The notes under the pieces were generated by a model. That model saw only the letters and a list, made by a program, of their open reading frames with translations. It did not search any database and had not been told where the DNA came from. Below, piece by piece: positions 1 through 64,000 of a DNA stretch of 64,000 bases. Within the stretch, counting starts at the first letter, position 1. Each line of letters opens with the position of its first letter. Made by a program: the position numbers and the translations under genes. The DNA comes from Candidatus Falkowbacteria bacterium (GTDB lineage: Bacteria > Patescibacteriota > Patescibacteriia > UBA11705), in NCBI GenBank assembly GCA_003518055.1, contig DOZJ01000004.1:6073-70072 (forward strand), read 5' to 3'.

Positions 1-1311
1 GCTCAAACTCTGGCTGATCTAAAGCTACCACCAAACATGATAATTGCGGGTCTGCTCCACGACATTCCGGAAGACACCAAACATACCCTGGAAGAAATCA
101 AAGAAAAATTCGGTGCCGACGTAGCGGGCATCGTCGAGGGGATTACAAAATTGAGCAACATCAAATACCGCGGGATGGATCGCTATGTGGAAAATCTACG
201 CAAAATGTTTGTCGCCATGGCCGAAGACATCCGGGTCATCATCGTCAAATTTGCCGACCGGCTACACAACTTAACCACTCTTTACGCCCTGCCGGCCAAC
301 AAACAACGACGCATTGCTCTTGAAACGCTCGAAATTTATGCTCCGATCGCCAACCGTCTCGGTATTGGAGAACTCCAAGCTCAACTCGAGGATACGGCCT
401 TCAAATATGCCTACCCGGAAGAATATAGTTGGATTGAACAATTAATCAAACAAAACACCCCCGGAAAAAAGAAAACTCTGGATCTGATGATCAAACAATT
501 ATCCGATCAGTTGGGTTTAGAAAAAATCACCTGCGTGGAGATTTACGGCCGGTCAAAACATTATTACAGCCTTTACCGCAAATTACTGCGCTTCAATCGT
601 GATATTAGTAAAATTTATGATCTGGTCGCAATCCGCGTTATTCTCAAAAACATCGCCGACTGCTATGCCGCCCTTGGCATAATTCACAGTTTGTGGAAAC
701 CGGTCAAGGGCCGAATCAAAGATTATATTGCCCAGCCCAAACCGAACGGCTACCAATCTCTTCACACCACCGTCTTCGGCGCCAACCAAGAAATCGTTGA
801 ATTCCAGCTTCGCAGTCAAACCATGCACGAACAAGCTGATTTCGGCATTGCCGCTCACTGGAATTACAAAGAATCAGTGCAAAAAAAATCGGAAAAAAGC
901 AAAAAAGAAGTGGCTTGGGTGCAGGATTTGGCTCGGTGGCTCAAAGAAGTCCGTGACAATGAAAATTTTCTCGAGGGGGCGAAAATCGATGTTTTCCAAA
1001 ATCGTATTTTTGTCTTCACGCCTCAAGGCGACGTCATCGATCTTCCGGACGGAGCCACACCGGTAGATTTTGCTTATCATATTCATACTGACATTGGCAA
1101 CAAAACCGAACGAGCCATTGTCAACAATACATTGATCAGTTTGGATACCAAATTAAAAAACGGCGACGTGGTCGAAATTATCACCGACAAAAACCGCAAG
1201 GGCCCCAATCCCGAGTGGCTCAAATTTGTCAAAACCAGAACCGCAAGACAGCACATTGCCATCCACAAAAATCAAAGCTGGAGAAATCTTATCTCAAAAT
1301 TTAAAAAATAA
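1..1311 (+). CDS. GTP pyrophosphokinase / (p)ppGpp synthetase-hydrolase (RelA/SpoT family). The N-terminus lies upstream of the window.
   Basis: The reading frame is open from position 1. HD motif LLHDIPEDT; synthetase region RSKHYYSLYRKL...DLVAIRVI; TGS-like FVFTPQGDVIDLPDGATPVDFAYHIHTDIGN. Confidence 0.85.
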   Translation, partial: AQTLADLKLPPNMIIAGLLHDIPEDTKHTLEEIKEKFGADVAGIVEGITKLSNIKYRGMDRYVENLRKMFVAMAEDIRVIIVKFADRLHNLTTLYALPANKQRRIALETLEIYAPIANRLGIGELQAQLEDTAFKYAYPEEYSWIEQLIKQNTPGKKKTLDLMIKQLSDQLGLEKITCVEIYGRSKHYYSLYRKLLRFNRDISKIYDLVAIRVILKNIADCYAALGIIHSLWKPVKGRIKDYIAQPKPNGYQSLHTTVFGANQEIVEFQLRSQTMHEQADFGIAAHWNYKESVQKKSEKSKKEVAWVQDLARWLKEVRDNENFLEGAKIDVFQNRIFVFTPQGDVIDLPDGATPVDFAYHIHTDIGNKTERAIVNNTLISLDTKLKNGDVVEIITDKNRKGPNPEWLKFVKTRTARQHIAIHKNQSWRNLISKFKK

Positions 1312-1313
1312 AT

Positions 1314-2108
1314 ATGCCAAAAACACCCATCTGGTTTCTTTTATCCATAGCCATTTTATTATTGCTGAACCCAACCGAAACTCAGGCTGTAGCCACCCCG
1401 ACCGGCCAATCTTGCACCGCCACATCTGAATGCGATATCACTGACTATTGTTCTTCAGCTCCAAATTCAGTCTGTACGACCAAACTCGCCACCGGATCTT
1501 CTACTCCCTGTCTGAATAATGACATGTGCCAATCAAATTACTGCGATACCTCTGGCATTTTTGATCGCTGCGAAGTCAATCCGAATCCTCCGGCCCCCAC
1601 CCCTGCCGCCTGTACCAGCAGCGCTGACTGCGGCCTCAATCAATACTGCAACACTGCTACCCCGCGCGCCTGCACCGCCCAATTAAATGACAATGCCATT
1701 GGTTGTACTAGCCTTGATATGTGCCAAAGCGGCAACTGCAATCTTACCAACAGCACTTGCGAACCGGCAGCCGGAACACCTGACGTTATCCCAGCCGGTT
1801 CAAGCGGACTGACGCCGAGCGGTAATACTGCCCCCACAACCGTCACCACCCTGCCGAATCCGCTTCGAACCACTTCCATCAATCTGGTTATAGGCCGAAT
1901 CATCCGCTTTGTGATCGGCCTCTCCGGCGCGCTAGCTCTCGTTGTCTTTATCTATGGCGGTTTTCAATGGATTTTTTCTCAGGGCAAATCAGCCAACGTT
2001 GAAAAAGGCAAAAAAGCGATAACCTATTCAATTATCGGTTTGGTAATTATTTTCACCAGTTATATTGTCCTGAAATTCATCACCTCTGCTCTGACCAGTT
2101 TTACCTAA
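1314..2108 (+). CDS. Secreted Cys-rich repeat protein with a C-terminal two-helix membrane module (VirB2/TrbC pilin-like hairpin).
   Basis: Signal peptide MPKTPIWFLLSIAILLLLNPTETQA. Four repeats of C-x3-6-C-x-S/T-x2-C, for example CTSSADCGLNQYC and CLNNDMCQSNYC. C-terminus IGRIIRFVIGLSGALALVVFIYGG...KGKK...IIGLVIIFTSYIVL. Confidence 0.6.
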   Translation: MPKTPIWFLLSIAILLLLNPTETQAVATPTGQSCTATSECDITDYCSSAPNSVCTTKLATGSSTPCLNNDMCQSNYCDTSGIFDRCEVNPNPPAPTPAACTSSADCGLNQYCNTATPRACTAQLNDNAIGCTSLDMCQSGNCNLTNSTCEPAAGTPDVIPAGSSGLTPSGNTAPTTVTTLPNPLRTTSINLVIGRIIRFVIGLSGALALVVFIYGGFQWIFSQGKSANVEKGKKAITYSIIGLVIIFTSYIVLKFITSALTSFT

Positions 2109-2123
2109 ATTTAGACCGTAGAC

Positions 2124-2165
2124 ACACTTTACCATTGACATTATTAATTATATATGGTAAAGTGT
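2124..2165 (+). promoter_or_regulatory. A 12-bp perfect inverted repeat (acactttaccat / atggtaaagtgt) bracketing a TTGACA hexamer upstream of the SPFH gene. Candidate operator plus promoter.
   Basis: Read directly from the sequence: arms at 2124-2135 and 2154-2165, with TTGACA at 2136-2141. Confidence 0.45.
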
Positions 2166-2217
2166 TTTGTTATCTGTCCCTTGAAAAAACCGCTACCATT
2201 AACCGGGAGAGTGAACC

Positions 2218-3279
2218 ATGGAATGGTACAGCATTGCGGGCTTAATCTGTCTTGGATTAGCAATTCTCACTGTTTTGATTTATGGAATTGTTGTCACGTT
2301 CTTCGTCGTTGTAAGACGGCCAAACATTGGCTACCGATATTTTCTCGGCGAACTAACCAGGATTGCCATGCCCGGACTTCGTCTGCGCATTCCCTATCTA
2401 CATCGCATTGATCTTGAAAGTACTGAAACTCGTAAAACCGCGATTGAAATTAAAGAGAGTTTATACACTCAAGATGGTGTTCTTCTGACCGCGGATTTTG
2501 GTATCATTTGGCAAATTGCTCACCCTGCAATACACAAAGGACTAAAGGGGAACTCCCTTTATTATGGTAAAAAATTCCTTGATGCCAAAGTCAATATCGA
2601 ATCTATAATCAAAGAAATCATCATTGATATCGCCCGAACCGGTATTCATGCTTACAAATACGACGACATCAAAGCGCACAAAAAACTAATCATGAACTTC
2701 ATCCGCTATTTCATTCGTTACTTGGCCAATGAAGAAATTAATGAAAACGATAATGATGATCGATCCAGACTTGAAATGTCAGAACAACAAAGAATGGCTG
2801 ATGCAGAAACTGATGGTGTCAACGCAGCTGAACGCGACCAAATCAGACAAATTTTTCTTAAAACCAGAGTATCAATGCCCTCCGTCATTGCGAATAAATC
2901 ACTTCTTGAAGCAGCCGGCATTTATACACTTCGAGTGACAATTGATGACCTCGAGCCTGATCCCTCTGTGGTCAGAGCGCATCAGGACGTCGAAATCGCC
3001 AAAGCGCAAGTCCCGGCGGCTGAAGCCAAAGCCCAAGTGGCTTTGATCGAGGCCAATGCTCAGGCTGAAGTTCAGCGCCGTGTCGGCGCCGGTGAAGCAG
3101 ACCGCCGCAGTCTGTTGTTCAAGGCGGAAATTACCGGCCAAGCAGGACTGGAAGCTGTTCGTACTGAAAATATGCAGCACCGCAAAGCCGCAGGCGTAGG
3201 TGACTGGGCAATCGCGGCCGGTGAGCTGGCTGGCGCTCTCGCCGACAAAGTGAATGGCGCCACTAAAAAGAAAGAATAA
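2218..3279 (+). CDS. SPFH/band-7 (stomatin/prohibitin-like) membrane protein.
   Basis: N-terminal TM segment followed by an SPFH-like core. C-terminal Ala/Glu-rich coiled-coil (AKAQVPAAEAKAQVALIEANAQAEVQRR). Confidence 0.6.
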   Translation: MEWYSIAGLICLGLAILTVLIYGIVVTFFVVVRRPNIGYRYFLGELTRIAMPGLRLRIPYLHRIDLESTETRKTAIEIKESLYTQDGVLLTADFGIIWQIAHPAIHKGLKGNSLYYGKKFLDAKVNIESIIKEIIIDIARTGIHAYKYDDIKAHKKLIMNFIRYFIRYLANEEINENDNDDRSRLEMSEQQRMADAETDGVNAAERDQIRQIFLKTRVSMPSVIANKSLLEAAGIYTLRVTIDDLEPDPSVVRAHQDVEIAKAQVPAAEAKAQVALIEANAQAEVQRRVGAGEADRRSLLFKAEITGQAGLEAVRTENMQHRKAAGVGDWAIAAGELAGALADKVNGATKKKE

Positions 3280-3294
3280 CAGAAACATATCTCA

Positions 3295-3321
3295 TACCTC
3301 TCAACCCGAGGTATTTTTTTA
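3295..3321 (+). terminator. Rho-independent terminator after the SPFH gene.
   Basis: Stem tacctc/gaggta with loop tcaaccc, followed by a T7 run. Confidence 0.6.
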
Positions 3322-3391
3322 TTCTTTTTCATTAATCCAAAGCAAATATTCGCTAATTTATAACAATTTTTTACAATCATAACCGCCACCT

Positions 3392-3420
3392 TTGACACGC
3401 AGCATTTATTATGATATAAT
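3392..3420 (+). promoter_or_regulatory. Sigma-70-like promoter: TTGACA, 17-bp spacer, TATAAT.
   Basis: Exact consensus hexamers at 3392-3397 and 3415-3420. Confidence 0.55.
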
Positions 3421-3454
3421 ATAATGATACGCAAACCCACATTTGGAGGACTCC

Positions 3455-4156
3455 ATGCTCTACTTCATCCTACTCCTGCTTTTTGCCGGCGCCGCCTTCA
3501 TGTCCCTTTCCATTCACTGGGGACTGGCCGTTGGCATCAGTGTCCTTGGTATCATCGTGGTGGGCTATCTGATCCGACGAAATTCCACTACCACCCCCAC
3601 CCCGGCCGCCGCGGGCACTACCGCCGCCGCCCCGAAAAAAAAGAAAACCACAGATTCACCGCACCCGATTGTTTACGTTTTTGTCTTGCTGGTTCTCGCG
3701 CTCTTTACCTATGCCCTGATCGGCGTCGCGCCTGAACTCGCTAGCTGCGCCAATGGCTGCTTTACCGCTTGGAGCGACGCTACCATTGCCGGCACCGGCC
3801 GCCGCCCCGCCAACCAGCAGAAAAAGAACCTGCTCTGGACCGGTCAGGTCAATCCGGGCACGATCGTTGAAGCCGGCGACCTGAGCTACGACAGCGGCAA
3901 ATACAACACCTGTCTTCAAATCTACGTCAGAGAGAGCGCGGTCCAAGCTCAAATCTGGCGGCCGGGGCAGACTACGAACCGCTGGCTTACCGTGTCGGTC
4001 GGCAACGGTCTGGACGAAACCAAATCGATATACCCGAACGGCTACGAATTCTGTCTGGAAGAAAACGTCTCTGGAACGCTGCAGCTGACCGTTCCCAAAG
4101 ACGGCGTTCAAGAAACTGTCCAAGTATACGCTTACAAATCTCGAAGAAAGAGATAA
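3455..4156 (+). CDS. Hypothetical membrane protein. It has two TM segments, a Thr/Pro/Ala-rich linker and a Cys-containing extracytoplasmic domain. The gene is locally GC-rich.
   Basis: ATG at 3455 is preceded by GGAGGA; the ORF track instead uses a TTG at 3443. Hydrophobic N-terminus, TTTPTPAAAGTTAAAPKKKK linker, then a second hydrophobic helix. Confidence 0.55.
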   Translation: MLYFILLLLFAGAAFMSLSIHWGLAVGISVLGIIVVGYLIRRNSTTTPTPAAAGTTAAAPKKKKTTDSPHPIVYVFVLLVLALFTYALIGVAPELASCANGCFTAWSDATIAGTGRRPANQQKKNLLWTGQVNPGTIVEAGDLSYDSGKYNTCLQIYVRESAVQAQIWRPGQTTNRWLTVSVGNGLDETKSIYPNGYEFCLEENVSGTLQLTVPKDGVQETVQVYAYKSRRKR

Positions 4157-4162
4157 GCAAAA

Positions 4163-4193
4163 ACCGCTCGGCAACCACCGCGCGGCTTTTTTA
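4163..4193 (+). terminator. Weak hairpin plus T-run terminator.
   Basis: ccgc...gcgg stem followed by cttttttatt. Confidence 0.4.
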
Positions 4194-4264
4194 TTGTCTC
4201 AAAACTCAATTATCCAAACTTTGTAATCGCTGAGAGCTATAATTCAACCTTTAATCATCCCCGA

Positions 4265-4855
4265 CTATTCCTCCGGTGTAATCACCTTATCCCCGTAAAA
4301 ATTTATACTATTCAATAATAATTTGGCGTCTTCACTCTGATCAATCAATCTAATTTCCACGATTCGGTCATTGAGTTCAAAACCGATGACATCCATCTTG
4401 TCCGCTTCCGGCAGCCCGGTCACGGAGCGCAATAATGTACCTTCCGACCCATCAAATGTCACAGTTTCTTTTTGAATATTCTCCACCCACAAGTCCTGTT
4501 CCACCTCTTTACGGAAATAATCACCGATTGAATATCCGACATTCCAATTGACAAAGCCCTTCACAATCACCGCTCCCTTATAATCGTCTGACAATTTTTT
4601 ATTCTCGGGATAAAAAACCACTCTCCGGCCGCCTTCAATGTCGGTCGCGTCATCTTGATATGTCCAGCCCTTTGGCACGCGCAGTTCATACCTGAACAGC
4701 GGATTGGTATAAGTGCCAAAACCGCTGATCCCCTCAGTTGTTTGTTCGGGCGTCAAGTTCCACGTGACTGATTCATAATCAGATTTTTTTTCACAACCGG
4801 CCAAACTGACAGCCAAAATCGCCACCATCCCTCCGACTAAAAATTTCTTAATCAT
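4265..4855 (-). CDS. Hypothetical lipoprotein.
   Basis: Signal peptide with lipobox LAGC (MIKKFLVGGMVAILAVSLAGCEKK). Confidence 0.6.
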   Translation of the reverse strand: MIKKFLVGGMVAILAVSLAGCEKKSDYESVTWNLTPEQTTEGISGFGTYTNPLFRYELRVPKGWTYQDDATDIEGGRRVVFYPENKKLSDDYKGAVIVKGFVNWNVGYSIGDYFRKEVEQDLWVENIQKETVTFDGSEGTLLRSVTGLPEADKMDVIGFELNDRIVEIRLIDQSEDAKLLLNSINFYGDKVITPEE

Positions 4856-4858
4856 ACT

Positions 4859-5740
4859 TTAATTGGTTATTTTAAATACTATATCATTAAACTCTTCCTC
4901 CGAATAAAAGTCAATAATAATCTGGCCCCGACCGCCTTTTTTCTTAATATCAACTTTGGTTGATAGGGCATCGCGGATTTCTTCTTTTGCCGCCTCAGTC
5001 GTTGGATCAGCCTGTTCCCGTGTTTTCACCCGGCCTTTTTTATTAAACACTCGACTTTCCCGCTCCGCGTCTCGAACCGTAAAATTATAATTCAATATCT
5101 GCTCTAAGAATTTCAATTGTTCTCCTTCTGTTTCAAACCCGGCAATCACTCTGGCATGTCCGGCGGTAATTTTTCCATCAACCAAAGACTTTTGCACCGC
5201 CTCGGGCAAATTTATCACCCGTAACGTATTTGCGATTGACGATCTGGATTTCCCGACCCGATCCGATACCTCCTCTTGAGTCAGGTTGAATTCATCCATG
5301 AGTTTTTGGTAAGCCAACGCCTCTTCTATCGGATTCAAATTTTGTCGCTGAACATTTTCAATCAACGCTAACTCCAACTTTTGCTGTTCATCCGCTTCTC
5401 GGACAATGCAGGGTACGGTCTTTAGCCCTGCAATCTTGGATGATCGTAACCGCCGTTCACCCGCGATCAATTCATAGTGATCTCCCTGCCTGGTCACAAT
5501 CAACGGCTGAATCACCCCGTACTCTTTGATCGAGTTGATCAACTCTTCCAATTCATCATGATCAAACACCCGCCGTGGCTGCATCGGATTGACCTCAATT
5601 TTTTCAACCGGAATCTGCAATATTTTGTCCCCTTCATCAATCAATAAATCACGATGTTCTTCAGACACCACTTTTTCCGTGATCTTTTTATTTGGAATCA
5701 GGGAGCCGAGACCTCGGCCCAAACCACCAACATTTGTCAT
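4859..5740 (-). CDS. parB: Chromosome partitioning protein ParB/Spo0J.
   Basis: GLGRGLGSLIP; ParB box region LIENVQRQNLNPIEEALAYQKL; HTH. Confidence 0.9.
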   Translation of the reverse strand: MTNVGGLGRGLGSLIPNKKITEKVVSEEHRDLLIDEGDKILQIPVEKIEVNPMQPRRVFDHDELEELINSIKEYGVIQPLIVTRQGDHYELIAGERRLRSSKIAGLKTVPCIVREADEQQKLELALIENVQRQNLNPIEEALAYQKLMDEFNLTQEEVSDRVGKSRSSIANTLRVINLPEAVQKSLVDGKITAGHARVIAGFETEGEQLKFLEQILNYNFTVRDAERESRVFNKKGRVKTREQADPTTEAAKEEIRDALSTKVDIKKKGGRGQIIIDFYSEEEFNDIVFKITN

Positions 5741-5789
5741 ACAGATACTATTTTTGTTTTATTATCAGCTGTCAATTTTTTTATTTCGG

Positions 5790-6557
5790 CTACTCATTTA
5801 ACAAATCCAGCACCTCCCGAGCCAATTTGCTATAAGCCTTGGCCCCTTTGGACGTTGGATCATATTGGGAAATGGCCAAACCGTGACTCGGCGATTCTGA
5901 CAACCGCACGTTCCTCGGAATGGTTGACCGAAAAATTTTGTTGGGAAAATGCCGATACAAATCCTGCATGACTTGTCCGGACAATCTTGTCCGTTTATCA
6001 AACATGGTAATCACCGCTCCCAACACGTTAAGATTTTCTTTGATATTTTCTTTTACCAAGGATACCGTATTCAGTAATTGACCCAATCCCTCAAGCGCGT
6101 AATATTCCGCTTGAACCGGAATCAACAAATGATCCGCCGCCACCAATCCATTTATCGTGAGAATCCCAAGCGATGGCGGACAATCAATCAAAATCACGTC
6201 ATAATCGCTTTTCACTTCAAGCAAAGCGTCAGATAATCGAAACTCCCGCCGATCCACATCCACCAATTCCACATTGGCACCGGCCAAAGCCGGAGTTGAC
6301 GGCGCGATTCTATAACCATGAATCCCCGTCGGCATCACGATTTCTCGAACCATATGACTACCAATCAAGGCTTCGTATATCCCCTTGTCCAAATCTTGAT
6401 AATTAACTCCCAGTCCGGAAGAAGCATTGGCCTGAGGATCCAAATCAACCAAAAGTACATCCTTGCCATGTTCGGCCAAGTATGCCCCCAAATTTATCGC
6501 GGTTGTCGTTTTGCCCACCCCGCCCTTCTGATTGACTACACCAATAATGTGAGCCAT
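5790..6557 (-). CDS. parA: Chromosome partitioning ATPase ParA/Soj.
   Basis: Walker A GVVNQKGGVGKTTTAINLG; VLLVDLDPQANAS. I place the start at the internal ATG (MAHIIGV) because the upstream TTG used by the ORF track overlaps the -10 element of the predicted promoter. Confidence 0.85.
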   Translation of the reverse strand: MAHIIGVVNQKGGVGKTTTAINLGAYLAEHGKDVLLVDLDPQANASSGLGVNYQDLDKGIYEALIGSHMVREIVMPTGIHGYRIAPSTPALAGANVELVDVDRREFRLSDALLEVKSDYDVILIDCPPSLGILTINGLVAADHLLIPVQAEYYALEGLGQLLNTVSLVKENIKENLNVLGAVITMFDKRTRLSGQVMQDLYRHFPNKIFRSTIPRNVRLSESPSHGLAISQYDPTSKGAKAYSKLAREVLDLLNE

Positions 6558-6625
6558 ACCATTGCTAAAATTTTCAGAGGAATTTCTCCCCTTGCGATTA
6601 TTATTATCTGACAAATTATACTCCA

Positions 6626-6654
6626 ATTATACCCGACGTTTAAGCTTTTGACAA
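6626..6654 (-). promoter_or_regulatory. Promoter for parA: TTGTCA, 17-bp spacer, TATAAT on the minus strand.
   Basis: Read from the reverse complement of 6626-6654. The -10 element maps to 6631-6626 and the -35 element to 6654-6649. Confidence 0.55.
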
Positions 6655-6676
6655 TATGAAAAATATTTAGTATAAT
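6648..6676 (+). promoter_or_regulatory. Promoter for tRNA-Leu: TTGACA, 17-bp spacer, TATAAT. Its -35 element overlaps the divergent parA -35 element.
   Basis: TTGACA at 6648-6653 and TATAAT at 6671-6676. Confidence 0.55.
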
Positions 6677-6782
6677 GACCCTGCTTTTAATAAATCTTAA
6701 ACTCTAAATCATAAATTCTAAATACTCGGTAAAGTAGCATCTTAATTTAGAATTTTATGATTATTATTTAGAATTTAATTAA

Positions 6783-6869
6783 GCCGCGGTGGCGGAACTG
6801 GTAGACGCGCTGGACTCAAAATCCAGTGATGGCGACATTGTGAGAGTTCGAGTCTCTCCCGCGGCACCA
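6783..6869 (+). tRNA. tRNA-Leu (anticodon CAA), class II with a long variable arm and an encoded CCA end.
   Basis: Cloverleaf folded by hand. Acceptor gccgcgg/ccgcggc; anticodon loop ctCAAaa; variable arm of about 15 nt; 3' end ACCA. Confidence 0.85.
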
Positions 6870-7120
6870 CCTTAAAAGAAATATAAGACTAGCTCAGAGA
6901 CGAGAAGTTTACCCTGAGCGAAACGTAGTGGAGTCGAAGGGAGTCTCTCCCGCCTGCCCGCCGTAGCTTTAGCGAAGGTGGGCGGCACCACCTTAAAAGA
7001 AATATAAGACTAGCTCAGAGACGAGAAGTTTACCCTGAGCGAAACGTAGTGGAGTCGAAGGGAGTCTCTCCCGCCTGCCCGCCGTAGCTTTAGCGAAGGT
7101 GGGCGGCACCACCTTAAAAA
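6870..7120. repeat. Two complete 121-bp tandem direct repeats plus the partial start of a third. Each unit ends with a copy of the tRNA-Leu 3' end (gagtctctcccgc...ggcacca) followed by ccttaaaag.
   Basis: Exact period of 121 bp: ccttaaaaga starts at 6870 and 6991, and the truncated ccttaaaaa starts at 7112. Confidence 0.9.
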
Positions 7121-7346
7121 CAAACATTTCTTTGACCTGATTTGATCTGTTAAAATATTGGCTTTTTGCTGATATTTTTTTATTCAATAATTCTCTTACA
7201 AAACCTTTTTTCTTCTCAACGCTGCACGATTGACGGCCACAAATACATCCAAATTATTATCTTCCGCCGGCTTGACAAAAACGATAAAATAAGATAAATT
7301 TATTGATCATGTTCCTTCAAATTAAACCCCTAAACAGGAGGTTCCC

Positions 7347-7973
7347 ATGAGAATCGCCCTGCCAAAAGGCCGACTGCTTGATGGTGTTATAAAAGCCCTC
7401 CAATCTGTCGGGGTTGAATTTCACCAGCTCAATCCACGCAATTACCGGCCGGAATGCAATTGGCCCAATTTTTCAGCCAAGATGATCAAACCCAAAGCCG
7501 TCTGCCAAGGCATCGCCATGGGTAATTTTGACCTTGGATTTTGCGGCCTGGATCTCATCACCGAAGCCGGCTATGAGATGGCTGTTCCAATTCTCAACCT
7601 TGGATTGAATCCGGTAAAACTGGTTGTGGCTGTGCCTCCATGTTTCACTAACATTGTAATTAACCCGCCAAGTCGGCCAATTGTAATCGCCACAGAATAT
7701 TCCAACATCGCCAGCCGGTGGGCTTATGCTCGTAATCTGGCACATGTAATCTACTATACCGGTGGCTCCACCGAAGTTTTCCCACCCGAAGACGCCGATA
7801 TGGTTTTCGACTGTGTGGAATCCGAACGGACCATGAAAGCCAACAACCTAATTATCATTGACCGGATTATGGATAGCGCCACCTGGGTCGTAGTCAACAA
7901 GCTTGCATGGGAACGAGGAGATCAAGACCTGCATAATTTAGTCACCGCCCTCAAAGACGCCACGGAGGATTAA
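7347..7973 (+). CDS. hisG: ATP phosphoribosyltransferase, short form (HisG).
   Basis: MRIALPKGRLL; FDLGFCGLDL; C-terminus ADMVFDCVESERTMKANNL aligns to the E. coli HisG segment ADAICDLVSTGATLEANGL. Confidence 0.6.
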   Translation: MRIALPKGRLLDGVIKALQSVGVEFHQLNPRNYRPECNWPNFSAKMIKPKAVCQGIAMGNFDLGFCGLDLITEAGYEMAVPILNLGLNPVKLVVAVPPCFTNIVINPPSRPIVIATEYSNIASRWAYARNLAHVIYYTGGSTEVFPPEDADMVFDCVESERTMKANNLIIIDRIMDSATWVVVNKLAWERGDQDLHNLVTALKDATED

Positions 7974-7974
7974 A

Positions 7975-8868
7975 ATGGTTAATATCGAAACTTTGACCAT
8001 GGCTGAATTCAAATCTCTGCCTCTGGTCATCGAAGGCGAGAGTAAAGAAGTCCGCTACGCCGGCCACGGAATGGTGGTTATCCGATTCAAGCCGACCATT
8101 TATAGTTTTACCCACAATCGCTGCGGCGAAGTCCCCGGTTCGGAAATTCTGCGTCTTCGCGCCTCCAAACTTTTCCTGGAAGTGCTTCGACAAGCGGGTG
8201 TCAATCATGCTTACCGTGAAGTCAACGACCGCTGGGTTCTGGCCGAATTGGTAATGCCTCATGAAGTTGAATTCACCAAATACAGCCTGCCGGTATTTAT
8301 CCCTGAAGATCTGACGCAAGGACAAATCGCCGCCCTTCACCACGCTCCGCCGGTTGAAATCATCGTCAAAACATTCCATGGCGGCACCAGTGAACATCGC
8401 TACCTTCATATGCACGGTTCAATGGTTCGATCCAGTCATCCGCTTTATGCCGGAGAAATTATCAGGAATAAAGACGCCTATCCTCATTCGTTTGTGCGCT
8501 TTGACTGGCGGAATCCACTAAAAAACAACAACGGCGACCGAATTGCTGATGAAATCCTTCCCGATGAAATGGCTGATTGGTTCATCGATGTAAACCGAGC
8601 CAGACAGACTGCCAGAGATACATATCGTGTCTTGGAACAATTCCTGGCTGAGCATCAAATTGTCTGCAACGATCTCTGTTTATTTATTACTGAGGATGGC
8701 TCAACTCTTTATGGAGAAATCAGTCAGGATTGCGGCCGATTCCGACACTTTGATCTTGGTTCTCTCGACAAAGATGTCTGGCGCGCCGGCGGCTCAGCCG
8801 AAGACGTTTTAAAGAAATGGGAAATGCTGCTTGAAATTCTTACCACGCAAACAGGAGCTGAACGATGA
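7975..8868 (+). CDS. SAICAR-synthetase-fold protein (PurC-like), strongly diverged.
   Basis: N-terminus LVIEGESKEVRYAG...VVIRFKPTIYSF...GEVPGSE...LEVLRQAGV follows the PurC pattern (YxGKxKxVY, FxD..SAF, IPGKG). Alignment done by eye only. Confidence 0.4.
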   Translation: MVNIETLTMAEFKSLPLVIEGESKEVRYAGHGMVVIRFKPTIYSFTHNRCGEVPGSEILRLRASKLFLEVLRQAGVNHAYREVNDRWVLAELVMPHEVEFTKYSLPVFIPEDLTQGQIAALHHAPPVEIIVKTFHGGTSEHRYLHMHGSMVRSSHPLYAGEIIRNKDAYPHSFVRFDWRNPLKNNNGDRIADEILPDEMADWFIDVNRARQTARDTYRVLEQFLAEHQIVCNDLCLFITEDGSTLYGEISQDCGRFRHFDLGSLDKDVWRAGGSAEDVLKKWEMLLEILTTQTGAER

Positions 8869-9521
8869 CTCACCGATTCTACATCGGCACCACCAACCAA
8901 CACAAAATTCGAGAAATCGGCAGCATCCTTCACGCTACCGGCTGTGAATTGATTCCAACCGATAAAATTGATCCGGAAGAAACTGAACCAGATTTTGTCG
9001 GCAACGCGCTGATCAAAGCTCGAGCCTATGCCGTCCATGCCGGCGGTCTAACCATCTCTGAGGATTCCGGACTTATGGTCGCAGCTCTCAATAATCTACC
9101 CGGACCTTGGTCCGCTAGATTCAGCGACTTTGAAGTCCATCGAGATCCGTGGCGCCTTGGCGCCCATCATCCAAGCGGTCTAAGCCGTGATGAAATTGAT
9201 CGCAAAAACAATGATCTTGTCTTGGAGCTCATGCGAGGAATTGAGCAGCCGCGCCGCGCCGCCATGTTCAAAGTCGTAATGATTGTTGCCGCGGCTGATG
9301 GTGAAATTCTCTTTAAGGGTGAAAATGAAGCTCATGGCTGGATCGCTCCGGAGATGCGCGGTCAAAACGGATTTGGCTATGACCCAATTTTTATCGGCCA
9401 CAACACCTTTGACCGCACCTACGCTGAACTTGACCGCCACCGCAAGGACCTAATTAGTCATCGCCGAAAGGTTTTGAACGACTTCCAAGACTGGCTCGGA
9501 CGGTTTCTCCGCCAACCATAA
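8865..9521 (+). CDS. rdgB: Non-canonical purine NTP pyrophosphatase (RdgB/Ham1, dITP/XTPase).
   Basis: IGTTNQHKIREI; EETEPDFVGNALIKARAYA; SEDSGLMVAALNNLPGPWSARFS. The start overlaps the upstream stop (ATGA). Confidence 0.75.
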   Translation: MTHRFYIGTTNQHKIREIGSILHATGCELIPTDKIDPEETEPDFVGNALIKARAYAVHAGGLTISEDSGLMVAALNNLPGPWSARFSDFEVHRDPWRLGAHHPSGLSRDEIDRKNNDLVLELMRGIEQPRRAAMFKVVMIVAAADGEILFKGENEAHGWIAPEMRGQNGFGYDPIFIGHNTFDRTYAELDRHRKDLISHRRKVLNDFQDWLGRFLRQP

Positions 9522-9548
9522 CACTTTAAAACTTTAAAGTGTTTTTTA
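9521..9548 (+). terminator. Rho-independent terminator after rdgB.
   Basis: Perfect 10-bp stem acactttaaa/tttaaagtgt with a 2-nt loop, then a T6 run. Confidence 0.65.
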
Positions 9549-9713
9549 TTTACTGACAATCTTGTTCTGTTTCAATCACCTTCCCCCAATCCGCCCCTTG
9601 CCAAAATTTATTTTTTCCTGTATGATATGAGCGATGTTCTAAAACCTTAAAATTAGCCAAATTCATCTGTCTTATTTCCGATTTAAAATTTCGAATTTAG
9701 AATTTACTATTAT

Positions 9714-9788
9714 CGCGGGGTAGAGCAGTGGCAGCTCGCCAGGCCCATAACCTGGAGGTCGGGGGTTCGAATCCCCCCTCCGCAACCA
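9714..9788 (+). tRNA. Initiator tRNA-fMet (anticodon CAT).
   Basis: A C1:A72 mismatch. The sequence CGCGGGG...CCCCGCAACCA closely resembles E. coli tRNA-fMet. Anticodon loop ccCATaa; encoded CCA. Confidence 0.85.
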
Positions 9789-9844
9789 ACCTACGCTCCT
9801 CACTATGTTCTGAGCTTCGGTTGGTAAACCAAAAATAATATAGT

Positions 9845-10138
9845 ATGTGGTTTGTTTACTTTTTATTACTCACAAATAATGAAATATATGTTGGTTCTTC
9901 AAATAATGTTGCCCGACGCCTCATAGAACACAACAACAAATTAGTCGTGTCAACCGCTAAATTTTTACCTGCAAAACTATTATCTTATATTTGTGTCCCG
10001 ACAAAGAGTAAAGCCATTCAATTAGAAAAATATTTTAAATCTGGATCGGGAAAATCTATATTAAAAAAACGCATTATTGATGTCAACTTCTTTGTAAAGG
10101 ATGGCTTGCCATCCGAAGCTTACGCAGTAAAAGCGTAG
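9845..10138 (+). CDS. Small GIY-YIG nuclease-domain protein.
   Basis: WFVYFLLLTNNEIYVGSSNNVARRLIEHN matches the GIY-YIG core (Y-x10-YVG...R...EHN). The gene sits tightly between two tRNA genes. Confidence 0.6.
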   Translation: MWFVYFLLLTNNEIYVGSSNNVARRLIEHNNKLVVSTAKFLPAKLLSYICVPTKSKAIQLEKYFKSGSGKSILKKRIIDVNFFVKDGLPSEAYAVKA

Positions 10139-10141
10139 GAT

Positions 10142-10218
10142 GGCAGGGTAGCTCAGCTGGTCAGAGCGAGGGAATCATAACCCCTAGGTCGGCGGTTCGA
10201 TCCCGCCCCCTGTCACCA
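10142..10218 (+). tRNA. tRNA with anticodon CAT: elongator Met, or Ile2 if the base is lysidine-modified.
   Basis: Cloverleaf: acceptor ggcaggg/ccctgtc, anticodon loop atCATaa, T-loop TTCGATC, encoded CCA. Confidence 0.8.
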
Positions 10219-10235
10219 TTGCTTATTTTTACTAC

Positions 10236-11216
10236 ATGCAACATATACTTTGGGATTACAAAATCCTATCAATCTTGGCTCTCAGTCTATTAACAATATA
10301 TCTCATTGCCGGCCATCTCAAACGCCGCTGGAGATATGATTCACGGCGTCAAAAAATCCTCATTATTTCTCTTGGGGCTTTTTTTGTTTTGATTTTCGGT
10401 TTTATATTTTACGGCAGTTTTATTGAACCGCAATGGATTCAAACAAAAACCATACCCATCAACCTAAATAACACGGAAAAAAATGAATCACTCAAAATTG
10501 TTCATCTCACTGATCTCCACGCCGGCCCCTACAAAGGCCCGGGGTATTACAAACGTGTAGCCAAAAAAATTCTCGCTATAAACCCCGATTTAATTGTCAT
10601 TACGGGAGATTCTGTTCTTGGCTCGGCTAAAAACATTGAATATCTGACTCCGCTCAAAGAAGCCACCGCCATATATCCCACATACGCAATTTCCGGTAAT
10701 CATGAATATAACCTCAGTATCCCCGAAGACTTTTTTGCCGGCCGTTTTACCGACAAAACTGAAACCATCAAACAATTATTCGCTTCAATTAATATCAGCT
10801 ACATCGACAACCAAACAAAACTGATTCAAACCAAACAAGGACAGCTCTATCTCTCAGGCATCAGAGAAATTTGGTACGAACCCGACACGGTGGATTCGGA
10901 ATTAACTCGTATGGGCGGCTCTATCAACCATGACCTGCCGCACTTGCTCTTGGCCCACAATCCTGAAGTCATCATGAAACCGTCTGCCGCCAAATTTGAT
11001 TTGATTCTTTCCGGCCACACTCATGGCGGCCAAATCCGATTGCCGCTAATTGGCTCCCTCGCATCCATGCCGACAAAGTTGGGCCGATATTATGATATGG
11101 GCTTCTTCCAATTGGAAAAAAATCAGCTCTACATATCCAAAGGATTAGGAGAATCCGGACCACGGGCGCGACTATTTTGCCGCCCCGAGCTGACCGTCCT
11201 TGAAGTCAACTTGTAA
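10236..11216 (+). CDS. Membrane-anchored metallophosphoesterase (calcineurin-like, YkuE/CpdA-type).
   Basis: IVHLTDLHAG; ITGDSV; SGNHEY; LSGHTHGGQIRLP. Confidence 0.8.
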   Translation: MQHILWDYKILSILALSLLTIYLIAGHLKRRWRYDSRRQKILIISLGAFFVLIFGFIFYGSFIEPQWIQTKTIPINLNNTEKNESLKIVHLTDLHAGPYKGPGYYKRVAKKILAINPDLIVITGDSVLGSAKNIEYLTPLKEATAIYPTYAISGNHEYNLSIPEDFFAGRFTDKTETIKQLFASINISYIDNQTKLIQTKQGQLYLSGIREIWYEPDTVDSELTRMGGSINHDLPHLLLAHNPEVIMKPSAAKFDLILSGHTHGGQIRLPLIGSLASMPTKLGRYYDMGFFQLEKNQLYISKGLGESGPRARLFCRPELTVLEVNL

Positions 11217-11286
11217 GTAACTTCCCGATAGTAATACCCATTAATTTCAACCAATTTCAATTTATTTCTTTATTTCTTTTTTTCCT

Positions 11287-11751
11287 ATGCTCATGACCCT
11301 TCACGGCGCTGTCGGCGCTTATGTCGGCGAAAGAATGGATAGCCTCACCCTGGCTTTCATTTTCAGTTTTATCATCCATTTTCTATTCGACATCATTCCT
11401 CACGGCGATCATGAAAATGTCATCATGTTTAAAACCGAAAAAAAAATCAACCGAGTGATCGGTTTGATTGCTATTGATGCGGTCATGGGTCTGATATTTT
11501 TAGCCCTCTATTTCAGTCAAATAAAGACAACTGGCCCCCATCTTTACCCCATCATCGCCGGCATTATCGGCGGCGTCCTGCCGGATCTGCTCGTTGGCCT
11601 CTATCATATGAACAAAAAATATTTATTCCGGTTTAATTTCGTTCATATGCGGCTTCATGAACTGATAAAATTTCGCGTCCCATTAAAATTCGCTCTTCTG
11701 GTCCAAATTATTTTTATCTTGTTCATTTGGCAGTTTTATCATTTTGAGTAA
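11287..11751 (+). CDS. Integral membrane protein, possibly a YdjM/DUF457-like metal-dependent hydrolase.
   Basis: Four predicted TM segments with His/Asp motifs HFLFDIIPHGDHE and GVLPDLL. Confidence 0.35.
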   Translation: MLMTLHGAVGAYVGERMDSLTLAFIFSFIIHFLFDIIPHGDHENVIMFKTEKKINRVIGLIAIDAVMGLIFLALYFSQIKTTGPHLYPIIAGIIGGVLPDLLVGLYHMNKKYLFRFNFVHMRLHELIKFRVPLKFALLVQIIFILFIWQFYHFE

Positions 11752-12861
11752 TCCGACGGCCGTATTCACCCATTTGAATCTTTCAGCCGCGACTTTCCCT
11801 TTTGTTACCAATTCGGTTATCAGTGCTTCACTCGCGAGCACTTTTTTTATTGCCGAATACCAGTCGATATCATCGTGAGGCGGTATCAATAACGCGGCGC
11901 CGTCATTCACCAATTCTTCCGTCACCGGAATCTTTGAAGCGATCACCGGCACACCCTGCTTCATTGCTTCAAGGATTGGCAGACCAAAACCTTCGTTTAA
12001 CGATGGAAAAACAAAACATTTGGCCTGTTGCATCAATATGTTTCGCTCCGTGTCCGTAACCTTGCCGATATACCGAATCGCTTGCTCACCTATTTGCTGA
12101 TTTACTTTAATCATTGTTCGGAAAATTTTTCGATATTTCCACCCTTTAATGCCAGCCACCACCAACTCAACTTGACCGGGAAATTCTTGGGCATATTTAC
12201 CAAAAACGTGAAACAAATGCCGTAAATTCTTTCTCGGCTCGATCGTACCCACGAAAAAAATATAATCTTTCTTAATTTTAAATTTATCTTTGACCTCTTT
12301 GATTTCTTTTTCTCCATACGTGACTCTATCTTCAACCCCGGAATAAACCGTTATCACATCCTTTTCTCTTTTGAATTTAAACAAATAAAGCAGCTCTGTT
12401 TTAGTCGCGTTGGAAATGGTCATAATATTGGTTGCCTTGGCGATACTCGACGGCACCACCAGCAATTTTGAAAACCACTGCTTGTTCGGAAACCATTCCG
12501 GATAATTATAAATCAATAAATCATGAATAATGAGCGTACTTTTGCCCACATAAAAAAACGGCATAACATTGGCGGGGAAAATACACCAATCGAGCCATTC
12601 ACCCCAGAGATTAAACGTAAAACCAACGTGAGCCGAAAAAAACGGCACTCGATTTTTCACTTTTACCACTTTAAATCCACGATGAGTTCGCAACGCGTTC
12701 AACGTTTCCTCGCCAATCTGTTCATCAAAAAACAACACGTATTCGCTGTTTCTATCCTGAGCCAGAATCGCTTTAACCAAATTAAAAACATACCGCGGAA
12801 TTCCAGCTCCGCGATTATTTTTCACATCATAAATTTGTCGGCAATCAATTCCGATTTTCAT
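11683..12861 (-). CDS. Glycosyltransferase family 4 (GT-B fold).
   Basis: MKIGIDCRQI...; FVGTIEPRKNL; FVFPSLNEGFGLPILEAMKQGVPVIAS (EX7E-like motif). Confidence 0.85.
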   Translation of the reverse strand: MKIGIDCRQIYDVKNNRGAGIPRYVFNLVKAILAQDRNSEYVLFFDEQIGEETLNALRTHRGFKVVKVKNRVPFFSAHVGFTFNLWGEWLDWCIFPANVMPFFYVGKSTLIIHDLLIYNYPEWFPNKQWFSKLLVVPSSIAKATNIMTISNATKTELLYLFKFKREKDVITVYSGVEDRVTYGEKEIKEVKDKFKIKKDYIFFVGTIEPRKNLRHLFHVFGKYAQEFPGQVELVVAGIKGWKYRKIFRTMIKVNQQIGEQAIRYIGKVTDTERNILMQQAKCFVFPSLNEGFGLPILEAMKQGVPVIASKIPVTEELVNDGAALLIPPHDDIDWYSAIKKVLASEALITELVTKGKVAAERFKWVNTAVGLLKMIKLPNEQDKNNLDQKSEF

Positions 12862-12880
12862 AATACAAAATTTATCTTTT

Positions 12881-13393
12881 TCAATCTGCGTTCAAACCAA
12901 AAACCGCCAGCCCTCCGATACTAACGAGCGTGACGATAATCCCCGCGATAATTGTCCCTAGAGACACCAGCCAAAACGCCTTTTTCTTTTCAACCCCAAA
13001 CAAATACGCCGCCGCTGCCCCGGTCCAGACACCAGTTAGAGGCAATGGTATGGCCACAAATATCACGAGAGCGATCTCTCCGTAGGTTAAGTACTTTCCT
13101 TCAAATTTTTTTCTGGTTCGCTCAAATAACCAGCTAAAAAATTTATCCGCCCACCTGAATCTAGGCCGCAAAAATTTGGTGGCCAAATCAAGCGAATAAA
13201 CTAAAACAAAGGTTATAAATACACTCCCAAGAATCGACCAAAAAAACGCTGACCAAGCGGACATTTTGAATAACCCCATCGCTACCGGTATTGAAGCGCG
13301 AACTTCGGTCAATGGAATAATCGCCAATAAAAAAGTCGCCAATTCATGCGGCAAATTTTTCACCCAGTCTACAACAAACATAATTATTTCCAC
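12881..13393 (-). CDS. Small integral membrane protein (COG2426-like; putative small exporter).
   Basis: Four to five hydrophobic helices and no soluble domain. Confidence 0.4.
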   Translation of the reverse strand: MEIIMFVVDWVKNLPHELATFLLAIIPLTEVRASIPVAMGLFKMSAWSAFFWSILGSVFITFVLVYSLDLATKFLRPRFRWADKFFSWLFERTRKKFEGKYLTYGEIALVIFVAIPLPLTGVWTGAAAAYLFGVEKKKAFWLVSLGTIIAGIIVTLVSIGGLAVFGLNAD

Positions 13394-14337
13394 AAATAAT
13401 TTTTAAACACCCAATCAGCCAATACTTTTGTATCTTGAAATCTATCAGTAATCGTATCACTATTCAAGGCCACGAACATCACCGATTTGTCTTCATATTT
13501 TATCTCAACAGCCAGACAATAACCGGCTTCAGGCAAAAATCCGGTTTTACCGCCGATCAATTCATATCCAAATTGTTCGCTGTTCAAAAAACTTTCAAGC
13601 AAAATATCCGTATTAACGATTCTTCTTTTTTTCTCGTTATTCAATATATCAAACGAATATTCAGACTGCAACACCGATTCTCTGATTTCATTATGCTGCA
13701 AAGCAGCGTAAACCATTTTGGCCACATCGGTGGCCGTCGACACATTGGCCGGATCAAGTCCGGTCGGATCAGCGAATTTCGTATTATACAGTTTCAATTG
13801 CTTGGCTTTATCATTCATCATTATTACGAAATCAGTCTCAGAAACCCCTAAACTTCTAACCATTGCCAGGATCGCGTTGTTATCCGAACTGATCAACGCC
13901 GCTTTCCACAAATGGAAAAAGGTCACTTCTTCTCCACGATACAAATGAGGATATGCCCCGCTGGTCTCATCTCCGGCCGTCATCACGACTGTTTTATTCC
14001 AATTCGGCCGCAAATCCAAGATCACCATAGCGGTCATCAATTTGGTAATGCTGGCAATCGGCTGCTTTAGCTGGGCTTGATTTTCAATCAACACCAAACC
14101 GGTATCCACATCAATCGCGACATATTTCTCCGCCGTAATCTCGACGCCGATATTTTGTTCATTGACTCGGATTGGGATGTCATCAGAGTATTGAATCTCA
14201 GGCGTCAAAAAAACCCGCTGCTCGTTTTCCACCGTATAAACCCCCGCTTGAGTACTGATTAAAATCAAACTTAATATGATTCTTAAAACTGGCATAATGC
14301 GTAAACTTAATCTACACCCCCGGCTCGTCTTTTGCAC
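13384..14337 (-). CDS. D-alanyl-D-alanine carboxypeptidase (PBP5/6-like S11 peptidase).
   Basis: SxxK SITK (ASITKLMTAMVILD); SxN SSDNNA; KTG GGKTGF; signal peptide. Confidence 0.85.
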   Translation of the reverse strand: MQKTSRGCRLSLRIMPVLRIILSLILISTQAGVYTVENEQRVFLTPEIQYSDDIPIRVNEQNIGVEITAEKYVAIDVDTGLVLIENQAQLKQPIASITKLMTAMVILDLRPNWNKTVVMTAGDETSGAYPHLYRGEEVTFFHLWKAALISSDNNAILAMVRSLGVSETDFVIMMNDKAKQLKLYNTKFADPTGLDPANVSTATDVAKMVYAALQHNEIRESVLQSEYSFDILNNEKKRRIVNTDILLESFLNSEQFGYELIGGKTGFLPEAGYCLAVEIKYEDKSVMFVALNSDTITDRFQDTKVLADWVFKNYLWK

Positions 14338-14869
14338 TCAAAAACTGCTCGAGATTCTCCACCTGATGCAGCTTATCAAAATCCGGTAACTCTTTAACTG
14401 ACTTTAGCCCCAGATATTTCAACAATTCCGGCGTCACCACATAAACCAATCCATTTTCACGTTCTGATTCCTCAATCAATCCTCGAATCAGCAAATTCCT
14501 CAGAATCAAACTGCAATTCACGCCCCGAATTTGCTCCAGCACCGGCTTGGTTATTGGCCCGCGATAAGCGATAATCGTTAATGTTTCAAGCGATGGCTGA
14601 GTCAACTCGCCGGTTCTCTCATCTTGAACCAATATTTTAACCAAATCGGCATTCGCCGCCGCTGTGACCAGTTGATATTGCCCGTTGCTTTCAATTAGAT
14701 TAATGCCGCTGTCTTCAACATTAAACTTTGCCTGCAAACCGGCCATCGCTTCTTCCACTAAATGTTTCTCCACCTTTATCCCTTGTTTATCAAAAAACTT
14801 CACCAGCCATCCGACCGTTATTGGTTTAACCGAGGCAAATAACAGACTCTCGATCTGAGATTTAAGCAT
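14312..14869 (-). CDS. scpB: Segregation and condensation protein B (ScpB).
   Basis: N-terminal IESLLFAS..P; two winged-helix repeats; typical length. Confidence 0.7.
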   Translation of the reverse strand: MLKSQIESLLFASVKPITVGWLVKFFDKQGIKVEKHLVEEAMAGLQAKFNVEDSGINLIESNGQYQLVTAAANADLVKILVQDERTGELTQPSLETLTIIAYRGPITKPVLEQIRGVNCSLILRNLLIRGLIEESERENGLVYVVTPELLKYLGLKSVKELPDFDKLHQVENLEQFLSAKDEPGV

Positions 14870-15117
14870 AAAAAAAATTATTTCCGTACTGGCAGTATAC
14901 TACAAATCCCCACAATTCTCAAGCCATACCATAACATATAGGTAGCTGCCTTTGTAAAAAGCATCCCGAAATAGCCTGGCAATGTTAAACTCGATTTGTA
15001 AAATCCAAGATCAATTAATTTTATAGCTTTCGTAGTATTTGCGGTATTCGTAGTATTTGCCTGCCTGCCGGAGCTCGTTCAACAAGAGCATAGGCAGGTA
15101 ACCATTCGTAAATTCGT

Positions 15118-15148
15118 AACATTAAAAAAGACCTGATTATTATCAGAT
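15118..15148 (-). terminator. Terminator after the ABC ATPase gene.
   Basis: On the minus strand, agatctgataataatcaggtct followed by a T6 run. Confidence 0.5.
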
Positions 15149-16063
15149 CTAAATTGACTCAACCACCTCAGCCGCCACCGCACCCTGCTCCTCTGTCAAG
15201 GTCATGAAACTATCCGGATGCGTCTGATTGAACGCTTTGACGCTCTGACAGAATTTGGGCTCAAAACTCTCATGTCGAATCCGATGAATCAAATCGCTGA
15301 AGGCCGGAGACTTCTTGACCTCAGTCGACTTGATGCTTCGACCCAGATCATAATCAGACACAATGCGCGCGCCATGCTTCAAGCCATGACGGCCATCGCT
15401 GTAATATTGACTGAAAGCCACCACCCGAGAGCCCAAAAAAACCGCTTCTTCCAAATCATGGGTCACAAAGAAAATAGTCATCCCCGTCTCTTCCCAGACT
15501 TCCAAAATAAACATCTGCAGATCTTCACGCGTATACGGATCAAGCGCACCATAGGGTTCGTCCATCATCAAGATTTCCGGCTTCATAATCAATGCCTGAG
15601 CAATTGCGACCCGCTGCTGCTGACCGCCGGACAATTGATGCGGTTTTTTCTTCGCGTCATCTTCAAGACCAACCTTCTTCAAATAATACATGGCTTCATC
15701 TCGACTCGTCTCCATGCTTCCAAGTAATTCTAGGCATGTTGCTGTAAAAAGCTTACCGATCATTACATTTTCCATTGCTGTCAGATGAGGAAACAAACTG
15801 TAGCGCTGAAACACGATCCCTCGCGTCACGTCCGGATGGTAAATTTCCCGTCCATCGATCAGCATTGTACCGCTGGTGTGCCGCTCCTGCCCCAAAATCA
15901 ACCTGAGCATCGTCGACTTGCCGCAGCCGGATGGTCCGACCACCGTCACAAATTCCCCGCGGGACACCTTGAAGTCAATATCATCTAGAACCACGTTAGC
16001 GCCATACGCCTTCACCATGTCGAGACAATAAATCACATGATTCTCTTCTCTGGCGGCGCTCAT
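15149..16063 (-). CDS. ABC transporter ATP-binding protein (nitrate/sulfonate/bicarbonate NitT/TauT family, SsuB/TauB-like).
   Basis: Walker A GPSGCGKST; signature LSGGQQQRVAIAQAL; Walker B ILMMDEP. Confidence 0.85.
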   Translation of the reverse strand: MSAAREENHVIYCLDMVKAYGANVVLDDIDFKVSRGEFVTVVGPSGCGKSTMLRLILGQERHTSGTMLIDGREIYHPDVTRGIVFQRYSLFPHLTAMENVMIGKLFTATCLELLGSMETSRDEAMYYLKKVGLEDDAKKKPHQLSGGQQQRVAIAQALIMKPEILMMDEPYGALDPYTREDLQMFILEVWEETGMTIFFVTHDLEEAVFLGSRVVAFSQYYSDGRHGLKHGARIVSDYDLGRSIKSTEVKKSPAFSDLIHRIRHESFEPKFCQSVKAFNQTHPDSFMTLTEEQGAVAAEVVESI

Positions 16064-16072
16064 ATTTCCCTC

Positions 16073-17020
16073 CTATCCGTTTTTGATATCGACATACCAG
16101 CGGTATTTCCAATCGAGAATTTTCTTTAGAATAAAATTCATCAAAAACCCGATAGACGTAATCCAAAAAACAATGGGAATAATCAGGCTCATGTTCAAAT
16201 ACCGCCGCGACAAGAAAATGCGGTAAGCCAAACCATTCTTTGAAGCAATAGCTTCAGCCGCAATTAGAAACAACCACGCCGGACTCAGATACACTCTAAT
16301 CATCTCGATGAAACGAGGCATCACCTGAGGAAAAATAATGCGATAAACAATCGCCCACGAACTGGCGCCAAGCGTCAGCGCTTTAACAATCTGCTCCCGA
16401 GGAATGTTCTCAACCGCGATCTTGAGATCTCGAGTCATCAAAAAGGTGATCCCGAGCACAATCAAAGAAATTTTTCCCAACTCTTCCACTCCAAGCCCGA
16501 TAAAAATAATCGGCAAAATGGCCAACGGTGGAATAATGGACACGAAGGTCACAAATGGCATCCAAGTCGATCTAACCCAGGGGTAAATTCCCATCGACAA
16601 ACCCCAAATCAAAGACAGCACCGACGCAATCGAGACACCGATCAGCAACCGCTTCAAACTGGCCAACGTGTCATCCACAAACAAATTCTTGTCTGTCCTC
16701 TTGTCAGTTTCCACCACATAAATCTTGACCTGCTCATACATCTGCGAAATCGTCGGCAGAATCTTGTCTCTTGGATTTTCCTCGTGCCGCTTATTCGAAA
16801 AGTGAATATATGTCCCGAGAAGCAACACAAATGGAACGATCGCCAACAAAACCTTCGCCACTCGACTGGGACAATAGTGCAAACTAAAAAAAGTTTTTAC
16901 TGTGTTCCAAATCCGGCTCAAAACATTCACTCCCACGCTCCAAATCCATTTCAACATCTGCATTTGGGCCTCCTTTTGGGGCATTTGCTGGTTTACGTTT
17001 TTGTTATCAAAGAACCGCAT
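16073..17020 (-). CDS. ABC transporter permease (SsuC/TauC-like).
   Basis: Six TM segments and an EAA-like loop; operon context with the ATPase and the binding protein. Confidence 0.75.
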   Translation of the reverse strand: MRFFDNKNVNQQMPQKEAQMQMLKWIWSVGVNVLSRIWNTVKTFFSLHYCPSRVAKVLLAIVPFVLLLGTYIHFSNKRHEENPRDKILPTISQMYEQVKIYVVETDKRTDKNLFVDDTLASLKRLLIGVSIASVLSLIWGLSMGIYPWVRSTWMPFVTFVSIIPPLAILPIIFIGLGVEELGKISLIVLGITFLMTRDLKIAVENIPREQIVKALTLGASSWAIVYRIIFPQVMPRFIEMIRVYLSPAWLFLIAAEAIASKNGLAYRIFLSRRYLNMSLIIPIVFWITSIGFLMNFILKKILDWKYRWYVDIKNG

Positions 17021-17202
17021 ATTTTACACAAAACAATCTCATTTGTCAAGTCGTCTCTCATTTTAGCCAAAATCCCCAACAACCGAGACAAGCTTGTTTG
17101 TAATTCCTTTTTTCTTCACGTCCCCAAACCTTACTCCGTAATATTCGTATTTTTTGTAAATTCGTAATAAAAAAACTCTAGTCTGTTAACTAGAGTCTAA
17201 TA

Positions 17203-18258
17203 CTAAAGCTTGCCGTCAGCGGCCATCTGCATATACTTGGTCGTGAAGCGCAGCTTCACGTTCCTCTTGTCTCCCATCACCGAACCATCCGGCAGCTCAA
17301 TCCCGACTTCATCCTTCGACTTCGCAGTCGGGCCGAACATTCCCTTATCGAAACAGAACGTCCGAACAAACTCCATGGTCTTGGCCAACGTCGCACTGGC
17401 CGTGAATTCAACCGCCGCCTTCGGTGTGTAGTACATGTACGTCGTCTTCAGCTGAGCCTCAAACTCCGCCAGCGTACCACCGGCCGTCTTGGCCATGAAA
17501 GTCAGAGCTTCCTTGGTAGGAGCGCCCTTACCCGACATCACCGCCATGGTCTCATACCAGGCTCCGGTCAGCGCCTTCTTGAGCTCTTCCGGCGCATCGG
17601 TCCTGACCACCAAGAGATCCAGAATCTCTCCGGGGATCTGTGCGCTTGTGAAAAGAACCTTCGCTCCGCGCTCCTGCCGAATCTTCATCACGATCGGGTT
17701 CCAAGTTACGACCGTTGTCTGCGGCGTTCGATTCGCGACGAACAAACCGGCAATTTCACTGTCACTCGTATTCACAAACGCTCCGAGATCAGCCTCGCTC
17801 ATACCGTTCATGGCGAGTGCCCGAGCTACCAGATAGTGACTGACACTGAGCTCAACACCGAAAATATCTCGGCCGCGCAGATCAGCCACGCTCGTCCCAC
17901 TGTAACTCACAATGGCATCATTGCCATCACTGTAATCACCGACGATCACCACCGTCGAGTCCTTGCCTCCTGATGCCGGAACCGTCAGCGCGTCCATGTT
18001 GGTCATGACACATGCATCATAATTTCCGGCCGTATACAGATTGATTGACTCCATGTAATCCATGGGAGGTGACAGCTCAATCGTAATGCCATACTTGTCG
18101 CCCCACTTCTTCAGCGTTCCCGCCTGTTCGGTCTGAGCCCACGGCTCCCAGCCCGTATAATGCGACCACGCCACCTTGTATGTCGTCTTCGCCATCACCG
18201 AACCAGCAAAAATCGTCGCCAGAATCATAGCCGTCAGAGTCAGCAGCATCTTTCTCAT
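17203..18258 (-). CDS. ABC substrate-binding protein (NMT1/SsuA/TauA family).
   Basis: Signal peptide; YKVAWSHYTGWEP...; GDYSDGNDAIV; operon context. Confidence 0.7.
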   Translation of the reverse strand: MRKMLLTLTAMILATIFAGSVMAKTTYKVAWSHYTGWEPWAQTEQAGTLKKWGDKYGITIELSPPMDYMESINLYTAGNYDACVMTNMDALTVPASGGKDSTVVIVGDYSDGNDAIVSYSGTSVADLRGRDIFGVELSVSHYLVARALAMNGMSEADLGAFVNTSDSEIAGLFVANRTPQTTVVTWNPIVMKIRQERGAKVLFTSAQIPGEILDLLVVRTDAPEELKKALTGAWYETMAVMSGKGAPTKEALTFMAKTAGGTLAEFEAQLKTTYMYYTPKAAVEFTASATLAKTMEFVRTFCFDKGMFGPTAKSKDEVGIELPDGSVMGDKRNVKLRFTTKYMQMAADGKL

Positions 18259-18296
18259 GGGCGGTTTCTCCTGTGGTTGTTGGTTGCCCGTTGAGA

Positions 18297-19169
18297 TTAG
18301 CGGTACTTCTCGGCCCGAGCCGCTATGGCTTGCAGGCCGGCGACTACTTCATCCATCGTCGAACCATTGGCGTATTTTTCACCTGTCTTCATTCTTCCAA
18401 TATCTACAGTCCGCATTTCCAGCTGAGTAATAATCTCTTCATTTGCGACCAGCAAATCTTTGATCTGGTCCAGATTATCAATTTTCAACTGCAGCCGATC
18501 GGACAAAGTTTTTACTTCTTTTTCTACTCTCGCGGATGGCGTTTGATTTCTTTGAAGCTGTTCAATCCGAGCTCTGAGAAACCTCTCATCGACCGATCGA
18601 ATCGCTTTGAGTGTCGTCACCACCGCGTTCAAATTATCCAGCACAGTAAAAGCCGCGTTTTCCGCTGCGGCAAAAAACCGCCCGAATGTCAGTTCCCCTG
18701 TCTGCAGCTTCTCCATCAAAAGATCGATTAAATCATTTACGGTCCGGGACACTTGGTCAAACTGCTGAATGCCGCGCTCGACATACTCATTGGCGCCGGC
18801 GATCTCGATGCAGTCTTCCAAATTTTCCCGAATCTGCTGCTTTTTCCACTCATTATATTCTTCTGCTCTCTTGCGAAGCTCCTGCAAATGTTTATAGGTT
18901 AATGCTTCGCCTCGAAAGAAATAATTCACGATCCAGCTGCCCAACCCAACACCGGAGCCGCCAATCGCGGCGTAGATGAAAATCGGCAACGGGCCGAGAA
19001 TCAAACATCCCAACGCTCCAATAATGCCCAAAGCCAATGGGTAGGTGGTCACCGGACTGGTAACCGTCTTTTTCAGCACCTCCGTGCTGATCGCCTTTTC
19101 AGTGTAATCACCAGCCTCAGGCTTGGCTCGCGCTGGAGGCAGTCTTTTGGGTTCCTTTCGCCACCCCAT
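18297..19169 (-). CDS. Membrane protein with two TM segments and a long coiled-coil (XpaC/TelA-like?).
   Basis: Two hydrophobic helices (LALGIIGALGCLILGPLPIFIYAAIGGSGVGLGSWIV) then a roughly 200-aa helical region. Confidence 0.35.
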   Translation of the reverse strand: MGWRKEPKRLPPARAKPEAGDYTEKAISTEVLKKTVTSPVTTYPLALGIIGALGCLILGPLPIFIYAAIGGSGVGLGSWIVNYFFRGEALTYKHLQELRKRAEEYNEWKKQQIRENLEDCIEIAGANEYVERGIQQFDQVSRTVNDLIDLLMEKLQTGELTFGRFFAAAENAAFTVLDNLNAVVTTLKAIRSVDERFLRARIEQLQRNQTPSARVEKEVKTLSDRLQLKIDNLDQIKDLLVANEEIITQLEMRTVDIGRMKTGEKYANGSTMDEVVAGLQAIAARAEKYR

Positions 19170-19183
19170 TTTCCCTCCTTGCG

Positions 19184-20743
19184 CTACAGGTCTTCTCGCA
19201 CCAAAACAATCTCAACTCGAGGTAGACCATACTGCCAATCTCGATATGATTGCCCAGCCTCCCGAATCAAAGGCTGCTCACCCCCAAGCCCATGAGCCAA
19301 ACACCGGTTAAAATCAACATTGTGAGTCACATTCAAATACTGAACCACTGACTCGGCTCGTTCCTGAGACAGCTGCTTGTTGGCCGTAGGGTCGCCTTCA
19401 TTGCTGGTATGCCCCACCACCTTGATCCGATACTGAGGAAAATGCTTCAGCTTCTGCATCAATTTGTCGAGCTCTTCTTTGCCCTCAGTACTCAGCTGGA
19501 ACGTGCCGCTTTGAAATACAATCGGCTGAATTTTCAACGTCCCAACCGGCTGGAGCTTGGCCCAATTTTCCGCTGCCAGAGGTTCAAATTTCATCCCCTG
19601 CGTCAACATCGCTTCCGCGACCGTCGTCGGGGTCTTAACCCCACTATACCCAGCGTATAGATCCTGCAACACTCCACTATAAATAATCTTATAAGGATCC
19701 TCATCCGGCAATGGACTGGCCTTAAAATCATCATTATCAATCAACACATTAACCGTTGATTCAATCACTTCAACCAACACTTCATTCGAATCCTCACCTG
19801 GAGCTGAAATTCCAAACCACTTGGTGCAATTCTGAGACATCGACGGCCAATCCACACCGTCAACCATATCCCTTACTCGCTTCCGATCTGATTTGGTTTC
19901 CGCTTCCAATTCCTTGAACCACTCTTCTTCATTATCCCGATACCACTTTAGCGCTCGGAAATAATTGGACAGGAACAATTTCACTTCCTTTGGATTCTTC
20001 TTGAGAAAATCTCGACTCACCACCAAAATATCAACCACATACCTTTCAGTTTCTTTGGTGCTGAAAATCTTTACCACTCCGGGCTGCTCTAGGGCGCGAG
20101 AAACATCAGGCTCCCAAAGCACCGCCACGTCCGCCTGACCGGAAAGCAGCTTTTGCAGCGCTTCTTCCGATCCCTTGGTTTCAATTCTCATGCCGGTCAA
20201 ACCAGATGGCAAAAGTTCATTCAAATTAAAGTGCGACTTGAGCGCCTTGAGCAGGTAATGACTCGGCGAATCCGGTGTAAAAGCTACGCGTACGCTCTTG
20301 CCGCGAAAATCATCCAGTGATTTTCCCGCTTTTTCCAAAGCTACGACCGCGTCGCCGCCATTTGATTCATCAATCACCGTCACCACCACTCCCGGATAAT
20401 TATGCTTGGCCGCGTTCAGAATATAAGAATCAACCGTCACGACCGCAAAATCAATCTCACCGTCATTCAGCTGTTTCATCCGAGCGTGATAATCAGCCGC
20501 GTCATCAATTACTTTAACTTCCCAGCCGGCCTGACGCATCCGCTTCTTAAATTCCTTGGATCTGAATGGAAAATATCCAACCCAGTTATCAAGGGCGATA
20601 GTAATCTTTCCTTCGACATCCTTGGCATCACTGGTTTCAACCACTTCCGCTTCATCCAACACCGGCTTGGTAAATTTCCACACCAACATCGCAACCACAG
20701 CAACCAACACCAGCAATCCAGCGCCGATCAGCTTCTTATTCAC
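19184..20743 (-). CDS. Fusion protein: N-terminal TM segment, an SsuA/NMT1-like solute-binding domain, and a C-terminal OmpA/MotB-like peptidoglycan-binding domain.
   Basis: The SBP region ITIALDNWVGYFPF...ESNGGDAVVALEKAGKSL is paralogous to 17203..18258. C-terminus IVFQSGTFQLS...VVGHTSNEGDP..N..LSQERA..V..YL (OmpA-like). Confidence 0.6.
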   Translation of the reverse strand: MNKKLIGAGLLVLVAVVAMLVWKFTKPVLDEAEVVETSDAKDVEGKITIALDNWVGYFPFRSKEFKKRMRQAGWEVKVIDDAADYHARMKQLNDGEIDFAVVTVDSYILNAAKHNYPGVVVTVIDESNGGDAVVALEKAGKSLDDFRGKSVRVAFTPDSPSHYLLKALKSHFNLNELLPSGLTGMRIETKGSEEALQKLLSGQADVAVLWEPDVSRALEQPGVVKIFSTKETERYVVDILVVSRDFLKKNPKEVKLFLSNYFRALKWYRDNEEEWFKELEAETKSDRKRVRDMVDGVDWPSMSQNCTKWFGISAPGEDSNEVLVEVIESTVNVLIDNDDFKASPLPDEDPYKIIYSGVLQDLYAGYSGVKTPTTVAEAMLTQGMKFEPLAAENWAKLQPVGTLKIQPIVFQSGTFQLSTEGKEELDKLMQKLKHFPQYRIKVVGHTSNEGDPTANKQLSQERAESVVQYLNVTHNVDFNRCLAHGLGGEQPLIREAGQSYRDWQYGLPRVEIVLVREDL

Positions 20744-20863
20744 ATTTACCTCCTGTGGTTTTGGGTCTCGGCTTTAGACTGAATAATGTAATTGGGACTG
20801 CCGACGAGTTTCACCTCGCCGGCAGCAGAACCGCCGCGCAATTTGGCTGCGATTCAAAAAAAC

Positions 20864-21700
20864 TTACTTCTCAAACTCCGTCACAACGAACTCCTCCGAT
20901 TCAGCCAACACGCCCTTCAGCGCTTCAGCCAATTCCTCGGGTGAATTCGCTTCCTTGTAAATAGTCGTATTCGGCTGATTCAACGTATGACGGTTTCCAA
21001 TGCAAAAACCAATCGTATAAATCACCACCGGCGACTCGGACGTAATCTGGGTTACCAAATGATGCAAAGAATATTCATCATTGGCGATACCATCAGTTAC
21101 CACGACAATCATATATTCACCGTAGCCAAGCTGTTTGACCGCTTCCTTGTTAATCGCCTGATAAGCCAAGTGCAGCGCTTCGGTCAGCGGTGTCCCACCT
21201 CCATCACGAGCACTATTGACCTCAACAATAAACTTTTCTCGATTATTCAACCCCAGAGATACCAGCTGCCGTGGATCAGAACGCTGATCGAACAGCACAA
21301 AACCCAAATTGGCATCAGCTGGTACACTCCGAGAAAAAGCCTCAATCGCGCGTTTGGCAACAGTCAACTTACTCTCAGAACTTGAACATCCTCTCTCAGC
21401 CATACTACCTGAACTATCAAGGATAACCAAGTAATTCTTCGTCGTCCAAAGTTCGCTCGGCGAGACTTCCCGATTATCAACCGGCGCGAACGGCCAAGCC
21501 GTTTCCCGCGTTGGATTCACCACCGGAGCCACCGGCTCAACCGGCTGCGGTTCCGCCCGATAAGGCGCCGAGGCCGGTGAAGGAGATGGACTCGAACTAT
21601 GCGGAGCGTAATACTCCTGCTTCTTCCTGCAACCAAGTACCGCCAAACCAATAACCACCATCGACCACAAAGTAATCTTGATTGTGTTATTCATCGTCAT
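20864..21700 (-). CDS. von Willebrand factor type A (VWA) domain lipoprotein.
   Basis: Lipobox LAVLGC; MIDAS motif LVILDSSGSM; GGGTPLTEAL; VVVTDG; Pro-rich linker. Confidence 0.75.
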   Translation of the reverse strand: MTMNNTIKITLWSMVVIGLAVLGCRKKQEYYAPHSSSPSPSPASAPYRAEPQPVEPVAPVVNPTRETAWPFAPVDNREVSPSELWTTKNYLVILDSSGSMAERGCSSSESKLTVAKRAIEAFSRSVPADANLGFVLFDQRSDPRQLVSLGLNNREKFIVEVNSARDGGGTPLTEALHLAYQAINKEAVKQLGYGEYMIVVVTDGIANDEYSLHHLVTQITSESPVVIYTIGFCIGNRHTLNQPNTTIYKEANSPEELAEALKGVLAESEEFVVTEFEK

Positions 21701-21712
21701 TGGTCACCTCCC

Positions 21713-23428
21713 TCAGAGCGGCTTAAAGGCTGAAGCCTCAGCCTCCATGGAGATTAGGCGAAAATCCACCCGCATATTCTCCCGCCACTGCTGCTCCGTC
21801 TTGGGAGCGCAGGGATCGGCTCCGCACATACCGCTCCGCGGCTGCTCGAAGCCATGACCAACAACCGTAAACTGCGTCGGATCAAGCGTGACACCCTTGG
21901 ACGCGGCGTACTGAATAATCGAATCGCGAACAGTCATTGATCGCTGAACTGTAAGGCTCTTGGCAACCTGCCGCACCTGAGTCAGAATGACCTGTGGATC
22001 TCCGGCCTTCTTCTTGCGCAGATACCCCATCGGATCAGCATTCCCTTCAATAACAATCACCGCGCCGCCCAAAACTGCCGCCTGTGCAATGATCTGATCG
22101 TATTCATCCTGATAACGAGCAGCGGAAAAATCAATCTGGTTGGGCTCAAAGAAAATCGAACTGGTCGGGAGAATCTGATCAGAATCCAAAGTTCCGGTCC
22201 GCAATCGCGTGTCCACGACCGCTGCCACCCGTTCCTCATCGAAGAGCGGCTTTTCAGCCAGAATCTGCAGCTTGGCGCCGGAGCCCATCAACGAGTAGTC
22301 CCATTCGGCATGAGTGAGTGCTACCGTCGCGGCCATCAGTCCGAGGTCGCGGAAAGCCGACTGAATGTCAGCCACCACTTCCCGGAAACTGCGCCGAGCA
22401 CCCGCGCCGGAAAAAAACCTCTGATTTTCACCAATGTCGGAGAAAGTGCAGTCAGCATACATCGCCCCCGCGTCTTCCACCGCCTTGTCACTTCCGAGAA
22501 TAATCTTGGCAAACGCCTTGACCAGATCTCGGTATTCCTGCTTGCCCGCCTTGACCACGGCCGCCATATCCTGGCCAGCCCTGAGCATGGTCTGAGCAAA
22601 CGCGTAAACAGTTTCCTTGTGCGCGTTGAAGTAATCGCTTCTAACCGCAAACACATCGAAAATCACATGGTCAGCACTCTTGGTCGACAACAGAATACGC
22701 GCGCCCTTGACCGAACCCTCGGCACCGGTTCCAACCGTGCCGTTGCTCGACAGAGCCAGCGCGTCCGGGATAATGGCAAACGCCACATCAGCCTGACCGC
22801 GCCTGAGCGCCTCAGCCGCCGTCTTGTCCGAAGCCGTAAGGTCATCAGTCCAAACCAGCTTGACATCAGAAACACTGAGATTCACTGACTTGAGAATGCG
22901 CCAGAGATAGTACATATGCGGACCATAGGCCTGCAGCGCCACGCGCTTGCCCTTGAAATCCGCCGCCGTCTTGATGCCTTCGGTCACGACCACAGCGTCA
23001 CCGCCGGTTGACCGAGTCAGAAGCAGCACTACCACGGGCTGCACCCGAGGATCGCTCTTCGTCGCCTCTGTCACCGCGTTGATCATGTCGAGCGTGCCGC
23101 GCAGATATGGCGTCTTGCCGGACATATAATCCTTGAACTGCTGTCGGAAATCGTCCTGCAGCGTGATATCAAAACACAGCCCCGCCTGAGCAAAAAGAGA
23201 GCCGGACTTGGTCCGCTTCTCATTGCCATTGGCAAAAACCGTTTCATATTCACCACCCCAGGTAATCACCGGCAGCTGCACACAATCACTTGGAGTCACC
23301 TCTCCGACTGACACATGAACATCCTGCCAAATCGGCTTGAGCTGCTGAGCTGAAACCTGATTCGACACCAACGTCACCGCCAAAATCGCCCACAGACACC
23401 ACCTTCTCATGTCTCCCTCCTGCCCCAC
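21713..23428 (-). CDS. Secreted SsuA/NMT1-like solute-binding domain fused to a C-terminal OmpA-like domain. Paralog of 19184..20743.
   Basis: Signal peptide; LLTRSTGGDAVVVTEGIKTAADFKGKRV parallels ESNGGDAVVALEKAGKSLDDFRGKSV; C-terminus IFFEPNQIDFS...VIEGNADPMG...VVGHGFEQP. Confidence 0.6.
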   Translation of the reverse strand: MGQEGDMRRWCLWAILAVTLVSNQVSAQQLKPIWQDVHVSVGEVTPSDCVQLPVITWGGEYETVFANGNEKRTKSGSLFAQAGLCFDITLQDDFRQQFKDYMSGKTPYLRGTLDMINAVTEATKSDPRVQPVVVLLLTRSTGGDAVVVTEGIKTAADFKGKRVALQAYGPHMYYLWRILKSVNLSVSDVKLVWTDDLTASDKTAAEALRRGQADVAFAIIPDALALSSNGTVGTGAEGSVKGARILLSTKSADHVIFDVFAVRSDYFNAHKETVYAFAQTMLRAGQDMAAVVKAGKQEYRDLVKAFAKIILGSDKAVEDAGAMYADCTFSDIGENQRFFSGAGARRSFREVVADIQSAFRDLGLMAATVALTHAEWDYSLMGSGAKLQILAEKPLFDEERVAAVVDTRLRTGTLDSDQILPTSSIFFEPNQIDFSAARYQDEYDQIIAQAAVLGGAVIVIEGNADPMGYLRKKKAGDPQVILTQVRQVAKSLTVQRSMTVRDSIIQYAASKGVTLDPTQFTVVGHGFEQPRSGMCGADPCAPKTEQQWRENMRVDFRLISMEAEASAFKPL

Positions 23429-23565
23429 CCGGGGCTTCTGTGGTGAAGGTCAAAACTCCAAAAATTTTTCTTGATCTATTTCCATTGTCAAGGCACAAAA
23501 TAACCTCTTAAATTACTACAAAAATATAAATTTGTCAACACCCCAACCTTTTTACCCTAAAAATA

Positions 23566-23593
23566 CAAAAAAAATGGTTCCAACACCATTTTT
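23566..23593 (-). terminator. Terminator after scpA, possibly bidirectional.
   Basis: Stem aaaatggt/accatttt with loop tccaac, flanked by A/T runs. Confidence 0.55.
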
Positions 23594-23600
23594 CTTCCCC

Positions 23601-23760
23601 TTGCTGCGAGGCGTACGTAGTAACGCCGTGGCAGCCTCCACCCGGTTTCAAGATTTAGCTCAAAGTAGTAACGACGCCTGCCCGCCTTTGGCGGGAAGCA
23701 GCCTCCAATCAGCTGCCAGACGCGGCAACCCTCAATAGCCGTCAAATGTAGCTGCCCCCA
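23601..23760. repeat. GC-rich structured segment between the scpA stop and its terminator. It contains internal imperfect direct repeats (gtagtaacgNcg x2, gcagcctcca x2) and several hairpins.
   Basis: Copies of the first repeat at 23617-23628 and 23665-23678. gcagcctcca at 23631-23640 and 23698-23707. Hairpin cccgcctttggcggg. Confidence 0.5.
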
Positions 23761-23831
23761 TTCAACGTTGCAGTTAACTTTTATCCCTCCCCCGAAAAAA
23801 CATTTTTTTCTTGTCTTTAATCACTTGCCGT

Positions 23832-24545
23832 TCACATCTTCTCAATATAAATTTCATCAAATAAATTTCCTTGTTTAACCGTCAAATGTTTTTGTTTCAC
23901 CAGCTCCAACATCGCCAAAAAGCTCATGATCACCTCGGTTCGCGATTCAGCCTGATCAAACAATTCCTTGAAACTCAAATTTTTTCTGGTTAAAAGCAAT
24001 TCTTTCAAATGCAAAATTTTCTGCTGCAGACTGACAGCCCGATCAATCATCTGCTTCGGCATTCTGACCAACGGATCCAATCTCTTTAACACCTGAATCA
24101 ATACTGATTTTAAATTATTGGTGGTAATATTTTCCGCCGGTGAAAAATCCACCTGCAAATCAATTTTGGTTTTTTCCCGCGAATACAAAAATTTTTCTTG
24201 TTTCAAAATCTGCTCCACCTTTTTCGTTGCTTCCAAAAATTCTTTATAAATCCTTAACTGCTTTTCCAGACTGTCAAAATCTTCTTCATCATCAATAACC
24301 GGTAATATCGCTTTTGATTTCAAATACAAAAGCCTGGCCGCGACCACCAAAAAATCTGACAACTCTTCAGGGTCTCGTTCACTCAATTTTTCCGTGTATC
24401 CGATAAACTGATCAGTCACCTGACTCAAAGACACTTCAGTTATTTCCAGTTTTTGCTGTTCGATTAACTGAAGCAGCAAATCCATCGGACCAGCGAATTT
24501 ATCAATTTTAATTTTATACATAATATATAAACACAAAAATTCCAA
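23832..24545 (-). CDS. scpA: Segregation and condensation protein A (ScpA).
   Basis: FAGPMDLLLQLIEQQKLEITEVSLSQVTDQFIGY, the canonical ScpA N-terminus. Confidence 0.8.
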   Translation of the reverse strand: MEFLCLYIMYKIKIDKFAGPMDLLLQLIEQQKLEITEVSLSQVTDQFIGYTEKLSERDPEELSDFLVVAARLLYLKSKAILPVIDDEEDFDSLEKQLRIYKEFLEATKKVEQILKQEKFLYSREKTKIDLQVDFSPAENITTNNLKSVLIQVLKRLDPLVRMPKQMIDRAVSLQQKILHLKELLLTRKNLSFKELFDQAESRTEVIMSFLAMLELVKQKHLTVKQGNLFDEIYIEKM

Positions 24546-24586
24546 TTACGTCGCGCTCCCAAACCTAATTATGAATTACGGCCTCT

Positions 24587-26017
24587 CTACTCATTCAACT
24601 TAAACCCCCGGCTCTGACTTTCTTCCCAGCCGGCCGAAGTCATTAAAATAAATTCTGCGTTAATCTGCATTTCTTTGATGTTGTGCGCGCCGCAATAGCT
24701 GATCCCGCTGCGCAAACCCTTCACCATTGGCGCGATAATTTCAGATACAGGTCCCTTATATTCTACCAAATTAGTCACCCCCTCGACAAATATATCCAAT
24801 TTCTTTTTGTGTTTTTTTCCATCCAAATTTTCCCGCCTCTCATGATTATTGTCATAACTTGCGCTCCCCATGTATCGTTTGAACCGCTGCCCGTTTCGAT
24901 AGACGATTATCCCCGGCGTTTCATCCGTCCCCGAAAAAATTGATCCACAGTATCCGGTACTGGCCCCAGCCGCGATCGCCTTTGACAAATCACCCGGATA
25001 TTTAATTCCGCCGTCAGCGCTGACCGGAATATTATATTGATTGGCGATTTTTCCCACATCCATGATCGCCGTCAGCTGTGGCACGCCGGCGCCGGATATG
25101 ATTCTCGTCGTACAAACCGGCGACGGTCCAATCCCGACCTTCAACCCATCGGCTCCGGCCAAAATCAAATCACGAGCCGCGTCCGCAGTTGCGATATTGC
25201 CAACCATAACGTCAACATTTACAAATTGCGTTTTCAACTCTCGCAGCCGTCTAATCACCAAATCAGAATGAGCGTGAGCAATATCCAAAACCAAAACATC
25301 GACGCCGGCCTGAATCAATGCTTTGCCCCGCTCTATACAATCCTTGACCCCAACCGCTCCGGCCACCATCAGCCGCCCCTTTGCGTCTCGGCTGGCTGAC
25401 GGCCACGATTCCAGCTTTGAAATATCTTTGGATGTAATCAAGCCTTTGAGTTCGCCGTCAACCATCAAAGGCAACTTTTCAATTCGGTTCTTTTTCAAAA
25501 TCATTTTCGCTTCTTCCAGCTTTATCCCGGGTTTTGAAGTTATCAACTTTTCTTTCGGCGTCATCAAATCCTTGACCTTGCGTTTATTATCTTCTTCAAA
25601 TATATAATCTCTGGCCGTCAATATTCCCTGCACTTTATTTTCCATTACCACAATCAAACTGGTCACGCCCTCTCCGGTCATAAATGCCATGGCCTCGCCG
25701 ATTTCCATTTCCGGCGCGCAAGTCACCGGTTTTTCTATCATATAACTCGTGCTTTTCTTTACTTTTCGCACTTCATCCACCTGATCATCGATTGAACCGA
25801 ACTGATGGACCACGCCCAAACCACCTTCTCGCGCCATGGCAATCGCCATTTCATGTTCAGTCACCGTGGCCATATTCGAGCTTACCAACGGAATATTCAA
25901 TTCAACATTTCGGGTAAACTTTGTTCGAACATCAGCCTCACCTCGTGACGACAACGGTGTTTTTTTTGGCACAAGTAAAACATCAGCATAGGTATATCCT
26001 GTGCGAAATTTTTCCAT
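24587..26017 (-). CDS. guaB: IMP dehydrogenase.
   Basis: [24 protein letters not shown] (IMPDH active-site loop with catalytic Cys). CBS pair. N-terminal [10 protein letters not shown]. Confidence 0.9.
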
Positions 26018-26024
26018 ATATATT

Positions 26025-26987
26025 TTAGGTTAAATGTAATTTTGTAATAATCTCAGTAAACACTTTTGCGGCTTTGTCATAGCCTTCCAGAATCGGAATC
26101 GCGCCCACATCCTCATGCCCCCCGCCGCCATATTCCTTGGCTATCGCTCCCATATCATACGTATTTTTCGCCACTCCCTTGAACCAAGGATTAAAGTTCA
26201 GCTTGATCGAACAGGAATCTTCTTGATCAATCAAACCAAACCAATATTTACTTTGGGGATAAACCACCGCCGGCAAATACCGAAAATATTCTTGTCCATG
26301 GAAATCAAAAATTACCGTTTGACCAACCACACGACTGACCGTTTTAAACTCCGCCAGACTTTTCCGCACCCTAGGCTTCAAATCTGCAATTATTTTTTTT
26401 ACATCTCTCTGCCGGGCTACCGCTTCCAGCCTCCAATCAAATCGATCAGCCCATTTCATCGACTCCAAATCATCCAATATCGTATCGATGATTGCACTAT
26501 CCTCCTCAATCGCTCTAGTCACTCGCAAAAAACCTTTTTCAGGTAAAATATATTCCATTGGATCAATCCCATATCCGGCATAATCAGCTGAGTCAACAAT
26601 TTCACTTTGTCTCACAAACCTCCGGACTCGAGACAACTTCACGCCGCGTTCTTCCGCCAAACGCAAAACCAAACTAGTGCAGGCTTTAGCTGTTTTATCA
26701 AATATACAATATTTCAATCCAGAAAGATCACAATCAACTTTGTGCGTTTCATGATGATCAATATAACCCAAAGCATCCGGATGATATTGAAAATCAATTA
26801 TTACAAACGGTCGTTTAAATGGGTACTCCCGCCAATTTTCTTTTACCGACGCGTCATATTTCAAATATCCACCATACTCAGGATTATAACCATCAGCTTC
26901 GAGCACTTTTTTCATTAAAAAAGCCGAAGTCACTCCGTCTAAATCAGCATGGAAATAGATATAAACTGTTTGTTTTTTTACTGTCAT
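26025..26987 (-). CDS. DHH/DHHA1 phosphoesterase (NrnA-like oligoribonuclease/pAp phosphatase).
   Basis: FHADLDGVTS; DHH motif (YIDHHE); DHHA1 GGGGH. Confidence 0.7.
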   Translation of the reverse strand: MTVKKQTVYIYFHADLDGVTSAFLMKKVLEADGYNPEYGGYLKYDASVKENWREYPFKRPFVIIDFQYHPDALGYIDHHETHKVDCDLSGLKYCIFDKTAKACTSLVLRLAEERGVKLSRVRRFVRQSEIVDSADYAGYGIDPMEYILPEKGFLRVTRAIEEDSAIIDTILDDLESMKWADRFDWRLEAVARQRDVKKIIADLKPRVRKSLAEFKTVSRVVGQTVIFDFHGQEYFRYLPAVVYPQSKYWFGLIDQEDSCSIKLNFNPWFKGVAKNTYDMGAIAKEYGGGGHEDVGAIPILEGYDKAAKVFTEIITKLHLT

Positions 26988-27079
26988 TTGTGTTTATGTT
27001 AACCATTCATTTCCCAAAATATATTCCCCAAACCCATATTTTAGTATATAATAAAACCAATCAAAATCAAACTAACACT

Positions 27080-27574
27080 ATGGCTAAACTTCTAAAAAAT
27101 TATCAATCGGCCTCAAACAGTTCTACCGTCATTATTTTTGTCGCGGTCATTCTATTCCTCTTCAGCGGTATTGCCTTGATTGCCAACCTGATCCACCGCC
27201 AAAACATCAATAACTTTGAGCAACTGGGTCAAATCTATTCCGGCCCGATTACCGACAATTACTATTTTGAAGCTCCTGAATATGGGACAAAATACGGCAA
27301 AACCCGAACCAAATTCATGATTTGCTTCAAACCCGAGACACCACCTGAAAATGTTGATCTTCTATGTTCCACCGAATTTGTGTCCAAATCTTTTGCCGCC
27401 AAATATCCCATCGGGTCACCTATTTCCGCCTATTATCGCTCTGACATCAATGACCTTCTACTTATTCCGGCCATTGAACACTGGCGGAACAACTGGTTCT
27501 TCCAGACATTATTCCCGGGAATTTTCATCCTCGGTCTGTTGATGTTTATTTACGTAAAATTTTTCAAAAAATAA
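27080..27574 (+). CDS. Hypothetical membrane protein with N- and C-terminal TM segments.
   Basis: I place the start at the internal ATG (MAKLLKNY). The longer ORF in the track (26819) overlaps the nrnA-like gene on the other strand. Confidence 0.45.
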   Translation: MAKLLKNYQSASNSSTVIIFVAVILFLFSGIALIANLIHRQNINNFEQLGQIYSGPITDNYYFEAPEYGTKYGKTRTKFMICFKPETPPENVDLLCSTEFVSKSFAAKYPIGSPISAYYRSDINDLLLIPAIEHWRNNWFFQTLFPGIFILGLLMFIYVKFFKK

Positions 27575-27580
27575 CCCCCA

Positions 27581-27607
27581 AAAAAAACCGCGCCACGCGG
27601 TTTTTTT
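27581..27607. terminator. Bidirectional terminator between convergent genes.
   Basis: A8 run, then ccgcg, loop cca, cgcgg, then a T7 run. Confidence 0.7.
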
Positions 27608-28367
27608 ATTTCCAAATCAAATCAAACCGCGTTCCAGTCCATTTTAATGCCGCGAAATCAGTATCAGACACCAAATCATAAATATTAATTCTGGTTCCAA
27701 ATCTCGGAATCTCATACAAAAAATTATAAATGTCAGCATCATAATTGAAATCACGGCCGAATTTTTCCTTGTATTTTTCCGTAAATTTATTATACATCTC
27801 CCCGCTGTCGATTTGAGGAAAAACCGCATCACTCACATCAATCCATTCACCATCAACATACTCCAAGAAAACCAAATCCTGATGACACAGTGGTCCGCAT
27901 CCAACCGTACTTGAAGCCACCACCGCGCCGCCGCTGGTTTTCAAAAAAACCGCTGTCACCGATACAATATCCGCCGCCAACTCCATAAAATAATTATCCT
28001 CATCAATCAACAAACGTTCGTATTGCGAAATTTGTTTTATATCATAATTGCCCAACGGTTTGTATTCATCCGGCAAGGAATTATACACCTCAACCACATC
28101 CCAGTTATTAAACGGGCCGGGAGTTGATGTTTTTTCCGACTTTTCACCGGTTTTACTCTCACCACCATCCCCATCCACCTCTGCTGATGAGCTTTTTGGA
28201 TTCAATTGTTCATCTTGGTCGATTTCATCATTTTCATTCACATTTGACCCCAACCTCAAATTCTCCACTGACAGAATCGGGCTTTCTTTTACCGGCGCGA
28301 AAAAATAAAAAACCGCGGTCGTTATCAATATAATCATTATCCCCGCGATTACGATTTTAAATTTCAT
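27606..28367 (-). CDS. Hypothetical membrane-anchored protein with an acidic linker.
   Basis: N-terminal TM segment and a D/E/G-rich segment. No recognisable domain. Confidence 0.45.
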   Translation of the reverse strand: MKFKIVIAGIMIILITTAVFYFFAPVKESPILSVENLRLGSNVNENDEIDQDEQLNPKSSSAEVDGDGGESKTGEKSEKTSTPGPFNNWDVVEVYNSLPDEYKPLGNYDIKQISQYERLLIDEDNYFMELAADIVSVTAVFLKTSGGAVVASSTVGCGPLCHQDLVFLEYVDGEWIDVSDAVFPQIDSGEMYNKFTEKYKEKFGRDFNYDADIYNFLYEIPRFGTRINIYDLVSDTDFAALKWTGTRFDLIWK

Positions 28368-28371
28368 AATT

Positions 28372-28668
28372 TTATTTTAATGGTAACCTTTTTTGTTCTC
28401 CCAGCAGTTTCAAAGATTCTTTTTGCCCTCGACCGGTTAATTTTACCTGTTCGATAAACCATTTATGCGGCGTTCTGCGACCGTAACCGATCAACAATTC
28501 CTTGTCGATCAAACTTTCCAGCGATCCGGTAATAATTTTCTGCCGCGCTTCTTTTTTTATTTTCACATTCCCCTTGTAAAATTCAACAAAAACTTTCCGC
28601 AGTGTTTTTTGCCCCGCTTTTTCCAAGCATTTCAGCAAAATAAATTTTTGCAAAGAGGAAAGTCTCAT
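28372..28668 (-). CDS. Small basic protein of 98 aa; possibly DNA- or RNA-binding.
   Basis: ORF only; Lys/Arg-rich; placed immediately upstream of 27606..28367. Confidence 0.3.
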   Translation of the reverse strand: MRLSSLQKFILLKCLEKAGQKTLRKVFVEFYKGNVKIKKEARQKIITGSLESLIDKELLIGYGRRTPHKWFIEQVKLTGRGQKESLKLLGEQKRLPLK

Positions 28669-28778
28669 ATTTTTCTTATCCGGCTAAATTTATTTCAGCA
28701 TCTCCCCTCATCAGCTTGTCTTGCTGCCATTCTACCCCAAATTCATTTAGATTCGATTCAGTTTTATTCCCCGTCAAG

Positions 28779-30170
28779 TCAAACCCCTTTAATGTGTAAT
28801 TCATTTAAAACTTCTTTTGATATTTCGCTCGGGGCCCCCATCATCAAATCCTTAGCGTCACCAGTTTTAGGAAACGCAATTACTTCTCGGATATTCTTTT
28901 CATTTAAAAGTATCGCGATGAGACGGTCCAGCCCTAATGCGATTCCACCATGTGGAGGCGGGGCGAAGCTAAAAGCCTCAAGCAAATGCCCAAAACGTAA
29001 ACTAATCTCAGTTTCATTTAATCCTAATATTTGGAACACCTTCTTTTGTAAATCACGTTCAAATATTCTTAGACTTCCGCCACCAACTTCAAACCCATTT
29101 AAGACAAGATCATATGCCTCCGCCCGCACCTTTTCTGGTTTTTCTTCCATCATGTTAATATCATCATTTTTTGGTCGAGTAAATGGATGGTGCACCGAAA
29201 CCATTTTTTTCTCCGTATCGCTATATTCAAATAAAGGGAAATCGATAATCCAACCGAATGCCAATAAATTTGGATCTTGCTCTGTGCGCAAGTCCGGTTT
29301 ATCACTTTTATACAATTTTTGTGCTTCCATATATGTTAAGCGTGGAAATGGTATTTGCTGCATTCTTAAATTCGGGAAAAGCTCTTTCACCAAATCAATC
29401 ATGGCTTTTTCTATCAATTGCAAGATATCTTCTTGATCTATAAAAGACATTTCTAAGTCAAATTGGGTAAATTCCGGTTGACGATCACCACGCTGATCTT
29501 CATCACGAAAACAGCGAACAACCTGGTAATAACGTTCAATTCCAGCAACCATTAGCAACTGCTTAAACTGTTGTGGTGATTGTGGTAAAACATAAAAATT
29601 CCCTTTATGAATCCGAGAAGGGATAACGAATTCGCGCGCACCCTCTGGCGTTCCCTTGGTCAGATAAGGCGTCTCAATTTCCCAGAAACCTTGTTTCGAA
29701 AAATAATTGCGTAAAAACAAATTTATTTCTTGCCTCTTTTTCAAATTGTTTTTTACTCGTTCACTACGAATATCCAAATACCGATATTTCAATCGCATGC
29801 CCTCACTCAATTCAAGAGTATTCTGCTCAACTTCAAAAGGCAAAGCTTCAGACTCTGAAATAATAAAAATATTTAAGACTAAAATTTCAATTCGATCCAG
29901 CTGCACTACAAAACTCTTTTGTTTATCACCCCTTTTTTGTACAATTCCGTTTATTTCAACCAACCAACCCAATCGAACGTTGCTCAAGACATCAATTGAG
30001 TGTTGATCCAAATCATTACCTACGCCGACTACCTGAACTACACCCGAACGATCCCTAATGTCTAAAAAAACAATCTTGCCCATATTACGTCTAGCTGCAA
30101 CCCAACCCTTAATCCAAACCGTCTCCCCTATTTTGCTGACTGCTTCTTCTAAAAAAATGTATTTACTCAT
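28779..30170 (-). CDS. aspS: Aspartyl-tRNA synthetase (compact form of 463 aa).
   Basis: FRDEDQRGDRQPEFTQFDLEMSF (class IIb motif 2, bacterial AspRS type); OB-fold N-terminus; motif 3 GGGSLRI. Confidence 0.8.
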   Translation of the reverse strand: MSKYIFLEEAVSKIGETVWIKGWVAARRNMGKIVFLDIRDRSGVVQVVGVGNDLDQHSIDVLSNVRLGWLVEINGIVQKRGDKQKSFVVQLDRIEILVLNIFIISESEALPFEVEQNTLELSEGMRLKYRYLDIRSERVKNNLKKRQEINLFLRNYFSKQGFWEIETPYLTKGTPEGAREFVIPSRIHKGNFYVLPQSPQQFKQLLMVAGIERYYQVVRCFRDEDQRGDRQPEFTQFDLEMSFIDQEDILQLIEKAMIDLVKELFPNLRMQQIPFPRLTYMEAQKLYKSDKPDLRTEQDPNLLAFGWIIDFPLFEYSDTEKKMVSVHHPFTRPKNDDINMMEEKPEKVRAEAYDLVLNGFEVGGGSLRIFERDLQKKVFQILGLNETEISLRFGHLLEAFSFAPPPHGGIALGLDRLIAILLNEKNIREVIAFPKTGDAKDLMMGAPSEISKEVLNELHIKGV

Positions 30171-30178
30171 AAATGTTT

Positions 30179-31153
30179 TTAGTAATCCTTTATTTGTTTT
30201 ATTATATTCTCAACTATTTTAACATTTTGCATTGCCTCATATGCTTCCGGTTCAAATTTTTTTCCCTTCATAATTGCCCAATAAAAATCGTTTAACTCTT
30301 TATTTTCAGCATCTTCAGCAACATAATCAATCTCTTTACGATTGAGACCACTATGCTTCTGAATAAACAATCCATTAAAAGGATCCACAAACAAACTACC
30401 TTTTGTACCAAAAAAATTTATATAAAATGTTTCCTGTAAAACATAGCTGGAAACTAAATGAACCAAACAACCATTATCCAGCTCAAATATCGAAGAAAAC
30501 GTTTCTGGATTTTCTGTTGTTAAAAACTTCTTTTGACATAAAGTCATAAAACTTTTACCTTCAAACCCGCAAACGAATCTGATCGTATCTATAATATGAA
30601 TTCCCATTTGAATTAGCGGCCCGCCATTACATGAAGTCCGATAATAACGCCAATTATTTTTATCAATCCGATATCCAATTGGTCTTGACCTGTTTCCATC
30701 GATTAGAATCAAATCCCCAAGAACACCAGAATTAACCATCTTTTTAGCTTTTCTAAATATAGAATAACGACGTACATTATGCCCTACAGCCAAAAGAGTT
30801 TTATTCTTTCTGCAAGCCTTCAAAATTTCGGCGCATTCAGATGACGTATTAGCAAGCGGCTTTTCAACAAAAATTTTCTTCCCTGCTTTGGCCGCAGCTA
30901 CAATTTGTTCCTTATGATATTGATTTGGAGAAAAAATAAAAACAACCTTTATCTGACTATTTACCAAAATTTTCTGAAAATCGTCAACCCCCAAACAATT
31001 TAATTTCATTGCCGTAGAATGTGTTTTATTCTTATCTGAATCAAAAACAGTCAAAATATTAAATTTATTTGTTTTTTTTATTTTCTGAATCATTTGTTGC
31101 CCCCACCAACCTAACCCAATAACAGCACAACCTATCTTATTTTTTTCTTTCAT
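30179..31153 (-). CDS. Gfo/Idh/MocA-family NAD(P)-dependent sugar oxidoreductase.
   Basis: Rossmann N-terminus IGCAVIGLGWWGQQMI; family-typical EKPLA motif. Confidence 0.7.
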   Translation of the reverse strand: MKEKNKIGCAVIGLGWWGQQMIQKIKKTNKFNILTVFDSDKNKTHSTAMKLNCLGVDDFQKILVNSQIKVVFIFSPNQYHKEQIVAAAKAGKKIFVEKPLANTSSECAEILKACRKNKTLLAVGHNVRRYSIFRKAKKMVNSGVLGDLILIDGNRSRPIGYRIDKNNWRYYRTSCNGGPLIQMGIHIIDTIRFVCGFEGKSFMTLCQKKFLTTENPETFSSIFELDNGCLVHLVSSYVLQETFYINFFGTKGSLFVDPFNGLFIQKHSGLNRKEIDYVAEDAENKELNDFYWAIMKGKKFEPEAYEAMQNVKIVENIIKQIKDY

Positions 31154-31160
31154 ACTGCAA

Positions 31161-31940
31161 TTATATTCTATTTTCTAAATAATGTTGATATAAATTTACA
31201 GGAAGATTGAATTGCCCATCAGTATATTTAATAAGTTCTTTTTTGATTTTTGAAAAATTTTTTTCCCGTTTAATAACAGCATTTCGGTTAAATTTACAAA
31301 ATAACGCTAAAGATTGCAACTCTTCATTGTTCTTCCACGGAACCCAACTTAAACCCTTTAACAATCTTATTTTATTTTTAGAATCTGGGTATGGCTCAAT
31401 ATTTAACAAATAAACTAAATCTAAAATGGAATCAAAACAATATGATAAAAGCTGTTGTGCTGAAAAATAATCCTTTCGTAATAGAAATTTTGATAAGTGG
31501 GTTGTAGTTTTAAGCCCCCGCCAGTCGTCCGAAAATTCAAGAATAACACTAAGGGCTACAAATTTATTAATTATTTTCCCGACAATCTCTTTTTTCCAAT
31601 ATTCTTTCTTAATTGCTATGATTTGCTTCAAATTTTTCTGTCTATCATAGATAATTCTCTCATCCCAAAAAGCAAAAAACATTTCGCATGACCATTCATC
31701 CAGAAACTGCTTCAAAGTTATAATTCTTACATCAAACAACTTATTATCTTTATAGTACTTACCATGAGGTATGTTTTTAGTTGTTTTTTTTACTATCACG
31801 ACAATATCAATATCAGATAAAACATCAAAATCACAACGACCATAACTTCCAGTCAAAATAGCACCCAGGCAATTTGTATTACCTCTCAAATCAACGACAT
31901 AATCATTAAGATAAAAAGGTGACTTAAACATAATTTTCAA
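31161..31940 (-). CDS. Pol-beta-superfamily nucleotidyltransferase (ANT/LinB-like minimal NTase).
   Basis: GSYGRCDFDVLSDIDIVVIV, i.e. the GS-x9-13-[DE]h[DE]h motif. Confidence 0.55.
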   Translation of the reverse strand: MKIMFKSPFYLNDYVVDLRGNTNCLGAILTGSYGRCDFDVLSDIDIVVIVKKTTKNIPHGKYYKDNKLFDVRIITLKQFLDEWSCEMFFAFWDERIIYDRQKNLKQIIAIKKEYWKKEIVGKIINKFVALSVILEFSDDWRGLKTTTHLSKFLLRKDYFSAQQLLSYCFDSILDLVYLLNIEPYPDSKNKIRLLKGLSWVPWKNNEELQSLALFCKFNRNAVIKREKNFSKIKKELIKYTDGQFNLPVNLYQHYLENRI

Positions 31941-32937
31941 TACATTTTTGACTAATATCTGAAATTTTCCGACAGTTAGAAAATAACATAGCTTTTACTA
32001 GTTCATTTTGCATTTTCCTCAACAAAGAAATAAGGCCTGGTCTACCACCACCAACAACTGCATATACGGCCTCCCGGCCTATTAACACCCCATCCGCACC
32101 CAAGGCCAAACAAATGAAAGTTTCAAAACCATTTGAAATACCACCATCAACAAGAATTGTCATTTTCCCTTTGAACGTTTTAGCTATTTGCGATAAAACT
32201 GACAATGGAGCCGCTGCATAATCAAAAGACCGCCCTCCATGGTTTGAGACAACAACGCCATCGTAACCACAATCATGAGCGATTTGAGCATCATTTAAGC
32301 TCAAAATTCCTTTTAAAAACATAGGCCCATGATATAACAATCGTATTTCTTTTAACTCCTTTGCGTTTTTTCTAAAAACTTTTTTTTCATTTGATAGAAA
32401 CACACCACCAATACCATCCAAATCAATACCAATTACTTTAACATGAACTTTTTTCAATAACATTATACGTTTTTTTATTTCATCAAAACTTCTGGGTTTA
32501 CAAACAGCAATCCCATCGTTTTGGCTCAACAACTCTGGAACATCATAATTCTGTGTTGTATCAAAGCTATCTCCACACATTCCAATCATCCCACATTTAG
32601 AACAACTAGTAAGGATCATCTTTAAAAACACTTTTTCACTAATGAAACCATTAAGATTAGATTTAATTCCACTCATGGGAGCAACCATAATTGGCGCTGA
32701 CAAATCAAAACCAAATAAAAAACTTGTTGTGTCGGGGGTAAAATTATCCCCAATAATCTGTGATTTAATCTGGTAATTCTCAAACATTTTTTTATTACGC
32801 GTATACGAAACGCCACTGCCAGCCCATCCTAAACCTGGTAAACTCATCATGCCAGAACAATAATCATTACCTGCCCTCCCACTCAATCTTTCCATTTTTT
32901 TTCTACCATTTTTTATAATCTTATCAAAATTAACCAT
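31924..32937 (-). CDS. FMN-dependent alpha-hydroxy-acid dehydrogenase/oxidase family (TIM barrel).
   Basis: VVSNHGGRSFD active-site motif; ILVDGGISNG. Confidence 0.55.
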   Translation of the reverse strand: MVNFDKIIKNGRKKMERLSGRAGNDYCSGMMSLPGLGWAGSGVSYTRNKKMFENYQIKSQIIGDNFTPDTTSFLFGFDLSAPIMVAPMSGIKSNLNGFISEKVFLKMILTSCSKCGMIGMCGDSFDTTQNYDVPELLSQNDGIAVCKPRSFDEIKKRIMLLKKVHVKVIGIDLDGIGGVFLSNEKKVFRKNAKELKEIRLLYHGPMFLKGILSLNDAQIAHDCGYDGVVVSNHGGRSFDYAAAPLSVLSQIAKTFKGKMTILVDGGISNGFETFICLALGADGVLIGREAVYAVVGGGRPGLISLLRKMQNELVKAMLFSNCRKISDISQKCIENYV

Positions 32938-34084
32938 ATAATTTGATCGCTTTCTCTAATATTGTTATTGCAAAATCAATATCTGTCTTAGTAATAATAA
33001 ATGGTGGTAACATCCGTATAACATTTTTATTAACAACATCCAATAAAAGTCCGTTATCAAAACAAAATTCAACAATCTCATTGGCGTTTAATCCGACTTC
33101 TATGCCCAGCATTAAACCCATACCCCGTATTTCGATTATAGTTTTGTATTTAATTTGTAGGGACTTCAAACGTCGAAACAAATAATCTGCTTTTTCATTT
33201 ATACTCCTAATATTCTTTTTTTTATCAAGGTAATCTAGAATATAACATCCTGCAGCGCAAGCCACAGAATTCCCCCCCATGGTACAACCATGATCTCCAG
33301 GTTTTATCACGTCGGCGATGGATTTCCGCATCAAAGTGGCCGCCAACGGGAACCCGCCCCCAAGAGATTTTGCAAGAGTAAGGATATCTGGTTTTAATTG
33401 AATTTTCTTTGATAATAACACCGACCCGCAACGACCCAACCCAGTCTGAACCTCATCAACAAATATTAGACATCCAGTTTTTTTACATTTTTGTTGTATC
33501 AAACGAACCAATTTTCTGTCCATAAGACGAATTCCACCGTGCCCTTGTAATAATTCCACATGAACAGCCAATGTCTTGCTGGAAAAAACATCTAAAAAAG
33601 CTGCACAATCATTTAATGGGATTCTTTTGATTTTAATCTTTTCAACTCTTTTCAGATTTGTCAAAGAACGTGAACCGTATGTTCTACCGACAAACGAACC
33701 ATTAAAAGAAATTAATTCATCTTGATTTTTTAATACAGTTTCGTGATATTTTTTAATGAAAACCAACGCCGCTTCATTTGCTTCTGTCCCACTATTAGAA
33801 AAAAACACACGATCCAATGAACTCATTTTTACAAGTTTTTTTGCTAAATTTATTTGCGACTCTGTAAAATAATAATTTGAAGCATGGACAACCTTATCAA
33901 TCTGACTTTTCATTACCATCTTTAATTCTTCATTAGAAAACCCCAGATTATTAATTGAAATTCCACTAATAAAATCTAGGTATCTCCGCCCACGATCGCC
34001 AAAGAGACTAACAACACTACCTGATTCAACAATCAAGGGTTTCTTATTATAGTTATTAACAAATAATTTTTGTTCAATCCCCAT
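32930..34084 (-). CDS. Class-III PLP-dependent aminotransferase.
   Basis: FFSNSGTEANEAAL; FVDEVQTGLGRCG; PLP lysine in TLAKSLGGG. Confidence 0.8.
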   Translation of the reverse strand: MGIEQKLFVNNYNKKPLIVESGSVVSLFGDRGRRYLDFISGISINNLGFSNEELKMVMKSQIDKVVHASNYYFTESQINLAKKLVKMSSLDRVFFSNSGTEANEAALVFIKKYHETVLKNQDELISFNGSFVGRTYGSRSLTNLKRVEKIKIKRIPLNDCAAFLDVFSSKTLAVHVELLQGHGGIRLMDRKLVRLIQQKCKKTGCLIFVDEVQTGLGRCGSVLLSKKIQLKPDILTLAKSLGGGFPLAATLMRKSIADVIKPGDHGCTMGGNSVACAAGCYILDYLDKKKNIRSINEKADYLFRRLKSLQIKYKTIIEIRGMGLMLGIEVGLNANEIVEFCFDNGLLLDVVNKNVIRMLPPFIITKTDIDFAITILEKAIKLYG

Positions 34085-34088
34085 AATC

Positions 34089-35237
34089 TTAGTATGTCAT
34101 CCTTTTTTCAAATTCTAATTCTACTTTTTCTAAAATAGACGCAATTTTCTTCCCAGCGCTACCATCCCCATAATATTCATTCCGTTTGTATTTTCCATGT
34201 ATCAATTGTTTCCGTATAGCGTTTATAATTTTATTTTTATCCATTGAGCAATCGATAACATTTTGACATCTTAATCTCCCTATTTGACGATTACCCACAT
34301 TAACAGACGGTACACCCAGGAATGATGATTCTCTTATTCCCACGCTCGAATTGCCTACAATACATTTTGAATTTTTTATTAACAACAAATAATCATCGGC
34401 ATTAAAATGCTTAAAAAAATGAATTTTACCGACCTTATCCATAGATTTAAAATTCAAAATTTCTTTTCGCAAAATATCTCCACCCGCATCAATATTTGGA
34501 TACATCCAAATAGTCTGCAATCCTATTATCTTTATTGCTTCTAACAAAACACGAAAATTACGAACATTCTCAATAATGTTTTTTTCAGTCGTTACGGGAT
34601 GAAAAGAAACTAGCAAATAATTATCCCCTAAAATAAACCTTTTTTCATAATCTCCCGAATCTTTTGATATAAAGATTTCTTTAGGATCATTTTTAGGTAA
34701 CCTACGACAAATATCTATTGTTGGACAACCAGTTACGAACACATTTTTTTTATCTTCTCCCATTTTAATTACACGCTTAGCACAATCTTTATTTGAAACA
34801 AAATGCAAATTAGCGAACTTAGTAATAGCATGACGAACACTATCGTCAATCGATCCTGTTATTTCACCACCTTGAATATGAGCCAAAGATATGTTCATAT
34901 AACGTGCCGCAATGGCCGCCGCCAAGGCTTCATAACGATCAGCAATCACGACAACCACATCTGGCCTATCGTGTACCAATTCAACAGCCAAATCAATCAC
35001 AGCTAAACCGGTAGATTTAGTCATCGTCAAAAGGTTGCTCCCTGAAATATTAGTATACAACACAGAAACATTGTTTGTGATTTTATTTATTTCATCTAAA
35101 ACTCCTCCATGATCTTGAATAGCCGCTGCTTCGAACACGATAATACGATAGCTATTATCTGGCAAATATTTAATAATCGGCCGCACCCTAGCAAAGTGGG
35201 CTCTGTTCCCAACAACAAAAGCGATTTTTCTTAGCAT
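34089..35237 (-). CDS. UDP-N-acetylglucosamine 2-epimerase family, NeuC/LegG-like (probably the hydrolysing type).
   Basis: ADRYEALAAAIAARYMNISLAHIQGGEITGSIDDSVRHAITKFANLHF; SFHPVTTE. Confidence 0.65.
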   Translation of the reverse strand: MLRKIAFVVGNRAHFARVRPIIKYLPDNSYRIIVFEAAAIQDHGGVLDEINKITNNVSVLYTNISGSNLLTMTKSTGLAVIDLAVELVHDRPDVVVVIADRYEALAAAIAARYMNISLAHIQGGEITGSIDDSVRHAITKFANLHFVSNKDCAKRVIKMGEDKKNVFVTGCPTIDICRRLPKNDPKEIFISKDSGDYEKRFILGDNYLLVSFHPVTTEKNIIENVRNFRVLLEAIKIIGLQTIWMYPNIDAGGDILRKEILNFKSMDKVGKIHFFKHFNADDYLLLIKNSKCIVGNSSVGIRESSFLGVPSVNVGNRQIGRLRCQNVIDCSMDKNKIINAIRKQLIHGKYKRNEYYGDGSAGKKIASILEKVELEFEKRMTY

Positions 35238-35292
35238 AAAATAAATAATATTATACTCCTATAATCATTCATAAATAAAATCACAAAAATGA

Positions 35293-36588
35293 TTACGGCG
35301 TTATCCGATTTATCATCCTCGGAAATGGAATAGTCTCCCTCACATGATGAATACCGCACATCCAGCGGGTCAATCTTTCAATCCCCATACCAAAACCGCA
35401 ATGAGGCACTGATCCGTATTTGCGCAAATCCAAATACCACTCAAAATCCGCCATTGGCAATTTCGCTTCTTCCATTCGTTGTTTTAATACCTGATAATCA
35501 TCTTCTCTCTGCGACCCGCCGATAATTTCCCCAAACCCTCTCGCCGCCAGCATGTCCGCGTTCAAAACCAAATCAGGATTGGCCGGATGCCGTTTCATGT
35601 AAAATGGTTTTATTTCTTTCGGCCAATTTTTCACTATAACAGGAACTGCCGAATCATTGGTCAATAATTCTTCATCATCAGCGCCAAGATCATCGCCATA
35701 TTTAATATCTGAACCGCGTTTTTGCAGTTCTTCAATCGCCGCCCCGTATTCATAATGAATAAACGGCTGATCAACAATCGCTTGAAGTTCTGTGGTGTCG
35801 CGTTCCAACATCTTCAATTCTTCCTGACCGTGCTCTAAAACATATTTTGCCAAATACTTAACTGCCGCTTCTTGAATTTTCAAACTGTCTTCATGCTCGC
35901 AAAAAGCGATTTCCGGATTCAATGACCAAAACTCCGTTAAATGTTTTCGGGTCTTTGATTTTTCCGCTCGAAAATTTGGACATAAATCATAAACTTTACC
36001 AAAAGACATTGCTAAGGCTTCCAAATATAGCTGCCCATTCTGAGTTAAGTAAGCTTTCCGATCAAAATACTCCACTTCAAACAAATCCGAGGTACCTTCA
36101 CAGCTTGTCGGCGTAAATGTCGGCGTATCCAACTCTTTATATCCATTATTATTAAAAAATTCCTGCAATCCCATTTTTACCAGATGACGAATTCGCAGCA
36201 CCGCCCACTGACTTTGCGCCCGGAGCCACAAATGTCTATTGTTCAACAAAAAATCCGGTCCATGCTCTTTCTTGCCGATCGGATATTCCTCCGCTATCTG
36301 AACAATCTTCAAATCAGTCACCTGCAATTCAAAAACATCATCTTGCTTCGGATGCTTTGTCACTTTACCCTGAATTTCCACCGATGATTCCAGCGTCAAC
36401 TTTTCCACCTGAACCCAAATTTCCGACGATAACTGATCTTTCACCGCTACCGCCTGAGCAAAACCGCTGCCGTCGCGGACTTGCAAAAAGGCAATTGCTC
36501 CTGAAGACCGCAAATTATAAACCCAGCCCTTGATTAAAACTGTTTGATCTTGGTTGTCTCTAAAATCTTTGATGTAGCTCTGCTGCAT
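35293..36588 (-). CDS. asnS: Asparaginyl-tRNA synthetase.
   Basis: FRAEKSKTRKHLTEFWSLNPEIAF (AsnRS motif 2); motif 3 GFGMGIERL. Confidence 0.8.
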   Translation of the reverse strand: MQQSYIKDFRDNQDQTVLIKGWVYNLRSSGAIAFLQVRDGSGFAQAVAVKDQLSSEIWVQVEKLTLESSVEIQGKVTKHPKQDDVFELQVTDLKIVQIAEEYPIGKKEHGPDFLLNNRHLWLRAQSQWAVLRIRHLVKMGLQEFFNNNGYKELDTPTFTPTSCEGTSDLFEVEYFDRKAYLTQNGQLYLEALAMSFGKVYDLCPNFRAEKSKTRKHLTEFWSLNPEIAFCEHEDSLKIQEAAVKYLAKYVLEHGQEELKMLERDTTELQAIVDQPFIHYEYGAAIEELQKRGSDIKYGDDLGADDEELLTNDSAVPVIVKNWPKEIKPFYMKRHPANPDLVLNADMLAARGFGEIIGGSQREDDYQVLKQRMEEAKLPMADFEWYLDLRKYGSVPHCGFGMGIERLTRWMCGIHHVRETIPFPRMINRITP

Positions 36589-36708
36589 AAATTTAAGTTA
36601 ATTTACGGCTAAATTATACCCAATCTTTTCAAAAAAGTAAAATCCGTTCCCAAGACTTTGCTATCCATAAGGACTTGCTTATCCCCAACCTGACAAATCA
36701 ATATTAAT

Positions 36709-37173
36709 TTGTTAAAATGTCTATATATGGAAAATACCCACCCCACAATTCAAGACGTCCTTCAAGCAGTCAATGCGACAACCGAATCAACAAACAAACA
36801 ATTCGCCCAAATTCAAGAACAATTTAATGATGTCTTGCAATCGGTAAACACAGCTTCTGAATTGACCCAGAAACAATTTGATCATGTTCAAGAACAATTT
36901 GATCACGTTCAAGGACAATTTGATCAGATGCAAGGCCAAATCACCGAAATAAATGAAACCATGGCCACGAAGGCTGACTTGGCCGATCTTGTTACCAAAG
37001 ACTACCTTGACAACAAACTCGCTGACCTGCGTGGCGATTTAGTTGTTTTAACGCGTAAAGAAGACACCAAACTAAAAAAACTGGTGGATATTTTGACCAC
37101 AAAAAATCTTCTTTCCCCGGAAGAAAAAGAAGTCATTTTTGCCTTGGAGCCATTTCCGAAAACTCGCTTATAA
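36709..37173 (+). CDS. Hypothetical coiled-coil protein with QF-x-x-VQEQFD heptad-like repeats.
   Basis: Repeats QFAQIQEQFNDV / QFDHVQEQFDHVQGQFDQMQGQ. Confidence 0.4.
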   Translation: MLKCLYMENTHPTIQDVLQAVNATTESTNKQFAQIQEQFNDVLQSVNTASELTQKQFDHVQEQFDHVQGQFDQMQGQITEINETMATKADLADLVTKDYLDNKLADLRGDLVVLTRKEDTKLKKLVDILTTKNLLSPEEKEVIFALEPFPKTRL

Positions 37174-37194
37174 ATTAACCCCAGATTATATTCC

Positions 37195-37220
37195 AACATC
37201 CGCTACTGGATGTTTTTTAT
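37195..37220 (+). terminator. Rho-independent terminator.
   Basis: Stem aacatcc/ggatgtt with loop gctact, then a T6 run. Confidence 0.65.
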
Positions 37221-37269
37221 TTTTAATTAATTTTTCATCCAACGCCCATTCGCATCATGGACACCCTAA

Positions 37270-37319
37270 AAGCTAACAGCTCTAAGCTAACAGCTCTAAG
37301 CTAACAGCTCTAAGCTAAC
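37270..37319. repeat. A 14-bp tandem repeat (aagctaacagctct) in 3.5 copies.
   Basis: Exact copies at 37270, 37284 and 37298, with a partial copy at 37312. Confidence 0.9.
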
Positions 37320-37321
37320 TC

Positions 37322-38434
37322 CTACTTCACCCCTACATATCCGCCCCTAACGCCCTTTGGCGCTAAAACTATCTGCCACAATTGATTTTTGCGGCAGCGA
37401 AATGATCCGGCGCAGCTCAAAAGGTAAAATTCCCACATGCGGAAAAAATATGGCGGATAATTATCCTTGATTTCATTCCAATGACTTTTAAAATTTTCAT
37501 ACCAAGCCATCAGCGTTTTATCATAATCAACGCCGAAATTATGCCAATCTTCCATTACAAACAACCCCTCAAACGCTTTGGCTAATTGCTTGGCGCTCGG
37601 CAGCATGGAATTCGGGAAAATATACTTTTCAATCCATGAGTTGGTGCCGGTGACCGATTTATTGCCTCCGATGGTGTGAAGCAAAAACAAACCTGAATCC
37701 TTCAAACATCGCCTCACCATCTTCATATATATTCGATAATTTTTGTAGCCGACATGCTCAATCATCCCAAGCGATACAATATGATCAAACTTTTCATTCA
37801 CTTCTCGATAATCTTGCAGTCGAATTTCTATCGGTAATCCCTCGCATTTTTTCTCAGCTAATTCTTTTTGTTCCTTCGAAACCGTAATCCCGACAACCCG
37901 CGCTCCATATTTCTCCGCCGCGAATTTGGCAAAACTACCCCAGCCACAGCCAATATCCAACACCCGATCACCGGCTTTCAACCCGAGTTTTCGGCACACC
38001 AAATCAAGTTTGGCTTCTTGCGCTTCAGCCAGATTATTCGCCTTTGACCAATAACCGCAAGTATAAACCATTCTTCGATCAAGCATCCGCTTGTACAGAT
38101 CATTGCCAATATCATAATGCCTCTCTCCAATTTCAAACGCCTTTTTCTTCGATTGCGCATTTAAAACCCGAGACTTAACGATTGGCCACGCCAAGCTCAT
38201 CGGACTGATTTTTTTATCCAACTCCGCTGCGAGTAAACGAGAAATCAATTCATCTACTTTATCCGCGGACCACCAACCATCCATATACGATTCCCCAAAA
38301 CCGAGCGATCCCTGAGCCAAAATTCTGGTATAAGTTCTATTATCCTTGATTTGAATATCCCACGGCCGATCTCCATTAATTTTTACGTCCGCGAAATTCA
38401 ACCACCCTTGAATTTTTTGATGTAAATCACGCAT
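37322..38434 (-). CDS. cfa: Cyclopropane-fatty-acyl-phospholipid synthase family SAM methyltransferase.
   Basis: VLDIGCGWGSFAKFAAEKYGARVVGITVS; HYDIGNDLYKRMLD...YTCGYW. Confidence 0.8.
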   Translation of the reverse strand: MRDLHQKIQGWLNFADVKINGDRPWDIQIKDNRTYTRILAQGSLGFGESYMDGWWSADKVDELISRLLAAELDKKISPMSLAWPIVKSRVLNAQSKKKAFEIGERHYDIGNDLYKRMLDRRMVYTCGYWSKANNLAEAQEAKLDLVCRKLGLKAGDRVLDIGCGWGSFAKFAAEKYGARVVGITVSKEQKELAEKKCEGLPIEIRLQDYREVNEKFDHIVSLGMIEHVGYKNYRIYMKMVRRCLKDSGLFLLHTIGGNKSVTGTNSWIEKYIFPNSMLPSAKQLAKAFEGLFVMEDWHNFGVDYDKTLMAWYENFKSHWNEIKDNYPPYFFRMWEFYLLSCAGSFRCRKNQLWQIVLAPKGVRGGYVGVK

Positions 38435-38605
38435 AAATCAATTAATTTATTCTTGTTTAATTATATCACGCCTAATTTTCTTGACAAAAAGCCCCCTACT
38501 GAAAATAACAATAATCAATTTTAATATAAATCTAATTTGACAAAAACACCATTTAATCATAATGTTCATCAAGGATCATTCACCCACTAAACCGGGAGTT
38601 GACTC

Positions 38606-39520
38606 ATGTCCTTCAAAACCCTGCCAGTAAAGAAAATTCGTCCCGAAGCAACATTGCCTATTCGCACTACTGACAATGCGGTTGGCTATGATGTTTTCGC
38701 TTCCACTGCATTCCGTGTTGATCGTGCCGATGATCAAAGAAAAATTCAAGAAGAAATCCCTTTTCCGGTAACGATCAATCCGCATGAAAGTTTTCTTTTT
38801 GGTATTGGCATTGCCATGGCTCTCCCGTGGCCTTATGAATGCCAAGTCCGGTCACGAAGCGGCATCGCAACTTATGATAAAATTCAAATGCTCAATTCAC
38901 CTGGCACGGTTGATCCTGATTTCCGCGGTGAAGCCGGCGTGCTTCTCTTTAACCAAGGGAGCAAGCCTTACTTGGTCCACCCCAACCAAAGAATCGCGCA
39001 GTTGATTTTTTCTAAAGTGGAAATTCCAGACTTGATTGAAACAGATGAATTGCCGGAAACTCGCCGCGCTGAAGGTGGGTTCGGTTCCACCGGCCAATTT
39101 GGCACCGGCCTCGGCACCGAAGAATATCGACGCCGCCAATCGATTATCGATCAACAGTTCATGGCTATGGCGGAAGCGTGCGGCCTCCGTGCCAGAATCA
39201 GCTCCAGTCAAAAATCAAGCGGCTGTGTCATTGTCCATCGCGACAATATCATTGCATTTGGCTGCGAAAATTGCGCCTTATCATTTACTCCAATCAGCTG
39301 TATCCTTGATGCGATTACCAAGGCGGCCAGAGCTGGACATTCGACTCATGACAGCTGCGCCTATGTGACAGCCGATGAGATTTCCATCGTTGATCTGAAT
39401 CTTCTAATTTATTCCGGCATCACTGAAGTTGTATTCCCTGCCGCCACGACTGAAAAAGCCGTCACGCAAAAAATTGTCAAACATTTGTCCAAAGTAAATA
39501 TCGAAGTCCGCTACGCCTAA
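38606..39520 (+). CDS. dut: dUTP diphosphatase fused to a C-terminal degenerate dCMP-deaminase-like domain.
   Basis: All five dUTPase motifs are present (AVGYDV, RSRSG, GTVDPDFRG, QRIAQL, RAEGGFGSTG). Residues 165-304 align to ComEB (QQFMAMAEACGLRARISS...GCVIVHRDNIIAFG against QYFMAQSHLLALRSTCTRLAVGATIVRDKRIIAGG), but the HAE and PCxxC motifs are not evident. Confidence 0.7.
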   Translation: MSFKTLPVKKIRPEATLPIRTTDNAVGYDVFASTAFRVDRADDQRKIQEEIPFPVTINPHESFLFGIGIAMALPWPYECQVRSRSGIATYDKIQMLNSPGTVDPDFRGEAGVLLFNQGSKPYLVHPNQRIAQLIFSKVEIPDLIETDELPETRRAEGGFGSTGQFGTGLGTEEYRRRQSIIDQQFMAMAEACGLRARISSSQKSSGCVIVHRDNIIAFGCENCALSFTPISCILDAITKAARAGHSTHDSCAYVTADEISIVDLNLLIYSGITEVVFPAATTEKAVTQKIVKHLSKVNIEVRYA

Positions 39521-39546
39521 ACACCGTCACAATCGGTGTTTTTTCT
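39521..39546 (+). terminator. Rho-independent terminator after the dut-fusion gene.
   Basis: Stem acaccg/cggtgt with loop tcacaat, then a T6 run. Confidence 0.65.
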
Positions 39547-40095
39547 TCAACTGCGCCTTTCGCAACCGACAGAACCATGTTTTACCGCGTTATATCGAAT
39601 ATAATGACGAATCCGTTCCAATGATTTTTCATCACGAATAATGTGATCATGATATGATCGTTGCCATTTAAAATTTAACCAACCTGATTGATGGATTAAT
39701 TTGGATGCGGCGGATTTAAACGATCCAATTATCACCGGCAATTTTTCATAATTATGATTATTAATTACCACCGGTAAATGTAGGTGCAAGGTATGCCTTG
39801 CACCTACATTTACGTTGCCGGTCCCAATCACATCATCCAAATTTTTAATAAATAAAATACCATGAACATGATCCGGTAATACGTTAAATTCATCTATTTC
39901 CACTATTTCAAAATGTCGCTCTAGCTCCACCCAACATTTTTTCACCCATTCTCCGTATTGATTTAGTTTCATTTCTCCCTCGATAATTCTACCCAAATCA
40001 AAACTCCCGCGCCTCACTTTGATCGTCACAAAATAATAACCATATCGGCCGTAATTCCAACCGTCCAAACGCCTTGATTTATATTCATTAAACAT
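39547..40095 (-). mobile_element. tnpA: IS200/IS605-family (HuH Y1, RAYT-like) transposase TnpA gene.
   Basis: YYFVTIKVRR; HuH motif LPDHVHGILFI; C-terminal SYHDHIIRDE...YIRYNAVKHG. It carries an unusual insert of about 30 aa between the HuH motif and the IIGSFKS helix. Confidence 0.65.
39774..39813. repeat. A perfect 18-bp inverted repeat (gtaaatgtaggtgcaagg / ccttgcacctacatttac) with a 4-nt loop, lying inside the tnpA coding sequence.
   Basis: Read directly from the sequence. It maps onto the extra GNVNVGARHTLHLHLP segment of TnpA. Confidence 0.85.
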
Positions 40096-40126
40096 ATATT
40101 ATATTATAACTGTTTTTTTGTAATTA

Positions 40127-41065
40127 ATGATTAAAAATGCTAAACTTATCCATATGACAAACTTTTTTATTCGGCAGAAATTCATCGATGAACGCCTCGA
40201 CAAATATTTGGTGGCGCGGCTGCGTCTCTCACGCAATCAAGTCCAAAAATTAATTAAGCAGCATCAAATAACCGTTAATGACCGCCTTCCCAGCGTCCAT
40301 CAATTTTTACGCTCCGGCGACAAAATTTCCATCAACCAACCCGCGACGGCCCAAACCGATAACAGCGTCAAAACCGTTCCCAAAATTATCAAAACGACCG
40401 CCGACTATTACATCATCAATAAACCAGCGGGATTACTGGTTCATCCAACCGCTAAAGGCGAAACCGATACGCTGCTTGATTGGCTGCTTGCCTTTGATCC
40501 CAAATTAAAAACCGTCGGCGACGACCCCAACCGCCCGGCGCTCATTCATCGTTTGGACAAAGAAGTTTCCGGTCTGATGATTATTCCCCGCCACTTGGAT
40601 GCGTTTGACCATTTCAAAAAATTATTCAAAACTCGCGCCATTCACAAAACCTACGTCGCTCTGGTCCACGGCACCATCGCCGCCGAATCCGGTATTATTA
40701 ACTTCCCCATAACGCGGTCAAAATCAGGTTTATATGTCGCTTCACCGCAAAATTCCGCCACCGGCCAATCCGCCGAAACCAGATTCAAAGTGACCAAACG
40801 GTTTGATCACCACACGCTACTCGAAATCAACCCCAAAACCGGCCGCACCAACCAAATCCGCGTTCATCTCAATGCCATTGATCATCCGATTGTCGGCGAC
40901 CCGCTTTATACCAACGCCAAAATCAAACCTCAATACAATTTCAATCTCGACCGCGTATTTCTCCACGCCGCCGAATTGAATTTTGTCGATCTTAATCAAC
41001 AATCAGTATCTGTAAAATCAACTTTGCCTAAAAACCTTCAAACCATTCTTGAATCACTCGATTAG
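40127..41065 (+). CDS. rluD: 23S rRNA pseudouridine synthase (RluA family, RluD-like), with an S4 domain.
   Basis: S4 domain RLDKYLVARL; HRLDKEVSGLMII (catalytic Asp); GRTNQIRVHL. Confidence 0.85.
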   Translation: MIKNAKLIHMTNFFIRQKFIDERLDKYLVARLRLSRNQVQKLIKQHQITVNDRLPSVHQFLRSGDKISINQPATAQTDNSVKTVPKIIKTTADYYIINKPAGLLVHPTAKGETDTLLDWLLAFDPKLKTVGDDPNRPALIHRLDKEVSGLMIIPRHLDAFDHFKKLFKTRAIHKTYVALVHGTIAAESGIINFPITRSKSGLYVASPQNSATGQSAETRFKVTKRFDHHTLLEINPKTGRTNQIRVHLNAIDHPIVGDPLYTNAKIKPQYNFNLDRVFLHAAELNFVDLNQQSVSVKSTLPKNLQTILESLD

Positions 41066-41066
41066 T

Positions 41067-41885
41067 ATGGCTTTTAATTTTCACAACCAACCGATCCAGA
41101 CAATCTATGAACCGACACCGGACCGAACCCGCGATCTGACGGAATTTGCTGTCTTAGTCAACACTCAACTGGATTCAATCCTCCAAACCAGCCACCTGCC
41201 ATACACCGTCTCCGGAGAAAAAAAACCAATCACCATTTCCATTCAATTCACTCATTTTTTGGGACCTGACGAATCCAAAGTTGTCACACCGCCGTCAAAA
41301 TTAAAATCGCCGCAAACCATTACAATCACCATTGAAATTGATCGCGCCAACCGCTTTCGTCATCTTCGGACATCCGAAACGAGTAAACTGCTCGAAGATA
41401 CACTGGCTTTCGGCCTTTCCAATTTAACTGTCCGACAAAAATTAACCGCCGCCACCACCGCCGGTGATGAGCAAACAATCGCCAAAATAATTTACACTCT
41501 GCTTGATAAAAGTTTTGCCACCAAACAGCTGCGCAAAAGCGACCAGTGCCGAACCAAAGACGATCTGGGTGTTTATCTGTCCAACTCCATTTTCAAAACC
41601 CTTGACGCGCCGCAACTCAAAACATTTCTCACTTATCTGATCAAAAATATTTTGGCCCAAACCGCCGTGGCCGCTCGTCAAACCGAGATCTCAGATGACG
41701 GGCTGGCTCAAATTTTATCTTCTCAATTTGATCATCTTGTCGCGCTAGAATTCAACCGGACATTTGATCCGGAAATAAAAACCTCCGTCGGCCGCTATCT
41801 CGTTGACAAAACCGCAGACGTCGCCGCCCGCGGCGCCATGTTTGAAGCCTTGAAACAACAAATTATCAACGATCTAGTTTCTTGA
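41067..41885 (+). CDS. Hypothetical protein.
   Basis: The ORF sits in the operon between rluD and the CCA-adding enzyme gene. It shares the LT-x-LIKN motif with the next ORF. Confidence 0.4.
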   Translation: MAFNFHNQPIQTIYEPTPDRTRDLTEFAVLVNTQLDSILQTSHLPYTVSGEKKPITISIQFTHFLGPDESKVVTPPSKLKSPQTITITIEIDRANRFRHLRTSETSKLLEDTLAFGLSNLTVRQKLTAATTAGDEQTIAKIIYTLLDKSFATKQLRKSDQCRTKDDLGVYLSNSIFKTLDAPQLKTFLTYLIKNILAQTAVAARQTEISDDGLAQILSSQFDHLVALEFNRTFDPEIKTSVGRYLVDKTADVAARGAMFEALKQQIINDLVS

Positions 41886-42916
41886 ATAATTTTTTCGCCA
41901 TGTCCAAATTCATCAAACCAATCAATCAACTCGAGTTCTGGCGCGGTGACCAAACCCTGCCGCCCGGGCACAAACTCCAATGGCACGACCGCAAATTGGT
42001 CGCCCTTGATGTTGGTTCGGAATTCCAGCAATTCCTCGCCGAATTGAAAGAAACCAACAAAATTTTAAACCGCCTTTTTGAGGCGAAACTTCAAGCCGCT
42101 GGTCTGCCCTTTAGCACCAAACCCGACAAAGAGATTTTCCAGCTGACCCTGCGATTTGCGCCGCCATATACCAGTCCGTTTGAACAAACTAAAAGTGAAC
42201 TTGAAGCTAAAGCCGCCAAAGGCGAACGTTATTCCCCCAGCGCCGACGAAATAATTTTTTATCTGCATGTAGATGAAGACCAACAGTTCCACGGTGCCCG
42301 AACTGTAGCCTATGATGCTCTGAGACTTGGTGCCATAACGGACAGCCTGACGAACCAAGGAATAAATTCCTTTCACCTTGATGCCGCATTAACCGCTCTC
42401 ATAAAAAATCAGGACGTAAGCGGTATCACCGATTTATTGATCAAGAGACTCCAAAAATCCGGTGAGGTTAAAAACATTTTGGCTTATACCGACGTTTCAA
42501 CCGTTGAGGAAGCGCGAGTTAATTTTGCTCAACCATATTTTAGCAACTTCAATCGGACCATTTACCGCAATTTCGCTGAAGCCATGTTGCTTAAAATTCT
42601 CAGACACGAAATTGATTCATACATCACCGAGCCCTCCCTCACCCCCAAGGAAAAAGAAGCCACCGCCGCGCAACAAAAAAACCGTCTCTTGGAGATTATC
42701 CTGGAGTTTACAAAAATAAAAATCGGCAGTTACCACCCCATCGATATGGAAACAATTTTAAGCCCGAATATATCTCTCAAAAATCTTGATCTTGACAAAC
42801 TCTCAGCGGAAGATATCGAACACTATGTTAATATCCAAACTCGTGCTTATTATTATTCATTGATCAAACGTGCAGAAGATGAAGCCAAAAGTCAGCGTTC
42901 AGCGCCCAAAAAATAA
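41882..42916 (+). CDS. Hypothetical protein, a distant paralog of the preceding ORF.
   Basis: Four-base overlap with the previous gene. No recognisable catalytic motif. Confidence 0.4.
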   Translation: MNNFFAMSKFIKPINQLEFWRGDQTLPPGHKLQWHDRKLVALDVGSEFQQFLAELKETNKILNRLFEAKLQAAGLPFSTKPDKEIFQLTLRFAPPYTSPFEQTKSELEAKAAKGERYSPSADEIIFYLHVDEDQQFHGARTVAYDALRLGAITDSLTNQGINSFHLDAALTALIKNQDVSGITDLLIKRLQKSGEVKNILAYTDVSTVEEARVNFAQPYFSNFNRTIYRNFAEAMLLKILRHEIDSYITEPSLTPKEKEATAAQQKNRLLEIILEFTKIKIGSYHPIDMETILSPNISLKNLDLDKLSAEDIEHYVNIQTRAYYYSLIKRAEDEAKSQRSAPKK

Positions 42917-42921
42917 CCTTT

Positions 42922-44409
42922 ATGGAACATCGGCTTGAACATCAAGACCAAAACCCAATTAAAGACCGCTTCAAACAAAAAATTGAGAGCGAGCCTAATC
43001 TTGAATTTATCGATCAACTGTTCGAAATGTTCCCCGCCGCTAAAATTTATCTTGTAGGCGGAATTGTTCGAGATACCTTAATCGGTGAACACGTCAAATC
43101 AAAAGATTATGATTTTATCATCTGCGGGGTTCCCCATCAAGAGCTCGAAGCCGCGATGACCAAACTCGGCCAATGGACCTTTGCCGGTAAAAATTTCGGC
43201 GTCTACAAATTTCGGCCGTATAATTTTACTTTAAAACACGAATTTGACATTGCTCTCCCCAGAACCGAAAAAGCTCGCGGCACCGGCCGCCGCGCCGACG
43301 TCGATGTCCAATCCGACCACACCATGAAGGTCGAGGATGATCTCGGCCGCCGCGATTTAACCATCAACGCTATGGCCTGGGATCTAAGAAATCACACGTT
43401 GATTGATCCTTTTCACGGCCGCCAAGATTTACGCGACCGCAAAATTCGCTCTGTTGGCAATCCATTCGATCGTTTTACCGAAGATCGATCCCGAATGCTG
43501 AGGGCTATCCGCTTTGCCTGTAAATTTAATTTTGCCCTTGATCCTTTGACCTACGACGCTATTGAATCTTTCATGCCTCGCATCAACGATGCCGAGCTTA
43601 ATCCGGAAACCAATAAAGTCGAAAAAATCACACCGATGGAAACCGTCAAAACCGAAATTTTTAAAACCTTGGCCGCCGACCCGTCAAAAGCCTTTCGGCT
43701 ACTAGAAAAAACCGGCGCTTGGCGGGCTATATTACCTGAATTGGATATTCTGAGAAACAACCCTGAAATATGGAAACAACTGAAAACTTCACTGGAAATT
43801 TTATCCAAAGAAAATTTGGAAGCTGAGCTGGCCGAAGAATACACCCTCGATGTTTCCACTTTTCACAAATCCGGTGACTTTGTTTTTGCCGTCATTTTAT
43901 ATTATCTCAAATTAGCCCTGCCTCCACAGGTTGAAGCTAACACCAAAAAGGCTACTCGTCGAGACAACCCCATCAATCAAATTTATCATCGCTTTGTTCT
44001 GACCAATCCGGAAAAAAACAAAGCTTCATGGTTAATCGATAACATTGACGTCTTTACCACCGGTCTACCCACCAACTGGGCTGACCAAGAAAAACTTTTA
44101 GCGCACCAACACACCGCCGACGCTCTCGCTCTGGCCCTAATCATTCACCAAACCGACGATCAACTCGATGATCACCTGCGATATGAAAATCAAAAAGACG
44201 CTATCAATGCCTTTGGTCAACTTTTTGCTGCAACCGGTGAACTGCCACCACCACTTCTAAACGGCCGAGACATTTTACAAGAACTCAACATGGATAAAGG
44301 CGGACCGATTGTGGCGGAAATCCAAAAAAAATTGCGTCATTTACAGTTATCAGGCAGAATCAAAGATAAAAAGACCGCTATCGAGTGGCTTAAAACTCAT
44401 TCATTATGA
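42922..44409 (+). CDS. tRNA nucleotidyltransferase / poly(A) polymerase family (CCA- or A-adding enzyme).
   Basis: Head-domain motifs IYLVGGIVRDTLIG..DYDF and RRDLTINAMAWD. Confidence 0.75.
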   Translation: MEHRLEHQDQNPIKDRFKQKIESEPNLEFIDQLFEMFPAAKIYLVGGIVRDTLIGEHVKSKDYDFIICGVPHQELEAAMTKLGQWTFAGKNFGVYKFRPYNFTLKHEFDIALPRTEKARGTGRRADVDVQSDHTMKVEDDLGRRDLTINAMAWDLRNHTLIDPFHGRQDLRDRKIRSVGNPFDRFTEDRSRMLRAIRFACKFNFALDPLTYDAIESFMPRINDAELNPETNKVEKITPMETVKTEIFKTLAADPSKAFRLLEKTGAWRAILPELDILRNNPEIWKQLKTSLEILSKENLEAELAEEYTLDVSTFHKSGDFVFAVILYYLKLALPPQVEANTKKATRRDNPINQIYHRFVLTNPEKNKASWLIDNIDVFTTGLPTNWADQEKLLAHQHTADALALALIIHQTDDQLDDHLRYENQKDAINAFGQLFAATGELPPPLLNGRDILQELNMDKGGPIVAEIQKKLRHLQLSGRIKDKKTAIEWLKTHSL

Positions 44410-45011
44410 AAAAAAATTACAAATCCGGCTTTATTGTTGTCATCGCCGGCCCGACCGGAGTCGGTGAATCAACGGTTACCAAAGCCTTGATCAAACTTTA
44501 TCCCAACGCTATTAGATTGGTTACAACCACATCAAGACCAAAACGCCTGAATGAACAGAATCATATCGATTACCACTTTCTATCAAAATCCCAATTTGAA
44601 AAAAACATTCAGGCCGGCCAATTTTTAGAATGGACCTACATCAAAAAACGAGATGTTTATTATGGTACCAAATTGGCTGATTACACCAAACTTCTAAATC
44701 AAGGTAAAATGATTTTTTTCAATTGTGATGCCAAAGGTCTTCAAGCCGTTCGTAAACAATTTCCCCAACAAAATGTTTCATTTTTTATCACCTACAAATC
44801 AATCAATGACAACCGCCGAAGATTGCTTCATCGCGAGCCCAATATTACGCCTGAAGAATTAAATAAACGAATAGAATACGCTACCTTTGAAGTTCTTCAT
44901 GAAAAAAAATACTACGATCGTGTAATTGTTAATTACATGGGAAAACTGCCTGAAACCGTCAAAAAAGCCAAAACAATCATTGATCATGCCCTAAAACAAG
45001 CCAACTCTTGA
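44406..45011 (+). CDS. gmk: Guanylate kinase.
   Basis: P-loop GPTGVGEST; TTSRPKRLNEQNHIDYHF; YYGT. Confidence 0.75.
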   Translation: MKKNYKSGFIVVIAGPTGVGESTVTKALIKLYPNAIRLVTTTSRPKRLNEQNHIDYHFLSKSQFEKNIQAGQFLEWTYIKKRDVYYGTKLADYTKLLNQGKMIFFNCDAKGLQAVRKQFPQQNVSFFITYKSINDNRRRLLHREPNITPEELNKRIEYATFEVLHEKKYYDRVIVNYMGKLPETVKKAKTIIDHALKQANS

Positions 45012-45145
45012 CATTTTTCCCACGATCAGTTATTATAAAGCCACATAATTACCATAAAAAAGCTAGAAAGCTAGAAAGCAAGATAAGTTAAACATCGCAC
45101 TACTTATCTCGCTTATTTCACTTATAACTTATCTCGCTTATAAAT

Positions 45146-45496
45146 ATGTCTGAAGAAAAAACCTCTACCGTCATCAAAGAACCTAAACTTTACCCTGACG
45201 TTGCCGCCGGCTGCGTGGTTCGCGTGCATGAAAAAATCACCGAAACCAACGCCAAAGGCGAAGAAAAGCAGCGTGTCCAGGTATTTGAAGGAATGGTAAT
45301 TCAAAGAAAACACGGCAAAGGCATCACCGCCACGATCACCGTCCGCAAAGAATCTGACGGTATCGGCGTGGAAAAAATTTATCCGCTGAGCGCCCCGATT
45401 GTGGAAAAAATCGAAGTGGTCAAACGCTTCAAAGTCCGCCGCGCCAATCTTTCATACCTCCGCAATTACTTCAAACGACTCAAAGAAATCAAATAA
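45146..45496 (+). CDS. rplS: 50S ribosomal protein L19.
   Basis: VQVFEGMVIQRKHGKGITATITVRKESDGIGVEKIYPLSAP...RRANLSYLR. Confidence 0.9.
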   Translation: MSEEKTSTVIKEPKLYPDVAAGCVVRVHEKITETNAKGEEKQRVQVFEGMVIQRKHGKGITATITVRKESDGIGVEKIYPLSAPIVEKIEVVKRFKVRRANLSYLRNYFKRLKEIK

Positions 45497-45508
45497 TTCT
45501 TGCATCAT

Positions 45509-45537
45509 AAAACTGGCTTTCCGCCAGTTTTTGTTTT
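45509..45537 (+). terminator. Rho-independent terminator after rplS.
   Basis: Stem aaactggc/gccagttt with loop tttcc, then ttgtttt. Confidence 0.6.
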
Positions 45538-45585
45538 GGGTCTATTAACAATCTCCCCTAACTTAAACCTGGTAGCCCAGCCCGA

Positions 45586-45730
45586 CTCCCGCCCTAAAAG
45601 ACGGGAAAAATTCTCTTCCCCGCGGCTTTCTTGACTGCCGAAGCTTCAGCGCAGGCAGTAGCCCGGGAGCTCAACTCGGCCTCCCGCCCTAAAGGACGGG
45701 AATAATTCACTTCCCCACGGCTTTCTTGAC
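45586..45730. repeat. Two imperfect 50-bp direct repeats, 95 bp apart. Each carries a small hairpin (tcccgcc...gacggga) and ends in ggctttcttgac.
   Basis: Copy 1 at about 45586-45635 and copy 2 at about 45681-45730. They are roughly 90% identical. Confidence 0.7.
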
Positions 45731-45788
45731 CAACAAATCATTTTTTCAAAAACAATAAAAAACAGTGGTTTTCACTGTTTATTGCGAC

Positions 45789-46046
45789 TTATCGCCGCTC
45801 AAAAAACTTCTCACTATCGCCTTCACACTGATCAGTTCGAACGTTAATAACCAAATACTCATTTCCATATGACAGCTTTACCTGATGATCGCTGATCCAT
45901 TCCATCCCGACAAACGGCACATCCGGCCGCACTCGCTGAGCCACCTGAACCCCTGCCGTCAAACATTGTACACAAAGATTCGCGTCTCCGAGAACCATGA
46001 CATCGTCTTTTTCTTGACCACAGCCATGCTCGCATCGCATATCCAC
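45789..46046 (-). CDS. Small Cys-rich hypothetical protein (possible zinc ribbon).
   Basis: CEHGCGQ...CVQC pairs; ORF only. Confidence 0.3.
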   Translation of the reverse strand: MDMRCEHGCGQEKDDVMVLGDANLCVQCLTAGVQVAQRVRPDVPFVGMEWISDHQVKLSYGNEYLVINVRTDQCEGDSEKFFERR

Positions 46047-46125
46047 CTCCTTTGTGGGTTAAAGCAATATCACCTCAATCTAACATGACAAACAAATCCT
46101 GTCAAATGTCAACATTGAAGAATAC

Positions 46126-46950
46126 TTATAACTTCCCTCTCGCTTGAACCAACTTCATTATCTTTTCCAATTCGTAAGATGTCTCCCATGGAAATAAATT
46201 TTGTTCATGCTGACCACGGTTCACCTCACTTTTAAAATACGTTCCCACAATAACACCATCGACGTCATAATCATGAACATTATCAGGAGTAATACCACTT
46301 CCCAATAACACCGGCAGTTCCCCAGCCACCGACTTTACTTCAGACACATCTTGAACCGTCGGCGCGTCCCCTGTCCACTTACCCGTGACAATCAGAGCAT
46401 CGGCCCCTTTTTCTTCCGCTTCAGCCGCCGCCTCCGCAATCGGCCGCTTAATCAGATGCTCGGCATGCTTGACTTGAATATCCGCCAAAATTAAAACCTC
46501 ATCTGCCGCGATCTGTTTTCTATATTCCAAACATTCCTTCGCCTTTGGTTCAAACACTCCGTATTCTGTTTTAACTCGATCAACAAATACCGGCACTCTG
46601 ACAAACTGAAAATTATATTTTTTCGCTATTCTCAATGCGTTTTCATAATCATTCCATAGTAGAGAAATCCCTAAAGGCAACTTTGTTTTTTCTCTTAACA
46701 ATTCACATAAATATTCAAAATCTTGAATCGTAGACATCAAAACTTTTTCATAATGCGGCACATCATAATTATTTTCAATCATCACGCCATCGACGCCGCC
46801 TTTTTCCAACGCTTCCAAATCTGCAGACATTTTTTCTTTCAACCGATCCAGTCCCGGATAACCGGCATAGCCTGACATTGGGCCGAGATGGATCATACCA
46901 ATAATAAACGGCTTCAATTTTTTCTTAAATAATTTGCTTAATTTATTCAT
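46126..46950 (-). CDS. BtpA/SgcQ-family predicted TIM-barrel protein.
   Basis: FIIGMIHLGPMSGYAGYPG matches the BtpA family N-terminal signature. Confidence 0.55.
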   Translation of the reverse strand: MNKLSKLFKKKLKPFIIGMIHLGPMSGYAGYPGLDRLKEKMSADLEALEKGGVDGVMIENNYDVPHYEKVLMSTIQDFEYLCELLREKTKLPLGISLLWNDYENALRIAKKYNFQFVRVPVFVDRVKTEYGVFEPKAKECLEYRKQIAADEVLILADIQVKHAEHLIKRPIAEAAAEAEEKGADALIVTGKWTGDAPTVQDVSEVKSVAGELPVLLGSGITPDNVHDYDVDGVIVGTYFKSEVNRGQHEQNLFPWETSYELEKIMKLVQARGKL

Positions 46951-46999
46951 ATATCAATATTGTAAATGAAAATAAAAAAAAGAGCTAGTATTTACCAGC

Positions 47000-48187
47000 T
47001 CATTTACCGGACATCTTCTTGGGCATGAATTGCTGAATTTTTTGCATCAATTCATAAGGCTGCCCACTCATCAAACATTCCATACTCAGTTTAAACCCCT
47101 CCTCAAAAGTTGCCGCCTTTTCTGCGAGCCATAACAATACCGCCGCGTTTGCCACCACCAAATCACGAGCCGCCCCCTGAATATCTCCCTTGAGCAAAGC
47201 TAATGAAAATTGACCCTTATCACCAATCGGCGTAATCGCGTCAGCATCAATCGGGTCCAAACCAAAATCTCGTGCTTCCAACTCATATTCATGAATTTTT
47301 CCATGACGCAATTCCGCCACCATGGTTCCACCAGCGCATACTGATACTTCATCCATTCCCCGATAATGATGTTTATCGATAAAACCACGAACCACCAATA
47401 CTCGTTCAAAAAAAGTCACTCCCCTTTCATTTAATACCTGCAGGGCTTCGGCCACCACTCTGGGTTTCACCAAATGATTAACACCGATCACCCTTCGAGT
47501 CATGATTCTTGGATCAATCGGATTAGTAATGGGTCCAATAATATCATTCATGTGGGGCAGTTGCGCGATTTCATGAGTCTGCAGGTGTATTACTTTGTAA
47601 TTCGTATCAAGCGCTTCAGTATAGCCAAAACCAAATTGTTCAATCGCTAACTCAACTTCATTGCGCTTGCTGTACTCATTGATATTACAAATTAAAGCTA
47701 CAAAATCTGAACTGCCGTAACGACCTTGATCAGCGTTGGCCGGAGATCCATGTTTTCCCATGGAGATTCCCATCGCCGCCGCAATAAATGCCGCCACCGT
47801 ACTGACGTTCGGAGTCACCACCAAATCTCCACCCATGCCGCAATTATCCATTACCATCGATACCTTGGGAGTCAAAAATCCGTAACGTGACCTTCTAATA
47901 TCAGCTTCAAATATCGCTGCGCACACCCCCGCAATCTGCTCCGCCGCATTGGCTGGCAGCCGATGGCCGTGCAAATCTTCCGCTTTCTGCGACCTGACCC
48001 ATTTATAAGTCGCGTAATTATGAAGCGCGCTCAATGCCGCCACGCTCTGAATCTGAGCCAAACGATTCCCATTACATCCTTGTAGTGCATACAACCCCAA
48101 GGCATATGCCTCTTCATACGTTAACGGAATATTCTGATACGCATGATTTTTCAACACATGCTTGATGTTCACGTTCTCCATTGCCAT
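47000..48187 (-). CDS. Anthranilate phosphoribosyltransferase-like (TrpD / glycosyltransferase family 3) protein.
   Basis: MDNCGMGGDLVVTPNVSTVAAFIAAAMGISMGKHGS compared with the TrpD segment DTCGTGGDG..T.NIST..A.V.AA.G..V.KHGN. Confidence 0.6.
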   Translation of the reverse strand: MAMENVNIKHVLKNHAYQNIPLTYEEAYALGLYALQGCNGNRLAQIQSVAALSALHNYATYKWVRSQKAEDLHGHRLPANAAEQIAGVCAAIFEADIRRSRYGFLTPKVSMVMDNCGMGGDLVVTPNVSTVAAFIAAAMGISMGKHGSPANADQGRYGSSDFVALICNINEYSKRNEVELAIEQFGFGYTEALDTNYKVIHLQTHEIAQLPHMNDIIGPITNPIDPRIMTRRVIGVNHLVKPRVVAEALQVLNERGVTFFERVLVVRGFIDKHHYRGMDEVSVCAGGTMVAELRHGKIHEYELEARDFGLDPIDADAITPIGDKGQFSLALLKGDIQGAARDLVVANAAVLLWLAEKAATFEEGFKLSMECLMSGQPYELMQKIQQFMPKKMSGK

Positions 48188-48516
48188 CCCCCTGTGGTTT
48201 CGGTAATTTATTTATTGCTTCTCAATATACTCTTATCTGCTAAAACCGAGCCTATCGTCACTAGGATCAAACTCAAAGCAATTAATCCATAATTAAATCC
48301 TCTCTCGCCATTAATTACATACGCATAACCCATGGCAAAAAATGGCATAAAATATTCCAAAAAAACTAAACGTCGGAATGTTTTCGATTATTAATAAGAA
48401 AATGCTCGGACCAGATGCTGAAATCATTACTGCCACCAACTTCAACAAATATGCTTTTGTTGTTTGACTCATTTTCGTACTTCAACGCTTGTTGCTTGGG
48501 TTAATTTTTCAATGAA

Positions 48517-48800
48517 CAAAAAAACTCCTCATCATTTTCCACCTATGTTGCCATACGCGAGAAAGGATGAAGAGTCTAAAAATAGACAATCCACGGTGCC
48601 ACCTTTCTGCCGCAAGTTAATGTAACTTACGACGCTTTAGCTGCTTTGTCAATACAACACAGCCTATCCCATGGTTACGGGGGACTCCGGCTTTTCACCT
48701 GTTTAAATGCCTTAAACTAGCAAAAAGCACCTTCCTCCTATTTTGTAAAGTGGGAGGGAATCGAGCCCAACTGCTCGACCCAAAGGTTTTGTAATTTTCA
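48517..48800 (-). promoter_or_regulatory. Candidate T-box riboswitch leader on the minus strand. A T-box-like sequence with a UGGC bulge sits immediately 5' of a terminator hairpin.
   Basis: The minus strand reads AAAGGUGGCACCGUGG (reverse complement of 48591-48606), against the consensus AGGGUGGNACCGCGG. The terminator is ctcttcatc...gatgaggag plus a U7 run (reverse complement of 48517-48575). The stem has a G.U pair on the minus strand but a C.A mismatch on the plus strand. Confidence 0.4.
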
Positions 48801-48933
48801 AGTTCGTACTTAATATGTTATCAAATATACTTATTCTGTCAAATTCTTTATTGACATTATCCTATTTTTGGCATAAATTAACCTGAACGGTTCTTTAACA
48901 ACCAACCCCGAAAATCGGGGACAGGAGTCTATC

Positions 48934-49938
48934 ATGGGACAAGTGGTGGTCTCAGGTATTAGAGCTACAGGCAAAATGCATATCGGCAATTACCTTGGAG
49001 CCATGCGTTACTTCGCCACTCTGAGTCATAATTCGGAAATGGAATGTTTTTTCTTCATTGCCAACCTACACACGCTGACAACAAGGCAGGATCCGGAAGC
49101 CATCAAACATGATTTGCGGGAAATTGTCCTTGATTTTCTCGCTGCGGGTGTCAATCCGGACAGCGCGATTATTTATGCTCAATCAAGTATTCCTGAAACA
49201 TCGGAACTGTCTTGGCTCCTCACTTGTCTTTGCACGGTAAACGAACTCCAAGGTCTGCCGCATTTTAAAGAAAAAAAAGAAACCATTCAATCTCATGGAG
49301 AAATCGTTAACGCCGGTCTCCTGATTTATCCGGCTCTCATGGCCGCGGATATTCTCGGCGTCCGAGCTGAACTGGTGCCTGTCGGACAGGATCAGCGTCC
49401 TCACGTGGAATTAACGCGTGATTTGGCGCGCCGCTTCAATTCGCTCTATAGTCAAGTCTTCCCGATTCCCCAGACCCTCGAGGGTGAAGGCATCCGCGTA
49501 CCATCTTTGACCGGCGAAGGGAAAATGGGGAAAAGCGATACCACCGGCCTGATTTTTCTTGATGATTCCGCCGCTTCCGTGACTGCCAAATTAAAAGTCG
49601 CCAAAACTGATCCGGCTCGGGAACGCCGCTCTGATCCCGGAAATCCGGACCACTGCAACATTTTTACCATGCATCATATCGTCAGCACTCCTCAGGAAAT
49701 TGCTTGGGCTTCAACCGGCTGCCAGTCCGCCGGCATTGGTTGTGTCGAGTGCAAAATGGTGGTCGCCAAACACCTCAATGACATGCTTGGCCCGATTCAA
49801 GAGCGCCGTCAAGAATACGCCGCCAAAGGCCCCACCTACATTGATGAAATTCTGCATGCCGGCGGCCTGACCGCTCGCGTTCGGGTCAAAGAAACCGTTG
49901 ACCTCGTCAAAGATCTCATGGGCGTCCCCAGCTACTAA
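48934..49938 (+). CDS. trpS: Tryptophanyl-tRNA synthetase.
   Basis: The HIGH motif is HIGN (KMHIGNYLGA). KMSKS appears as KMGKS. Length 334 aa. RBS AGGAG. Confidence 0.85.
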   Translation: MGQVVVSGIRATGKMHIGNYLGAMRYFATLSHNSEMECFFFIANLHTLTTRQDPEAIKHDLREIVLDFLAAGVNPDSAIIYAQSSIPETSELSWLLTCLCTVNELQGLPHFKEKKETIQSHGEIVNAGLLIYPALMAADILGVRAELVPVGQDQRPHVELTRDLARRFNSLYSQVFPIPQTLEGEGIRVPSLTGEGKMGKSDTTGLIFLDDSAASVTAKLKVAKTDPARERRSDPGNPDHCNIFTMHHIVSTPQEIAWASTGCQSAGIGCVECKMVVAKHLNDMLGPIQERRQEYAAKGPTYIDEILHAGGLTARVRVKETVDLVKDLMGVPSY

Positions 49939-49951
49939 AAGGAGAAACTCC

Positions 49952-51466
49952 ATGGGCCGTCGAAAAACAATTTCTTATCACTGGCAAATGCCTCGTAAAA
50001 AAAATCACTCCGCTAAACTCGCTAACAAGATCAAAAACATTCCTTCACCGTATACTCCCAAAGATTTCCCTAATAAACTCCCAATGTCATACCCAGCGAC
50101 GCCTCTATCAAAATCAATTCTAGGCCGCTCGCAAGGTCTTTTGGCCAAACACATCAATGCTATTGGTAGCCACACTCACGCTGAATTTGATGAATTTGGA
50201 TTCCCCAAGTTTGCTGAAGGAGAAGGTGGATTTGAGACTATTCAACAAATCGAAGCCGAGGCTATATGGATGCTCTCTTCCGTTTTGGGAGGTACACCCC
50301 AAACGATTGATGGCTTCTTTTGCGGCGGAGGTACGGAGTCAATCCATCAAGGCATGTGGATTGGCCGTGAATGGCTGAATACCAAATCCGACAGTGCCAA
50401 AAAGGGGATCGTGGTTTTCACCACCCCGCTCGGTCACTATTCAATCGCCAAAGGGGTCGAACTAACCGGTATGGGACACCATAGTTGGGGGCAATGTACC
50501 AGATGCAACAAAAATCACATTTTTAATCCCGATACCAATGGCTGCGGACTACACTTGGTCGGTATGAATAATTCTGGTGAAATGTCGCTTAAACAGCTCG
50601 ACAAACGCTTCAAACAAAAATTCGCCGAAGGATTTCGCAAATTCATGATCGTGGCCACTGTCGGCACCAGTCTTCTTGGTTCAATCGATCCCATCAAAGA
50701 AATCGCTGATTACATCAATAAAACCCGCCGTGAAACCGGCGCGAATTTCTATCTTCATATCGACGCCAGCTTTGCCGGGTTTACCGTTCCATTTGTTGCG
50801 CCTGATTTTCAATTTGCTTTTCAGATCCCCGAAGTAATGTCTGCCACTGTCGATGGTCACAAAATGGGACAATTACCCTACCCTGCCGGAATTTTCCTTT
50901 GTCGCAAGGGATTAATGTCTCTAGTCGCTAAAAGCGTCAACTACGTTCGCGGCCATGATGATGACACCATTCCTGGATCACGAAGTTGTTTAGCTCCCAT
51001 CCTCGCTTGGTATATCATGAAAACCGAAGGTTTTGATGGTCAAAAAATGTATGTTTCCAACTGCCTGTCGCTACGAGATGAATTGTATGATAGATTAAAA
51101 CAATTACCTATCCCGACACAAGTTTTCGATCCTAATCCATGGGTCAACCAGCTTGGAGTAGCCATTAACTTTTCGGCTTTAAACGGGGTTCACAATGCAA
51201 ACTGTGGCATTCCCAAAATGATTCTTGAACCTCGACCCAATACCACACCGGAAACTGATAAATATTATCACGTAAAAGGCAAACTTGCGGCCTATCACCT
51301 CCGAGCTGATAATTTTCCCATCGATCCATCAGACACCATGAGCTGCCCGCAAACAGTTTACAAACTCTGCATCATGCCCCACCACACCCTAGCCAGTTTT
51401 GATCACTTCATTACAGATCTGGTTGAAGTTTACAACCTGTGGGAAGAAATCATTTCACGTTCATAG
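49952..51466 (+). CDS. Group-II pyridoxal-dependent decarboxylase (aromatic amino acid / glutamate decarboxylase family).
   Basis: FFCGGGTESIHQGMW; HIDASFAGF; PLP-lysine motif VDGHKMGQLPYPAGIFLCRKG. Start at the ATG preceded by AGGAG. Confidence 0.65.
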   Translation: MGRRKTISYHWQMPRKKNHSAKLANKIKNIPSPYTPKDFPNKLPMSYPATPLSKSILGRSQGLLAKHINAIGSHTHAEFDEFGFPKFAEGEGGFETIQQIEAEAIWMLSSVLGGTPQTIDGFFCGGGTESIHQGMWIGREWLNTKSDSAKKGIVVFTTPLGHYSIAKGVELTGMGHHSWGQCTRCNKNHIFNPDTNGCGLHLVGMNNSGEMSLKQLDKRFKQKFAEGFRKFMIVATVGTSLLGSIDPIKEIADYINKTRRETGANFYLHIDASFAGFTVPFVAPDFQFAFQIPEVMSATVDGHKMGQLPYPAGIFLCRKGLMSLVAKSVNYVRGHDDDTIPGSRSCLAPILAWYIMKTEGFDGQKMYVSNCLSLRDELYDRLKQLPIPTQVFDPNPWVNQLGVAINFSALNGVHNANCGIPKMILEPRPNTTPETDKYYHVKGKLAAYHLRADNFPIDPSDTMSCPQTVYKLCIMPHHTLASFDHFITDLVEVYNLWEEIISRS

Positions 51467-51519
51467 AACTCTTGACAAATTTCCAATCATCCCCTAAGAT
51501 AGAAATGTTCCTTTCCTGC

Positions 51520-51592
51520 GGGCGCATAGCTCTAATGGTAGAGCGTCGGTCTCCAAAACCGGTGGTTGGGGGTTCGAGTCCCTCTGCGCTCG
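51520..51592 (+). tRNA. tRNA-Trp (anticodon CCA). The 3' CCA is not encoded.
   Basis: Acceptor gggcgca/tgcgctc; D-arm gctc/gagc; anticodon loop ctCCAaa; T-loop TTCGAGT; discriminator G. Confidence 0.8.
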
Positions 51593-51604
51593 CTCTCTTT
51601 CCTC

Positions 51605-51633
51605 GCTGACTTATCATAGTCAGCCTTTTTTTA
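51605..51633 (+). terminator. Terminator after tRNA-Trp. A second weak hairpin at 51640-51660 probably terminates the convergent uvrA gene.
   Basis: Stem gctgact/agtcagc with loop tatcat, then a T9 run. Confidence 0.6.
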
Positions 51634-51685
51634 TCAAAAAAGACCCCCTCTCGGGATCTTTTTATTTCATTGCTTCGATTTTTCT

Positions 51686-54577
51686 TCAAGCTCTCAGCTC
51701 CTTCGCCAAATAACGTCCGGTTACCGATTTTTTCACTTTTGCCACTTGTTCCGGCGTGCCTTCAGCCACGAGCTCTCCGCCTTCATCGCCACCGCCCGGA
51801 CCAAGATCGATGACCCAATCGGCATTTTTTACCACATCCAAATTATGTTCAATTATAAGCACTGAATTTCCTTTATCCGCCAATCGATGCAAAATTACGA
51901 GCAGTTTATTAATATCATCAAAATGCAATCCGGTTGTCGGTTCATCGAGGATATACAATGTTTTTCCGGTTGAATATCTGGACAGCTCAGTTGCCAATTT
52001 AATTCGTTGAGCCTCACCTCCGGACAAAGTTGTGGCCGGCTGACCCAAAGTCAAATAGCCGAGACCAACCTCCACCAATGTGGTCAATTTTTCATTGATA
52101 ATCGGAGTATCGCGGAAAAACTCCTTGGCTTCAGACACGGTCATGCCCAAAATATCCGCAATATTTTGACCGCGATAATGAATTTCCAGCGTTTCCTTGT
52201 TGTATCGCCGGCCTTTGCACTCCTCGCATTCGACATACACATCGGGTAAAAATTGCATTTCATATTTAACATAACCATCACCGCCGCAGGCCTCGCACCG
52301 TCCTCCTTTGACATTGAAACTAAATCGGCCGGCGTCAAACCCCTTGATTTTAGCTTCAGGAATTTGGGTAAATAAATCTCGGATATAGGTGAATACTCCC
52401 GTATACGTCGCTGGATTGGATCGCGGCGTCCGTCCGATTGGAGTTTGATCGATAGTAATGACCTTATCCAAATTTTCAATTCCAATAATAGTTTTATGTT
52501 CCGCCGGTAAATCCTTTGATCGGTAGAAATGTCGAGACAGCGCCTTGGCCAAAATGTCGTTGATCAGACTGGATTTGCCCGACCCCGACACCCCGGTAAC
52601 ACAAACCAATTCCCCGAGAGGAATATCCACGGTAATATTTCTCAAATTATAAGCCATGGCGTTTTTTATCGTCAGTTTCTTGCCGTTGCCGCGCGGGCCT
52701 TTTTTAATCGCTTCAATTTTTTTCTTTCTAACCAAATATTGACCGGTCAAACTTTTTTCATTTTTCTTGATTTCCGCCGGCGTGCCTTCCGCCACCACCT
52801 CGCCGCCATAAATCCCCGCGCCCGGACCGAGATCAATTACATAATCAGCTGCCTCAATCGTTTCTTTGTCATGCTCAACGACAATAACCGAATTTCCCTT
52901 ATCTCGAAGTTGCTTTAAAGTGTTGATCAACTTTTCATTATCCACCGAATGTAATCCAATCGAGGGTTCATCAAGAACGTAAATCACCTCGGACAAAGCC
53001 GATCCCAATTGGGTCGCCAGTCTAAGCCTCTGCGCTTCTCCGCCCGACAAAGTGACTGAACTTCGACCTAAAGACAGATAGCCTAAACCGACATTTTCCA
53101 AAAATTTGATGCGCCTCACGATTTCTTTTATCAATAATTCCACAATCGTATACTCTGTTTGCTCCAATTCCAGTTTGATAAATTGCAATTTTTCTTTTGT
53201 TTTGGTGACGGCTGAACTTTTTTTAACTGTTTTTACCATCTCCGCCAAAATATCCGCCAAATCCCTGACCGAAATATCCGTATATTTATCAACAGACAGT
53301 CCAGCTACTCGAACCGACAGACTTTCCGGTCGAAGCCGTTTGCCCATACAAGACAAACAGATATGGCTCCGCATATATTTCTCAATTTCTCTTCTGATAT
53401 AATCAGAGTCCGTCTCTTTGTACTTCTGCTCAAGCCCTGGAATCACCCCTTCAAACATCATTTTCCGCGCTCCGAGGTCATGCAACATATCACCTGAACC
53501 GTACAAAATAACATCAAGATTTTTCTTGTTCAATTTATTGACCGGTACATCGAGAGAAAATTTATGCTTTTGCGCCACCTTCTCGAGCAGATGCCACATG
53601 GATTTTTGATTGGAAAATATTTTCGTCCACGGCTTGATTGCTCCCTCCGCCAAACTGAGTTTCGGGTTGCTGATAACCAGCTCCGGATCGATTTCTTGTT
53701 TCATCCCCAAACCGGAACAAACCGGACAGGCACCAAACGGCGAATTGAACGAAAAACTTCGCAGTTCAACTTCCGGCAAATTAATTCCGCACTTATGGCA
53801 GCTAAAATATTGACTGTACAAAATATCTTCATCAATATCAGTTCGATAAACAATAACCAAACCATCACCCAAATCAGCCGCGATTTTTACCGACTCCAGC
53901 ATTTGTTTCTTGACTTCCCTATCGCCATCGAGCAATGCCCGATCCACCACCACTTCAATTGTATGTTTGGCGTTTTTATCAATATCCAAGCCATCTATTT
54001 CTTCAATATTATAAACAATGCCATCCAATCTGATTTGATAAAAATTGGCCTTTCTGATTTCTTCAAACACTTTTTTGTGCGTGCCTTTTTCTTCTCTGAC
54101 CACCGGCGCCAAAATTGTCACATTCACTTTGTGATTGATTTTCCAAATTTTATCAACAATCTCCTCCACCGTTTGTTTTCTGACTTCCGTGCCGCAGATA
54201 TGACAATGTGAACGTCCGATTCTGGCGTACATCAATCGAATCAAATCATAAATTTCCGTAATCGTGCCGACCGTTGACCGAGGGTTTTGCACCACGGACT
54301 TTTGATCAATGGCAATGGCCGGAGACAATCCGTCAATCCGGTCAACGTCCGGTTTTTCTTTTACTTCCAAAAATTGCCGCGCATATGAAGACAAACTTTC
54401 CACGTAGCGGCGCTGGCCTTCAGCATAAATAGTATCAAATGCCAAAGACGACTTGCCGGATCCGGACAAGCCGGTAATCACGACAAATTTGCCGCGCGGA
54501 ATATCCACGTCAATATTCTTCAAATTATTAACTCGAGCGCCTCGAATAGAAATTTTATTTTGATTGCCCATAATCAT
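51686..54577 (-). CDS. uvrA: Excinuclease ABC subunit A.
   Basis: Two ABC modules ([28 protein letters not shown]; [13 protein letters not shown]), zinc-finger Cys pairs, 963 aa. Confidence 0.95.
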
Positions 54578-54589
54578 TAGGGTAAAGCG

Positions 54590-54648
54590 ATCAGCGGTTA
54601 GCGTTTAGTCAAATCTCTAAACGCTATACGCTTAACGCTAAACGCTTT
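54590..54648. promoter_or_regulatory. Repeat array immediately upstream of uvrA. A 10-bp inverted repeat (tagcgtttag / ctaaacgcta) is followed by four direct AACGCT half-sites at a period of about 7 bp.
   Basis: Read from the sequence: 54599-54608 pairs with 54617-54626; ACGCT occurs at 54621, 54628, 54635 and 54642. Confidence 0.45.
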
Positions 54649-54948
54649 TATAAACGAATATACTGTCATTCATTTTACAAATAAAACAAAACTTTGTAAA
54701 GAGGCCGAGAATGAGTATCGGAACAAATGCTATTCTTTGTCCATCGGTTTGTCATAATTTCACCACGTTTCGCTAATTACACCAACATCCATCCTCGTAT
54801 ACGCCATGGCCATCCTGTTGCGATAAGCCCTGAGCCAGTCTGCCGACAGACAGGCTAATCGAAGGGCGACAAAGCAACCTCGTAAGTGCTTCAATTTTCT
54901 CATATCCCTTTTATATAATTTAAAAAAGCTCCTTATTTAAGGAACTTC

Positions 54949-55302
54949 TTACTCAATACGATCCAACATGAACTGAAGCATTACATAAGTTGAACGATTC
55001 TGAAAAAAGTTTTTCTGCAATTCAAGATCCCGACTAATATTTTCCATCATTTCATACGTTTCCACCGTGGGATCAATACCGAATCGGAATGGCAAATTAT
55101 AATTACCCAAGCAAAAGACCACTCCTCGCACCTGAACAAATTGTTTCAACACTCTCCAAACATACAAAACAGCCGAACAACATTCCTGACATTGCTCCGG
55201 AAAAATAAACTCCCGAGATTCAATCCTAGTAATATTATCAATTACCAAGTTAACAGTATCTGTACAATCCACAAATTGCCCAGTTAACAATCTTGCTTTC
55301 AT
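54949..55302 (-). CDS. Hypothetical protein, paralogous to 55511..55903.
   Basis: Shared motif CS..L...W..L..F..V.GVV....PxFG with the neighbouring ORF. Confidence 0.4.
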   Translation of the reverse strand: MKARLLTGQFVDCTDTVNLVIDNITRIESREFIFPEQCQECCSAVLYVWRVLKQFVQVRGVVFCLGNYNLPFRFGIDPTVETYEMMENISRDLELQKNFFQNRSTYVMLQFMLDRIE

Positions 55303-55510
55303 GCTCCCTCCTTCTTCAGGGATTGATATTGAACTTTACCAATTGAAAATTAATATGTCAATAAAATAAACTTCAAACAATTATATTAATCACGCCGAGC
55401 CACTTGTCCCATGCTTTCCCTATTTATATAAGAAACAAATTCATTTTTGGGAGAAAAAAAGCACCTATTACCTAGGTACTTATATCTTATTATTCTGACA
55501 ATTTCAGAGC

Positions 55511-55903
55511 TTACCCCATATCGATCTGTCGACTATTATCCTCAACTGCAAAAACTACCTTCTTAAAACATTTCGGTGGCTCAAGCAGCAACTGGGATCG
55601 TCTTGCCTCATCAGATTCTGCCAATCTTTTCACGAATGCATAAGATCTAATCGTCCAGCCTTCACCAAAAACTGGCTTCTCATGAACCGAATAGATAACC
55701 ACCCCAAGAACATGACAAAATCGGGCCAATTTGCGCCATACAGCCTCAATATCCTTAAACAACTCTTCGGAACAATCATCATGCGGTTGATCCCGATCAA
55801 TCTGATACTGTGCGTATTCGACCCGCTTCACAAACTGAACCACATCATGAAAAGAGACAAACGCTTCTCCCTGCGACTGATCGGTCGGCTTAACCATCAG
55901 CAT
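55511..55903 (-). CDS. Hypothetical protein, paralogous to 54949..55302.
   Basis: Motif CSEELFKDIEAVWRKLARFCHVLGVVIYSVHEKPVFGEGW, as above. Confidence 0.4.
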   Translation of the reverse strand: MLMVKPTDQSQGEAFVSFHDVVQFVKRVEYAQYQIDRDQPHDDCSEELFKDIEAVWRKLARFCHVLGVVIYSVHEKPVFGEGWTIRSYAFVKRLAESDEARRSQLLLEPPKCFKKVVFAVEDNSRQIDMG

Positions 55904-56202
55904 TTTCAGCCTCCCCCCTTTGTTGTGACTTCACATTATAATACCATTTAATCATTTTGTCAACACTTCGACTGACCAGAACTCCGAGAACTAGACAAAC
56001 GTTAAAAATCACTATTATTATCAAATTGTACAAAAAAATACTGCTGTTACAGTATTTTATTCCCTATCTCTTTCCTATAATAATTTTCAGCTCCCAATTC
56101 TCTTACTCCTCTTAATTCTATCAACTCTGACCTACTCAATCTTTACCCCCATACCAACTATTATGTTTTCGTAATTTCCTTAATATTCGTAAATTCGTAA
56201 CC

Positions 56203-58092
56203 CTACTCCCTCACCATCCCCAATCGCTGCAAATCCACCAAACTGGCATACAAACCATTTCTCTTCATCAAAATCTGGTGATCACCGAATTCCTTGACCC
56301 GGCCGTTATCGAGAACATAAATCAAATCCGCCTTTTGAATCGTTGACAAGCGATGAGCGATAACCACAAGCGTAATATCCAACCGCTCCCGAATACTATT
56401 AATCATGAGCTGAATCGCCCGCTCAGCTTCAGAATCAAGGTTAGACGTCGCTTCATCCAAAATCAAAATTTTGGCTCCATGAAGCAAAGAAATATACGCC
56501 CGCGCGATGCCCACTCTCTGACGTTCCCCACCGGACAGCTTGACCCCGCGTTCTCCAACCGGTGTATCCAATCCATTTGGGAACCGCTCTTTTGATTCAA
56601 GCATCACCTGCAGATGCGCCGCCCGAATCGCTTCGAGCACTTCTTCTTCAGTGGCTTCTCTACATGGATAAACCACATTATCTCGAATCGACGCGTCAAA
56701 GACATCCACGTCCTGCTGCACAATGGCAAACAGCCGCCGATACCAATACAAATCAACCTCTCGAATATCTTGGCCATCAAGCCTAATCCTACCTGAAGTA
56801 ACATCATACATTCTGGCCAATAGTCGAATCAGTGTTGTCTTGCCCTCACCGCTCTTGCCGACAAAAGCGACCATTTTCCCAGCCGGAATTTTCAAACTCA
56901 TTTCATCAACCACCGGATTTTCACCGCCCGGATATACAAACTTCACGGCGTCCAATTCAACATTTCCGGTGTAGTCCTCTGGAATAACTCCGGCTGAATC
57001 ATTGGTAATGTCCGCCTTTTGATTCAACAAATCGTTCATTCTGACCACCGACACCAATCGTCTGATGATATGTGAATAGCTGTTGATCATGTGATAAATG
57101 TTCGAGTTGATCACATTGCCGGTCATAATCATAAAGATGATTGAACCGATCGTGATTCTCCCCTGATACACAAACCACAACCCGGCAAAAATCGTCAGGT
57201 AAAAAATCAACGAAAGCGCATTGGAAAATTTCCAAAAAAATCCTTCTATCTTGCGATTCATTCCAATATCAAGCACCGTCATGTTTTCACGTACCCGCGT
57301 CAACTGCTCTTCTTCCCGTTTTTCCTGAACAAAACTCTGCACCGTCCGCACATTAATAATTGACTGACATAAAATCCCGCCGGATTCCTCGCGCAGCTTC
57401 TCCCATTTTTCCCAATCGACCACAAAACTATCCCACTTCCTGACCCCGATACAGAAAATCGTCAAATACGGAATGAAAAAAATCAATCCGAGCAGCCAAT
57501 CGATGGCAAAAACGAAAATCATATTCACAATGAGATAAAATGTCTGAGGCGCCAAATCCCAAAATAACTTCGCCACCGCATCCACCATCTTATCGCAGCC
57601 CTTATCAATCTTGCTGATCTTCTTGCCGGTATTTTCTTTTTCATGATAACCGATCGTCAGCTCCAGTAATTTTTTTTGCGCCTGCACCGGCCAAAAATTT
57701 TCCAACTTGATCAGATTACGAGAAAATTTTATCTGCACCACGAAATGCCACAGCGACAAATTCACGACCACCAGCAGCATCATTCCACCCACAATCCACA
57801 AAATGGTTTCAATTGTTTGTTCCCCGGCAATCACGTCCGGCAACCGATCGAAAATCAGTTTCCACAAATATGGGAAGGTAACATTGATACTCTGATTTAC
57901 CAGCAGCAAACCAGTTGCAACCAAAATTCCGTATCGATACTGCCCCATAAGTCGCCACAGCACCTTGAGCGCGGAAAAAAAGAAATTAGCGCTGCGATCT
58001 TTATCCGCGATCTTGTCATCCCAATCGATTTCCGCCATTTGCGCCTCCACTCCGGGTCTGGTGTATCGGTTTATATTGTCAAAAAACGACAA
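56203..58092 (-). CDS. ABC exporter with fused transmembrane and ATP-binding domains (MsbA/MdlB-like).
   Basis: Six-TM N-terminal half; Walker A GKSGEGKTT; signature LSGGERQRVGIARAY; Walker B ILILDEAT. Confidence 0.9.
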   Translation of the reverse strand: MSFFDNINRYTRPGVEAQMAEIDWDDKIADKDRSANFFFSALKVLWRLMGQYRYGILVATGLLLVNQSINVTFPYLWKLIFDRLPDVIAGEQTIETILWIVGGMMLLVVVNLSLWHFVVQIKFSRNLIKLENFWPVQAQKKLLELTIGYHEKENTGKKISKIDKGCDKMVDAVAKLFWDLAPQTFYLIVNMIFVFAIDWLLGLIFFIPYLTIFCIGVRKWDSFVVDWEKWEKLREESGGILCQSIINVRTVQSFVQEKREEEQLTRVRENMTVLDIGMNRKIEGFFWKFSNALSLIFYLTIFAGLWFVYQGRITIGSIIFMIMTGNVINSNIYHMINSYSHIIRRLVSVVRMNDLLNQKADITNDSAGVIPEDYTGNVELDAVKFVYPGGENPVVDEMSLKIPAGKMVAFVGKSGEGKTTLIRLLARMYDVTSGRIRLDGQDIREVDLYWYRRLFAIVQQDVDVFDASIRDNVVYPCREATEEEVLEAIRAAHLQVMLESKERFPNGLDTPVGERGVKLSGGERQRVGIARAYISLLHGAKILILDEATSNLDSEAERAIQLMINSIRERLDITLVVIAHRLSTIQKADLIYVLDNGRVKEFGDHQILMKRNGLYASLVDLQRLGMVRE

Positions 58093-58422
58093 ATCCCACT
58101 CAACTGAGTAGGATTTATATTCATCTTTAAGTAAAAATCATTTTTACTTTATAGCAATGACAAATATAAATCCCACTCATAAACTACTTTCGGTGATTGT
58201 TTAAAATTCAAAATCACCCCGCGCAGTTTATAGGCAATCGCGCGCAAAATACTCATTTGCTTAATTTTCATTTTTTGATTCATCATAATGATAACGTCAA
58301 TGAATTTCATATAACTAAGGATATCCAAGCCTGACTGTCTTTCCAAGCTTAACCAGAAATCAAAACACTCAACCGTTAGAATCCCTTTATTCATCTTCAA
58401 AGGAGACCAAACCTGACTGTCT

Positions 58423-58458
58423 TTCCGGGCCTGCCTGCCGGCAGGCAGGCTTGACCCG
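58423..58458. repeat. A 22-bp perfect palindrome gcctgcctgccggcaggcaggc (58429-58450) with extended near-palindromic flanks.
   Basis: Read from the sequence. Related copies occur at 59169-59189 and 15061-15100, and there is a partial copy at 63447-63456. Confidence 0.85.
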
Positions 58459-58618
58459 GAATCTAAGCCCTCGGCCGCCACCATTCCTCATCAAAACCGG
58501 ATATAACACTTTACAATTTTATTTATTTATTGTCAATAGGTAATTTTTAACTTATTTTAGCCACTTATATAAATTTAAATAAAAAAATTGAGTCGTTAAC
58601 TCAAAATTTGTATCCATA

Positions 58619-58936
58619 TTATTCCGTTGAAAGTCTCCGTTTTTGATTCAAAAGCTTCAATTTATAATCATAATATACCCTAAAAGCTTCTTTTTCCTTA
58701 TCCCCATAACGAAACCATAACATTGCGAACAACACAGCCAAAAAAACTAATTCAATTGTTACGATAGCCCCCCAAAGACTCAAACCAATCGAATTAAACA
58801 ATAGGATGATAAACATTAGACTGCAAACCAAGGTCGCATAACCAAAGACGTGTTGAACAAAGTTATAAGTATCGTACTTTTTCCACAAGCTCTTCATTTC
58901 TTGATCAGTATAAACTGGAACCGTCTGACAATTCAT
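58619..58936 (-). CDS. Small hypothetical membrane protein with two TM segments.
   Basis: ORF with two hydrophobic helices, flanked by repeat-rich non-coding DNA. Confidence 0.4.
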   Translation of the reverse strand: MNCQTVPVYTDQEMKSLWKKYDTYNFVQHVFGYATLVCSLMFIILLFNSIGLSLWGAIVTIELVFLAVLFAMLWFRYGDKEKEAFRVYYDYKLKLLNQKRRLSTE

Positions 58937-59246
58937 CGCCCCCCCTTTGTAGATATGAATAACTCATTCTAGCACCGAAGCTTGAACTTGTCAATCATTA
59001 AAAAATTAAATCAGAAACTCGCCCTCAACCGCCGCCGTTTTTTTTTACTTCTCTTATTCTCCCAATTTTCCGCCTTCTAACGCCTTTTTCCGCCCCCTTA
59101 CCCCGTCTCTCTAATCTCTTAATTCTCTCAATCTGCCTTACCAATTAATTTCTGCGCCAGAGGCGCATCCCTGCCTACCGGCAGGCAGGCGTCTTTGGCG
59201 GATATTTATTTCCAGTAATTTCGATGAATTTATTAATCATTTCAAT

Positions 59247-59268
59247 CCCGCTTCTCGCGAGAGGCGGG
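59247..59268. repeat. A 22-nt near-perfect palindrome cccgcttctcgcgagaggcggg.
   Basis: Read from the sequence; a single G.T position breaks perfect symmetry. Confidence 0.8.
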
Positions 59269-59297
59269 ATCAATCTCTCAATTCTCTCAATCTCTTA

Positions 59298-60194
59298 TTA
59301 TCTCAACCCAAACCTCTCAATATTCTCATCCGCCTGCTTCTGCATTCGTTTGATAATTTTTTTACCCTCTTCATTATTACCCAAATGACGGAATCGTCCT
59401 TGCAGCTCCAAAAATCTCTCGACCCGTGGCGTCTCATTTGGGACTTTCATCACTGACGATAACCTTCCATTTACGTATTCAAACACCGGATACAAACCGG
59501 TTTCCTGCGCCAGCTTTGCCACTTTTATTGCGTTGCACGCCTCCACATTCCATCCGGGCGCGCACGTTGAATAAACCTGAATATATCTCGGCCCTTTGAT
59601 CGCCGCCGCTTTTTTTACTTTTTCCCGAAAATCACTCAAATCACCGACCGTCGCAGTTGCCACATATGGCAACCCATGAGCCAGAGCAATCGCCGGCAGA
59701 TCTTTTTTATGAAGCAGGTTGCCGGTGGAAAAACTCGTCGCCGGCGTCGTCATGGTATACGATCCAATCGGCGTCGAACCGCTCGACTGCGCGCCAGTAT
59801 TCATATACGCCTCATTGTCATAACAAATATACAAAATATTATCGCCTCGGGTCCACGCCCCGGAATTCAACGCCAATCCGATATCAAAGAAAAAACCATC
59901 TCCGCCGTGAACAACCACATTGACATCGTCTTGTTTTTTCCGTTTTAACATCGCCAAAACACCTGTCGCCACCGGCGCCGGATTTTCAAACAATGAATGA
60001 ATATACGGCACACGAAAAACTGACGCCGGATATTTTGTCGTCGTCACCTCGGAACAGCCGGTCGCGCCGCACACGATTGTTTTGTCGCCGAGCGTATTCA
60101 CCGCCATGGTCAAAGCGACAATCATGCCGCAGCCCACACACGCAGTATGACCGGGCGCGATGAGACTATATGATTTTTCTTTTTTTATCTTCAT
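59298..60194 (-). CDS. porB: Pyruvate/2-oxoacid:ferredoxin oxidoreductase beta subunit (TPP-binding).
   Basis: CVGCGM (Cys cluster); GGDGFFFDIG (TPP GDG motif); 298 aa. Confidence 0.85.
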   Translation of the reverse strand: MKIKKEKSYSLIAPGHTACVGCGMIVALTMAVNTLGDKTIVCGATGCSEVTTTKYPASVFRVPYIHSLFENPAPVATGVLAMLKRKKQDDVNVVVHGGDGFFFDIGLALNSGAWTRGDNILYICYDNEAYMNTGAQSSGSTPIGSYTMTTPATSFSTGNLLHKKDLPAIALAHGLPYVATATVGDLSDFREKVKKAAAIKGPRYIQVYSTCAPGWNVEACNAIKVAKLAQETGLYPVFEYVNGRLSSVMKVPNETPRVERFLELQGRFRHLGNNEEGKKIIKRMQKQADENIERFGLR

Positions 60195-60196
60195 AC

Positions 60197-62107
60197 CTAT
60201 TTACACAGTCTGAGTGAACCAATAAGCGCTAGCTCCTCACACTTTTTTCCGGTTGGACAATCATTATCACCCCGGCAACCACAAACGCGTTTCCCCATAA
60301 ACTCAGGAAAATACTGACTTCTGGAAGGATTATTACAAAGGTTTGTTAAACACTGGTCAGCATCATCACACTCTGCTCCATATGACCGCCTCTCAAGACA
60401 ACGGCCGCCCACAGTTTCATCAATCTTACAATATTGTTCATCATCACAATCTTCGTCATCATCACAACCGCAGGTTCCTTTTTGACAAGAATCGGACAAA
60501 CATTCCCAATCGTCATCACACGCCTGTGTTATAGTCTTCCCCGGAACACAGGTATTTTGCATCCCCGAATTTTCTTTACACAGCATCCCTTCAGGACAAC
60601 TCCCATCATTCGGACTGCATTCACAAATCCCCGTGGCATCATAGCAATCACCGCTGATACACCCATCATCCCCTCGATCGCCACAAGCAGTGCCGGACGG
60701 AACCTTGTCTGTAGTAGAACAAACCCCCCAATTTCCGGTATCCACACATATTTTCCCAAACGGACAATCCGCCGTGCTATTGCATGAACATCTATAGGTA
60801 ATTATTTCTTGATCACTGACTTGTTCTGAAGCAACACAACTGCCTTTTATACATTCAGAATCATTTCCAGTACAAACATTCCCGATCGGAATACTGCCTT
60901 TTGTAACATAACATTCATCATCCTCATAAGAATGTCCATCTTTATCTACCATATCCGCTATCGGTTTATCACCGCAAAACAATTTTCGTGTATCCACATC
61001 AATACTAATCGCTGTTTTATCAGTCCCCACCAATTCATTCCTATTGATCAAATCGCAACCTTCGGTTATCACCAACCGCCCATCTCCACCACAGCTGTAT
61101 TTACAGCAAATAGAACCATCAATTCCAATCGGATTGCCATATCTATCTATTGAATATGAATGATCCCAACTTGGACCAAAAGCCGGAGTATTGGATTCAA
61201 TTGATAAATAATAAGTTTGAGCATTAAATTCATCGCTTCCGACCCAATTTGGCAAAACATCATTCTGACCAATGGAATAATTTGTTTTCTCAGAATAAAA
61301 ACGCGCCAACCCCATTTGAGTATCCTCTGCACCAATTCTATTAGCTTTCAATCTGACATAATCCACGTATGCTTCGGGATATTCAATTATATCTCCATAA
61401 ACATAAGCGAAAACACATTGATATGTCCCATCAAACTGATCACAGGCATCAGTTGGATTATCACATTTACTAGATATACATGTTTTTTGAGTCAAATTCA
61501 TCTGCACGCCACGCTCAACAGCTTTATTGTATTCAATTTCATATGTTTTTCCATCTCCGCATTTGGCCGTCGCCGGGTCATATCCCTTGATCGTAAACAT
61601 GGTCTGATCCAATCTTTCACAAAACTTCGAATCACCGGTCACAATTTCAATTCGTTTCACCTGTTCCACCTCAATCGACGGCAGCTTGGTTAAATCCGGA
61701 TTAATTTGATACAAAATTAAATATGACCCGAATAAAATCACCATGCCGAACAACGATGATAATATATACCCCTTGGCCTTGGAGACACTGCCCGGGTTCA
61801 CCCCGGCTGTGAGATACATCAACCCGCCGACGATTATCATCAACACCGAGAACATCGCCCCGATCCGTAAACCATAAAAATAAATCGCTCCGATATATTG
61901 CGCGATCCACGGAATTTTCGTGCAATCATTATCCGGATTGTTCGAACACGGCCCGACAATCGGCTCATCCAATTTGGTTAAATCGCCGATCGGTACATTC
62001 AGCGTCACATCACGGATATCCGCCGCGAGTGCCATCGCCACATCGAGCACGGTAAATAAAACAAACACCGTGATAAATAAAATTAGCAATTTATTTTTGT
62101 TTTTCAT
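60197..62107 (-). CDS. Large Cys-rich surface protein with an N-terminal VirB2/TrbC-like two-helix membrane module. Paralog of 1314..2108 with the module order swapped.
   Basis: N-terminal IAQYIGAIYFYGLRIGAMFSVLMIIVGGLMYLTAGV...KAKGYILSSLFGMVILFGSYLILYQI aligns to the C-terminus of the 1314..2108 protein. The C-terminal half carries many Cys modules such as CDDDWECLSDSCQKGTCGC and CDDADQCLTNLC. Confidence 0.6.
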   Translation of the reverse strand: MKNKNKLLILFITVFVLFTVLDVAMALAADIRDVTLNVPIGDLTKLDEPIVGPCSNNPDNDCTKIPWIAQYIGAIYFYGLRIGAMFSVLMIIVGGLMYLTAGVNPGSVSKAKGYILSSLFGMVILFGSYLILYQINPDLTKLPSIEVEQVKRIEIVTGDSKFCERLDQTMFTIKGYDPATAKCGDGKTYEIEYNKAVERGVQMNLTQKTCISSKCDNPTDACDQFDGTYQCVFAYVYGDIIEYPEAYVDYVRLKANRIGAEDTQMGLARFYSEKTNYSIGQNDVLPNWVGSDEFNAQTYYLSIESNTPAFGPSWDHSYSIDRYGNPIGIDGSICCKYSCGGDGRLVITEGCDLINRNELVGTDKTAISIDVDTRKLFCGDKPIADMVDKDGHSYEDDECYVTKGSIPIGNVCTGNDSECIKGSCVASEQVSDQEIITYRCSCNSTADCPFGKICVDTGNWGVCSTTDKVPSGTACGDRGDDGCISGDCYDATGICECSPNDGSCPEGMLCKENSGMQNTCVPGKTITQACDDDWECLSDSCQKGTCGCDDDEDCDDEQYCKIDETVGGRCLERRSYGAECDDADQCLTNLCNNPSRSQYFPEFMGKRVCGCRGDNDCPTGKKCEELALIGSLRLCK

Positions 62108-62225
62108 ACTTGATTATCAAAAAATATAATTTGTCACATAAACTCTGTATAAGACTGCCGATCTTGTCACACTAAACCTTTTAATAAACTTAATTTTAAA
62201 CTCAAAATAATCAACTGGCGACATT

Positions 62226-63425
62226 TTACTTCAACATTTTTTCAAAAATTACTCGTATTTCTTCTTTCGTAATATCTCTGCCCCCGAGTCCCATTGAATA
62301 TGATTTGATTTCCGCTGAACTTTTGCCGTAAAGCGCTGCTTTGACTTCCAAATCCAACCCGCCGGTACTGCCAAACGCGATATCTTTTTCTATAATCGCG
62401 ATTTTTTCGCAACCATTCAATACTTCACCTATTTCCTTTTTGGGAAACGGCCGGAACATCACCACATTCACCACCCCCACCCCCCTGTCACCCTGCTTGT
62501 CCCCCTGGTTTATCCTCTCTCGCTTGTCACCATGCTTGTCCGCCGAAACGCTAGTGAAGGCGGAAGGCTCTCGAAGGGTCGAGTTCAATTCATCCACCGT
62601 GTCTTTTATCGTTCCGACCACTGACCCGAAAGAAATTATCACCGCCTCCGGCTTTTTGGCGCCGTAATATTCAACCGATTTATACTCACGGCCGAAAACC
62701 TGTTTAAATTTTTTATTTTCTTTTATAAACAATCCTTCAGCCGCCAGCAAATCCTGCTGCAGCTCTTGTCTGAATTCCTGATAATGCTCCGGCGTCACGA
62801 ACGCGCCCAAAGTCACCGGATGATTAACGTCCAAAATCGTATTCTTCGCCGCTTTATATCTCGGCAGAAATTGTCTTATCTGATTTTTACTCGGGACATC
62901 AACCGGCTCAACCGTATGCGTCAAAATAAAGCCATCCATATTCACCACCGCCGGCACTCTTAATTCTTCCGCCATTCTATAAGCTATGATATGCAAATCC
63001 ACCGCCGCCTGATTATCCTCGGCAAAAAGCATCATCCACCCAGCGTCGCGCATGGCCATCGCGTCCTGCTGGTCATTCCAGATATTGATCGGCGCCGACA
63101 CCGCCCGATTGGCGAGCGTCATCACCACTGGCAGCCTGAGCCCGGCCGTCGCGTAGACCACCTCCATCATCAGGAGTAATCCCTGCGCGCTTGTGGCCGT
63201 ATACGTCCGCCCGCCGGCCGCCGCCGCCCCCTGCACAATTGACGCGGCCGCGAACTCACTGTCAGCTTGAATAAATTCAAAATCCGCCCGATGGGAATTT
63301 TTCAGCCACGCGAGATATTCCACTATATGTGTTTGCGGGGTGATCGGATACGAGGCGACGACATCCGGCTGGCAATTCGCCACCGCGCTCGCTACCGCTT
63401 CCGAACCCTCAATGCATTTTTTCAT
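62226..63425 (-). CDS. porA: Pyruvate/2-oxoacid:ferredoxin oxidoreductase alpha subunit.
   Basis: GSEAVASAVANCQPDVVASYPITPQT; typical domain order. It carries an in-frame insertion of about 38 aa at about residues 281-318. Confidence 0.85.
   Translation of the reverse strand: MKKCIEGSEAVASAVANCQPDVVASYPITPQTHIVEYLAWLKNSHRADFEFIQADSEFAAASIVQGAAAAGGRTYTATSAQGLLLMMEVVYATAGLRLPVVMTLANRAVSAPINIWNDQQDAMAMRDAGWMMLFAEDNQAAVDLHIIAYRMAEELRVPAVVNMDGFILTHTVEPVDVPSKNQIRQFLPRYKAAKNTILDVNHPVTLGAFVTPEHYQEFRQELQQDLLAAEGLFIKENKKFKQVFGREYKSVEYYGAKKPEAVIISFGSVVGTIKDTVDELNSTLREPSAFTSVSADKHGDKRERINQGDKQGDRGVGVVNVVMFRPFPKKEIGEVLNGCEKIAIIEKDIAFGSTGGLDLEVKAALYGKSSAEIKSYSMGLGGRDITKEEIRVIFEKMLK
62472..62585. repeat. 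Repeat-like insertion inside porA that preserves the reading frame. It shares tgtcaccctg and ctctcgaagggt motifs with the intergenic sequence at 63430-63480.
   Basis: The encoded segment NSTLREPSAFTSVSADKHGDKRERINQGDKQGDRGVGV has no counterpart in PorA family proteins. The nucleotide motifs were matched by eye. Confidence 0.5.
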
Positions 63426-63515
63426 AATTTTTATACTTTGTCACCCTGAGCCTGCCTACCCTGAGACTCTCGAAGGGTTACACTCGTTCGACAACTTCAA
63501 CATGACACAAAAAAT

Positions 63516-64000
63516 TTAATTTAATTCCCTTTTTAGCTCTCTAATAAGTTTAATATTTTTTTCCAGAATCTCCGGCCGATCGTGAAAAACTTCCTTCACC
63601 GCTTTGATCACATTCTCCAATTTGATTAACCCTGTTTGCTGGGCAAACCAATAAACCATGGCTGTATTGACAATATCCCGACCCAAAAACTTCTTGACTA
63701 CTGATGCCATATCATAAACCACGACCGTAATCATTTTATTTTTGGGTTTATAATCAACGGCATTGGCAAAAACCAACCCTTTTTTCTTCAACCCATCAAA
63801 CACATCAACCTGATCAAACAACCGCTGATCGAACACCAACAAATAATCCGGCTCATAGATATGCGCTCTGAGTCTAATCGGCTTATTATCAATTCTAACA
63901 TATGACTCCACCGGCGCCCCGCGTCTTTCAACCCCAAAAAAAGGAAACGCCTGCACTTGGTGACCTTCATAAAACGCGGCCTTTGCCAGCATCTCTGCCG
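63516..64000 (-). CDS. porC: Pyruvate/2-oxoacid:ferredoxin oxidoreductase gamma subunit; N-terminus beyond the window.
   Basis: AEMLAKAAFYEGHQVQAFPFFGVERRGAPV; the frame is open to the window edge. Confidence 0.75.
   Translation of the reverse strand, partial: AEMLAKAAFYEGHQVQAFPFFGVERRGAPVESYVRIDNKPIRLRAHIYEPDYLLVFDQRLFDQVDVFDGLKKKGLVFANAVDYKPKNKMITVVVYDMASVVKKFLGRDIVNTAMVYWFAQQTGLIKLENVIKAVKEVFHDRPEILEKNIKLIRELKRELN

Follow-up and report, generated by a model that had tools for sequence, protein, structure and literature searches.

An active-looking dUTPase fused to a non-catalytic, probably architectural, relic of a deaminase domain in Candidatus Falkowbacteria

The stretch of 64,000 nucleotides of Candidatus Falkowbacteria DNA analysed here (the window) encodes a protein that begins as a dUTPase (Dut) and continues into a second domain resembling a deaminase. 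The locus raises the question of what this C-terminal domain is, whether it could still catalyse a reaction and, if not, why a dUTPase should carry it. The open reading frame, the HMM matches, the predicted fold and the alignments all agree with a sequence-only reading of the gene as a Dut fused to a deaminase-like domain devoid of catalytic motifs. The product is a 100% match to the public protein P0001, annotated as "dUTP diphosphatase [Candidatus Falkowbacteria bacterium]". Six copies of the fusion gene have been identified in different samples and are identical in DNA. An assembly or frameshift artefact is ruled out by the presence of the identical gene on independent contigs of several samples and by the synteny of its orthologues. 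Among 5.8 billion proteins, no relative has an identity to the fusion protein lying between 64% and 100%. The features of the gene and its product are collected in Table 1.

Table 1. Positions of the features of the fusion gene in the window, with residue numbers of the product.
Feature	Residues	Coordinates	Strand	Basis or remark
Shine-Dalgarno-like GGGAG, 7 nt 5' of ATG		38594..38598	+	Direct sequence reading
Open reading frame, 304 aa plus stop		38606..39520	+	Dut fused to degenerate deaminase-fold domain
dUTPase domain, trimeric Dut type	1-164	38606..39097	+	TIGR00576, PF00692, PDB sequences, Foldseek
Dut motif I, AVGYDV	25-30	38678..38695	+	Columns of A25, G27 and D29 invariant or nearly so
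Dut motif II, RSRSG	82-86	38849..38863	+	R84 and G86 invariant
Dut motif III, GTVDPDFRGE, holds the catalytic Asp	100-109	38903..38932	+	Alignment
Dut motif IV, RIAQ	129-132	38990..39001	+	Alignment
Dut motif V, RRAEGGFGSTG, Gly-rich C-terminal arm	153-163	39062..39094	+	Alignment
Gly-rich linker, QFGTGLGTEEY	164-174	39095..39127	+	G170 invariant across the fusion family
Deaminase-fold pseudo-enzyme domain	172-304	39119..39517	+	PF00383, AF2, Foldseek
Site of the allosteric motif, FGCENC, Asn replaced by Glu	218-223	39257..39274	+	Alignment
Expected HxE site in helix 2, ISCILDAITKAAR, no His and no Glu	230-242	39293..39331	+	Alignments
PCxxC site, TADEISIVD	255-263	39368..39394	+	P, C and C replaced by E258, I259 and V262
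Terminator-like hairpin, then T-run, overlapping the stop codon		39519..39541	+	Consensus match only

The N-terminal half is recognised by TIGR00576 (120.7 bits, cut-off 102.55), NF001862 (119.5 bits, cut-off 103) and PF00692 (70 bits, cut-off 22, E 2e-19), and shares a gap-free alignment with solved dUTPases (E 8e-27). Foldseek comparison of the predicted model with the PDB retrieves 8hrv, 8xhm, 1sjn and others with E values of 1e-15 to 1e-13; the jelly-roll β fold of the Dut half has a TM score of 0.9 on target length and an rmsd of 1.2-2 Å to solved Duts. All the five dUTPase motifs, earlier placed within residues 1-160, are located at residues 25-163. Seven residues of motif III (G100, T101, D103, P104, D105, R107 and G108) are invariant in 118 sequences. 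The sequence matches and the model together strongly support the assignment of this half as a complete and active-looking dUTPase of the trimeric type, which would convert dUTP to dUMP and PPi. No solved chain spanning both halves has been identified, the best TM score on query length being 0.45 and the top-ranked targets listed by Foldseek all being shorter than 165 residues.

The two halves are joined by a Gly-rich linker around which the confidence of the model is low (pLDDT 59-68 at residues 151-170). The predicted C-terminal domain has the element order α1-β1-β2-α2-β3-α3-β4-α4-β5. When isolated, it matches the dCMP_cyt_deam_1 family (PF00383) with 26.8 bits, above the cut-off of 25 (E 4.9e-6), and with 24.6 bits within the whole protein. 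The AlphaFold model of the domain has a pLDDT of 88.7 and a pTM of 0.84, the input alignment consisting mostly of intact homologues that may pull the model towards the canonical fold. The best Foldseek matches to the model are dCMP deaminases (7fh4, 2hvw, 4p9e, 1vq2 and 2w4l; E 4e-8 to 1e-6, TM 0.65-0.70), and RibD and TadA rank below them. The domain alone gives nothing significant in a sequence search of the PDB (best E 0.65) and no meaningful match in NCBIfam; Pfam, the family alignment and the fold were needed to reveal its homology. It had earlier been aligned to the N-terminal half of dCMP deaminase alone. The relationship stands, but the restriction to one half does not, as the alignment runs through the whole fold, with about 140 columns for targets 126-147 residues long; in the window protein the fold is shortened by two deletions of about 20 residues each. 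A toxin-type deaminase of the MafB19-like kind was also considered and rejected (PF14437, 16-19 bits against a cut-off of 27; catalytic residues absent). Its sub-threshold score is a cross-match inside the deaminase superfamily.

The window protein belongs to a small Falkowbacteria clade of degenerate fusions that also comprises P0002 (64% identical) and P0003 (46% identical). The gene order of AsnRS, CMAS-type methyltransferase, fusion, RluD and CCA-adding enzyme is conserved in this clade, as are the C-terminal residues D182, D235, D263, GHST (244-247) and R302. An exhaustive phmmer search with the C-terminal domain against 1.84 billion representatives retrieves P0001 and P0003 only.

The catalytic columns of the deaminase half have been located in two alignments, A1 and A2, with 19 and 117 relatives respectively and both halves covered. 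The columns of the HAE motif correspond in the window protein to a gap or, counting back along helix 2, to S231-C232-I233; P0002 is like the window protein, and P0003 reads SAE with the catalytic Glu still in place. The columns of PCxxC are occupied by E258-I259-S260-I261-V262. Nowhere in these catalytic columns does the C-terminal domain of the window protein have a His, a Glu or a pair of Cys. Both alignments thus bear out the earlier report that the zinc-binding and catalytic motifs are absent, and they agree with the placing of the equivalent positions at residues 230-242 and at YVTADEISIVD (253-263); proper alignment brings no intact zinc or catalytic site to light. A cap insert of about 21 residues with the second zinc site, as given in the dCMP deaminase feature list of PMC3239186, has been deleted just upstream of helix 2, and its Cys columns, nearly invariant among the intact fusions, are missing. 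An insert of about 20 residues that separates helix 1 from strand 1 is likewise lost in the degenerate clade. A Cys4 zinc site rebuilt in the window protein from C192, C220, C223 and C232 is ruled out, these residues being unconserved in P0002 and P0003.

The allosteric motif of dCMP deaminases, G(Y/W)N(A/G) as defined in PMC12088426, has been altered as well. The intact fusions have G-F/Y-N-x aligned with the GYN or GWN of the T4 and S-TIM5 enzymes. The window protein has G-C-E-N, P0002 has G-Y-D-N and P0003 has G-Y-C-L, so that the Asn is gone in all the three orthologues. Since the zinc-ligand His and both Cys, the catalytic Glu and the cap insert have been lost, the C-terminal domain of the window protein is expected to be incapable both of binding the catalytic zinc and of deamination. 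The alignments strongly support its description as a catalytically dead relic of a zinc-dependent domain of dCMP-deaminase type.

The origin of this relic is to be found in a family of two-domain proteins. Proteins with Dut and deaminase domains are encoded in Patescibacteria in at least 225 clusters, most of about 335-340 residues with PF00692 and PF00383. An alignment-based scan of genome contigs reveals the family across many candidate phyla; a scan of genome contigs with a single-protein query gave no match. HAE and PCxxC are intact in 106 of the best 120 relatives (about 90%), and those of the 120 without an intact deaminase half include the window protein, P0002, P0003 and P0068. With the inclusion of genome loci, 128 sequences are classed as intact. 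G170 and D182 are invariant in A1 and A2, and the intact C-terminal domains align motif to motif with the dCMP deaminases of T4, S-TIM5 and S. mutans. Intact fusions such as P0004, P0014 and P0034 share 37-47% identity with the window protein over the full length and have the same order of Dut, Gly-rich linker and a deaminase domain with IRY(V) at its C-terminus. Their HAE, PCxxC and second-zinc-site Cys residues are retained, as is a K/R-rich insert, about 20-28 residues long, that separates helix 1 from strand 1; all of these are gone from the window protein.

The fusion of Dut with a zinc deaminase is therefore a common Patescibacterial enzyme, labelled in public records just as "dUTP diphosphatase". 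The earlier remark that no description of such a fusion was known is borne out, in that no paper describing a Dut::deaminase fusion was found in the literature. The fusion is not rare or unique, however, being widespread when sought in other Patescibacterial genomes. Identity with a single-domain bifunctional Dcd:Dut enzyme is rejected by the scores of TIGR02274 (33 bits, cut-off 92.8) and PF22769 (26.9 bits, cut-off 27), in keeping with the earlier remark that the known enzymes of this type have a different architecture. Dut and deaminase halves alike serve dUMP/dTMP synthesis in the ancestral fusion. Intact fusions often adjoin tmk, thyX and a stand-alone dCMP deaminase, the last being found beside them at the loci L021, L029, L031 and L036.

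Catalytic residues have been lost independently, with the fold retained, in at least three further lineages, namely P0068/L022, L027 and L019/L023; in the last the Glu is replaced by Val, giving CAV together with PCEVC. The nearest Dut neighbours of each independently degenerate group are intact fusions. The C-terminal domain of the Falkowbacteria clade, too, appears to derive from an intact fusion ancestor, which the sequence comparisons strongly support. The domain is entirely absent in the related Duts L038, L043 and L047 and hence is not generally needed for Dut function. The gene directly upstream of the degenerate fusion at L006, L022 and L027, about 30 to 90 bp away, encodes a canonical stand-alone dCMP deaminase with HAE and PCxxC; tmk is clustered with the two genes at these loci, and thyX also in the longer loci L022 and L027. 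Redundancy with a stand-alone dCMP deaminase is the likely cause of the lost catalysis. No second deaminase, ThyX or Tmk is encoded in the window, in the 10 kb past one end of it or at L001-L004, and no stand-alone deaminase is present within 10 kb of the orthologous loci L001 and L003. For the window clade the redundancy argument consequently rests on the other lineages. These comparisons show that the deaminase half of the fusion became a pseudo-enzyme repeatedly and that the Falkowbacteria clade continues to conserve it in its dead form.

The C-terminal domains of the window protein and P0002 align over 140 residues with no gaps and an identity of 52%. Intact fusion pairs at equal Dut divergence have a mean C-terminal identity of 57% (range 28-83%), within which the pair falls. 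Non-synonymous differences between the two (pN 0.33) are well below synonymous ones (pS 0.67, near saturation); as synonymous sites are saturated in all the three orthologue pairs (pS 0.67-0.88), omega is bounded by pN being much smaller than pS and is not estimated. The pattern strongly supports the maintenance by purifying selection of a compact α/β core in the dead domain.

The explanation that we favour, and consider probable, is that of an active-looking Dut with a non-catalytic relic of a deaminase domain, the role of which is likely to be architectural. The domain would thus be kept for a non-catalytic function, probably a structural one. One possibility is that it keeps Dut trimers together in a higher-order assembly, another that it stabilises or positions the motif-V arm. 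A precedent is vertebrate CDADC1, in which an inactive N-terminal DCTD-like domain is kept as a structural part of a ring (PMC12088426); its structure 9hfs is among the Foldseek matches to the C-terminal domain (E 7.5e-5).

Repeated loss of catalysis, the disappearance of the whole domain in L038, L043 and L047 and the shortening of the domain by about 40 residues in the window clade are what would be expected of a functionless remnant, decaying after redundancy and retained only since its deletion is yet to happen. Such a remnant seems very doubtful given the open frame without indels over 140 codons against an orthologue of 64% identity with saturated synonymous sites, a pN well below pS, an identity normal for the Dut divergence, the persistence of the domain in the 46%-identical P0003 and a predicted core that is well packed (pLDDT about 89). 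The same purifying selection could be read as a sign of an allosteric sensor, in which the dead domain would modulate the Dut through binding of dCTP/dTTP to the former allosteric site or of dCMP/dUMP to the former active site. In the parental family, dCTP and dTTP act as allosteric regulators (PMC12088426), and acidic residues D235 and D263 next to the former zinc site are common to the window protein, P0002 and P0003. However, the Asn of the allosteric motif has become E, D and C in the three orthologues, the allosteric site of DCTD sits at protomer interfaces stabilised by loops that are deleted in the window domain, and PMC4827122 presents classical dUTPases as without allosteric regulation. 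The dCTP/dTTP-sensing role proposed in the sequence-only reading thus finds no positive evidence, and we regard a sensor as quite improbable. The data are better explained by a decayed relic of the ancestral catalytic domain.

The dead domain could also act as an adaptor, alternating with active subunits of ComEB type in a mixed ring and tethering the Dut to the deaminase in a dUMP-producing complex. The ADAT2/ADAT3 pair serves as a model for a mixed assembly of dead and active deaminases, and CDADC1 has dead and active DCTD-like domains in one ring (NCNCNC). Patescibacteria very commonly encode a stand-alone dCMP deaminase (7813 matches), and in L006/L022 and L027, where degeneration was independent, the canonical enzyme lies directly upstream. 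This adjacency is, however, equally well explained by simple redundancy and is shared by the intact fusions mentioned above, and the regions of the window and its orthologues that were searched encode no partner deaminase. An adaptor is in our view unlikely. That the dead domain is a functional module of either kind, sensing dCTP, dTTP or dCMP or recruiting the stand-alone dCMP deaminase, appears distinctly improbable; if true, the dUTPase would be under regulation or part of a complex, an unusual case in a class of enzymes considered to be unregulated.

With the architectural relic as the preferred reading of the window protein, the fusion family offers a natural series from intact through Glu-lost and zinc-lost to domain-lost proteins, which is usable to study the turn of a fused catalytic domain into a structural or regulatory one. 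The series could also help to test the channelling of dCTP to dUMP by the intact fusion. On the basis of the neighbouring canonical dCMP deaminase and the K/R-rich insert, the intact fusions may be dCTP deaminases of the zinc-deaminase type that pass dUTP straight to their own Dut domain (dCTP to dUTP to dUMP). If so, the Dcd:Dut logic would have been invented twice, independently, and the window protein would be a natural deaminase-dead channelling enzyme. Patescibacteria have minimal genomes and rely heavily on nucleotide salvage, which makes their dUMP/dTMP synthesis a real knowledge gap. In practice, annotation and metabolic reconstruction for these lineages should leave such degenerate fusions out of the tally of dCMP deaminases.

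The window protein shares features with several known systems. Its Dut half has the five motifs and the fold of homotrimeric dUTPases (EC 3.6.1.23), such as those of H. pylori (8HRV), A. aeolicus (8Y1Q) and M. tuberculosis (1SIX), to which it adds a C-terminal domain of 140 residues straight after the motif-V arm. Dcd:Dut enzymes also tie one polypeptide to cytosine deamination and dUTP hydrolysis, a likeness to the intact fusion relatives, but consist of a single dUTPase-fold domain without a zinc deaminase, unlike the window protein. The C-terminal domain has the α/β fold of dCMP deaminases (DCTD/ComEB), including T4 cd (1VQ2), the enzymes of S. mutans (2HVW) and cyanophage S-TIM5 (4P9E), the bi-DCD of PBCV-1 (7FH4) and the human protein (2W4L); it has no HxE, PCxxC or allosteric Asn, its cap insert is deleted along with the second zinc site, and it is not a functional member of that family. 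Tad3/ADAT3 is an inactive subunit of deaminase fold that has Val in place of the catalytic Glu and keeps the zinc ligands, a pattern matched by the fusions L019/L023. The window domain differs from it in having lost the zinc ligands also, and the substrate class is different (tRNA as against free nucleotide). The N-terminal domain of CDADC1 (PDB 9HFQ-9HFT) is likewise derived from DCTD, has lost catalysis and is integral to an oligomeric nucleotide-metabolising enzyme. It pairs in cis with an active deaminase domain, whereas that of the window protein is fused to a dUTPase in a polypeptide with no known active deaminase, and the two dead domains have independent origins.

The protein product of the fusion ORF of the window is on public record, without a single difference, as P0001, 'dUTP diphosphatase [Candidatus Falkowbacteria bacterium]'. 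Six contigs, derived from groundwater and other metagenomes and reaching 305 kb in a JGI contig, carry the gene with identical DNA, and an assembly artefact is therefore ruled out as the source of the ORF. The N-terminal half is a dUTPase (Dut) that is complete in its motifs and predicted fold. Residues 8-164 score 120.7 bits with TIGR00576 (cut-off 102.55) and 119.5 bits with NF001862, PF00692 matches the protein with E 2e-19, and solved dUTPases are aligned to it by sequence search with E 8e-27, gap-free through motifs II-V. The columns of motifs I-V are invariant in an alignment with 118 relatives, and the full-length AlphaFold model (pLDDT 89.5) superposes on solved Duts with TM of ~0.9 on target length and rmsd of 1.2-2 A. 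The dCTP-deaminase models are far under their cut-offs (TIGR02274, 33 bits vs 92.8), so a Dcd:Dut-type enzyme has been rejected, in agreement with the sequence-only reading, which had set the protein apart from the known dCTP deaminase-dUTPase enzymes.

Coordinates of the features described in the text
Feature	Position	Strand	Basis or remark
Fusion ORF, ATG + 304 codons + stop	window 38606-39520	+	translation of window
GGGAG	7 nt 5' of ATG of fusion ORF	+	read from sequence
Terminator-like hairpin with T-run	overlapping stop codon of fusion ORF	+	consensus match only
Dut motifs I-V	residues 25-30, 82-86, 100-109, 129-132, 153-163	+	motif positions in window protein
Cys cluster C192, C220, C223, C232	window 39179-39301		
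Gln-rich ORF, 154 aa	window 36709-37173	+	
ORF between fusion and rluD, 182 aa	window 39547-40095	-	
Adjacent ORFs, 278 and 344 aa	window 41049-41885, 41882-42916	+	no Pfam match
Guanylate kinase	window 44406-45011	+	
Glycos_transf_3 protein, 395 aa	window 47000-48187	-	
Two unannotated genes	L001 11915-12904, 12935-13765		
dCMP deaminase, degenerate fusion (P0068), tmk	L006 688-2406		
dCMP deaminase, fusion, tmk, thyX	L022 2380-6255		degenerate
dCMP deaminase, fusion, tmk, thyX	L027 2386-5261		degenerate
Dut-only gene and separate deaminase ORF	L038 3001-4173		
Dut with hydrophobic C-terminal tail	L040 2006-2700		

The C-terminal half has a deaminase fold but no catalytic site. PF00383 matches residues 165-304 alone with 26.8 bits (cut-off 25; E 4.9e-6) and the whole protein with 24.6 bits, and searches of PDB and NCBIfam sequences with this domain found nothing. 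Modelled by AlphaFold on their own, residues 160-304 (pLDDT 88.7, pTM 0.84) show helices and strands in the expected order, though the alignment behind the model is mostly of homologues with intact sites and may bias it to the canonical fold. Foldseek against PDB places dCMP deaminases on top, namely PBCV-1 bi-DCD (7fh4) and the S. mutans (2hvw), S-TIM5 (4p9e), T4 (1vq2) and human (2w4l) enzymes, with E of 4e-8 to 1e-6 and TM of 0.65 to 0.70, while RibD and TadA rank below them. The deaminase fold assigned earlier has thus held. The domain had been taken for the N-terminal half of dCMP deaminase; the structural alignments cover ~140 columns of targets that are 126-147 residues long, and it is therefore a whole, shortened fold.

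The window protein has been aligned first with 19 and then with 117 relatives, and the absence of HxE and PCxxC noticed before is confirmed, no intact site being present at the equivalent columns. The nearly invariant H-A-E columns fall in a gap, or correspond to S231-C232-I233 when the conserved Ala236 is taken as anchor and helix 2 is followed backwards, and the P-C-x-x-C columns are occupied by E258-I259-S260-I261-V262. Two regions of the intact relatives, which keep both motifs, are deleted: a K/R-rich insert of ~20 aa that separates helix 1 from strand 1, and the cap insert, which in dCMP deaminases holds a second zinc site (PMC3239186). The allosteric motif of these enzymes, G(Y/W)N(A/G) (PMC12088426), corresponds to G-F/Y-N-x in intact fusions, which pairs in the alignment with the T4 enzyme's GYN and the S-TIM5 enzyme's GWN; at this position the window protein has G-C-E-N, and the Falkowbacteria orthologues P0002 and P0003 have G-Y-D-N and G-Y-C-L, respectively. 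As read from these alignments, the deaminase fold of the window lacks the zinc ligands, the catalytic Glu, the cap insert and the allosteric Asn. A local C...CxxC...C cluster lies where dCMP deaminases hold the second zinc; P0002 and P0003 lack three of its four Cys residues, and since it is not conserved in them, the cluster is probably not a zinc site and has been set aside.

A search of 5.8 billion proteins has identified 225 relatives at E <= 1e-3. The best 120 of them are nearly all ~335-340 aa long with PF00692 and PF00383, and both HAE and PCxxC follow Dut motif V in 106; the named ones among these 120 are called only 'dUTP diphosphatase' and come from Patescibacteria. A scan of GTDB species representatives has located the fusion in many groups, among them Falkowbacteria, Berkelbacteria, Uhrbacteria, Wolfebacteria, Buchananbacteria and Paceibacterota, and the intact class comprises 128 sequences once these loci are added. 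An exhaustive phmmer search of 1.84 billion representatives with the window C-domain retrieved P0003 and the cluster of the window protein itself, and no other. These counts make the fusion widespread and its degenerate form rare, and the window protein is shown to descend from a bifunctional family. The supposed novelty of the architecture does not hold for the databases; it apparently does for the literature searched, where no account of a Dut fused to a dCMP deaminase was found.

The C-domain of the intact relative P0004 has its best sequence matches in the T4, S-TIM5 and S. mutans dCMP deaminases. These lack, in the alignments shown, the K/R-rich insert conserved in intact fusions (CVRGxKxxxGxYxRDxxGxLxGQTRKFGC; P0004 residues ~190-220). 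Triphosphate-acting DCTD-like enzymes are marked by accumulation of Lys and Arg (PMC12088426); the insert might form a triphosphate pocket, and it may be speculated that the intact fused deaminase acts on dCTP, the dUTP being handed on to its Dut partner domain. Since a canonical dCMP deaminase gene is such a frequent neighbour of the intact fusion, the fused deaminase may not be redundant.

P0002 (64% identical to the window protein; Falkowbacteria CG10, GCA_002773615.1) and P0003 (46%; Falkowbacteria RIFOXYC2_FULL_36_12) have degenerate C-domains and share with the window the gene order AsnRS/AspRS paralogues, CMAS-type methyltransferase, fusion, RluD, two hypothetical genes, CCA-adding enzyme and guanylate kinase. 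P0003 reads SAE at the HxE position, where the Glu survives without the His, apparently an intermediate state. Over the 140 C-terminal residues the window protein and P0002 are 52% identical in a gap-free alignment (Dut 74%), with pN of 0.33 and pS of 0.67 for the C-domain (Nei-Gojobori proportions); every comparison is saturated or nearly so at synonymous sites, and omega is therefore only bounded, at < ~0.25. Intact pairs at the same Dut divergence (70-75%) have a mean C-domain identity of 57% (range 28-83%), which places the degenerate pair inside their range. Against P0003 the identity of 34-35% is lower than the intact-pair mean of 47.5%, yet within range. The six gene copies, being identical in DNA, offer no polymorphism to refine the estimate. 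By these substitution patterns the dead C-domain is under purifying selection.

The 182-aa ORF between the fusion and rluD has a weak match to PF01797 (IS200-like Y1 transposase) with 21.5 bits, slightly under the cut-off of 23. In the syntenic Falkowbacteria locus L001/L014 no gene intervenes; a Y1_Tnp gene is located near rluD in locus L005. At the place of the two adjacent ORFs, L001 also has two unannotated genes (rluD, two hypotheticals, CCA-adding enzyme). Synteny with L001 is conserved for the nearby guanylate kinase and for the Glycos_transf_3 protein, whose family includes thymidine phosphorylase and anthranilate phosphoribosyltransferase. The Gln-rich ORF has a repetitive, coiled-coil-like stretch (QFDHVQEQFDHVQGQFDQMQGQ) and weak sub-threshold matches only (DUF948, 25 bits vs cut-off 37).

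Catalytic residues have also been lost independently in lineages of Patescibacteria besides the window clade, for in each group the closest relatives by Dut are intact fusions; the number of losses, taken from these neighbours, is approximate. P0068/L022 have PVE or SAE at the HxE position and no PCxxC, and L027 has lost both motifs. L019/L023, with short fusion ORFs of ~285 aa, read C-A-V and keep PCEVC, so that only the Glu is lost and the zinc ligands remain, as in the inactive deaminase subunits of ADAT3/Tad3 type. Counterparts of this short form with CAE and PCDIC (P0032, P0036) are probably still active. L038, L043 and L047 are Dut-only, ending in a linker remnant. In L038 a separate deaminase ORF with HSE, PCEYC and canonical GYNG follows ~120 bp downstream, which could represent fission or replacement. 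L040 encodes a family Dut fused to a membrane-segment-like tail.

The gene neighbourhoods suggest how catalysis could be dispensed with. In L006 the gene of a canonical 177-aa dCMP deaminase (HAE, PCFIC) is separated by 30 bp from the degenerate fusion downstream of it; the relatives of this deaminase in L012 and L013 (93% and 85% identical) belong to a cluster that runs NusG, L11, dCMP deaminase, Tmk, ThyX and lacks the fusion gene. A dCMP deaminase is also upstream of the Dut-only genes of L043 and L047, and adjoins the intact fusions of L021, L029, L031 and L036. Many Patescibacteria thus encode two deaminase modules near dTMP-synthesis genes, a redundancy letting the fused copy decay, and catalysis could be lost in this way. 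The adjacency seen in other lineages also suggests that the dead domain might be an adaptor recruiting a stand-alone deaminase. For the window clade, no second deaminase, ThyX or Tmk is seen in the 64-kb window, 10 kb past one end, or <=10 kb from the orthologues to bear out the redundancy or the adaptor, and thyA too is absent within the window.

The nucleotide-sensing role proposed in the sequence-only reading is unsupported, the allosteric Asn being lost in the window protein, P0002 and P0003. A functionless relic would be compatible with the fact that some lineages have lost the whole domain, but is contradicted by the selection data. We infer that the C-domain is a relic with a retained architectural role. 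As DCTDs form hexameric rings and Dut forms trimers, C-domains arranged in a ring with Dut trimers as caps would, by our reasoning, be geometrically plausible. The interest of this dUTPase with a deaminase pseudo-domain lies mostly in the under-described parent fusion family and its natural series of decay. A documented precedent for a dead DCTD-like domain kept structurally, as proposed here, is the inactive N-terminal DCTD-like domain of CDADC1, which is an integral structural component of that protein (PMC12088426).

Follow-up and report, generated by a model that had tools for sequence, protein, structure and literature searches.

In a Candidatus Falkowbacteria genome, genes encoding a TrpD-like phosphoribosyltransferase and a BtpA-like protein face trpS across an intergenic region, and the locus raises the question of whether this region carries a tRNA-sensing leader and, if so, which amino acid it links to the enzyme pair. 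A sequence-only reading of the window (the whole 64-kb stretch of DNA analysed here) had proposed a tryptophan-specific T-box on the minus strand governing the TrpD-like/BtpA pair within a tryptophan-centred locus. Its statements about the sequence were all verified on re-check, and the comparative structure and gene context agree with the proposal: the element at 48803-48518 on the minus strand is very probably a tryptophan-specific T-box riboswitch acting by transcription attenuation.

Genes of the locus

The gene identities given earlier (TrpD-like, BtpA, trpS and group II PLP decarboxylase) agree with family profile matches, and the genes and the trpS promoter-like site are arranged as follows.

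46126-46950, minus strand: BtpA/SgcQ-family TIM-barrel protein, 274 aa (TIGR00259, over cut-off); second gene under the putative control of the leader
47000-48187, minus strand: TrpD-like phosphoribosyltransferase, 395 aa (Glycos_transf_3); first intact gene under this putative control
48472-48208, minus strand: remnant of an EamA/DMT transporter gene (tblastn to both ends of the L002 gene; Pfam EamA)
48851-48879, plus strand: promoter-like site of trpS, back to back with that of the leader
48934-49938, plus strand: trpS, tryptophan--tRNA ligase (TIGR00233, 297.6 bits against a cut-off of 176.75), divergent from the leader
49952-51466, plus strand: group II PLP-dependent decarboxylase, 504 aa, between trpS and tRNA-Trp
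51520-51592, plus strand: tRNA-Trp, anticodon CCA, discriminator G73 at 51592, CCA end not encoded

In 26 of 61 loci, six archaeal ones among them, trpS and the TrpD-like gene are no more than 4 kb apart, and the decarboxylase gene recurs adjoining trpS and/or tRNA-Trp in 10 loci. The closest solved relatives of the decarboxylase are serine decarboxylase, histidine decarboxylase and MfnA, and thus give no support to the tryptophan or other aromatic substrate that had been suggested for it.

The spacer of about 320 nt between terminator and TrpD-like gene, earlier entered as a caveat, is explained by an internally deleted EamA gene that is intact in relatives. Two short ORFs that overlap in different frames (48472-48311, 53 aa; 48360-48208, 50 aa) make up the remnant; in tblastn they match the two ends, N- and C-terminal, of a protein of 316-323 aa (in L002 the gene lies at 3051-4001), and intact EamA genes are found between T-box and TrpD-like gene in L002, L003 and L020. 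Selection on the window copy of the leader could be relaxed, because the first gene past its terminator is this decayed remnant.

Detection and architecture of the leader

Of the Rfam families, RF00230 (T-box) matched the intergenic region best (30 bits, E 1e-4, local search), with Stem IIA, Stem III, the T-box sequence and the antiterminator all aligned at high posterior probability. The cmsearch proposed in the sequence-only reading has accordingly returned a match, below the gathering score of 93 bits, and not the absence of one that had been named as refuting; the gathering score is reached by none of the 16 relatives either. In 24 bacterial loci the TrpD-like operon is preceded by a T-box core on its own strand. 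With a covariance model derived from the homologous leaders (model R1), the number of leaders rises to 27 among 47 bacterial sources; the model scores 80.5 bits on the window element over 48803-48664 (E about 1e-16) and gives no match in 13 archaeal loci or elsewhere in the window. The parts of the element are listed in the order of transcription.

48842-48815, minus strand: promoter-like site, -35 TTGACA at 48842-48837, 16-nt spacer with TG, -10 TAACAT at 48820-48815
48803-48518, minus strand: complete leader RNA, very probably T-box(Trp) (RF00230; model R1; covariation)
48803-48784, minus strand: conserved 5' single-stranded element CUUGAAAAUUACAAAA and 5' strand of the base helix (alignment A2)
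48781-48756, minus strand: short Stem I, GGGUCGAGC / GCUCGA-UU-CCC, apical loop AGUUGG (RNAfold)
48757-48734, minus strand: extra variable hairpin CCUCC...GGAGG, from Stem I to the 3' strand of the base helix (RNAfold; three-way junction)
48728-48690, minus strand: Stem II, GCUUUU / AAAAGC, with conserved loop motif UGC...GUG and a lineage-specific insertion
48689-48667, minus strand: Stem IIA/B pseudoknot (high-posterior Rfam alignment of IIA; covariation)
48663-48640, minus strand: linker helix GCUG...CAGC (sequence reading and family alignment)
48631-48611, minus strand: Stem III, CGUAAGUU-ACAUU-AACUUGCG (high-posterior Rfam alignment)
48606-48562, minus strand: T-box sequence and antiterminator (RNAfold; covariation)
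48575-48518, minus strand: intrinsic terminator, a long imperfect hairpin followed by U7 at 48524-48518 (RNAfold; covariation)

Most homologous leaders of the alignment keep the TTGACA at an equal distance. Across the 5' domain 97.4% of the alignment cells are paired, with compensatory changes at 23 of 29 pairs, against at most 59% in slid controls. These changes affect all four pairs of the base helix (ACCU 48787-48784 with AGGU 48732-48729) and five of the six pairs of Stem II, and the Stem I helices also covary among the leaders. In the pseudoknot, IIA (CGG 48689-87 with CCG 48680-78) is invariant in 23 of 23 leaders, and all four pairs of IIB covary (U48684 and CCC 48683-81 with GGGA 48670-67). 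Insertions in the Stem II loop occur at the same position in L002, L025 and L033, and most relatives have a hairpin at the position of the extra one, with none in L010, L011, L013, L029 and L033. No K-turn could be placed confidently in the window copy, and a distal platform of interdigitated T-loops is absent from Stem I.

The T-box-like sequence reported earlier, AAAGGUGGCACCGUGG, is present at 48606-48591. In the antiterminator, helix A1 (AAAGG 48606-02 with CCUUU 48566-62) and helix A2 (GUGGA 48594-90 with UUCAU 48571-67, the first pair being G.U) enclose a 7-nt bulge, UGGCACC (48601-48595); it is the minimum-energy fold in RNAfold when the 3' strand of the terminator is left out (-15.3 kcal/mol), and 97.3% of its cells are paired among the leaders, with compensatory changes at 7 of 11 pairs. 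The terminator, described as following the T-box after about 15 nt, was likewise recovered, pairing ACUCUUCAUC (48575-48566) with GAUGAGGAGU (48533-48524) with one U.G pair before the U7 run; RNAfold extends the helix, imperfectly, beyond this core pairing. It is the minimum-energy structure of the 92-nt 3' segment 48609-48518 (-31.1 kcal/mol, z -4.46), with 90.3% of cells paired and compensatory changes at 10 of 14 pairs. The 5' strand of the terminator overlaps the 3' strand of the antiterminator, and the two structures are mutually exclusive.

An Rfam score so far under the gathering score, together with terminator-like hairpins whose count in the region shows no enrichment (8 against 5.9 expected), would fit an ordinary intrinsic terminator or a divergent-promoter structure beside a 16-mer that resembles a T-box by chance. 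Yet no minus-strand gene in need of a terminator ends upstream, because trpS runs the opposite way, and the entire architecture of 285 nt, in which seven helices show compensatory changes, stands before this operon in 26 other genomes and recurs on at least 100 metagenome contigs; a chance match is therefore extremely improbable.

The transcriptional T-boxes of Firmicutes (RF00230), such as the Trp leaders before trp operons and before Bacillus subtilis rtpA-ycbK, have in common with the element a purine after the specifier codon, Stem II, the IIA/B pseudoknot, a Stem III flanked by purine-rich sequence, the T-box sequence, a 7-nt UGGNACC bulge whose N matches the discriminator, and an antiterminator competing with an intrinsic terminator. 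Targets related to tryptophan are common to both, including, in the patescibacterial relatives, an EamA-family transporter; ycbK of B. subtilis is likewise an EamA-type gene under a Trp T-box. In contrast to the Firmicutes elements, Stem I is short and, in the window copy, carries the specifier in its apical loop; the patescibacterial family lacks the AG bay, the distal-loop platform and the S-turn specifier loop, many of its members have the extra hairpin and three-way junction, the window element scores 30 bits where 93 are set for RF00230, and the host is a patescibacterium. The flanks of Stem III, UAAAG and AGAAAGG, fit the motif RRRxG-Stem III-AA (PMC7583486). Transcriptional T-boxes generally need the distal T-loop platform (review PMC7583486), which counts against the T-box reading. 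In the ileS T-boxes of actinobacteria, whose Stem I is intermediate or 'ultrashort' (Sherwood et al. 2015, via PMC7583486), this stem is likewise truncated and without the elbow-binding platform, a side bulge or apical loop carries the specifier, and Stem II and the IIA/B domain are conserved, presumably for holding the anticodon. These T-boxes differ in sensing Ile and not Trp, in phylum, and in acting on translation by sequestering the Shine-Dalgarno sequence (PMC7583486), whereas the patescibacterial family ends in a terminator hairpin with a run of at least five U in 97 of 99 metagenome relatives and is therefore transcriptional. It constitutes a large T-box family whose Stem I is unusually short or ultrashort (above the specifier, the element measures 20 nt in the median); the family is widespread among ultra-small Patescibacteria and lies below the standard Rfam threshold.

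Tryptophan specificity and proposed mechanism

Stem I and a UGG specifier, which the sequence-only reading had been unable to place, could both be located: UGG lies at 48769-48767 in the apical loop, followed by the purine G 48766, and the UGG and this G are invariant in all 23 aligned relatives. Among the metagenome leaders, 95 of 100 carry (U/C/G)UGGG in a bulge or loop. The pairing proposed earlier between the antiterminator bulge and the tRNA also holds, with UGGC at 48601-48598 and the discriminator G at 51592. Throughout the leaders the N of the bulge UGGN is only C or U; the linked neighbouring tRNA-Trp genes have G73 in 12 of 12 cases, and tRNA-Trp is the tRNA found, always with G73, in 11 of the 16 bacterial loci that bear a tRNA gene. 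The match of specifier and discriminator is a direct observation, as are the sequence elements, the covarying structures and the gene contexts.

A metagenome scan with the Stem IIA/B motif, made independently of genes, returned 120 leaders, and among the genes after them are trpS (20 loci), a TrpB-like PLP enzyme (12), TrpA (3) and the TrpD-like/BtpA pair; in L025, TrpD-like, BtpA and trpS all follow the T-box on its strand. Since the same riboswitch class stands before trpS, TrpB-like and TrpA genes, it defines a tryptophan regulon. A genuine T-box sensing another tRNA, for example that for glycine, is suggested by the forced Stem I alignment of Rfam, which sets GAA-GGU at this place, with GGU at the specifier position, at low posterior probability. 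However, AAGGU (48733-48729) belongs to the covarying base helix as its 3' strand, UGG is the sole invariant triplet in any loop or bulge of Stem I, and the regulon holds trpS, TrpB-like and TrpA genes. Bacterial tRNA-Gly has the discriminator U73, and C or U in the bulge suits the G73 of tRNA-Trp and not this base. Sensing of a non-Trp tRNA is accordingly hardly credible.

Under the tryptophan-specific reading, transcription would start a few bases past the TTGACA/TAACAT promoter, and the short Stem I of the nascent leader would offer its apical-loop UGG to the CCA anticodon of tRNA-Trp; the analogous ileS T-boxes of actinobacteria suggest that the codon-anticodon helix is probably braced by Stem II together with the IIA/B pseudoknot. 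The 3'-GCCA end of uncharged tRNA-Trp would pair with the bulge UGGC and stabilise the antiterminator, so that polymerase reads through; with charged tRNA-Trp, the competing terminator would form and transcription would stop. Both the binding of tRNA and this direction of regulation are what the architecture leads us to infer. On read-through both genes of the pair, TrpD-like and BtpA-like, would be expressed and, in relatives, the EamA transporter too.

The TrpD-like/BtpA pair

The TrpD-like protein resembles anthranilate phosphoribosyltransferase (AnPRT; TrpD, TIGR01245, PF00591) in its two-domain architecture, its fold (Foldseek TM-score 0.65-0.73 to AnPRT structures) and the motifs GxGGD, KHG, GSxD and the DE metal site. 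It differs in its 19-27% identity to solved AnPRTs, in a longer N-terminal helical domain, in several invariant Cys and His residues, and in its occurrence, seen here only in Patescibacteria (55-70% identity) and DPANN archaea (43-48%). Its PRPP-binding and Mg motifs are kept, whereas the anthranilate-contact residues are lost: an invariant S148 replaces the N of KHGN and an invariant H205-E206 the Arg pair. The corresponding residues of Mycobacterium tuberculosis AnPRT are N138 and R193/R194, which we take, also from PDB variant entries, to contact anthranilate. The positions were mapped via alignment to 9ucw.

The BtpA gene was found in 51 of the 61 loci, in most of them directly downstream of the TrpD-like gene, which is paired with BtpA and never adjoins trpC, trpF, trpE or trpB. 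The window BtpA belongs to the BtpA/SgcQ family (PF03437, TIGR00259) by its score over the subfamily cut-off and its predicted (beta/alpha)8 phosphate-binding barrel, and departs from it in standing in an operon with a phosphoribosyltransferase, under putative T-box(Trp) control. Its closest solved folds are generic barrels, TrpA first (TM-score 0.60, 15% identity). We know of no established enzymatic activity for this family.

That the TrpD-like protein is a divergent true AnPRT, with the canonical trp pathway elsewhere in the genome, would agree with its top sequence and fold matches, all AnPRT/TrpD, with the kept PRPP and Mg motifs and with the classical position of a T-box before trp genes. 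This is improbable in view of the TIGR01245 score (158 bits, below the equivalog cut-off of 199), the replaced contact residues, the conservation with BtpA in place of adjoining trp pathway genes, and the window, in which no further trp gene was found. Less easily set aside, if still unlikely, is a module for nucleoside, PRPP or pentose salvage, in a general starvation response with tRNA-Trp charging as a proxy. Operons of relatives have inserted genes typical of ribosyl or nucleotide metabolism (PfkB kinase, HAD phosphatases, NUDIX, IU-nucleoside hydrolase), nucleotide-salvage pathways are known from Patescibacteria and DPANN archaea, and the loss of anthranilate contacts would suit such a role. 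Against salvage stand the linkage of the pair to trpS and tRNA-Trp in bacteria and archaea, the single-strand orders trpS-TrpD-like-BtpA in L045 and TrpD-like-BtpA-trpS in L012, L025 and L049, and the other targets of the riboswitch, which are tryptophan-supply genes; known T-box targets are aminoacyl-tRNA synthetase, amino-acid biosynthesis and transport genes (PMC7583486).

The TrpD-like/BtpA pair is conserved beside trpS in both Patescibacteria and DPANN archaea, and it would raise the tryptophan supply by a reaction that depends on PRPP and uses an acceptor different from anthranilate. Probable T-box control ties this uncharacterised enzyme pair to tryptophan supply.

Leader structure and tryptophan specificity

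The T-box interpretation made by the sequence-only reading was right: the observation is real and all of the elements it described are found on the minus strand. The T-box sequence AAAGGUGGCACCGUGG lies at 48606-48591, as had been stated, and about 15 nt after it comes the terminator hairpin, formed by ACUCUUCAUC (48575-48566) and GAUGAGGAGU (48533-48524) with one U.G pair and followed by the U7 run (48524-48518, minus). The hairpin is extended by RNAfold to a longer imperfect helix, and the 92-nt segment 48609-48518 that contains the terminator folds at -31.1 kcal/mol (RNAfold; z = -4.5 versus shuffles). For the window leader, RNAfold returns the terminator if its 3' strand is present and an antiterminator with a 7-nt UGGCACC bulge if that strand is removed; the two structures are mutually exclusive because both use 48575-48562. 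Helix A2 opens with a G.U pair in the window leader, and a G.U pair at the start of A2 is described as the aminoacylation-sensing wobble pair in PMC7583486.

Elements of the leader in the window
Ahead of the leader: promoter TTGACA/TAnnnT, conserved among the aligned leaders
48787-84 with 48732-29, minus: base helix, ACCU paired with AGGU (window copy)
48769-48766, minus: specifier UGG followed by the purine G, in the apical Stem I loop AGUUGG (RNAfold)
48606-48562, minus: antiterminator AAAGG[UGGCACC]GUGGA...UUCAUCCUUU, RNAfold MFE structure with the 7-nt bulge between helices A1 and A2

Recognition of the element by Rfam was partial. In E-value mode RF00230 was the best Rfam match to the intergenic region (30 bits, E 1e-4), short of the gathering threshold of 93, and at the gathering score it matched neither the window nor any of 16 related loci. 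The alignment placed Stem IIA, Stem III, the T-box sequence and the antiterminator at high posterior probability and Stem I poorly; the Stem I alignment itself, which would put the K-turn on the promoter and read GGU as the specifier, was rejected on account of its low posterior probability and because this GGU is part of the covarying base helix. Since the Rfam score was low and Stem I was poorly aligned, homologous leaders were collected. Hundreds of proteins are related to the TrpD-like one at about 60% identity and carry the labels Patescibacteria, Parcubacteria or Falkowbacteria, and a scan of one genome per species produced 60 loci, of which 47 are bacterial and 13 belong to DPANN archaea. 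In 24 of the bacterial loci the core GGUGGNACC precedes the operon on the same strand. R1, a covariance model of the leader 5' domain built from the homologous leaders, gave one match in each of 27 bacterial sources, always immediately 5' of the operon, including the window copy at 80.5 bits, and had no match in the archaeal loci or elsewhere in the window. A second T-box core (AAGAAGGGUGGUACCGCG, ~9025, plus strand) is located at the end of L004, a TrpD-like locus from a Patescibacteria-labelled genome; it has no R1 match and could represent a T-box that differs in type or specificity.

The aligned leaders share one order of elements: promoter, conserved single-stranded UUGAAAAUUACAAAA between the promoter and the base helix, base helix, short Stem I, an optional extra hairpin, Stem II, Stem IIA with the IIB pseudoknot, linker helix, Stem III, T-box sequence and a long terminator with its U-run. 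The specifier (U/C)UGGG is on the 3' side of Stem I or in its apical loop, CGG/CCG of Stem IIA is invariant, and the IIB pseudoknot and Stem II covary. Pairing is retained in all three domains, with compensatory changes at most of the pairs.

Conservation of pairing in the aligned leaders (element; cells paired; pairs with compensatory changes; slid control)
5' domain; 97.4%; 23/29; at most 59%
Antiterminator; 97.3%; 7/11; at most 62%
Terminator; 90.3%; 10/14; at most 56%

A K-turn (GA motif, NNNGA...GA) at the base of Stem I can be drawn by eye in four of the TrpD-like loci (L010, L011, L013 and L033) and is unconvincing in the window copy, where a three-way junction occupies that place; for an S-turn within Stem II there was no confident placement. 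Many related leaders (L004, L007, L010, L019, L020, L024, L025, L032, L035 and L055) carry inside Stem III, just 5' of the T-box sequence, a G+C-rich hairpin followed by 6-8 U, exemplified by UCCGUUUUACUGACGGAUUUUUU and absent from the window copy. This feature resembles an additional terminator or else a site of programmed pausing before the antiterminator decision, and such a pause could give time for tRNA capture. In the L035 leader (1-440), an apparent insertion of ~190 nt separates the Stem IIA/B region from the remainder, and part of a IIA/B-like segment is also present in duplicate. The window element has the core features that define the T-box family and belongs to it, as a structural variant in a phylum beyond the coverage of current models.

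The tryptophan codon UGG, followed by G, is invariant in 23/23 aligned leaders, and the bulge base N of UGGN is C in the window and only C or U across the family. Complementarity of this base to the discriminator of the nearby tRNA-Trp, proposed from the sequence, was confirmed: tRNA-Trp(CCA) is placed at 51520-51592 by both ARAGORN and Rfam, its discriminator is the G at 51592, and the window N is C against this G73. The same G73 is present in 12/12 tRNA-Trp genes adjoining these operons, and tRNA-Trp accounts for 11 of the 16 tRNA genes of the bacterial loci. The acceptor stem is GGGCGCA/UGCGCUC, and CCA is not encoded, CUC following instead; pairing of the T-box with the tRNA 3' NCCA end would rely on post-transcriptional addition of CCA. 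A gene with a PolyA_pol head domain (42922-44409, plus strand), 7 kb from the tRNA-Trp gene, probably encodes a CCA-adding enzyme.

Related leaders in metagenomes and known T-boxes

To avoid circularity, metagenome contigs were scanned gene-blind with the Stem IIA/B motif alone, which gave at least 120 loci. Among the matches listed, all 100 metagenome loci searched have a full-length R1 match (58-131 bits), 95/100 leaders have (U/C/G)UGGG at the specifier position, N of UGGN is U in 69 and C in 30, and a run of at least 5 U follows the hairpin in 97/99. The genes 3' of these leaders were clustered and annotated, with counts taken among the matches listed.

Genes downstream of the metagenome leaders (number of loci, among the matches listed)
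trpS: at least 20
GCS2-like ligase: at least 16
TrpB-like PLP enzyme: at least 12
AstE/AspA deacylase: at least 10
TrpD-like, with or without BtpA: 7-10
Glu/Leu/Phe/Val-type dehydrogenase: at least 5
Class-II GATase: at least 5
TrpR-like protein: at least 5
Double PRA-CH protein: at least 4
TrpA: at least 3
Asp/Glu racemase: at least 3

Proteins annotated from Staskawicz-, Falkow- and Buchananbacteria share 74-99% identity with the TrpB-like enzyme. On the specifier, the base N and the downstream gene families, the leader class is, as judged from sequence, the tryptophan T-box of Patescibacteria, with the TrpD-like/BtpA operon among its predicted targets. Several gene sets of the metagenome loci (L062-L181) have no obvious link to the known Trp pathway, namely the GCS2-like ligase with the AstE/AspA deacylase and class-II GATase, the TrpR-like protein with the duplicated PRA-CH (HisI-like) protein, the ELFV-type amino-acid dehydrogenase and the Asp/Glu racemase. 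The occurrence of such non-canonical sets behind Trp T-boxes suggests a broad tryptophan-scavenging regulon. When all of the regulon families were compared with the window by tblastn, no TrpB-like, TrpA or other trp gene was found within these 64 kb.

As a rule, T-boxes that act on transcription depend on a long Stem I with a distal double T-loop platform, which stacks against the elbow of the tRNA; the platform is generally required because such T-boxes must capture tRNA quickly (PMC7583486). According to the same source, the translational ileS T-boxes of Actinobacteria provide known cases of an intermediate or ultrashort Stem I whose specifier lies in a bulge or apical loop, and in them Stem II and the IIA/B pseudoknot become essential. 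No long Stem I with interdigitated T-loops at its distal end is present here: the window specifier is in the apical loop, and the part of Stem I above the specifier has a median length of 20 nt across 100 relatives (among the matches listed), too short for an AG bay and distal loop to fit. Translational control, the mode of the actinobacterial elements, was rejected for the Patescibacteria leaders on the hairpin with at least 5 U in 97/99 relatives among the matches listed. These leaders thus resemble the actinobacterial ileS T-boxes in the decoding module but differ from them in having a terminator rather than a translational platform, and they resemble the Firmicute T-boxes in transcriptional read-out. 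The combination of a short Stem I with a terminator platform therefore joins actinobacterial-type decoding to Firmicute-type read-out in one family, which makes these leaders a natural test case for co-transcriptional tRNA capture without an elbow-binding platform. The literature searched contained no paper linking T-boxes to Patescibacteria or other CPR lineages.

Genes and sequence features around the leader

The sequence-only reading had regarded as a difficulty the gap of about 320 nt that follows the terminator and ends at the start codon of the TrpD-like gene. The gap is explained by two overlapping short ORFs (48472-48311 and 48360-48208), which match the N-terminal and the C-terminal end of an EamA transporter of 316-323 aa. 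This transporter is the first gene after the T-box in the TrpD-like loci L002, L003 and L020, and the window copy is about 230 codons shorter. Because the short ORFs match the two ends of the intact gene of the relatives, they are read as a deletion remnant; the match to both ends also led to rejection of a leader peptide or a small membrane protein. Some other genomes have an LMW-phosphatase-like gene or a class-I GATase gene at this place. Further downstream, a terminator-like hairpin (GAGCUGGUAAAUACUAGCUC followed by U8; 46982-47001, minus) lies after the stop codon of the TrpD-like gene and before the start codon of BtpA; it may act as a partial terminator or stabilise the mRNA within the operon.

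On the plus strand, Pfam and NCBIfam confirm 48934-49938 as trpS. Its 5' UTR has a hairpin (CCCCGAAAAUCGGGG, 48906-48920, plus) directly 5' of the ribosome-binding site, and the -35 box of its promoter-like sequence (48851) is back to back with that of the T-box promoter (48842). For the next gene (49952-51466, plus), which had been suggested as a possible tryptophan or aromatic amino acid decarboxylase, the same databases support a group II PLP decarboxylase; its closest relatives of solved structure, MfnA and decarboxylases of serine and histidine, do not establish tryptophan as the substrate. The decarboxylase recurs with trpS and tRNA-Trp in 10 loci. Ten bacterial loci (L009, L018, L029, L034, L037, L039, L041, L053, L055 and L056) have beside trpS a fusion of a type II chorismate mutase (CM_2) with a SAM methyltransferase (~386 aa), at the place where other genomes have the PLP decarboxylase.

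The GC skew is strongly negative across the whole window (1-64000; -0.13 to -0.31 in 4-kb bins), with genes on both strands; PMC7143001 reports a comparable strand disparity for a Microgenomates genome. The G+C content is ~0.35 at 28001-36000 versus 0.42-0.51 in the remaining window, and this segment could be an island or have a different origin.

The TrpD-like/BtpA pair

The anthranilate-PRT-like assignment of the first gene of the pair (47000-48187, minus) held at the level of the family: the product is a Glycos_transf_3 protein (Pfam) with trpD (TIGR01245, NCBIfam) as its best match, at 158.2 bits, under the cut-off of 199.05. The motifs CGMGGD, KHG, GSSD and GMDEVS are invariant in 29 TrpD-like sequences, so that the PRPP and Mg motifs are kept. 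Sequence matches to solved structures are to AnPRT only, and the AF2 model (pLDDT 89) has AnPRT for all of its top Foldseek matches (TM-score 0.65-0.73). An AMP or thymidine phosphorylase-type or a TrpD2/YbiB-type identity was rejected, all sequence and fold matches being AnPRT and the PRPP motifs being intact. An invariant Ser148 replaces the Asn of KHGN, and an invariant His205-Glu206 replaces the Arg pair before xLG. The M. tuberculosis AnPRT equivalents, N138 and R193/R194, are the targets of PDB variant entries among the Foldseek matches; N138 (of KHGN) and R193 (before xLG) are what we take to be anthranilate-binding residues. In the examined loci trpC, trpF and trpE are never beside the TrpD-like gene, whose neighbours are BtpA, trpS, the PLP decarboxylase and accessory hydrolases and kinases.

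The second gene (46126-46950, minus), also read from sequence as BtpA-family, is indeed BtpA/SgcQ, with 182 bits to TIGR00259 (cut-off 153.4) and 183.9 bits to PF03437. A protein identical to it is deposited under Candidatus Falkowbacteria, which makes the host one of the Patescibacteria (CPR). The AF2 model (pLDDT 92.8) has the beta/alpha pattern of a TIM barrel; Foldseek retrieves generic phosphate-binding barrels, TrpA first (TM-score 0.60) and then KDO8PS, RPE, HisF and TrpF, and a sequence search of the PDB gave no match. Nothing relevant on BtpA with TrpD, or on BtpA enzymology, was present in the literature searched. The two genes are adjacent in nearly all of the 61 loci and beside trpS in 26, archaeal ones included (for example, trpS-TrpDlike-BtpA in L045), and in L025 a single T-box precedes TrpDlike-BtpA-trpS. 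We infer that the pair catalyses a PRPP-dependent reaction whose acceptor is not anthranilate, which would raise Trp availability.

Genes inserted in the operon in various genomes encode PfkB, HAD, NUDIX, M20, AstE/AspA, GNAT and IU-nucleoside hydrolase proteins. The IU-type nucleoside hydrolase gene is 3' of the TrpD-like gene in two DPANN archaeal loci (L054, 5721-6620; L061, 5709-6614), in which no BtpA gene was found, and in the bacterial L031 (6071-6988), where it comes after BtpA. A role of the pair in starvation-induced ribosyl or nucleotide salvage is a serious rival to the Trp-supplying step. On the latter reading we would propose, tentatively and with more doubt than confidence, that the TrpD-like and BtpA-like proteins form an unrecognised PRPP-dependent route from a scavenged non-anthranilate precursor to Trp, or to indole for the TrpB-like enzyme; that this route is common to Patescibacteria and DPANN archaea through horizontal transfer; and that in bacteria it is controlled by a distinct transcriptional T-box class devoid of the tRNA-elbow platform.

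Patescibacteria and DPANN archaea are usually regarded as lacking amino-acid biosynthesis. The leaders widen the range of tRNA-sensing T-box regulation to include the Patescibacteria (Candidate Phyla Radiation), in which curated Rfam thresholds miss these elements. By marking its targets as Trp-related, the riboswitch gives the first functional lead for a highly conserved, uncharacterised enzyme pair that is specific to CPR bacteria and DPANN archaea, both ultra-small symbionts, and it outlines a wider Trp-scavenging regulon, with TrpB-like enzyme, TrpA, amino-acid dehydrogenase, racemase and deacylases, in organisms that are usually described as not making amino acids.

Follow-up and report, generated by a model that had tools for sequence, protein, structure and literature searches.

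A gene for a 636-aa Cys-rich protein interrupts the por operon in the 64-kb stretch of DNA analysed here (64,000 nucleotides, referred to as the window), and its product is, with a probability that we put at roughly 60%, a Sec-exported, disulfide-rich surface protein anchored by a membrane hairpin with both ends outside and folded by a neighbouring DsbA. After removal of the signal peptide, a helical hairpin of the VirB2/TrbC type would hold this protein in the cytoplasmic membrane with its ends pointing outward and its short Lys-rich loop toward the cytoplasm, displaying an acidic, disulfide-stabilized ectodomain of ~500 residues that comprises a lineage-specific domain and, C-terminal to it, four 8-Cys modules. 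A 264-aa protein encoded elsewhere in the window likewise combines a hairpin of this type with 8-Cys modules, which here precede the hairpin. The ~23 disulfides are probably formed by a membrane-anchored DsbA whose gene heads the cluster, and the ectodomain probably contacts the host cell or the environment in an adhesin-like manner. The hairpin homology, the modules common to both proteins and the conserved synteny are shown by the analysis, whereas the membrane topology, the reliance on DsbA and the adhesive role are inferred.

The ORF listing places the large gene at 60197..62107 on the minus strand, confirming the coordinates and length given in the preliminary description, and its product is an exact match to HCC23331.1, an NCBI 'hypothetical protein' from Candidatus Falkowbacteria. 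The source organism is a tiny groundwater bacterium. The protein contains 46 Cys residues in total and starts with a predicted Sec signal peptide (residues 1-28, 62024..62107, minus strand) including a KNKNK sequence, a hydrophobic core (hydropathy peak at residues 7-25) and a putative cleavage site after ALA in ALA-AD, which was read by eye; this N-terminus is conserved in homologs. The signal peptide is followed by a short acidic segment, presumably located outside (residues 29-67, 61907..62023, minus strand, net charge -4), with a conserved LNVPIG motif and the Cys pair C54/C62, both residues of which are invariant columns in the family alignments.

The predicted membrane hairpin (residues 68-142, 61682..61906, minus strand) was delineated using Pfam, BLASTP, shuffled controls, hhalign, AF2 models and hydropathy. 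It has two hydrophobic segments connected by a loop with a charge of +2, the layout PWIAQYI ... GG ... Lys-rich loop ... SYLILYQINPDL, and AF2 helices at residues 68-100 and 105-135. Just after the second helix, an N-P-x-L sequence is conserved across 15 family members, with N136 and P137 invariant and L139 nearly so. RP4 TrbC undergoes C-terminal trimming, and array-type pilins stop right after helix 2; by analogy, cleavage at N-P-x-L might yield a short mature pilin or set free the Cys-rich part in soluble form. We regard such processing as improbable, since N-P-x-L may just serve as a helix cap at the membrane surface and no protease gene is linked to the hairpin gene.

In the anchored protein that we favour, the hairpin is followed by a lineage-restricted middle domain (residues 146-400, 60908..61672, minus strand) with conserved Cys residues at positions 163, 183, 210, 215, 222, 231 and 334. 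A comparison with 1.84 billion representatives recovered this domain in only 16 clusters, and all 13 clusters with sequences inspected contain hairpin proteins (P0002, P0003 and 11 others). The C-terminal part (residues 401-636, 60200..60907, minus strand) is acidic and consists of four tandem 8-Cys modules (approximately residues 412-635), which were recognized by their Cys spacing and with a repeat HMM. A word-indexed homolog search with the large protein returned the same eight proteins with a single sequence and with a profile. The AF2 model of the full-length protein (eight sequences in the alignment) has a mean pLDDT of 54.7, with values mostly below 50 for the middle domain and 66-76 for residues 401-636. 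Foldseek comparison of this low-confidence model with the PDB produced only matches with E > 0.1, which were treated as meaningless; PI3K C2, efflux adaptors, fn3 and Dkk4 were rejected as fold matches on these grounds. The function of the ectodomain is therefore a guess, because the AF2 models are poor and none of its parts has a significant structural match.

The 264-aa protein HCC23273.1 (1314..2108, plus strand) was analysed using its ORF, Pfam, Cys spacing, the repeat HMM and AF2. A signal peptide can be read from its sequence (residues 1-25), falling short of the hydropathy threshold, and is followed on the same strand by two 8-Cys modules (residues 34-149, 1413..1760), a Pro/Thr/Ser linker (residues 150-188) and a C-terminal PF18895 hairpin (residues 189-264, 1878..2105). 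The AF2 model has a mean pLDDT of 57.1, with hairpin helices at residues 189-220 and 226-262 (pLDDT 71-82). Two hydrophobic segments are present in the small protein as in the large one; the hairpin loops of the large and the small protein carry charges of +2 and +3, respectively, and their flanks are acidic. As proposed in the preliminary description, the N-terminal hairpin of the large protein aligns with the C-terminus of the small one: BLASTP matches residues 68-142 to residues 189-263 with 29% identity (E 7e-9). The Smith-Waterman score of 91 compares with 30 +/- 6 for full shuffles (z ~10) and with 32 +/- 6 when shuffling was confined to the helix and loop segments; none of 2000 shuffles attained it. 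Thus, the identity signal lies above the shuffled control. No additional hairpin copies were found in a search of the 64-kb window.

The two proteins also share their Cys modules. Four 8-Cys repeats are present in residues 412-635 of the large protein, and the 16 Cys residues of the small protein form two such repeats in which the Cys spacing is almost identical. A repeat HMM built solely from the family of the large protein (18 repeats) matches the small protein twice, at residues 34-79 and 100-143, with a score of 34.2, whereas the best of 500 shuffles scored -4.5; a first repeat HMM made from three repeats did not match the small protein. The ectodomains contain 8.9-9.9% Cys and have net charges of -40 and -8. 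Thus, a repeated 8-Cys unit is indeed common to both proteins, but the likeness to Dickkopf or EGF modules suggested earlier is sub-threshold: Dickkopf_N (PF04706) scored 16.6 bits with the large and 10.8 bits with the small protein (cut-off 25 bits), and its best E value, 6.4e-6, was obtained with another family member.

The order of the modules is reversed as originally noted, with the Cys modules before the hairpin in the 264-aa protein and after it in the 636-aa protein. In the former ~160 residues precede the hairpin and in the latter ~500 follow it, whereas a mature TrbC/VirB2 pilin consists essentially of the hairpin. Both orders are real, although they are better described as two architectures of one superfamily than as a domain swap, and a relative, P0009, has Cys modules on both sides of the hairpin. 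If both hairpin ends face outward as predicted, either order results in the same topology. The designation of the two proteins as paralogs was an overstatement, because their hairpins fall into different subfamilies. The hairpin of the small protein groups with array-type pilins, and those of the large proteins form a separate group (PWIAQYI...INPxL) carrying large ectodomains, which in relatives include lysozyme or SLT domains. The large and small proteins are not recent paralogs.

The small protein matches PF18895 (T4SS_pilin) with 41.9 bits (cut-off 26.6) across residues 186-256 and model positions 2-71 of 71, and all of its homologs carry this domain. The large protein scored below the cut-off, reaching 18.3 bits with its whole sequence and 22.8 bits with the hairpin alone; its link to PF18895 rests on the BLASTP match to the small protein and on the relatives P0005-P0007 annotated with PF18895, and only seven of the 15 members of its own family match the model at E <= 0.01. 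At the same threshold, 28 related hairpins include 27 matches to PF18895, 22 to the NCBIfam model NF045849 ('pilin-like conjugal transfer protein') and six to TrbC (PF04956). The small protein remained below the cut-offs for TrbC (21.7 bits, E 2.5e-4, cut-off 27.9) and NF045849 (21 bits, E 2e-4, curated cut-off 40 bits), and the large protein showed no match to NF045849; the relation of the hairpins to this model is at the superfamily level only. The NF045849 matches agree with the proposal that the Patescibacterial T4SS is of monoderm (MPF-FATA) ancestry (PMC12102498). Using hhalign, the hairpin profile was aligned with six genuine plasmid VirB2/TrbC sequences over 61 columns including both helices (79.8%, E 1.4e-5), scoring 32.1, whereas block-shuffled controls reached 18.1 at most and the reversed alignment 14.9. 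Remote homology of the hairpin to VirB2/TrbC is therefore likely, short of membership in the curated family PF04956.

Structure comparisons were less informative. Foldseek produced no significant match to any pilin: the low-confidence model of the small protein matched nothing in the PDB at E <= 0.001, and the conjugation pilus of A. pernix (8dfu) ranked sixth with E 4.4, the helical hairpin fold being too simple for discrimination. The hairpin profile had no match among PDB sequences at E <= 10. These null results, together with non-significant Foldseek matches mostly to unrelated helical hairpins, would suit an ordinary two-pass membrane protein with a spurious similarity due to generic TM composition. 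However, this explanation is hardly credible, as it is refuted by scores far above composition- and block-preserving shuffles, and three independent curated models were matched repeatedly across the family. The idea of a VirB2/TrbC-like two-helix module thus survives the comparisons set beforehand as able to refute it. In contrast, the proposal of a new family was wrong, because the VirB2-like pilins of Patescibacteria (PF18895) have already been described, in arrays of 2-11 genes (PMC12102498, PMC12857230).

Pfam assignments confirmed that the large gene lies between porA and porB on the same strand. The upstream neighbour porA (POR_N and PFOR_II, 62226..63425, minus strand) is separated from it by 118 nt, and porB (TPP_enzyme_C, 59298..60194, minus strand) starts 2 nt after its stop codon; porC (POR gamma, 63516..63992, minus strand) is cut by the window end. 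Except for one weak site inside the hairpin gene (61178..61161), no terminator-like sites were found between porA and porB. Just upstream of porC, outside the window, the contig (L001) encodes a membrane-anchored DsbA (Thioredoxin_4/DSBA, then POR).

Other genomes of a clade carry the insertion as well, in a conserved DsbA-linked cluster, dsbA-porC-(porD)-porA-[hairpin Cys-rich gene(s)]-porB. Hairpin genes are present in 10 of 11 DsbA-linked por loci (L033 being the one without) and in none of 60 por loci lacking DsbA, although the DsbA-linked loci probably belong to one clade and these counts are not independent events. An insertion at this place is abnormal: in the 60 loci, the porA-porB gap is mostly 50-320 nt, with six longer gaps (567-1940 nt). 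Every hairpin-containing por locus has DsbA upstream of porC, and in three loci without por (L013, L018 and L020) DsbA lies directly upstream of the hairpin genes. The gene order around the cluster (RNase J, SBP, SecG, DsbA, por, ABC, UvrA) is also conserved, and the position of the hairpin gene between porA and porB may have no functional meaning. In the same loci, hairpin proteins share 27-39% identity with their homologs versus 43-69% for porA and porB, a faster divergence that is typical of surface proteins. In the part of the literature covered, no paper describes this cluster, a pilin-like gene embedded in por or a DsbA link in these bacteria, which is weak evidence of novelty.

The conserved position and the translational-coupling distance to porB might also indicate a partner of POR, which would hold the enzyme at the membrane or couple it to an extracellular redox process through its many cysteines, and in locus L117 an orphan porB is still preceded by hairpin genes. 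Nevertheless, this is very improbable and was rejected: only ~10 residues of the hairpin protein are predicted to face the cytoplasm, the gene is missing from all 60 por operons without the DsbA link and from L033, and hairpin proteins accompany DsbA without por too. In one further relative, porA and porB are separated by an unrelated RmlA-like gene, indicating that the site tolerates insertions. A POR subunit was rejected, as the protein has no POR-related Pfam match and the gene is absent from these 60 loci. For the anchored surface protein, the location would represent an arrangement inherited within the Patescibacterial clade, most likely ensuring co-expression with a constitutively expressed operon and having no role in pyruvate oxidation.

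In the solved conjugative pili (F and T pilus), both pilin termini are located on the outer surface, which means that a terminal fusion could be displayed. The large protein might accordingly be a minor or tip pilin, extracted by a T4SS and built into a VirB2-like pilus with its Cys-rich head as a host-binding adhesin. This possibility, which we consider doubtful, is consistent with the homology of the hairpin to VirB2-like pilins and with P0008, a relative with the same hairpin subtype encoded ~7 kb from VirB4, TraC-like and PrgI genes. PF18895 arrays also include members of 120-504 aa, some of them Cys-rich, and the pilin array is essential in Ca. Southlakia epibionticum, with a pilus proposed (PMC12857230, PMC12102498). 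However, no T4SS Pfam families were found among the ~50 ORFs of the 64-kb window and no T4SS genes in the 10-kb flanks of L001 and L109. A 500-aa head on every subunit would be unpackable, which would permit a minor component at most, and the hairpins of the large proteins are grouped apart from the array pilins. The lytic enzymes on the same hairpin subtype (an SLT domain in P0005, a phage-lysozyme domain in P0008) fit an anchor better and support the membrane-anchored surface protein.

Patescibacteria are host-dependent, and in the one species tested their T4SS and arrays of VirB2-like pilins are essential (PMC11665869, PMC12857230). The hairpin-bearing proteins add to the candidates for host interaction, which mostly carry the label 'hypothetical' and score below the Pfam cut-off. 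They indicate that the pilin hairpin also forms the membrane-proximal portion of lytic enzymes and of large disulfide-rich surface proteins that evolve fast, and that these proteins travel with a DsbA gene; they also offer a testable hypothesis of an anchor versus a pilus-displayed head. It is unusual for a surface-protein gene to be fixed within a core metabolic operon, and the conserved interruption provides a handy genomic marker for the clade. A bolder and unlikely extension is that the VirB2-like hairpin serves as a modular handle, by which the Patescibacterial T4SS lifts disulfide-rich adhesins and wall-degrading enzymes onto, or to the tip of, a host-directed pilus-like fibre. In that case, the invariant N-P-x-L would mark a junction or processing site, the dsbA-por embedding would tie the production of display proteins to core energy metabolism, and the pilin-fusion display system would have no described counterpart in conjugative T4SS.

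Among known systems, PF18895 pilins likewise combine a signal peptide with a hairpin of two helices that contains GG and a basic loop; the small protein scores above the threshold of this family and its relatives sit in arrays, whereas the large protein has the hairpin near its N-terminus followed by ~500 extra residues, and neither window gene lies in an array or near T4SS genes. The TrbC/VirB2 pilins (PF04956; Agrobacterium VirB2, RP4 TrbC) share the in-register profile over both helices and the same predicted topology. They are mature proteins of ~70 residues encoded beside virB1, virB3 and virB4 that polymerize into a pilus, whereas the window proteins have sub-threshold Pfam scores, a large added ectodomain and no T4SS neighbourhood. 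Mbov_0395/MMCAP2_0565 of Mycoplasma ICEs and pLS20_p028 are related through the NF045849 matches of the family hairpins, but Mbov_0395-type proteins are short and ICE-borne, and the window proteins score below the equivalog cut-off. The Dickkopf N-terminal and knottin modules are likewise repeated, short and Cys-dense, but the window modules have eight Cys per unit versus ten in Dickkopf_N and six in knottins, and the Foldseek likeness to spider knottins and Dkk4 is non-significant, in line with the other matches of the window proteins to such modules, which are below cut-off or non-significant. Gram-positive T4SS include membrane-anchored VirB1-like cell-wall hydrolases, such as TraG of pIP501 and PrgK of pCF10. 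Similarly, P0005 and P0008 fuse the same hairpin to an SLT or lysozyme domain, whereas the ectodomain of the window protein has no hydrolase domain and consists of an orphan domain and Cys modules.

The 636-aa Cys-rich hairpin protein (the large protein) is encoded on the minus strand at 60197..62107, between porA (62226..63425; Pfam POR_N and PFOR_II) and porB (59298..60194; TPP_enzyme_C) on the same strand, so the ORF listing and Pfam matches uphold the placement in the preliminary description. Beyond porA lies porC (63516..63992, minus strand; Pfam POR), truncated by the window end. The large-protein gene starts 118 nt downstream of porA and its stop codon is 2 nt ahead of the porB start. 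Neither intergenic gap contains a terminator-like site, and the only one across the porA-porB span is weak and lies within the hairpin gene (61178..61161). By exact database look-up, the organism is Candidatus Falkowbacteria and the sample a groundwater metagenome; the large protein and the 264-aa small protein (1314..2108, plus strand) were both deposited as 'hypothetical protein'. The window porA encodes 399 aa, compared with 378-392 aa in nine of ten relatives (the L010 ORF has 413 aa counted from the first start codon), and ahead of the PFOR_II domain there appears to be an inserted, charged stretch of low complexity (around ...SADKHGDKRERINQGDKQGDRG...).

Homologs of the large protein are flanked by porA and porB in every contig carrying one. 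Scanning GTDB species genomes with family motifs gave 24 loci, nine of which (L005, L007-L011, L014, L016, L017) have the order porC-porD-porA-[one or two Cys-rich hairpin genes]-porB, with an additional Cys-rich hairpin gene after porB in seven (L008-L011, L014, L016, L017). All related por clusters examined (these nine and L002) have porD, encoding the ferredoxin-like delta subunit, at the porC-porA site, unlike the window, where this gap is only 90 nt (63426..63515) and tblastn found no porD anywhere. A membrane-anchored DsbA is encoded upstream of porC in all nine hairpin-containing por loci, and directly upstream of the hairpin genes in three por-less loci (L013, L018, L020). In a control scan of metagenomes with porA motifs (80 loci), hairpin genes occupied the porA-porB gap in 10 of the 11 loci that combine an upstream DsbA gene with porA and porB, and in 0 of 60 loci without DsbA, most of which had gaps of 50-320 nt and six longer ones (567-1940 nt). 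A single clade probably accounts for the DsbA-linked loci. The wider order (RNase J, SBP, SecG, DsbA, por, ABC, UvrA) is conserved too, and the por-embedded arrangement may be partly inertia. A close por relative (L029) has an unrelated RmlA-like nucleotidyltransferase gene between porA and porB (2450..3262), and therefore this site seems to tolerate insertions. At another locus, L117 (5241..12623), an orphan porB with no porA or porC nearby is preceded by three Cys-rich hairpin genes, one of which carries an SLT_3/SLT fusion, and an AAA_14/DUF4143 ATPase gene lies among these three. The constant por flanks could speak for a POR-related role of the large protein; hairpin genes also occur in por-less loci, and we consider such a role very improbable. 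Across loci, porA and porB are 43-69% identical vs 27-39% for the hairpin proteins; thus, the inserted gene evolves faster. In three loci (L055, L070, L088), porA-porB gaps of 1.5-1.9 kb with only partial porB matches contain no ORF of at least 70 aa on the por strand (table 11); another genetic code, an opposite-strand gene, or an intron or intein is possible.

Residues 68-142 of the large protein align without gaps with residues 189-263 of the small protein (29% identity; BLASTP E 7e-9), bearing out the proposed residue-by-residue match between the N-terminal part of the former and the C-terminus of the latter. The hairpin local alignment score was 91, compared with 30 ± 6 in shuffles and 32 ± 6 in block shuffles keeping each helix and the loop separate, with 91 reached in 0 of 2000. 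Because no shuffle attains the observed score, the similarity exceeds hydrophobic composition, and these controls refute a generic transmembrane explanation. An ENA copy of the large protein (contig L001) differs at two helix-1 residues (GGLMY vs GGVVY in the window), a strain-level variation within the hairpin. The two proteins also share repeated Cys modules, placed in reversed order relative to the hairpin, as had been described. The last 32 of the 46 Cys residues in the large protein make four units (spacing about C-5/6-C-5-C-8/9-C-9/11-C-5/7-C-4-C-4..17-C), and the 16 of the small protein make two (C-5-C-5-C-7-C-10/11-C-5-C-4-C-6/8-C). A repeat HMM from the large-protein family alone found two matches in the small protein, each spanning the whole model (score 34.2 vs a maximum of -4.5 among 500 shuffles). 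The suggested resemblance to Dickkopf-N or EGF-like knots amounts to weak, sub-threshold Dickkopf_N matches of the C-terminal modules.

The suggested paralogy needs revision: a neighbour-joining tree covering about 60 hairpins separates the two, and they are not recent paralogs. The small protein clusters with short array-type pilins terminating directly after helix 2; its ortholog keeps the relA/spoT-pilin-Band7 neighbourhood, and a more distant relative lies in a five-gene PF18895 array. The large protein clusters with hairpins embedded in large proteins, which share PWIAQYI ahead of helix 1 and an invariant N-P-x-L past helix 2; a processing role for this motif is improbable. No third hairpin copy was found in the window.

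The small protein matched the Pfam family PF18895 (T4SS_pilin) with 41.9 bits, above the cut-off of 26.6, and TrbC/VirB2 (PF04956) with 21.7 bits, under the cut-off; the large protein reached only 18.3 bits against PF18895. In a set of 28 hairpins, drawn from the window and from related loci, 27 matched PF18895, 22 matched NCBIfam NF045849 (pilin-like conjugal transfer protein, Mycoplasma ICEs), and six matched TrbC (best E 3.6e-6). The hairpin profile was compared using hhalign with a profile of six annotated plasmid VirB2/TrbC genes, each flanked by a VirB1-like (lytic transglycosylase) gene on one side and virB3 on the other. The profiles aligned over 61 columns with both helices in register (79.8% probability, E 1.4e-5) at a score of 32.1. 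Sixty block-shuffled controls gave 11.2 ± 2.3 and never exceeded 18.1, and the reversed alignment scored 14.9, in support of the proposed VirB2/TrbC likeness. AF2 predicts hairpin helices at 68-100 and 105-135 (large) and 189-220 and 226-262 (small); a structural match to pilins did not emerge, as Foldseek searches with these poor models (mean pLDDT 54.7 and 57.1) gave nothing significant.

Each protein has two hydrophobic segments, the large protein also has a signal-like one at its N-terminus, and the signal peptide of the small protein was assigned by reading its sequence. The inter-helix loop carries a charge of +2 or +3, and the flanks and ectodomains are acidic with 9-10% Cys. VirB2 and TraA sit in the membrane as hairpins with both ends outside, and the charge and hydrophobicity pattern suggests the same topology here. 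Either outside-facing end could then bear an outside domain, so the reversal of module order would be topologically trivial. Residues 146-400 of the large protein form a rare domain with seven invariant Cys, which a search of 1.84 billion representative proteins recovered in just 16 clusters; the 13 read at sequence level are all hairpin proteins (406-912 aa). In one relative (P0009) Cys modules flank the hairpin on both sides, and large-protein-type hairpins are joined to an SLT domain in P0005 and to a phage-lysozyme domain in P0008.

We favour, with a probability of about 0.6, a fast-evolving surface protein that would be anchored by its hairpin, folded by DsbA, and co-expressed with POR through its conserved operon position. 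Display on a pilus would be more interesting and is rather unlikely; the processing and POR-related roles are less likely than either. None of the about 50 window ORFs matched T4SS families. The gene content is housekeeping, including relA/spoT, parAB, IMPDH, tRNA synthetases, uvrA and ABC transporters. Two class II (Asp/Asn/Lys-type) tRNA synthetase genes (28779..30170 and 35293..36588), 5 kb apart, bracket a sugar-modification cluster (epimerase, aminotransferase, GFO/IDH oxidoreductase), and a 182-aa ORF (39547..40095) has a weak, sub-threshold IS200-like Y1 transposase match (21.5 vs 23 bits). The region 17203..23428 encodes a VWA-domain protein and, in a row, three NMT1/phosphonate-type substrate-binding proteins, one fused to an OmpA-family domain (19184..20743); for a presumed single-membrane bacterium it is unusual that a binding protein bears this wall-binding type of domain. 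At the locus L118 (10001..21068), the hairpin subtype of the large protein does have T4SS genes nearby: two tandem hairpin genes adjoin radA, recG and a comF-like gene, and one of the two, which carries a phage-lysozyme fusion, is about 7 kb from VirB4 (AAA_10/P-loop_TraG), TraC-like and PrgI genes.

We found no description in the searchable literature of the large-ectodomain architecture, the orphan middle domain or the conserved dsbA-por embedding. The hairpin family itself is already known, and is not new as first proposed: Patescibacteria have VirB2-like pilins, which frequently form arrays of 2-11 divergent genes and are essential in the only species tested (PMC12102498, PMC12857230), and the ABY1-class T4SS neighbourhood (PMC12102498) agrees with the L118 gene set.

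Follow-up and report, generated by a model that had tools for sequence, protein, structure and literature searches.

The window, by which we mean the whole 64,000-nucleotide (64-kb) stretch of DNA from Candidatus Falkowbacteria bacterium that was analysed, carries part of a por locus:

62226–63425, minus strand: porA, encoding the alpha subunit of pyruvate:ferredoxin oxidoreductase (PFOR), 399 aa (open reading frame and Pfam)
63516–64000, minus strand: porC, encoding the gamma subunit, with its start past the window end (Pfam POR)

PorA contains the thiamine-diphosphate-binding domain POR_N (7.9e-70) and PFOR core domain II (PFOR_II, 4.8e-20), and a solved PFOR alpha subunit, 9bt4_B, matches it at 3.1e-86. 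The Pfam assignments place porC upstream of porA and a gene for a TPP_enzyme_C (beta) subunit downstream, the context of a por operon. The complete porC, of 192 aa, is present in the genome stretch L001 (9332–9910, corresponding to window 63516–64094). Over bases 9301–11250 of L001, which cover porA and the spacer in full and porC in large part, four assemblies have identical sequence. The assemblies derive from four sample records, of which two belong to a single groundwater project, and one of the assemblies is a Logan run assembly. A database protein (P0001), named pyruvate ferredoxin oxidoreductase of Candidatus Falkowbacteria by NCBI, is 100% identical to PorA. The nearest homolog after it is P0002 from Falkowbacteria CG10_39_11, the sister species, with 69% identity, and the databases searched contained no closer relative apart from the identical P0001. 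The P0002 locus is syntenic, with the order porC–porA–(ORF of about 630 aa)–TPP subunit. In the window, the ORF between porA and the TPP (beta) gene (60197–62107, minus strand) encodes a cysteine-rich protein of 636 aa that has a hydrophobic segment at its N-terminus and matches no Pfam family; the arrangement is kept in the sister genome, where the counterpart has 629 aa and a weak match to T4SS_pilin.

PorA contains an in-frame insertion ahead of its conserved RPFP region:

62481–62582, minus strand: extra coding segment S282–G315, 34 aa, STLREPSAFTSVSADKHGDKRERINQGDKQGDRG (protein and DNA alignments, 9bt4_B alignment)

Protein and DNA alignments show that P0002 holds a five-residue turn, KQKKK, where PorA has S282–G315. 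Similarly, 9bt4_B aligns to PorA residues 4–280 and 315–396 with five residues between the two blocks (the alignment breaks at query 280/315 versus chain 291/297). Relative to both proteins the net gain in PorA is 29 aa (87 nt). A first-pass annotation of this DNA had proposed about 38 extra residues at this position; the insertion stands, with the size reduced, as N281 and V316–V318 within its 38-residue string are conserved rather than inserted. The annotation was right that the reading frame is preserved, the ORF being open and stop-free across the segment, and the closest ortholog, P0002, carries no equivalent segment, in keeping with an insertion. The inserted copy has a length that is a multiple of three and is free of stop codons in its reading frame; its GC content is 60%, against 50% in the remainder of porA, and its predicted read-through product, which includes the string STLREPSAFTSVSADK, is hydrophilic and rich in glycine and charged residues. 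The sequences flanking the insert, GATGAATTGAAC and GGTGGTGAATGTG, are native and also occur in the ortholog, so that their likeness does not represent a target-site duplication, and none is visible. A match of ATAAAC between the insert and the ortholog loop lies in another reading frame and was taken as coincidence.

An AlphaFold2 model of PorA, built with a 60-sequence alignment, had a mean pLDDT of 86.6 and a pTM of 0.87. It places residues 285–314 in coil between a helix (269–284) and a strand (315–321) of PFOR domain II, and the blocks over the insert have pLDDT values of 51 and 44. The same loop varies among homologs. The segment from GS to RPFP spans 33 aa in 84 of 110 PorA homologs and 62 aa in the PorA of the window, the longest among the homologs compared. 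Sixteen of the 110 homologs have other insertions in this loop, making it 6–17 aa longer, and some of these are visibly palindromic. The insert of P0088 contains a CCGCC..GGCGG hairpin, CCGCCAAGGCTTCGGCGG, encoding PSSAKASAGK in the PorA frame, while that of P0097 (L106) is a different palindrome, CTCGCCCCTCTCCTAGGCAAGAGAGGGGGTGCGAG. A second loop of P0097 contains the in-frame sequence CCTTGCCTGCCGGCAGGCAGG (the CCTGCCGGCAGGCAGG palindrome), whose translation is SPLPAGRQE and which lies between AATTCCCAATTCC direct repeats; this is the same palindrome as the CCTGCCTACCGGCAGGCAGG palindrome of the window, described below, which is likewise flanked by repeats. These recurrent insertions identify the PorA loop as a permissive site that has been hit repeatedly.

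On its sequence, the inserted DNA is a repeat-derived mosaic of nested hairpins, with the following parts:

62486–62579, minus strand: composite palindromic element, reading on the sense strand ACCCTTCGAGAGCCT, 69 nested nucleotides and CAGGGTGACA (exact terminal motifs)
62537–62563, minus strand: nested hairpin B, CCGCCTTCACTAGCGTTTCGGCGGACA, translated as SAFTSVSADK (pattern scan and sister copy)
62475–62505 and 62514–62544, minus strand: direct repeat of 31 nt in two copies, 77% identical and 39 nt apart (repeat family D3)

The element is 94–102 nt long. A hairpin unit, TGTCACCCTGAGGCTCTCGAAGGGT(GAC), is split between its two ends, TGTCACCCTG ... CTCTCGAAGGGT; this unit forms the outer or 'frame' hairpin and encodes TLREP...QGD; the pattern CCCTG..TCGAAGGG spans the insert. 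The canonical frame unit is roughly 25 nt long, with an 8-bp stem, GTCACCCT/AGGGTGAC, and the loop GAGGCTCTCGA, and in the porA copy only ACCCT/AGGGT remains of this stem. Nested in the loop of the frame unit, and unrelated to it, is hairpin B, with the core CCGCC-TTCACTAGCGTTTC-GGCGG at 62540–62563, followed by several GGNGACAAGC units. The 31-nt repeat supplies an extra left half, TGTCACCCTGCTTGTCC, ahead of the complete unit TGTCACCATGCTTGTCC.... Both the CTTGTC direct repeats reported in the first-pass annotation, which belong to this 39-nt-spaced repeat, and its CCGCC/GGCGG hairpin are present. Its view of the segment as a repeat-like insertion holds as to repeat origin; the segment is not one single repeat, as it combines at least two hairpin families. 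The RNA fold of the whole insert is no better than that of shuffled sequence (z = −0.28).

The spacer between porC and porA contains a related element:

63437–63509, minus strand: spacer element with the frame hairpin TGTCACCCTGAG..CTCTCGAAGGGT and the outer inverted arm CTTCAACATGACACA (repeat match and fold)

Across the whole 64-kb window, exact matches to TGTCACCCTG are confined to two positions, 62486 and 63439, and those to CTCTCGAAGGGT to two others, 62568 and 63467, which bears out the earlier claim that the motifs of the insert recur in the spacer. The loop of the spacer hairpin contains a CCTGCCTACC palindrome fragment, and the outer inverted arm closes the entire element; this fragment, too, had been noted, as had the full palindromes of its family at 58430 and 59170, both of which have the full CCTGCCTRCCGGCAGGCAGG form. 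Intact spacer-type elements with a nested CCTGCC palindrome, carrying CCTGCCTGTCGGTAGGCAGG, were found in three metagenome stretches (L107, L115 and L120). Between the two Falkowbacteria the spacer as a whole (63426–63515; L005 9896–10000) has 84% identity, compared with 69% for the PorA proteins. It forms a long hairpin closed by GUGUCAUGYUGAAG / CUCAGGGUGACA, with marginal RNA fold scores (z about −1.8), and may serve the operon as a functional RNA element.

In the sister species hairpin B lies in the spacer, in a copy that matches the one in porA at 25 of 27 positions. The sister genome has a second copy on the unlinked contig L045, which matches the spacer copy of the same genome at 39 of 40 positions; a CCTGCCTGCCGGTAGG palindrome and a CTCTCGAAG motif are joined to it. 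The point of nesting differs: hairpin B follows ACCCTT in the sister spacer versus ACCCTTCGAGAGCCT in porA. The insert was considered as a simple copy of an ancestral spacer, and this was rejected because hairpin B sits at different points of the frame unit. Matches to the strict hairpin B pattern are few, with one in the 64-kb window and two in the sister genome assembly, consistent with a low copy number.

Further modules of these types are dispersed through the window:

6912–6941, plus strand: frame hairpin CCCTGAGCGAAACGTAGTGGAGTCGAAGGG in the first 121-nt unit after tRNA-Leu (pattern match)
7033–7062, plus strand: frame hairpin in the second 121-nt unit (repeat family D1 and pattern match)
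6958–6985 and again 7079–7106, no strand assigned: hairpin-B-like palindrome CCGCCGTAGCTTTAGCGAAGGTGGGCGG splitting the copy of the tRNA-Leu 3' end (hairpin scan)
54828–54866, plus strand: intergenic frame hairpin with a nested CAGTCTGCCGACAGACAGG palindrome (family D13 and pattern match)
58430–58449, no strand assigned: CCTGCCTGCCGGCAGGCAGG palindrome, a third module family (repeat and palindrome scan)
59170–59189, no strand assigned: CCTGCCTACCGGCAGGCAGG palindrome (repeat scan, family D11)

A loose pattern for the frame hairpin, CCCTGAG..CGAAGGG, has five matches at four loci besides porA in the window, where 0.02 are expected by chance; these are at 6912, 7033 and 54828, together with two overlapping matches in the porC–porA spacer that represent one locus. 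The first two lie in the region 6783–7106, where two exact tandem units of 121 nt come after tRNA-Leu(CAA) (6783–6869). Each unit contains a frame hairpin and has at its end a copy of the tRNA 3' end (GAGTCTCTCCCGC...GGCACCA) split by the CCGCCGTAGCTTTAGCGAAGGTGGGCGG hairpin. In other phyla, hairpin B was also seen in or beside partial tRNA copies (L016, L026, L029, L093 and L097). Direct repeats of 22 nt, AATCTCTYAATTCTCTCAATCT, at 59113 and 59272 (159 nt apart) flank the CCTGCCTACCGGCAGGCAGG palindrome (59113–59293). The CCTGCCTGCCGGCAGGCAGG palindrome is read through as LPAGRQA by a 111-aa ORF (58149–58484, minus strand); public assemblies annotate this ORF as a gene, and it is likely to be spurious and repeat-derived. 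The window also contains local repeats unconnected with these modules: a 21-nt unit in three tandem copies (36872–36934), a 14-nt tandem unit (37270–37319) and a 50-nt pair 95 nt apart (45586–45730).

Beyond the window, a metagenome scan that used the two terminal motifs of the porA insert as query returned 22 stretches, from which the canonical unit TGTCACCCTGAGGCTCTCGAAGGGT(GAC) emerged; its copies often contain nested palindromes or iterate the left half. Iterated left halves stand ahead of a complete unit in L110, L116, L117 and L119, as in the porA repeat. In these four stretches and in L127, TGTCACCCTGAG half-units and complete TGTCACCCTGAGGCTCTCGAAGGGT hairpins are densely packed in tandem, and a GTTCCAGCGACGTAAGCCACCCTA-like spacer recurs between them. 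Copies of the motifs are thus found in the window, the sister genome, public genomes and metagenomes, as the repeat interpretation of the first-pass annotation had anticipated.

Turning to hairpin B, a genome scan with the pattern CCGCCTTCACN{4,10}TTCGGCGGACA, limited to one genome per species, found the stem CCGCCTTCAC..TTCGGCGGACA with the same closing bases in 96 genome stretches. The hosts include Patescibacteria, Bacteroidota, Ignavibacteria, Verrucomicrobiota, Planctomycetota, Bradyrhizobium, Gammaproteobacteria and others. A single loop-length class, the 27-nt form, accounts for 59 of the 96 stretches, which argues against chance matches; the commonest loop is TAAAGT. In viral contigs no frame hairpin was found, and hairpin B had one match, of the long-loop class and possibly due to chance, so there is no sign of carriage by phages. 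Searches of Rfam with the window (at the gathering threshold), with the insert and spacer (E up to 10) and with 18 hairpin B loci yielded no family for any module; the matches in these scans were to tRNAs, plus one Acido-Lenti-1 elsewhere in L011. No paper in the literature library searched describes these modules, which is no proof that they are undescribed.

Many hairpin B matches in low-GC genomes sit within long ORFs, where they mostly read SAFT.VSAD[KR], the PorA frame, or, on the opposite strand, LSAET.VKAE. Three such copies represent clear net insertions when compared with solved homologs. In LeuRS from Patescibacteria, 20 aa are gained between the CxxC motif and VPE; in peptidyl-tRNA hydrolase (Pth) from Moraniibacteriota, 9 aa are gained; and in a gammaproteobacterial Lon, 24 aa are gained before the Walker A motif. 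The LeuRS and Lon copies are in the PorA frame (SAFT.VSAD), and the Pth copy is on the opposite strand (LSAETLVKAE). Two further candidates for clear insertions were not upheld: a HolB/DnaX-like protein (L078) gained only 5 aa, and a pyridine-nucleotide oxidoreductase (L030/L103) had no net length change. In the latter case, two Gammaproteobacteria MAGs have hairpin B at the same site of a pyridine-nucleotide-disulfide oxidoreductase, and the unchanged length was judged against the solved homolog 2eq6; the hairpin has either taken the place of a native turn or been inherited from an old copy. In one Verrucomicrobiota MAG (L035, L055 and L081) and one Saccharibacteria MAG (L051 and L100), every hairpin B copy found lies within a long ORF; by eye, these ORFs were identified as MurF, a GrpE-like protein, an S16-like tail and an L7/L12-like extension. 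By hand count, about 15 of 19 coding copies are biased to SAFT.VSADK and LSAET.VKAE among four open frames. This bias suggests, tentatively, additional selection for benign peptides.

Considering these observations together, we think it most likely that a small non-autonomous palindromic repeat has become fixed in the gene and that its read-through translation yields the extra PorA residues. A palindromic repeat would have landed in a permissive turn of PFOR domain II and, once fixed, would be read through as a hydrophilic, disordered surface loop of 29 residues. Because the insert is a multiple of three in length, lacks stops and encodes a hydrophilic peptide, the enzyme would gain a disordered loop and most likely be functional. 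The preservation of the frame can be explained by survivorship, since any insertion that is observed in an essential gene still intact is necessarily an in-frame one. The translation of the insert, its neutrality or at least tolerance by the enzyme, and its arrival by mobility or recombination of hairpin modules are all presumed here. Mobility of the modules we infer from their dispersed, mosaic distribution only. The nesting of modules in one another's loops may hint at hairpin-targeted insertion, or at recombination or template switching between hairpins. In practical terms, porA is most likely an intact and functional gene.

An unlikely alternative is that the insert is adaptive: the protein would gain a new surface that serves docking or regulation, or the porCA–porB transcript would gain an RNA hairpin that affects processing or translation. 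Its fixation in four of four assemblies and the hand-counted frame bias (about 15/19) would fit this, and the 84% conservation of the spacer element, set against 69% identity of PorA, suggests a function for the intergenic copy. However, beyond the conservation of the spacer copy it finds no positive support: the conformation of the segment is predicted to be disordered, the RNA fold of the insert is unexceptional, the syntenic ortholog functions without the segment, and purifying selection against disruptive frames would produce the frame bias equally well. Somewhat less probable still is a lineage-specific expansion of the loop by slippage or duplication of native codons, to which the resemblance to repeats would be secondary. 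The internal direct repeat with 39-nt spacing, whose distal copy abuts the conserved VGVVN strand, and the variable loop length in 16 of 110 homologs are compatible with such an expansion, but slippage accounts only for the iterated left half. The exact 10-mer and 12-mer at the termini match a hairpin unit from unrelated metagenomes, the 27-nt hairpin is common to 96 genome stretches and the sister spacer, and the ortholog loop contains none of the insert sequence.

Very improbable is the removal or skipping of the segment, as an intron-like element, an intein or by translational bypass, such that it never appears in the enzyme. In yeast mitochondria, ribosomes bypass GC-rich palindromic inserts, which lends this idea a precedent. 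Against it, the segment is open and in frame, so that removal is unnecessary; it has no Rfam match to an intron or ribozyme and is far too short for an intein; and the independent in-frame cases in LeuRS, Pth and Lon also keep the frame. Finally, an assembly or sequencing artefact has a negligible probability, given that identical DNA in the four assemblies from four sample records excludes an assembly artefact.

Read-through of a fixed palindromic repeat in porA could be one instance of a more general process, in which hairpin modules of 25–30 nt, common to bacterial phyla and nesting mutually, repeatedly colonise permissive surface loops in essential proteins, in preferred frames. The modules concerned would be GTCACCCTGAG..CGAAGGGTGAC, CCGCCTTCAC..TTCGGCGGACA and CCTGCCGGCAGGCAGG, the proteins PorA, LeuRS, Pth and Lon, and the preferred frames SAFT.VSADK or LSAET.VKAE. 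We advance this generalisation tentatively, at a little less than an even chance of being correct. If it is true, protein-loop evolution of the kind driven by Rickettsia palindromic elements (RPEs) would extend far beyond Rickettsia and be especially visible in CPR genomes. Such modules would be a source of loop insertions in streamlined CPR proteomes, and in the annotation of MAGs they would repeatedly give rise to odd low-complexity segments and to spurious ORFs. A 27-nt sequence that is kept or spread across phyla also raises the question of how this comes about. The interest of the findings lies mainly in this cross-phylum hairpin and in the recurrent in-frame insertions in essential genes.

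Among known repeat systems, the first-pass annotation had likened the insert to elements of the Rickettsia type. RPEs are small palindromes found in intergenic regions and in frame in unrelated housekeeping genes (Ogata et al. 2000, summarised in PMC10969869), and their peptides are translated extra segments compatible with the protein fold (PMC10969869). The likeness is apt as regards behaviour: the porA insert is in frame, stop-free and adds a predicted peptide, whose translation is presumed from the reading frame. The two differ in architecture. RPEs are single units of about 100–150 bp that fall into ten families and number in the tens in each Rickettsia genome, whereas the porA case involves nesting hairpins of 25–30 nt, a low copy number, a CPR host and one module found across phyla. 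Non-autonomous inverted-repeat elements of the MITE class that occur within genes (ERIC, BOX, QMITE1) can also fuse in frame with host ORFs (PMC10969869). Unlike these, the porA element lacks a visible target-site duplication, and its terminal inverted repeat is only 5–8 bp.

In architecture, a closer parallel is offered by REP/BIME mosaics, which consist of short imperfect palindromes (20–40 nt) assembled with other short motifs, lie mostly between genes and are often located at gene ends. The nested and mosaic arrangements described above are of this kind. REPs and BIMEs are extragenic, species-specific and linked to RAYT transposases. In contrast, the porA copy and several others lie within ORFs rather than between genes, and one of the modules occurs across phyla. 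Judged by its sequence features, the porA element thus appears RPE-like in behaviour and closer to REP/BIME mosaics in architecture, and we assign it to neither family. In-frame palindromic repeats in essential genes are known mainly from Rickettsia; porA presents the same outcome in a CPR bacterium, achieved with much smaller, nestable hairpin modules.
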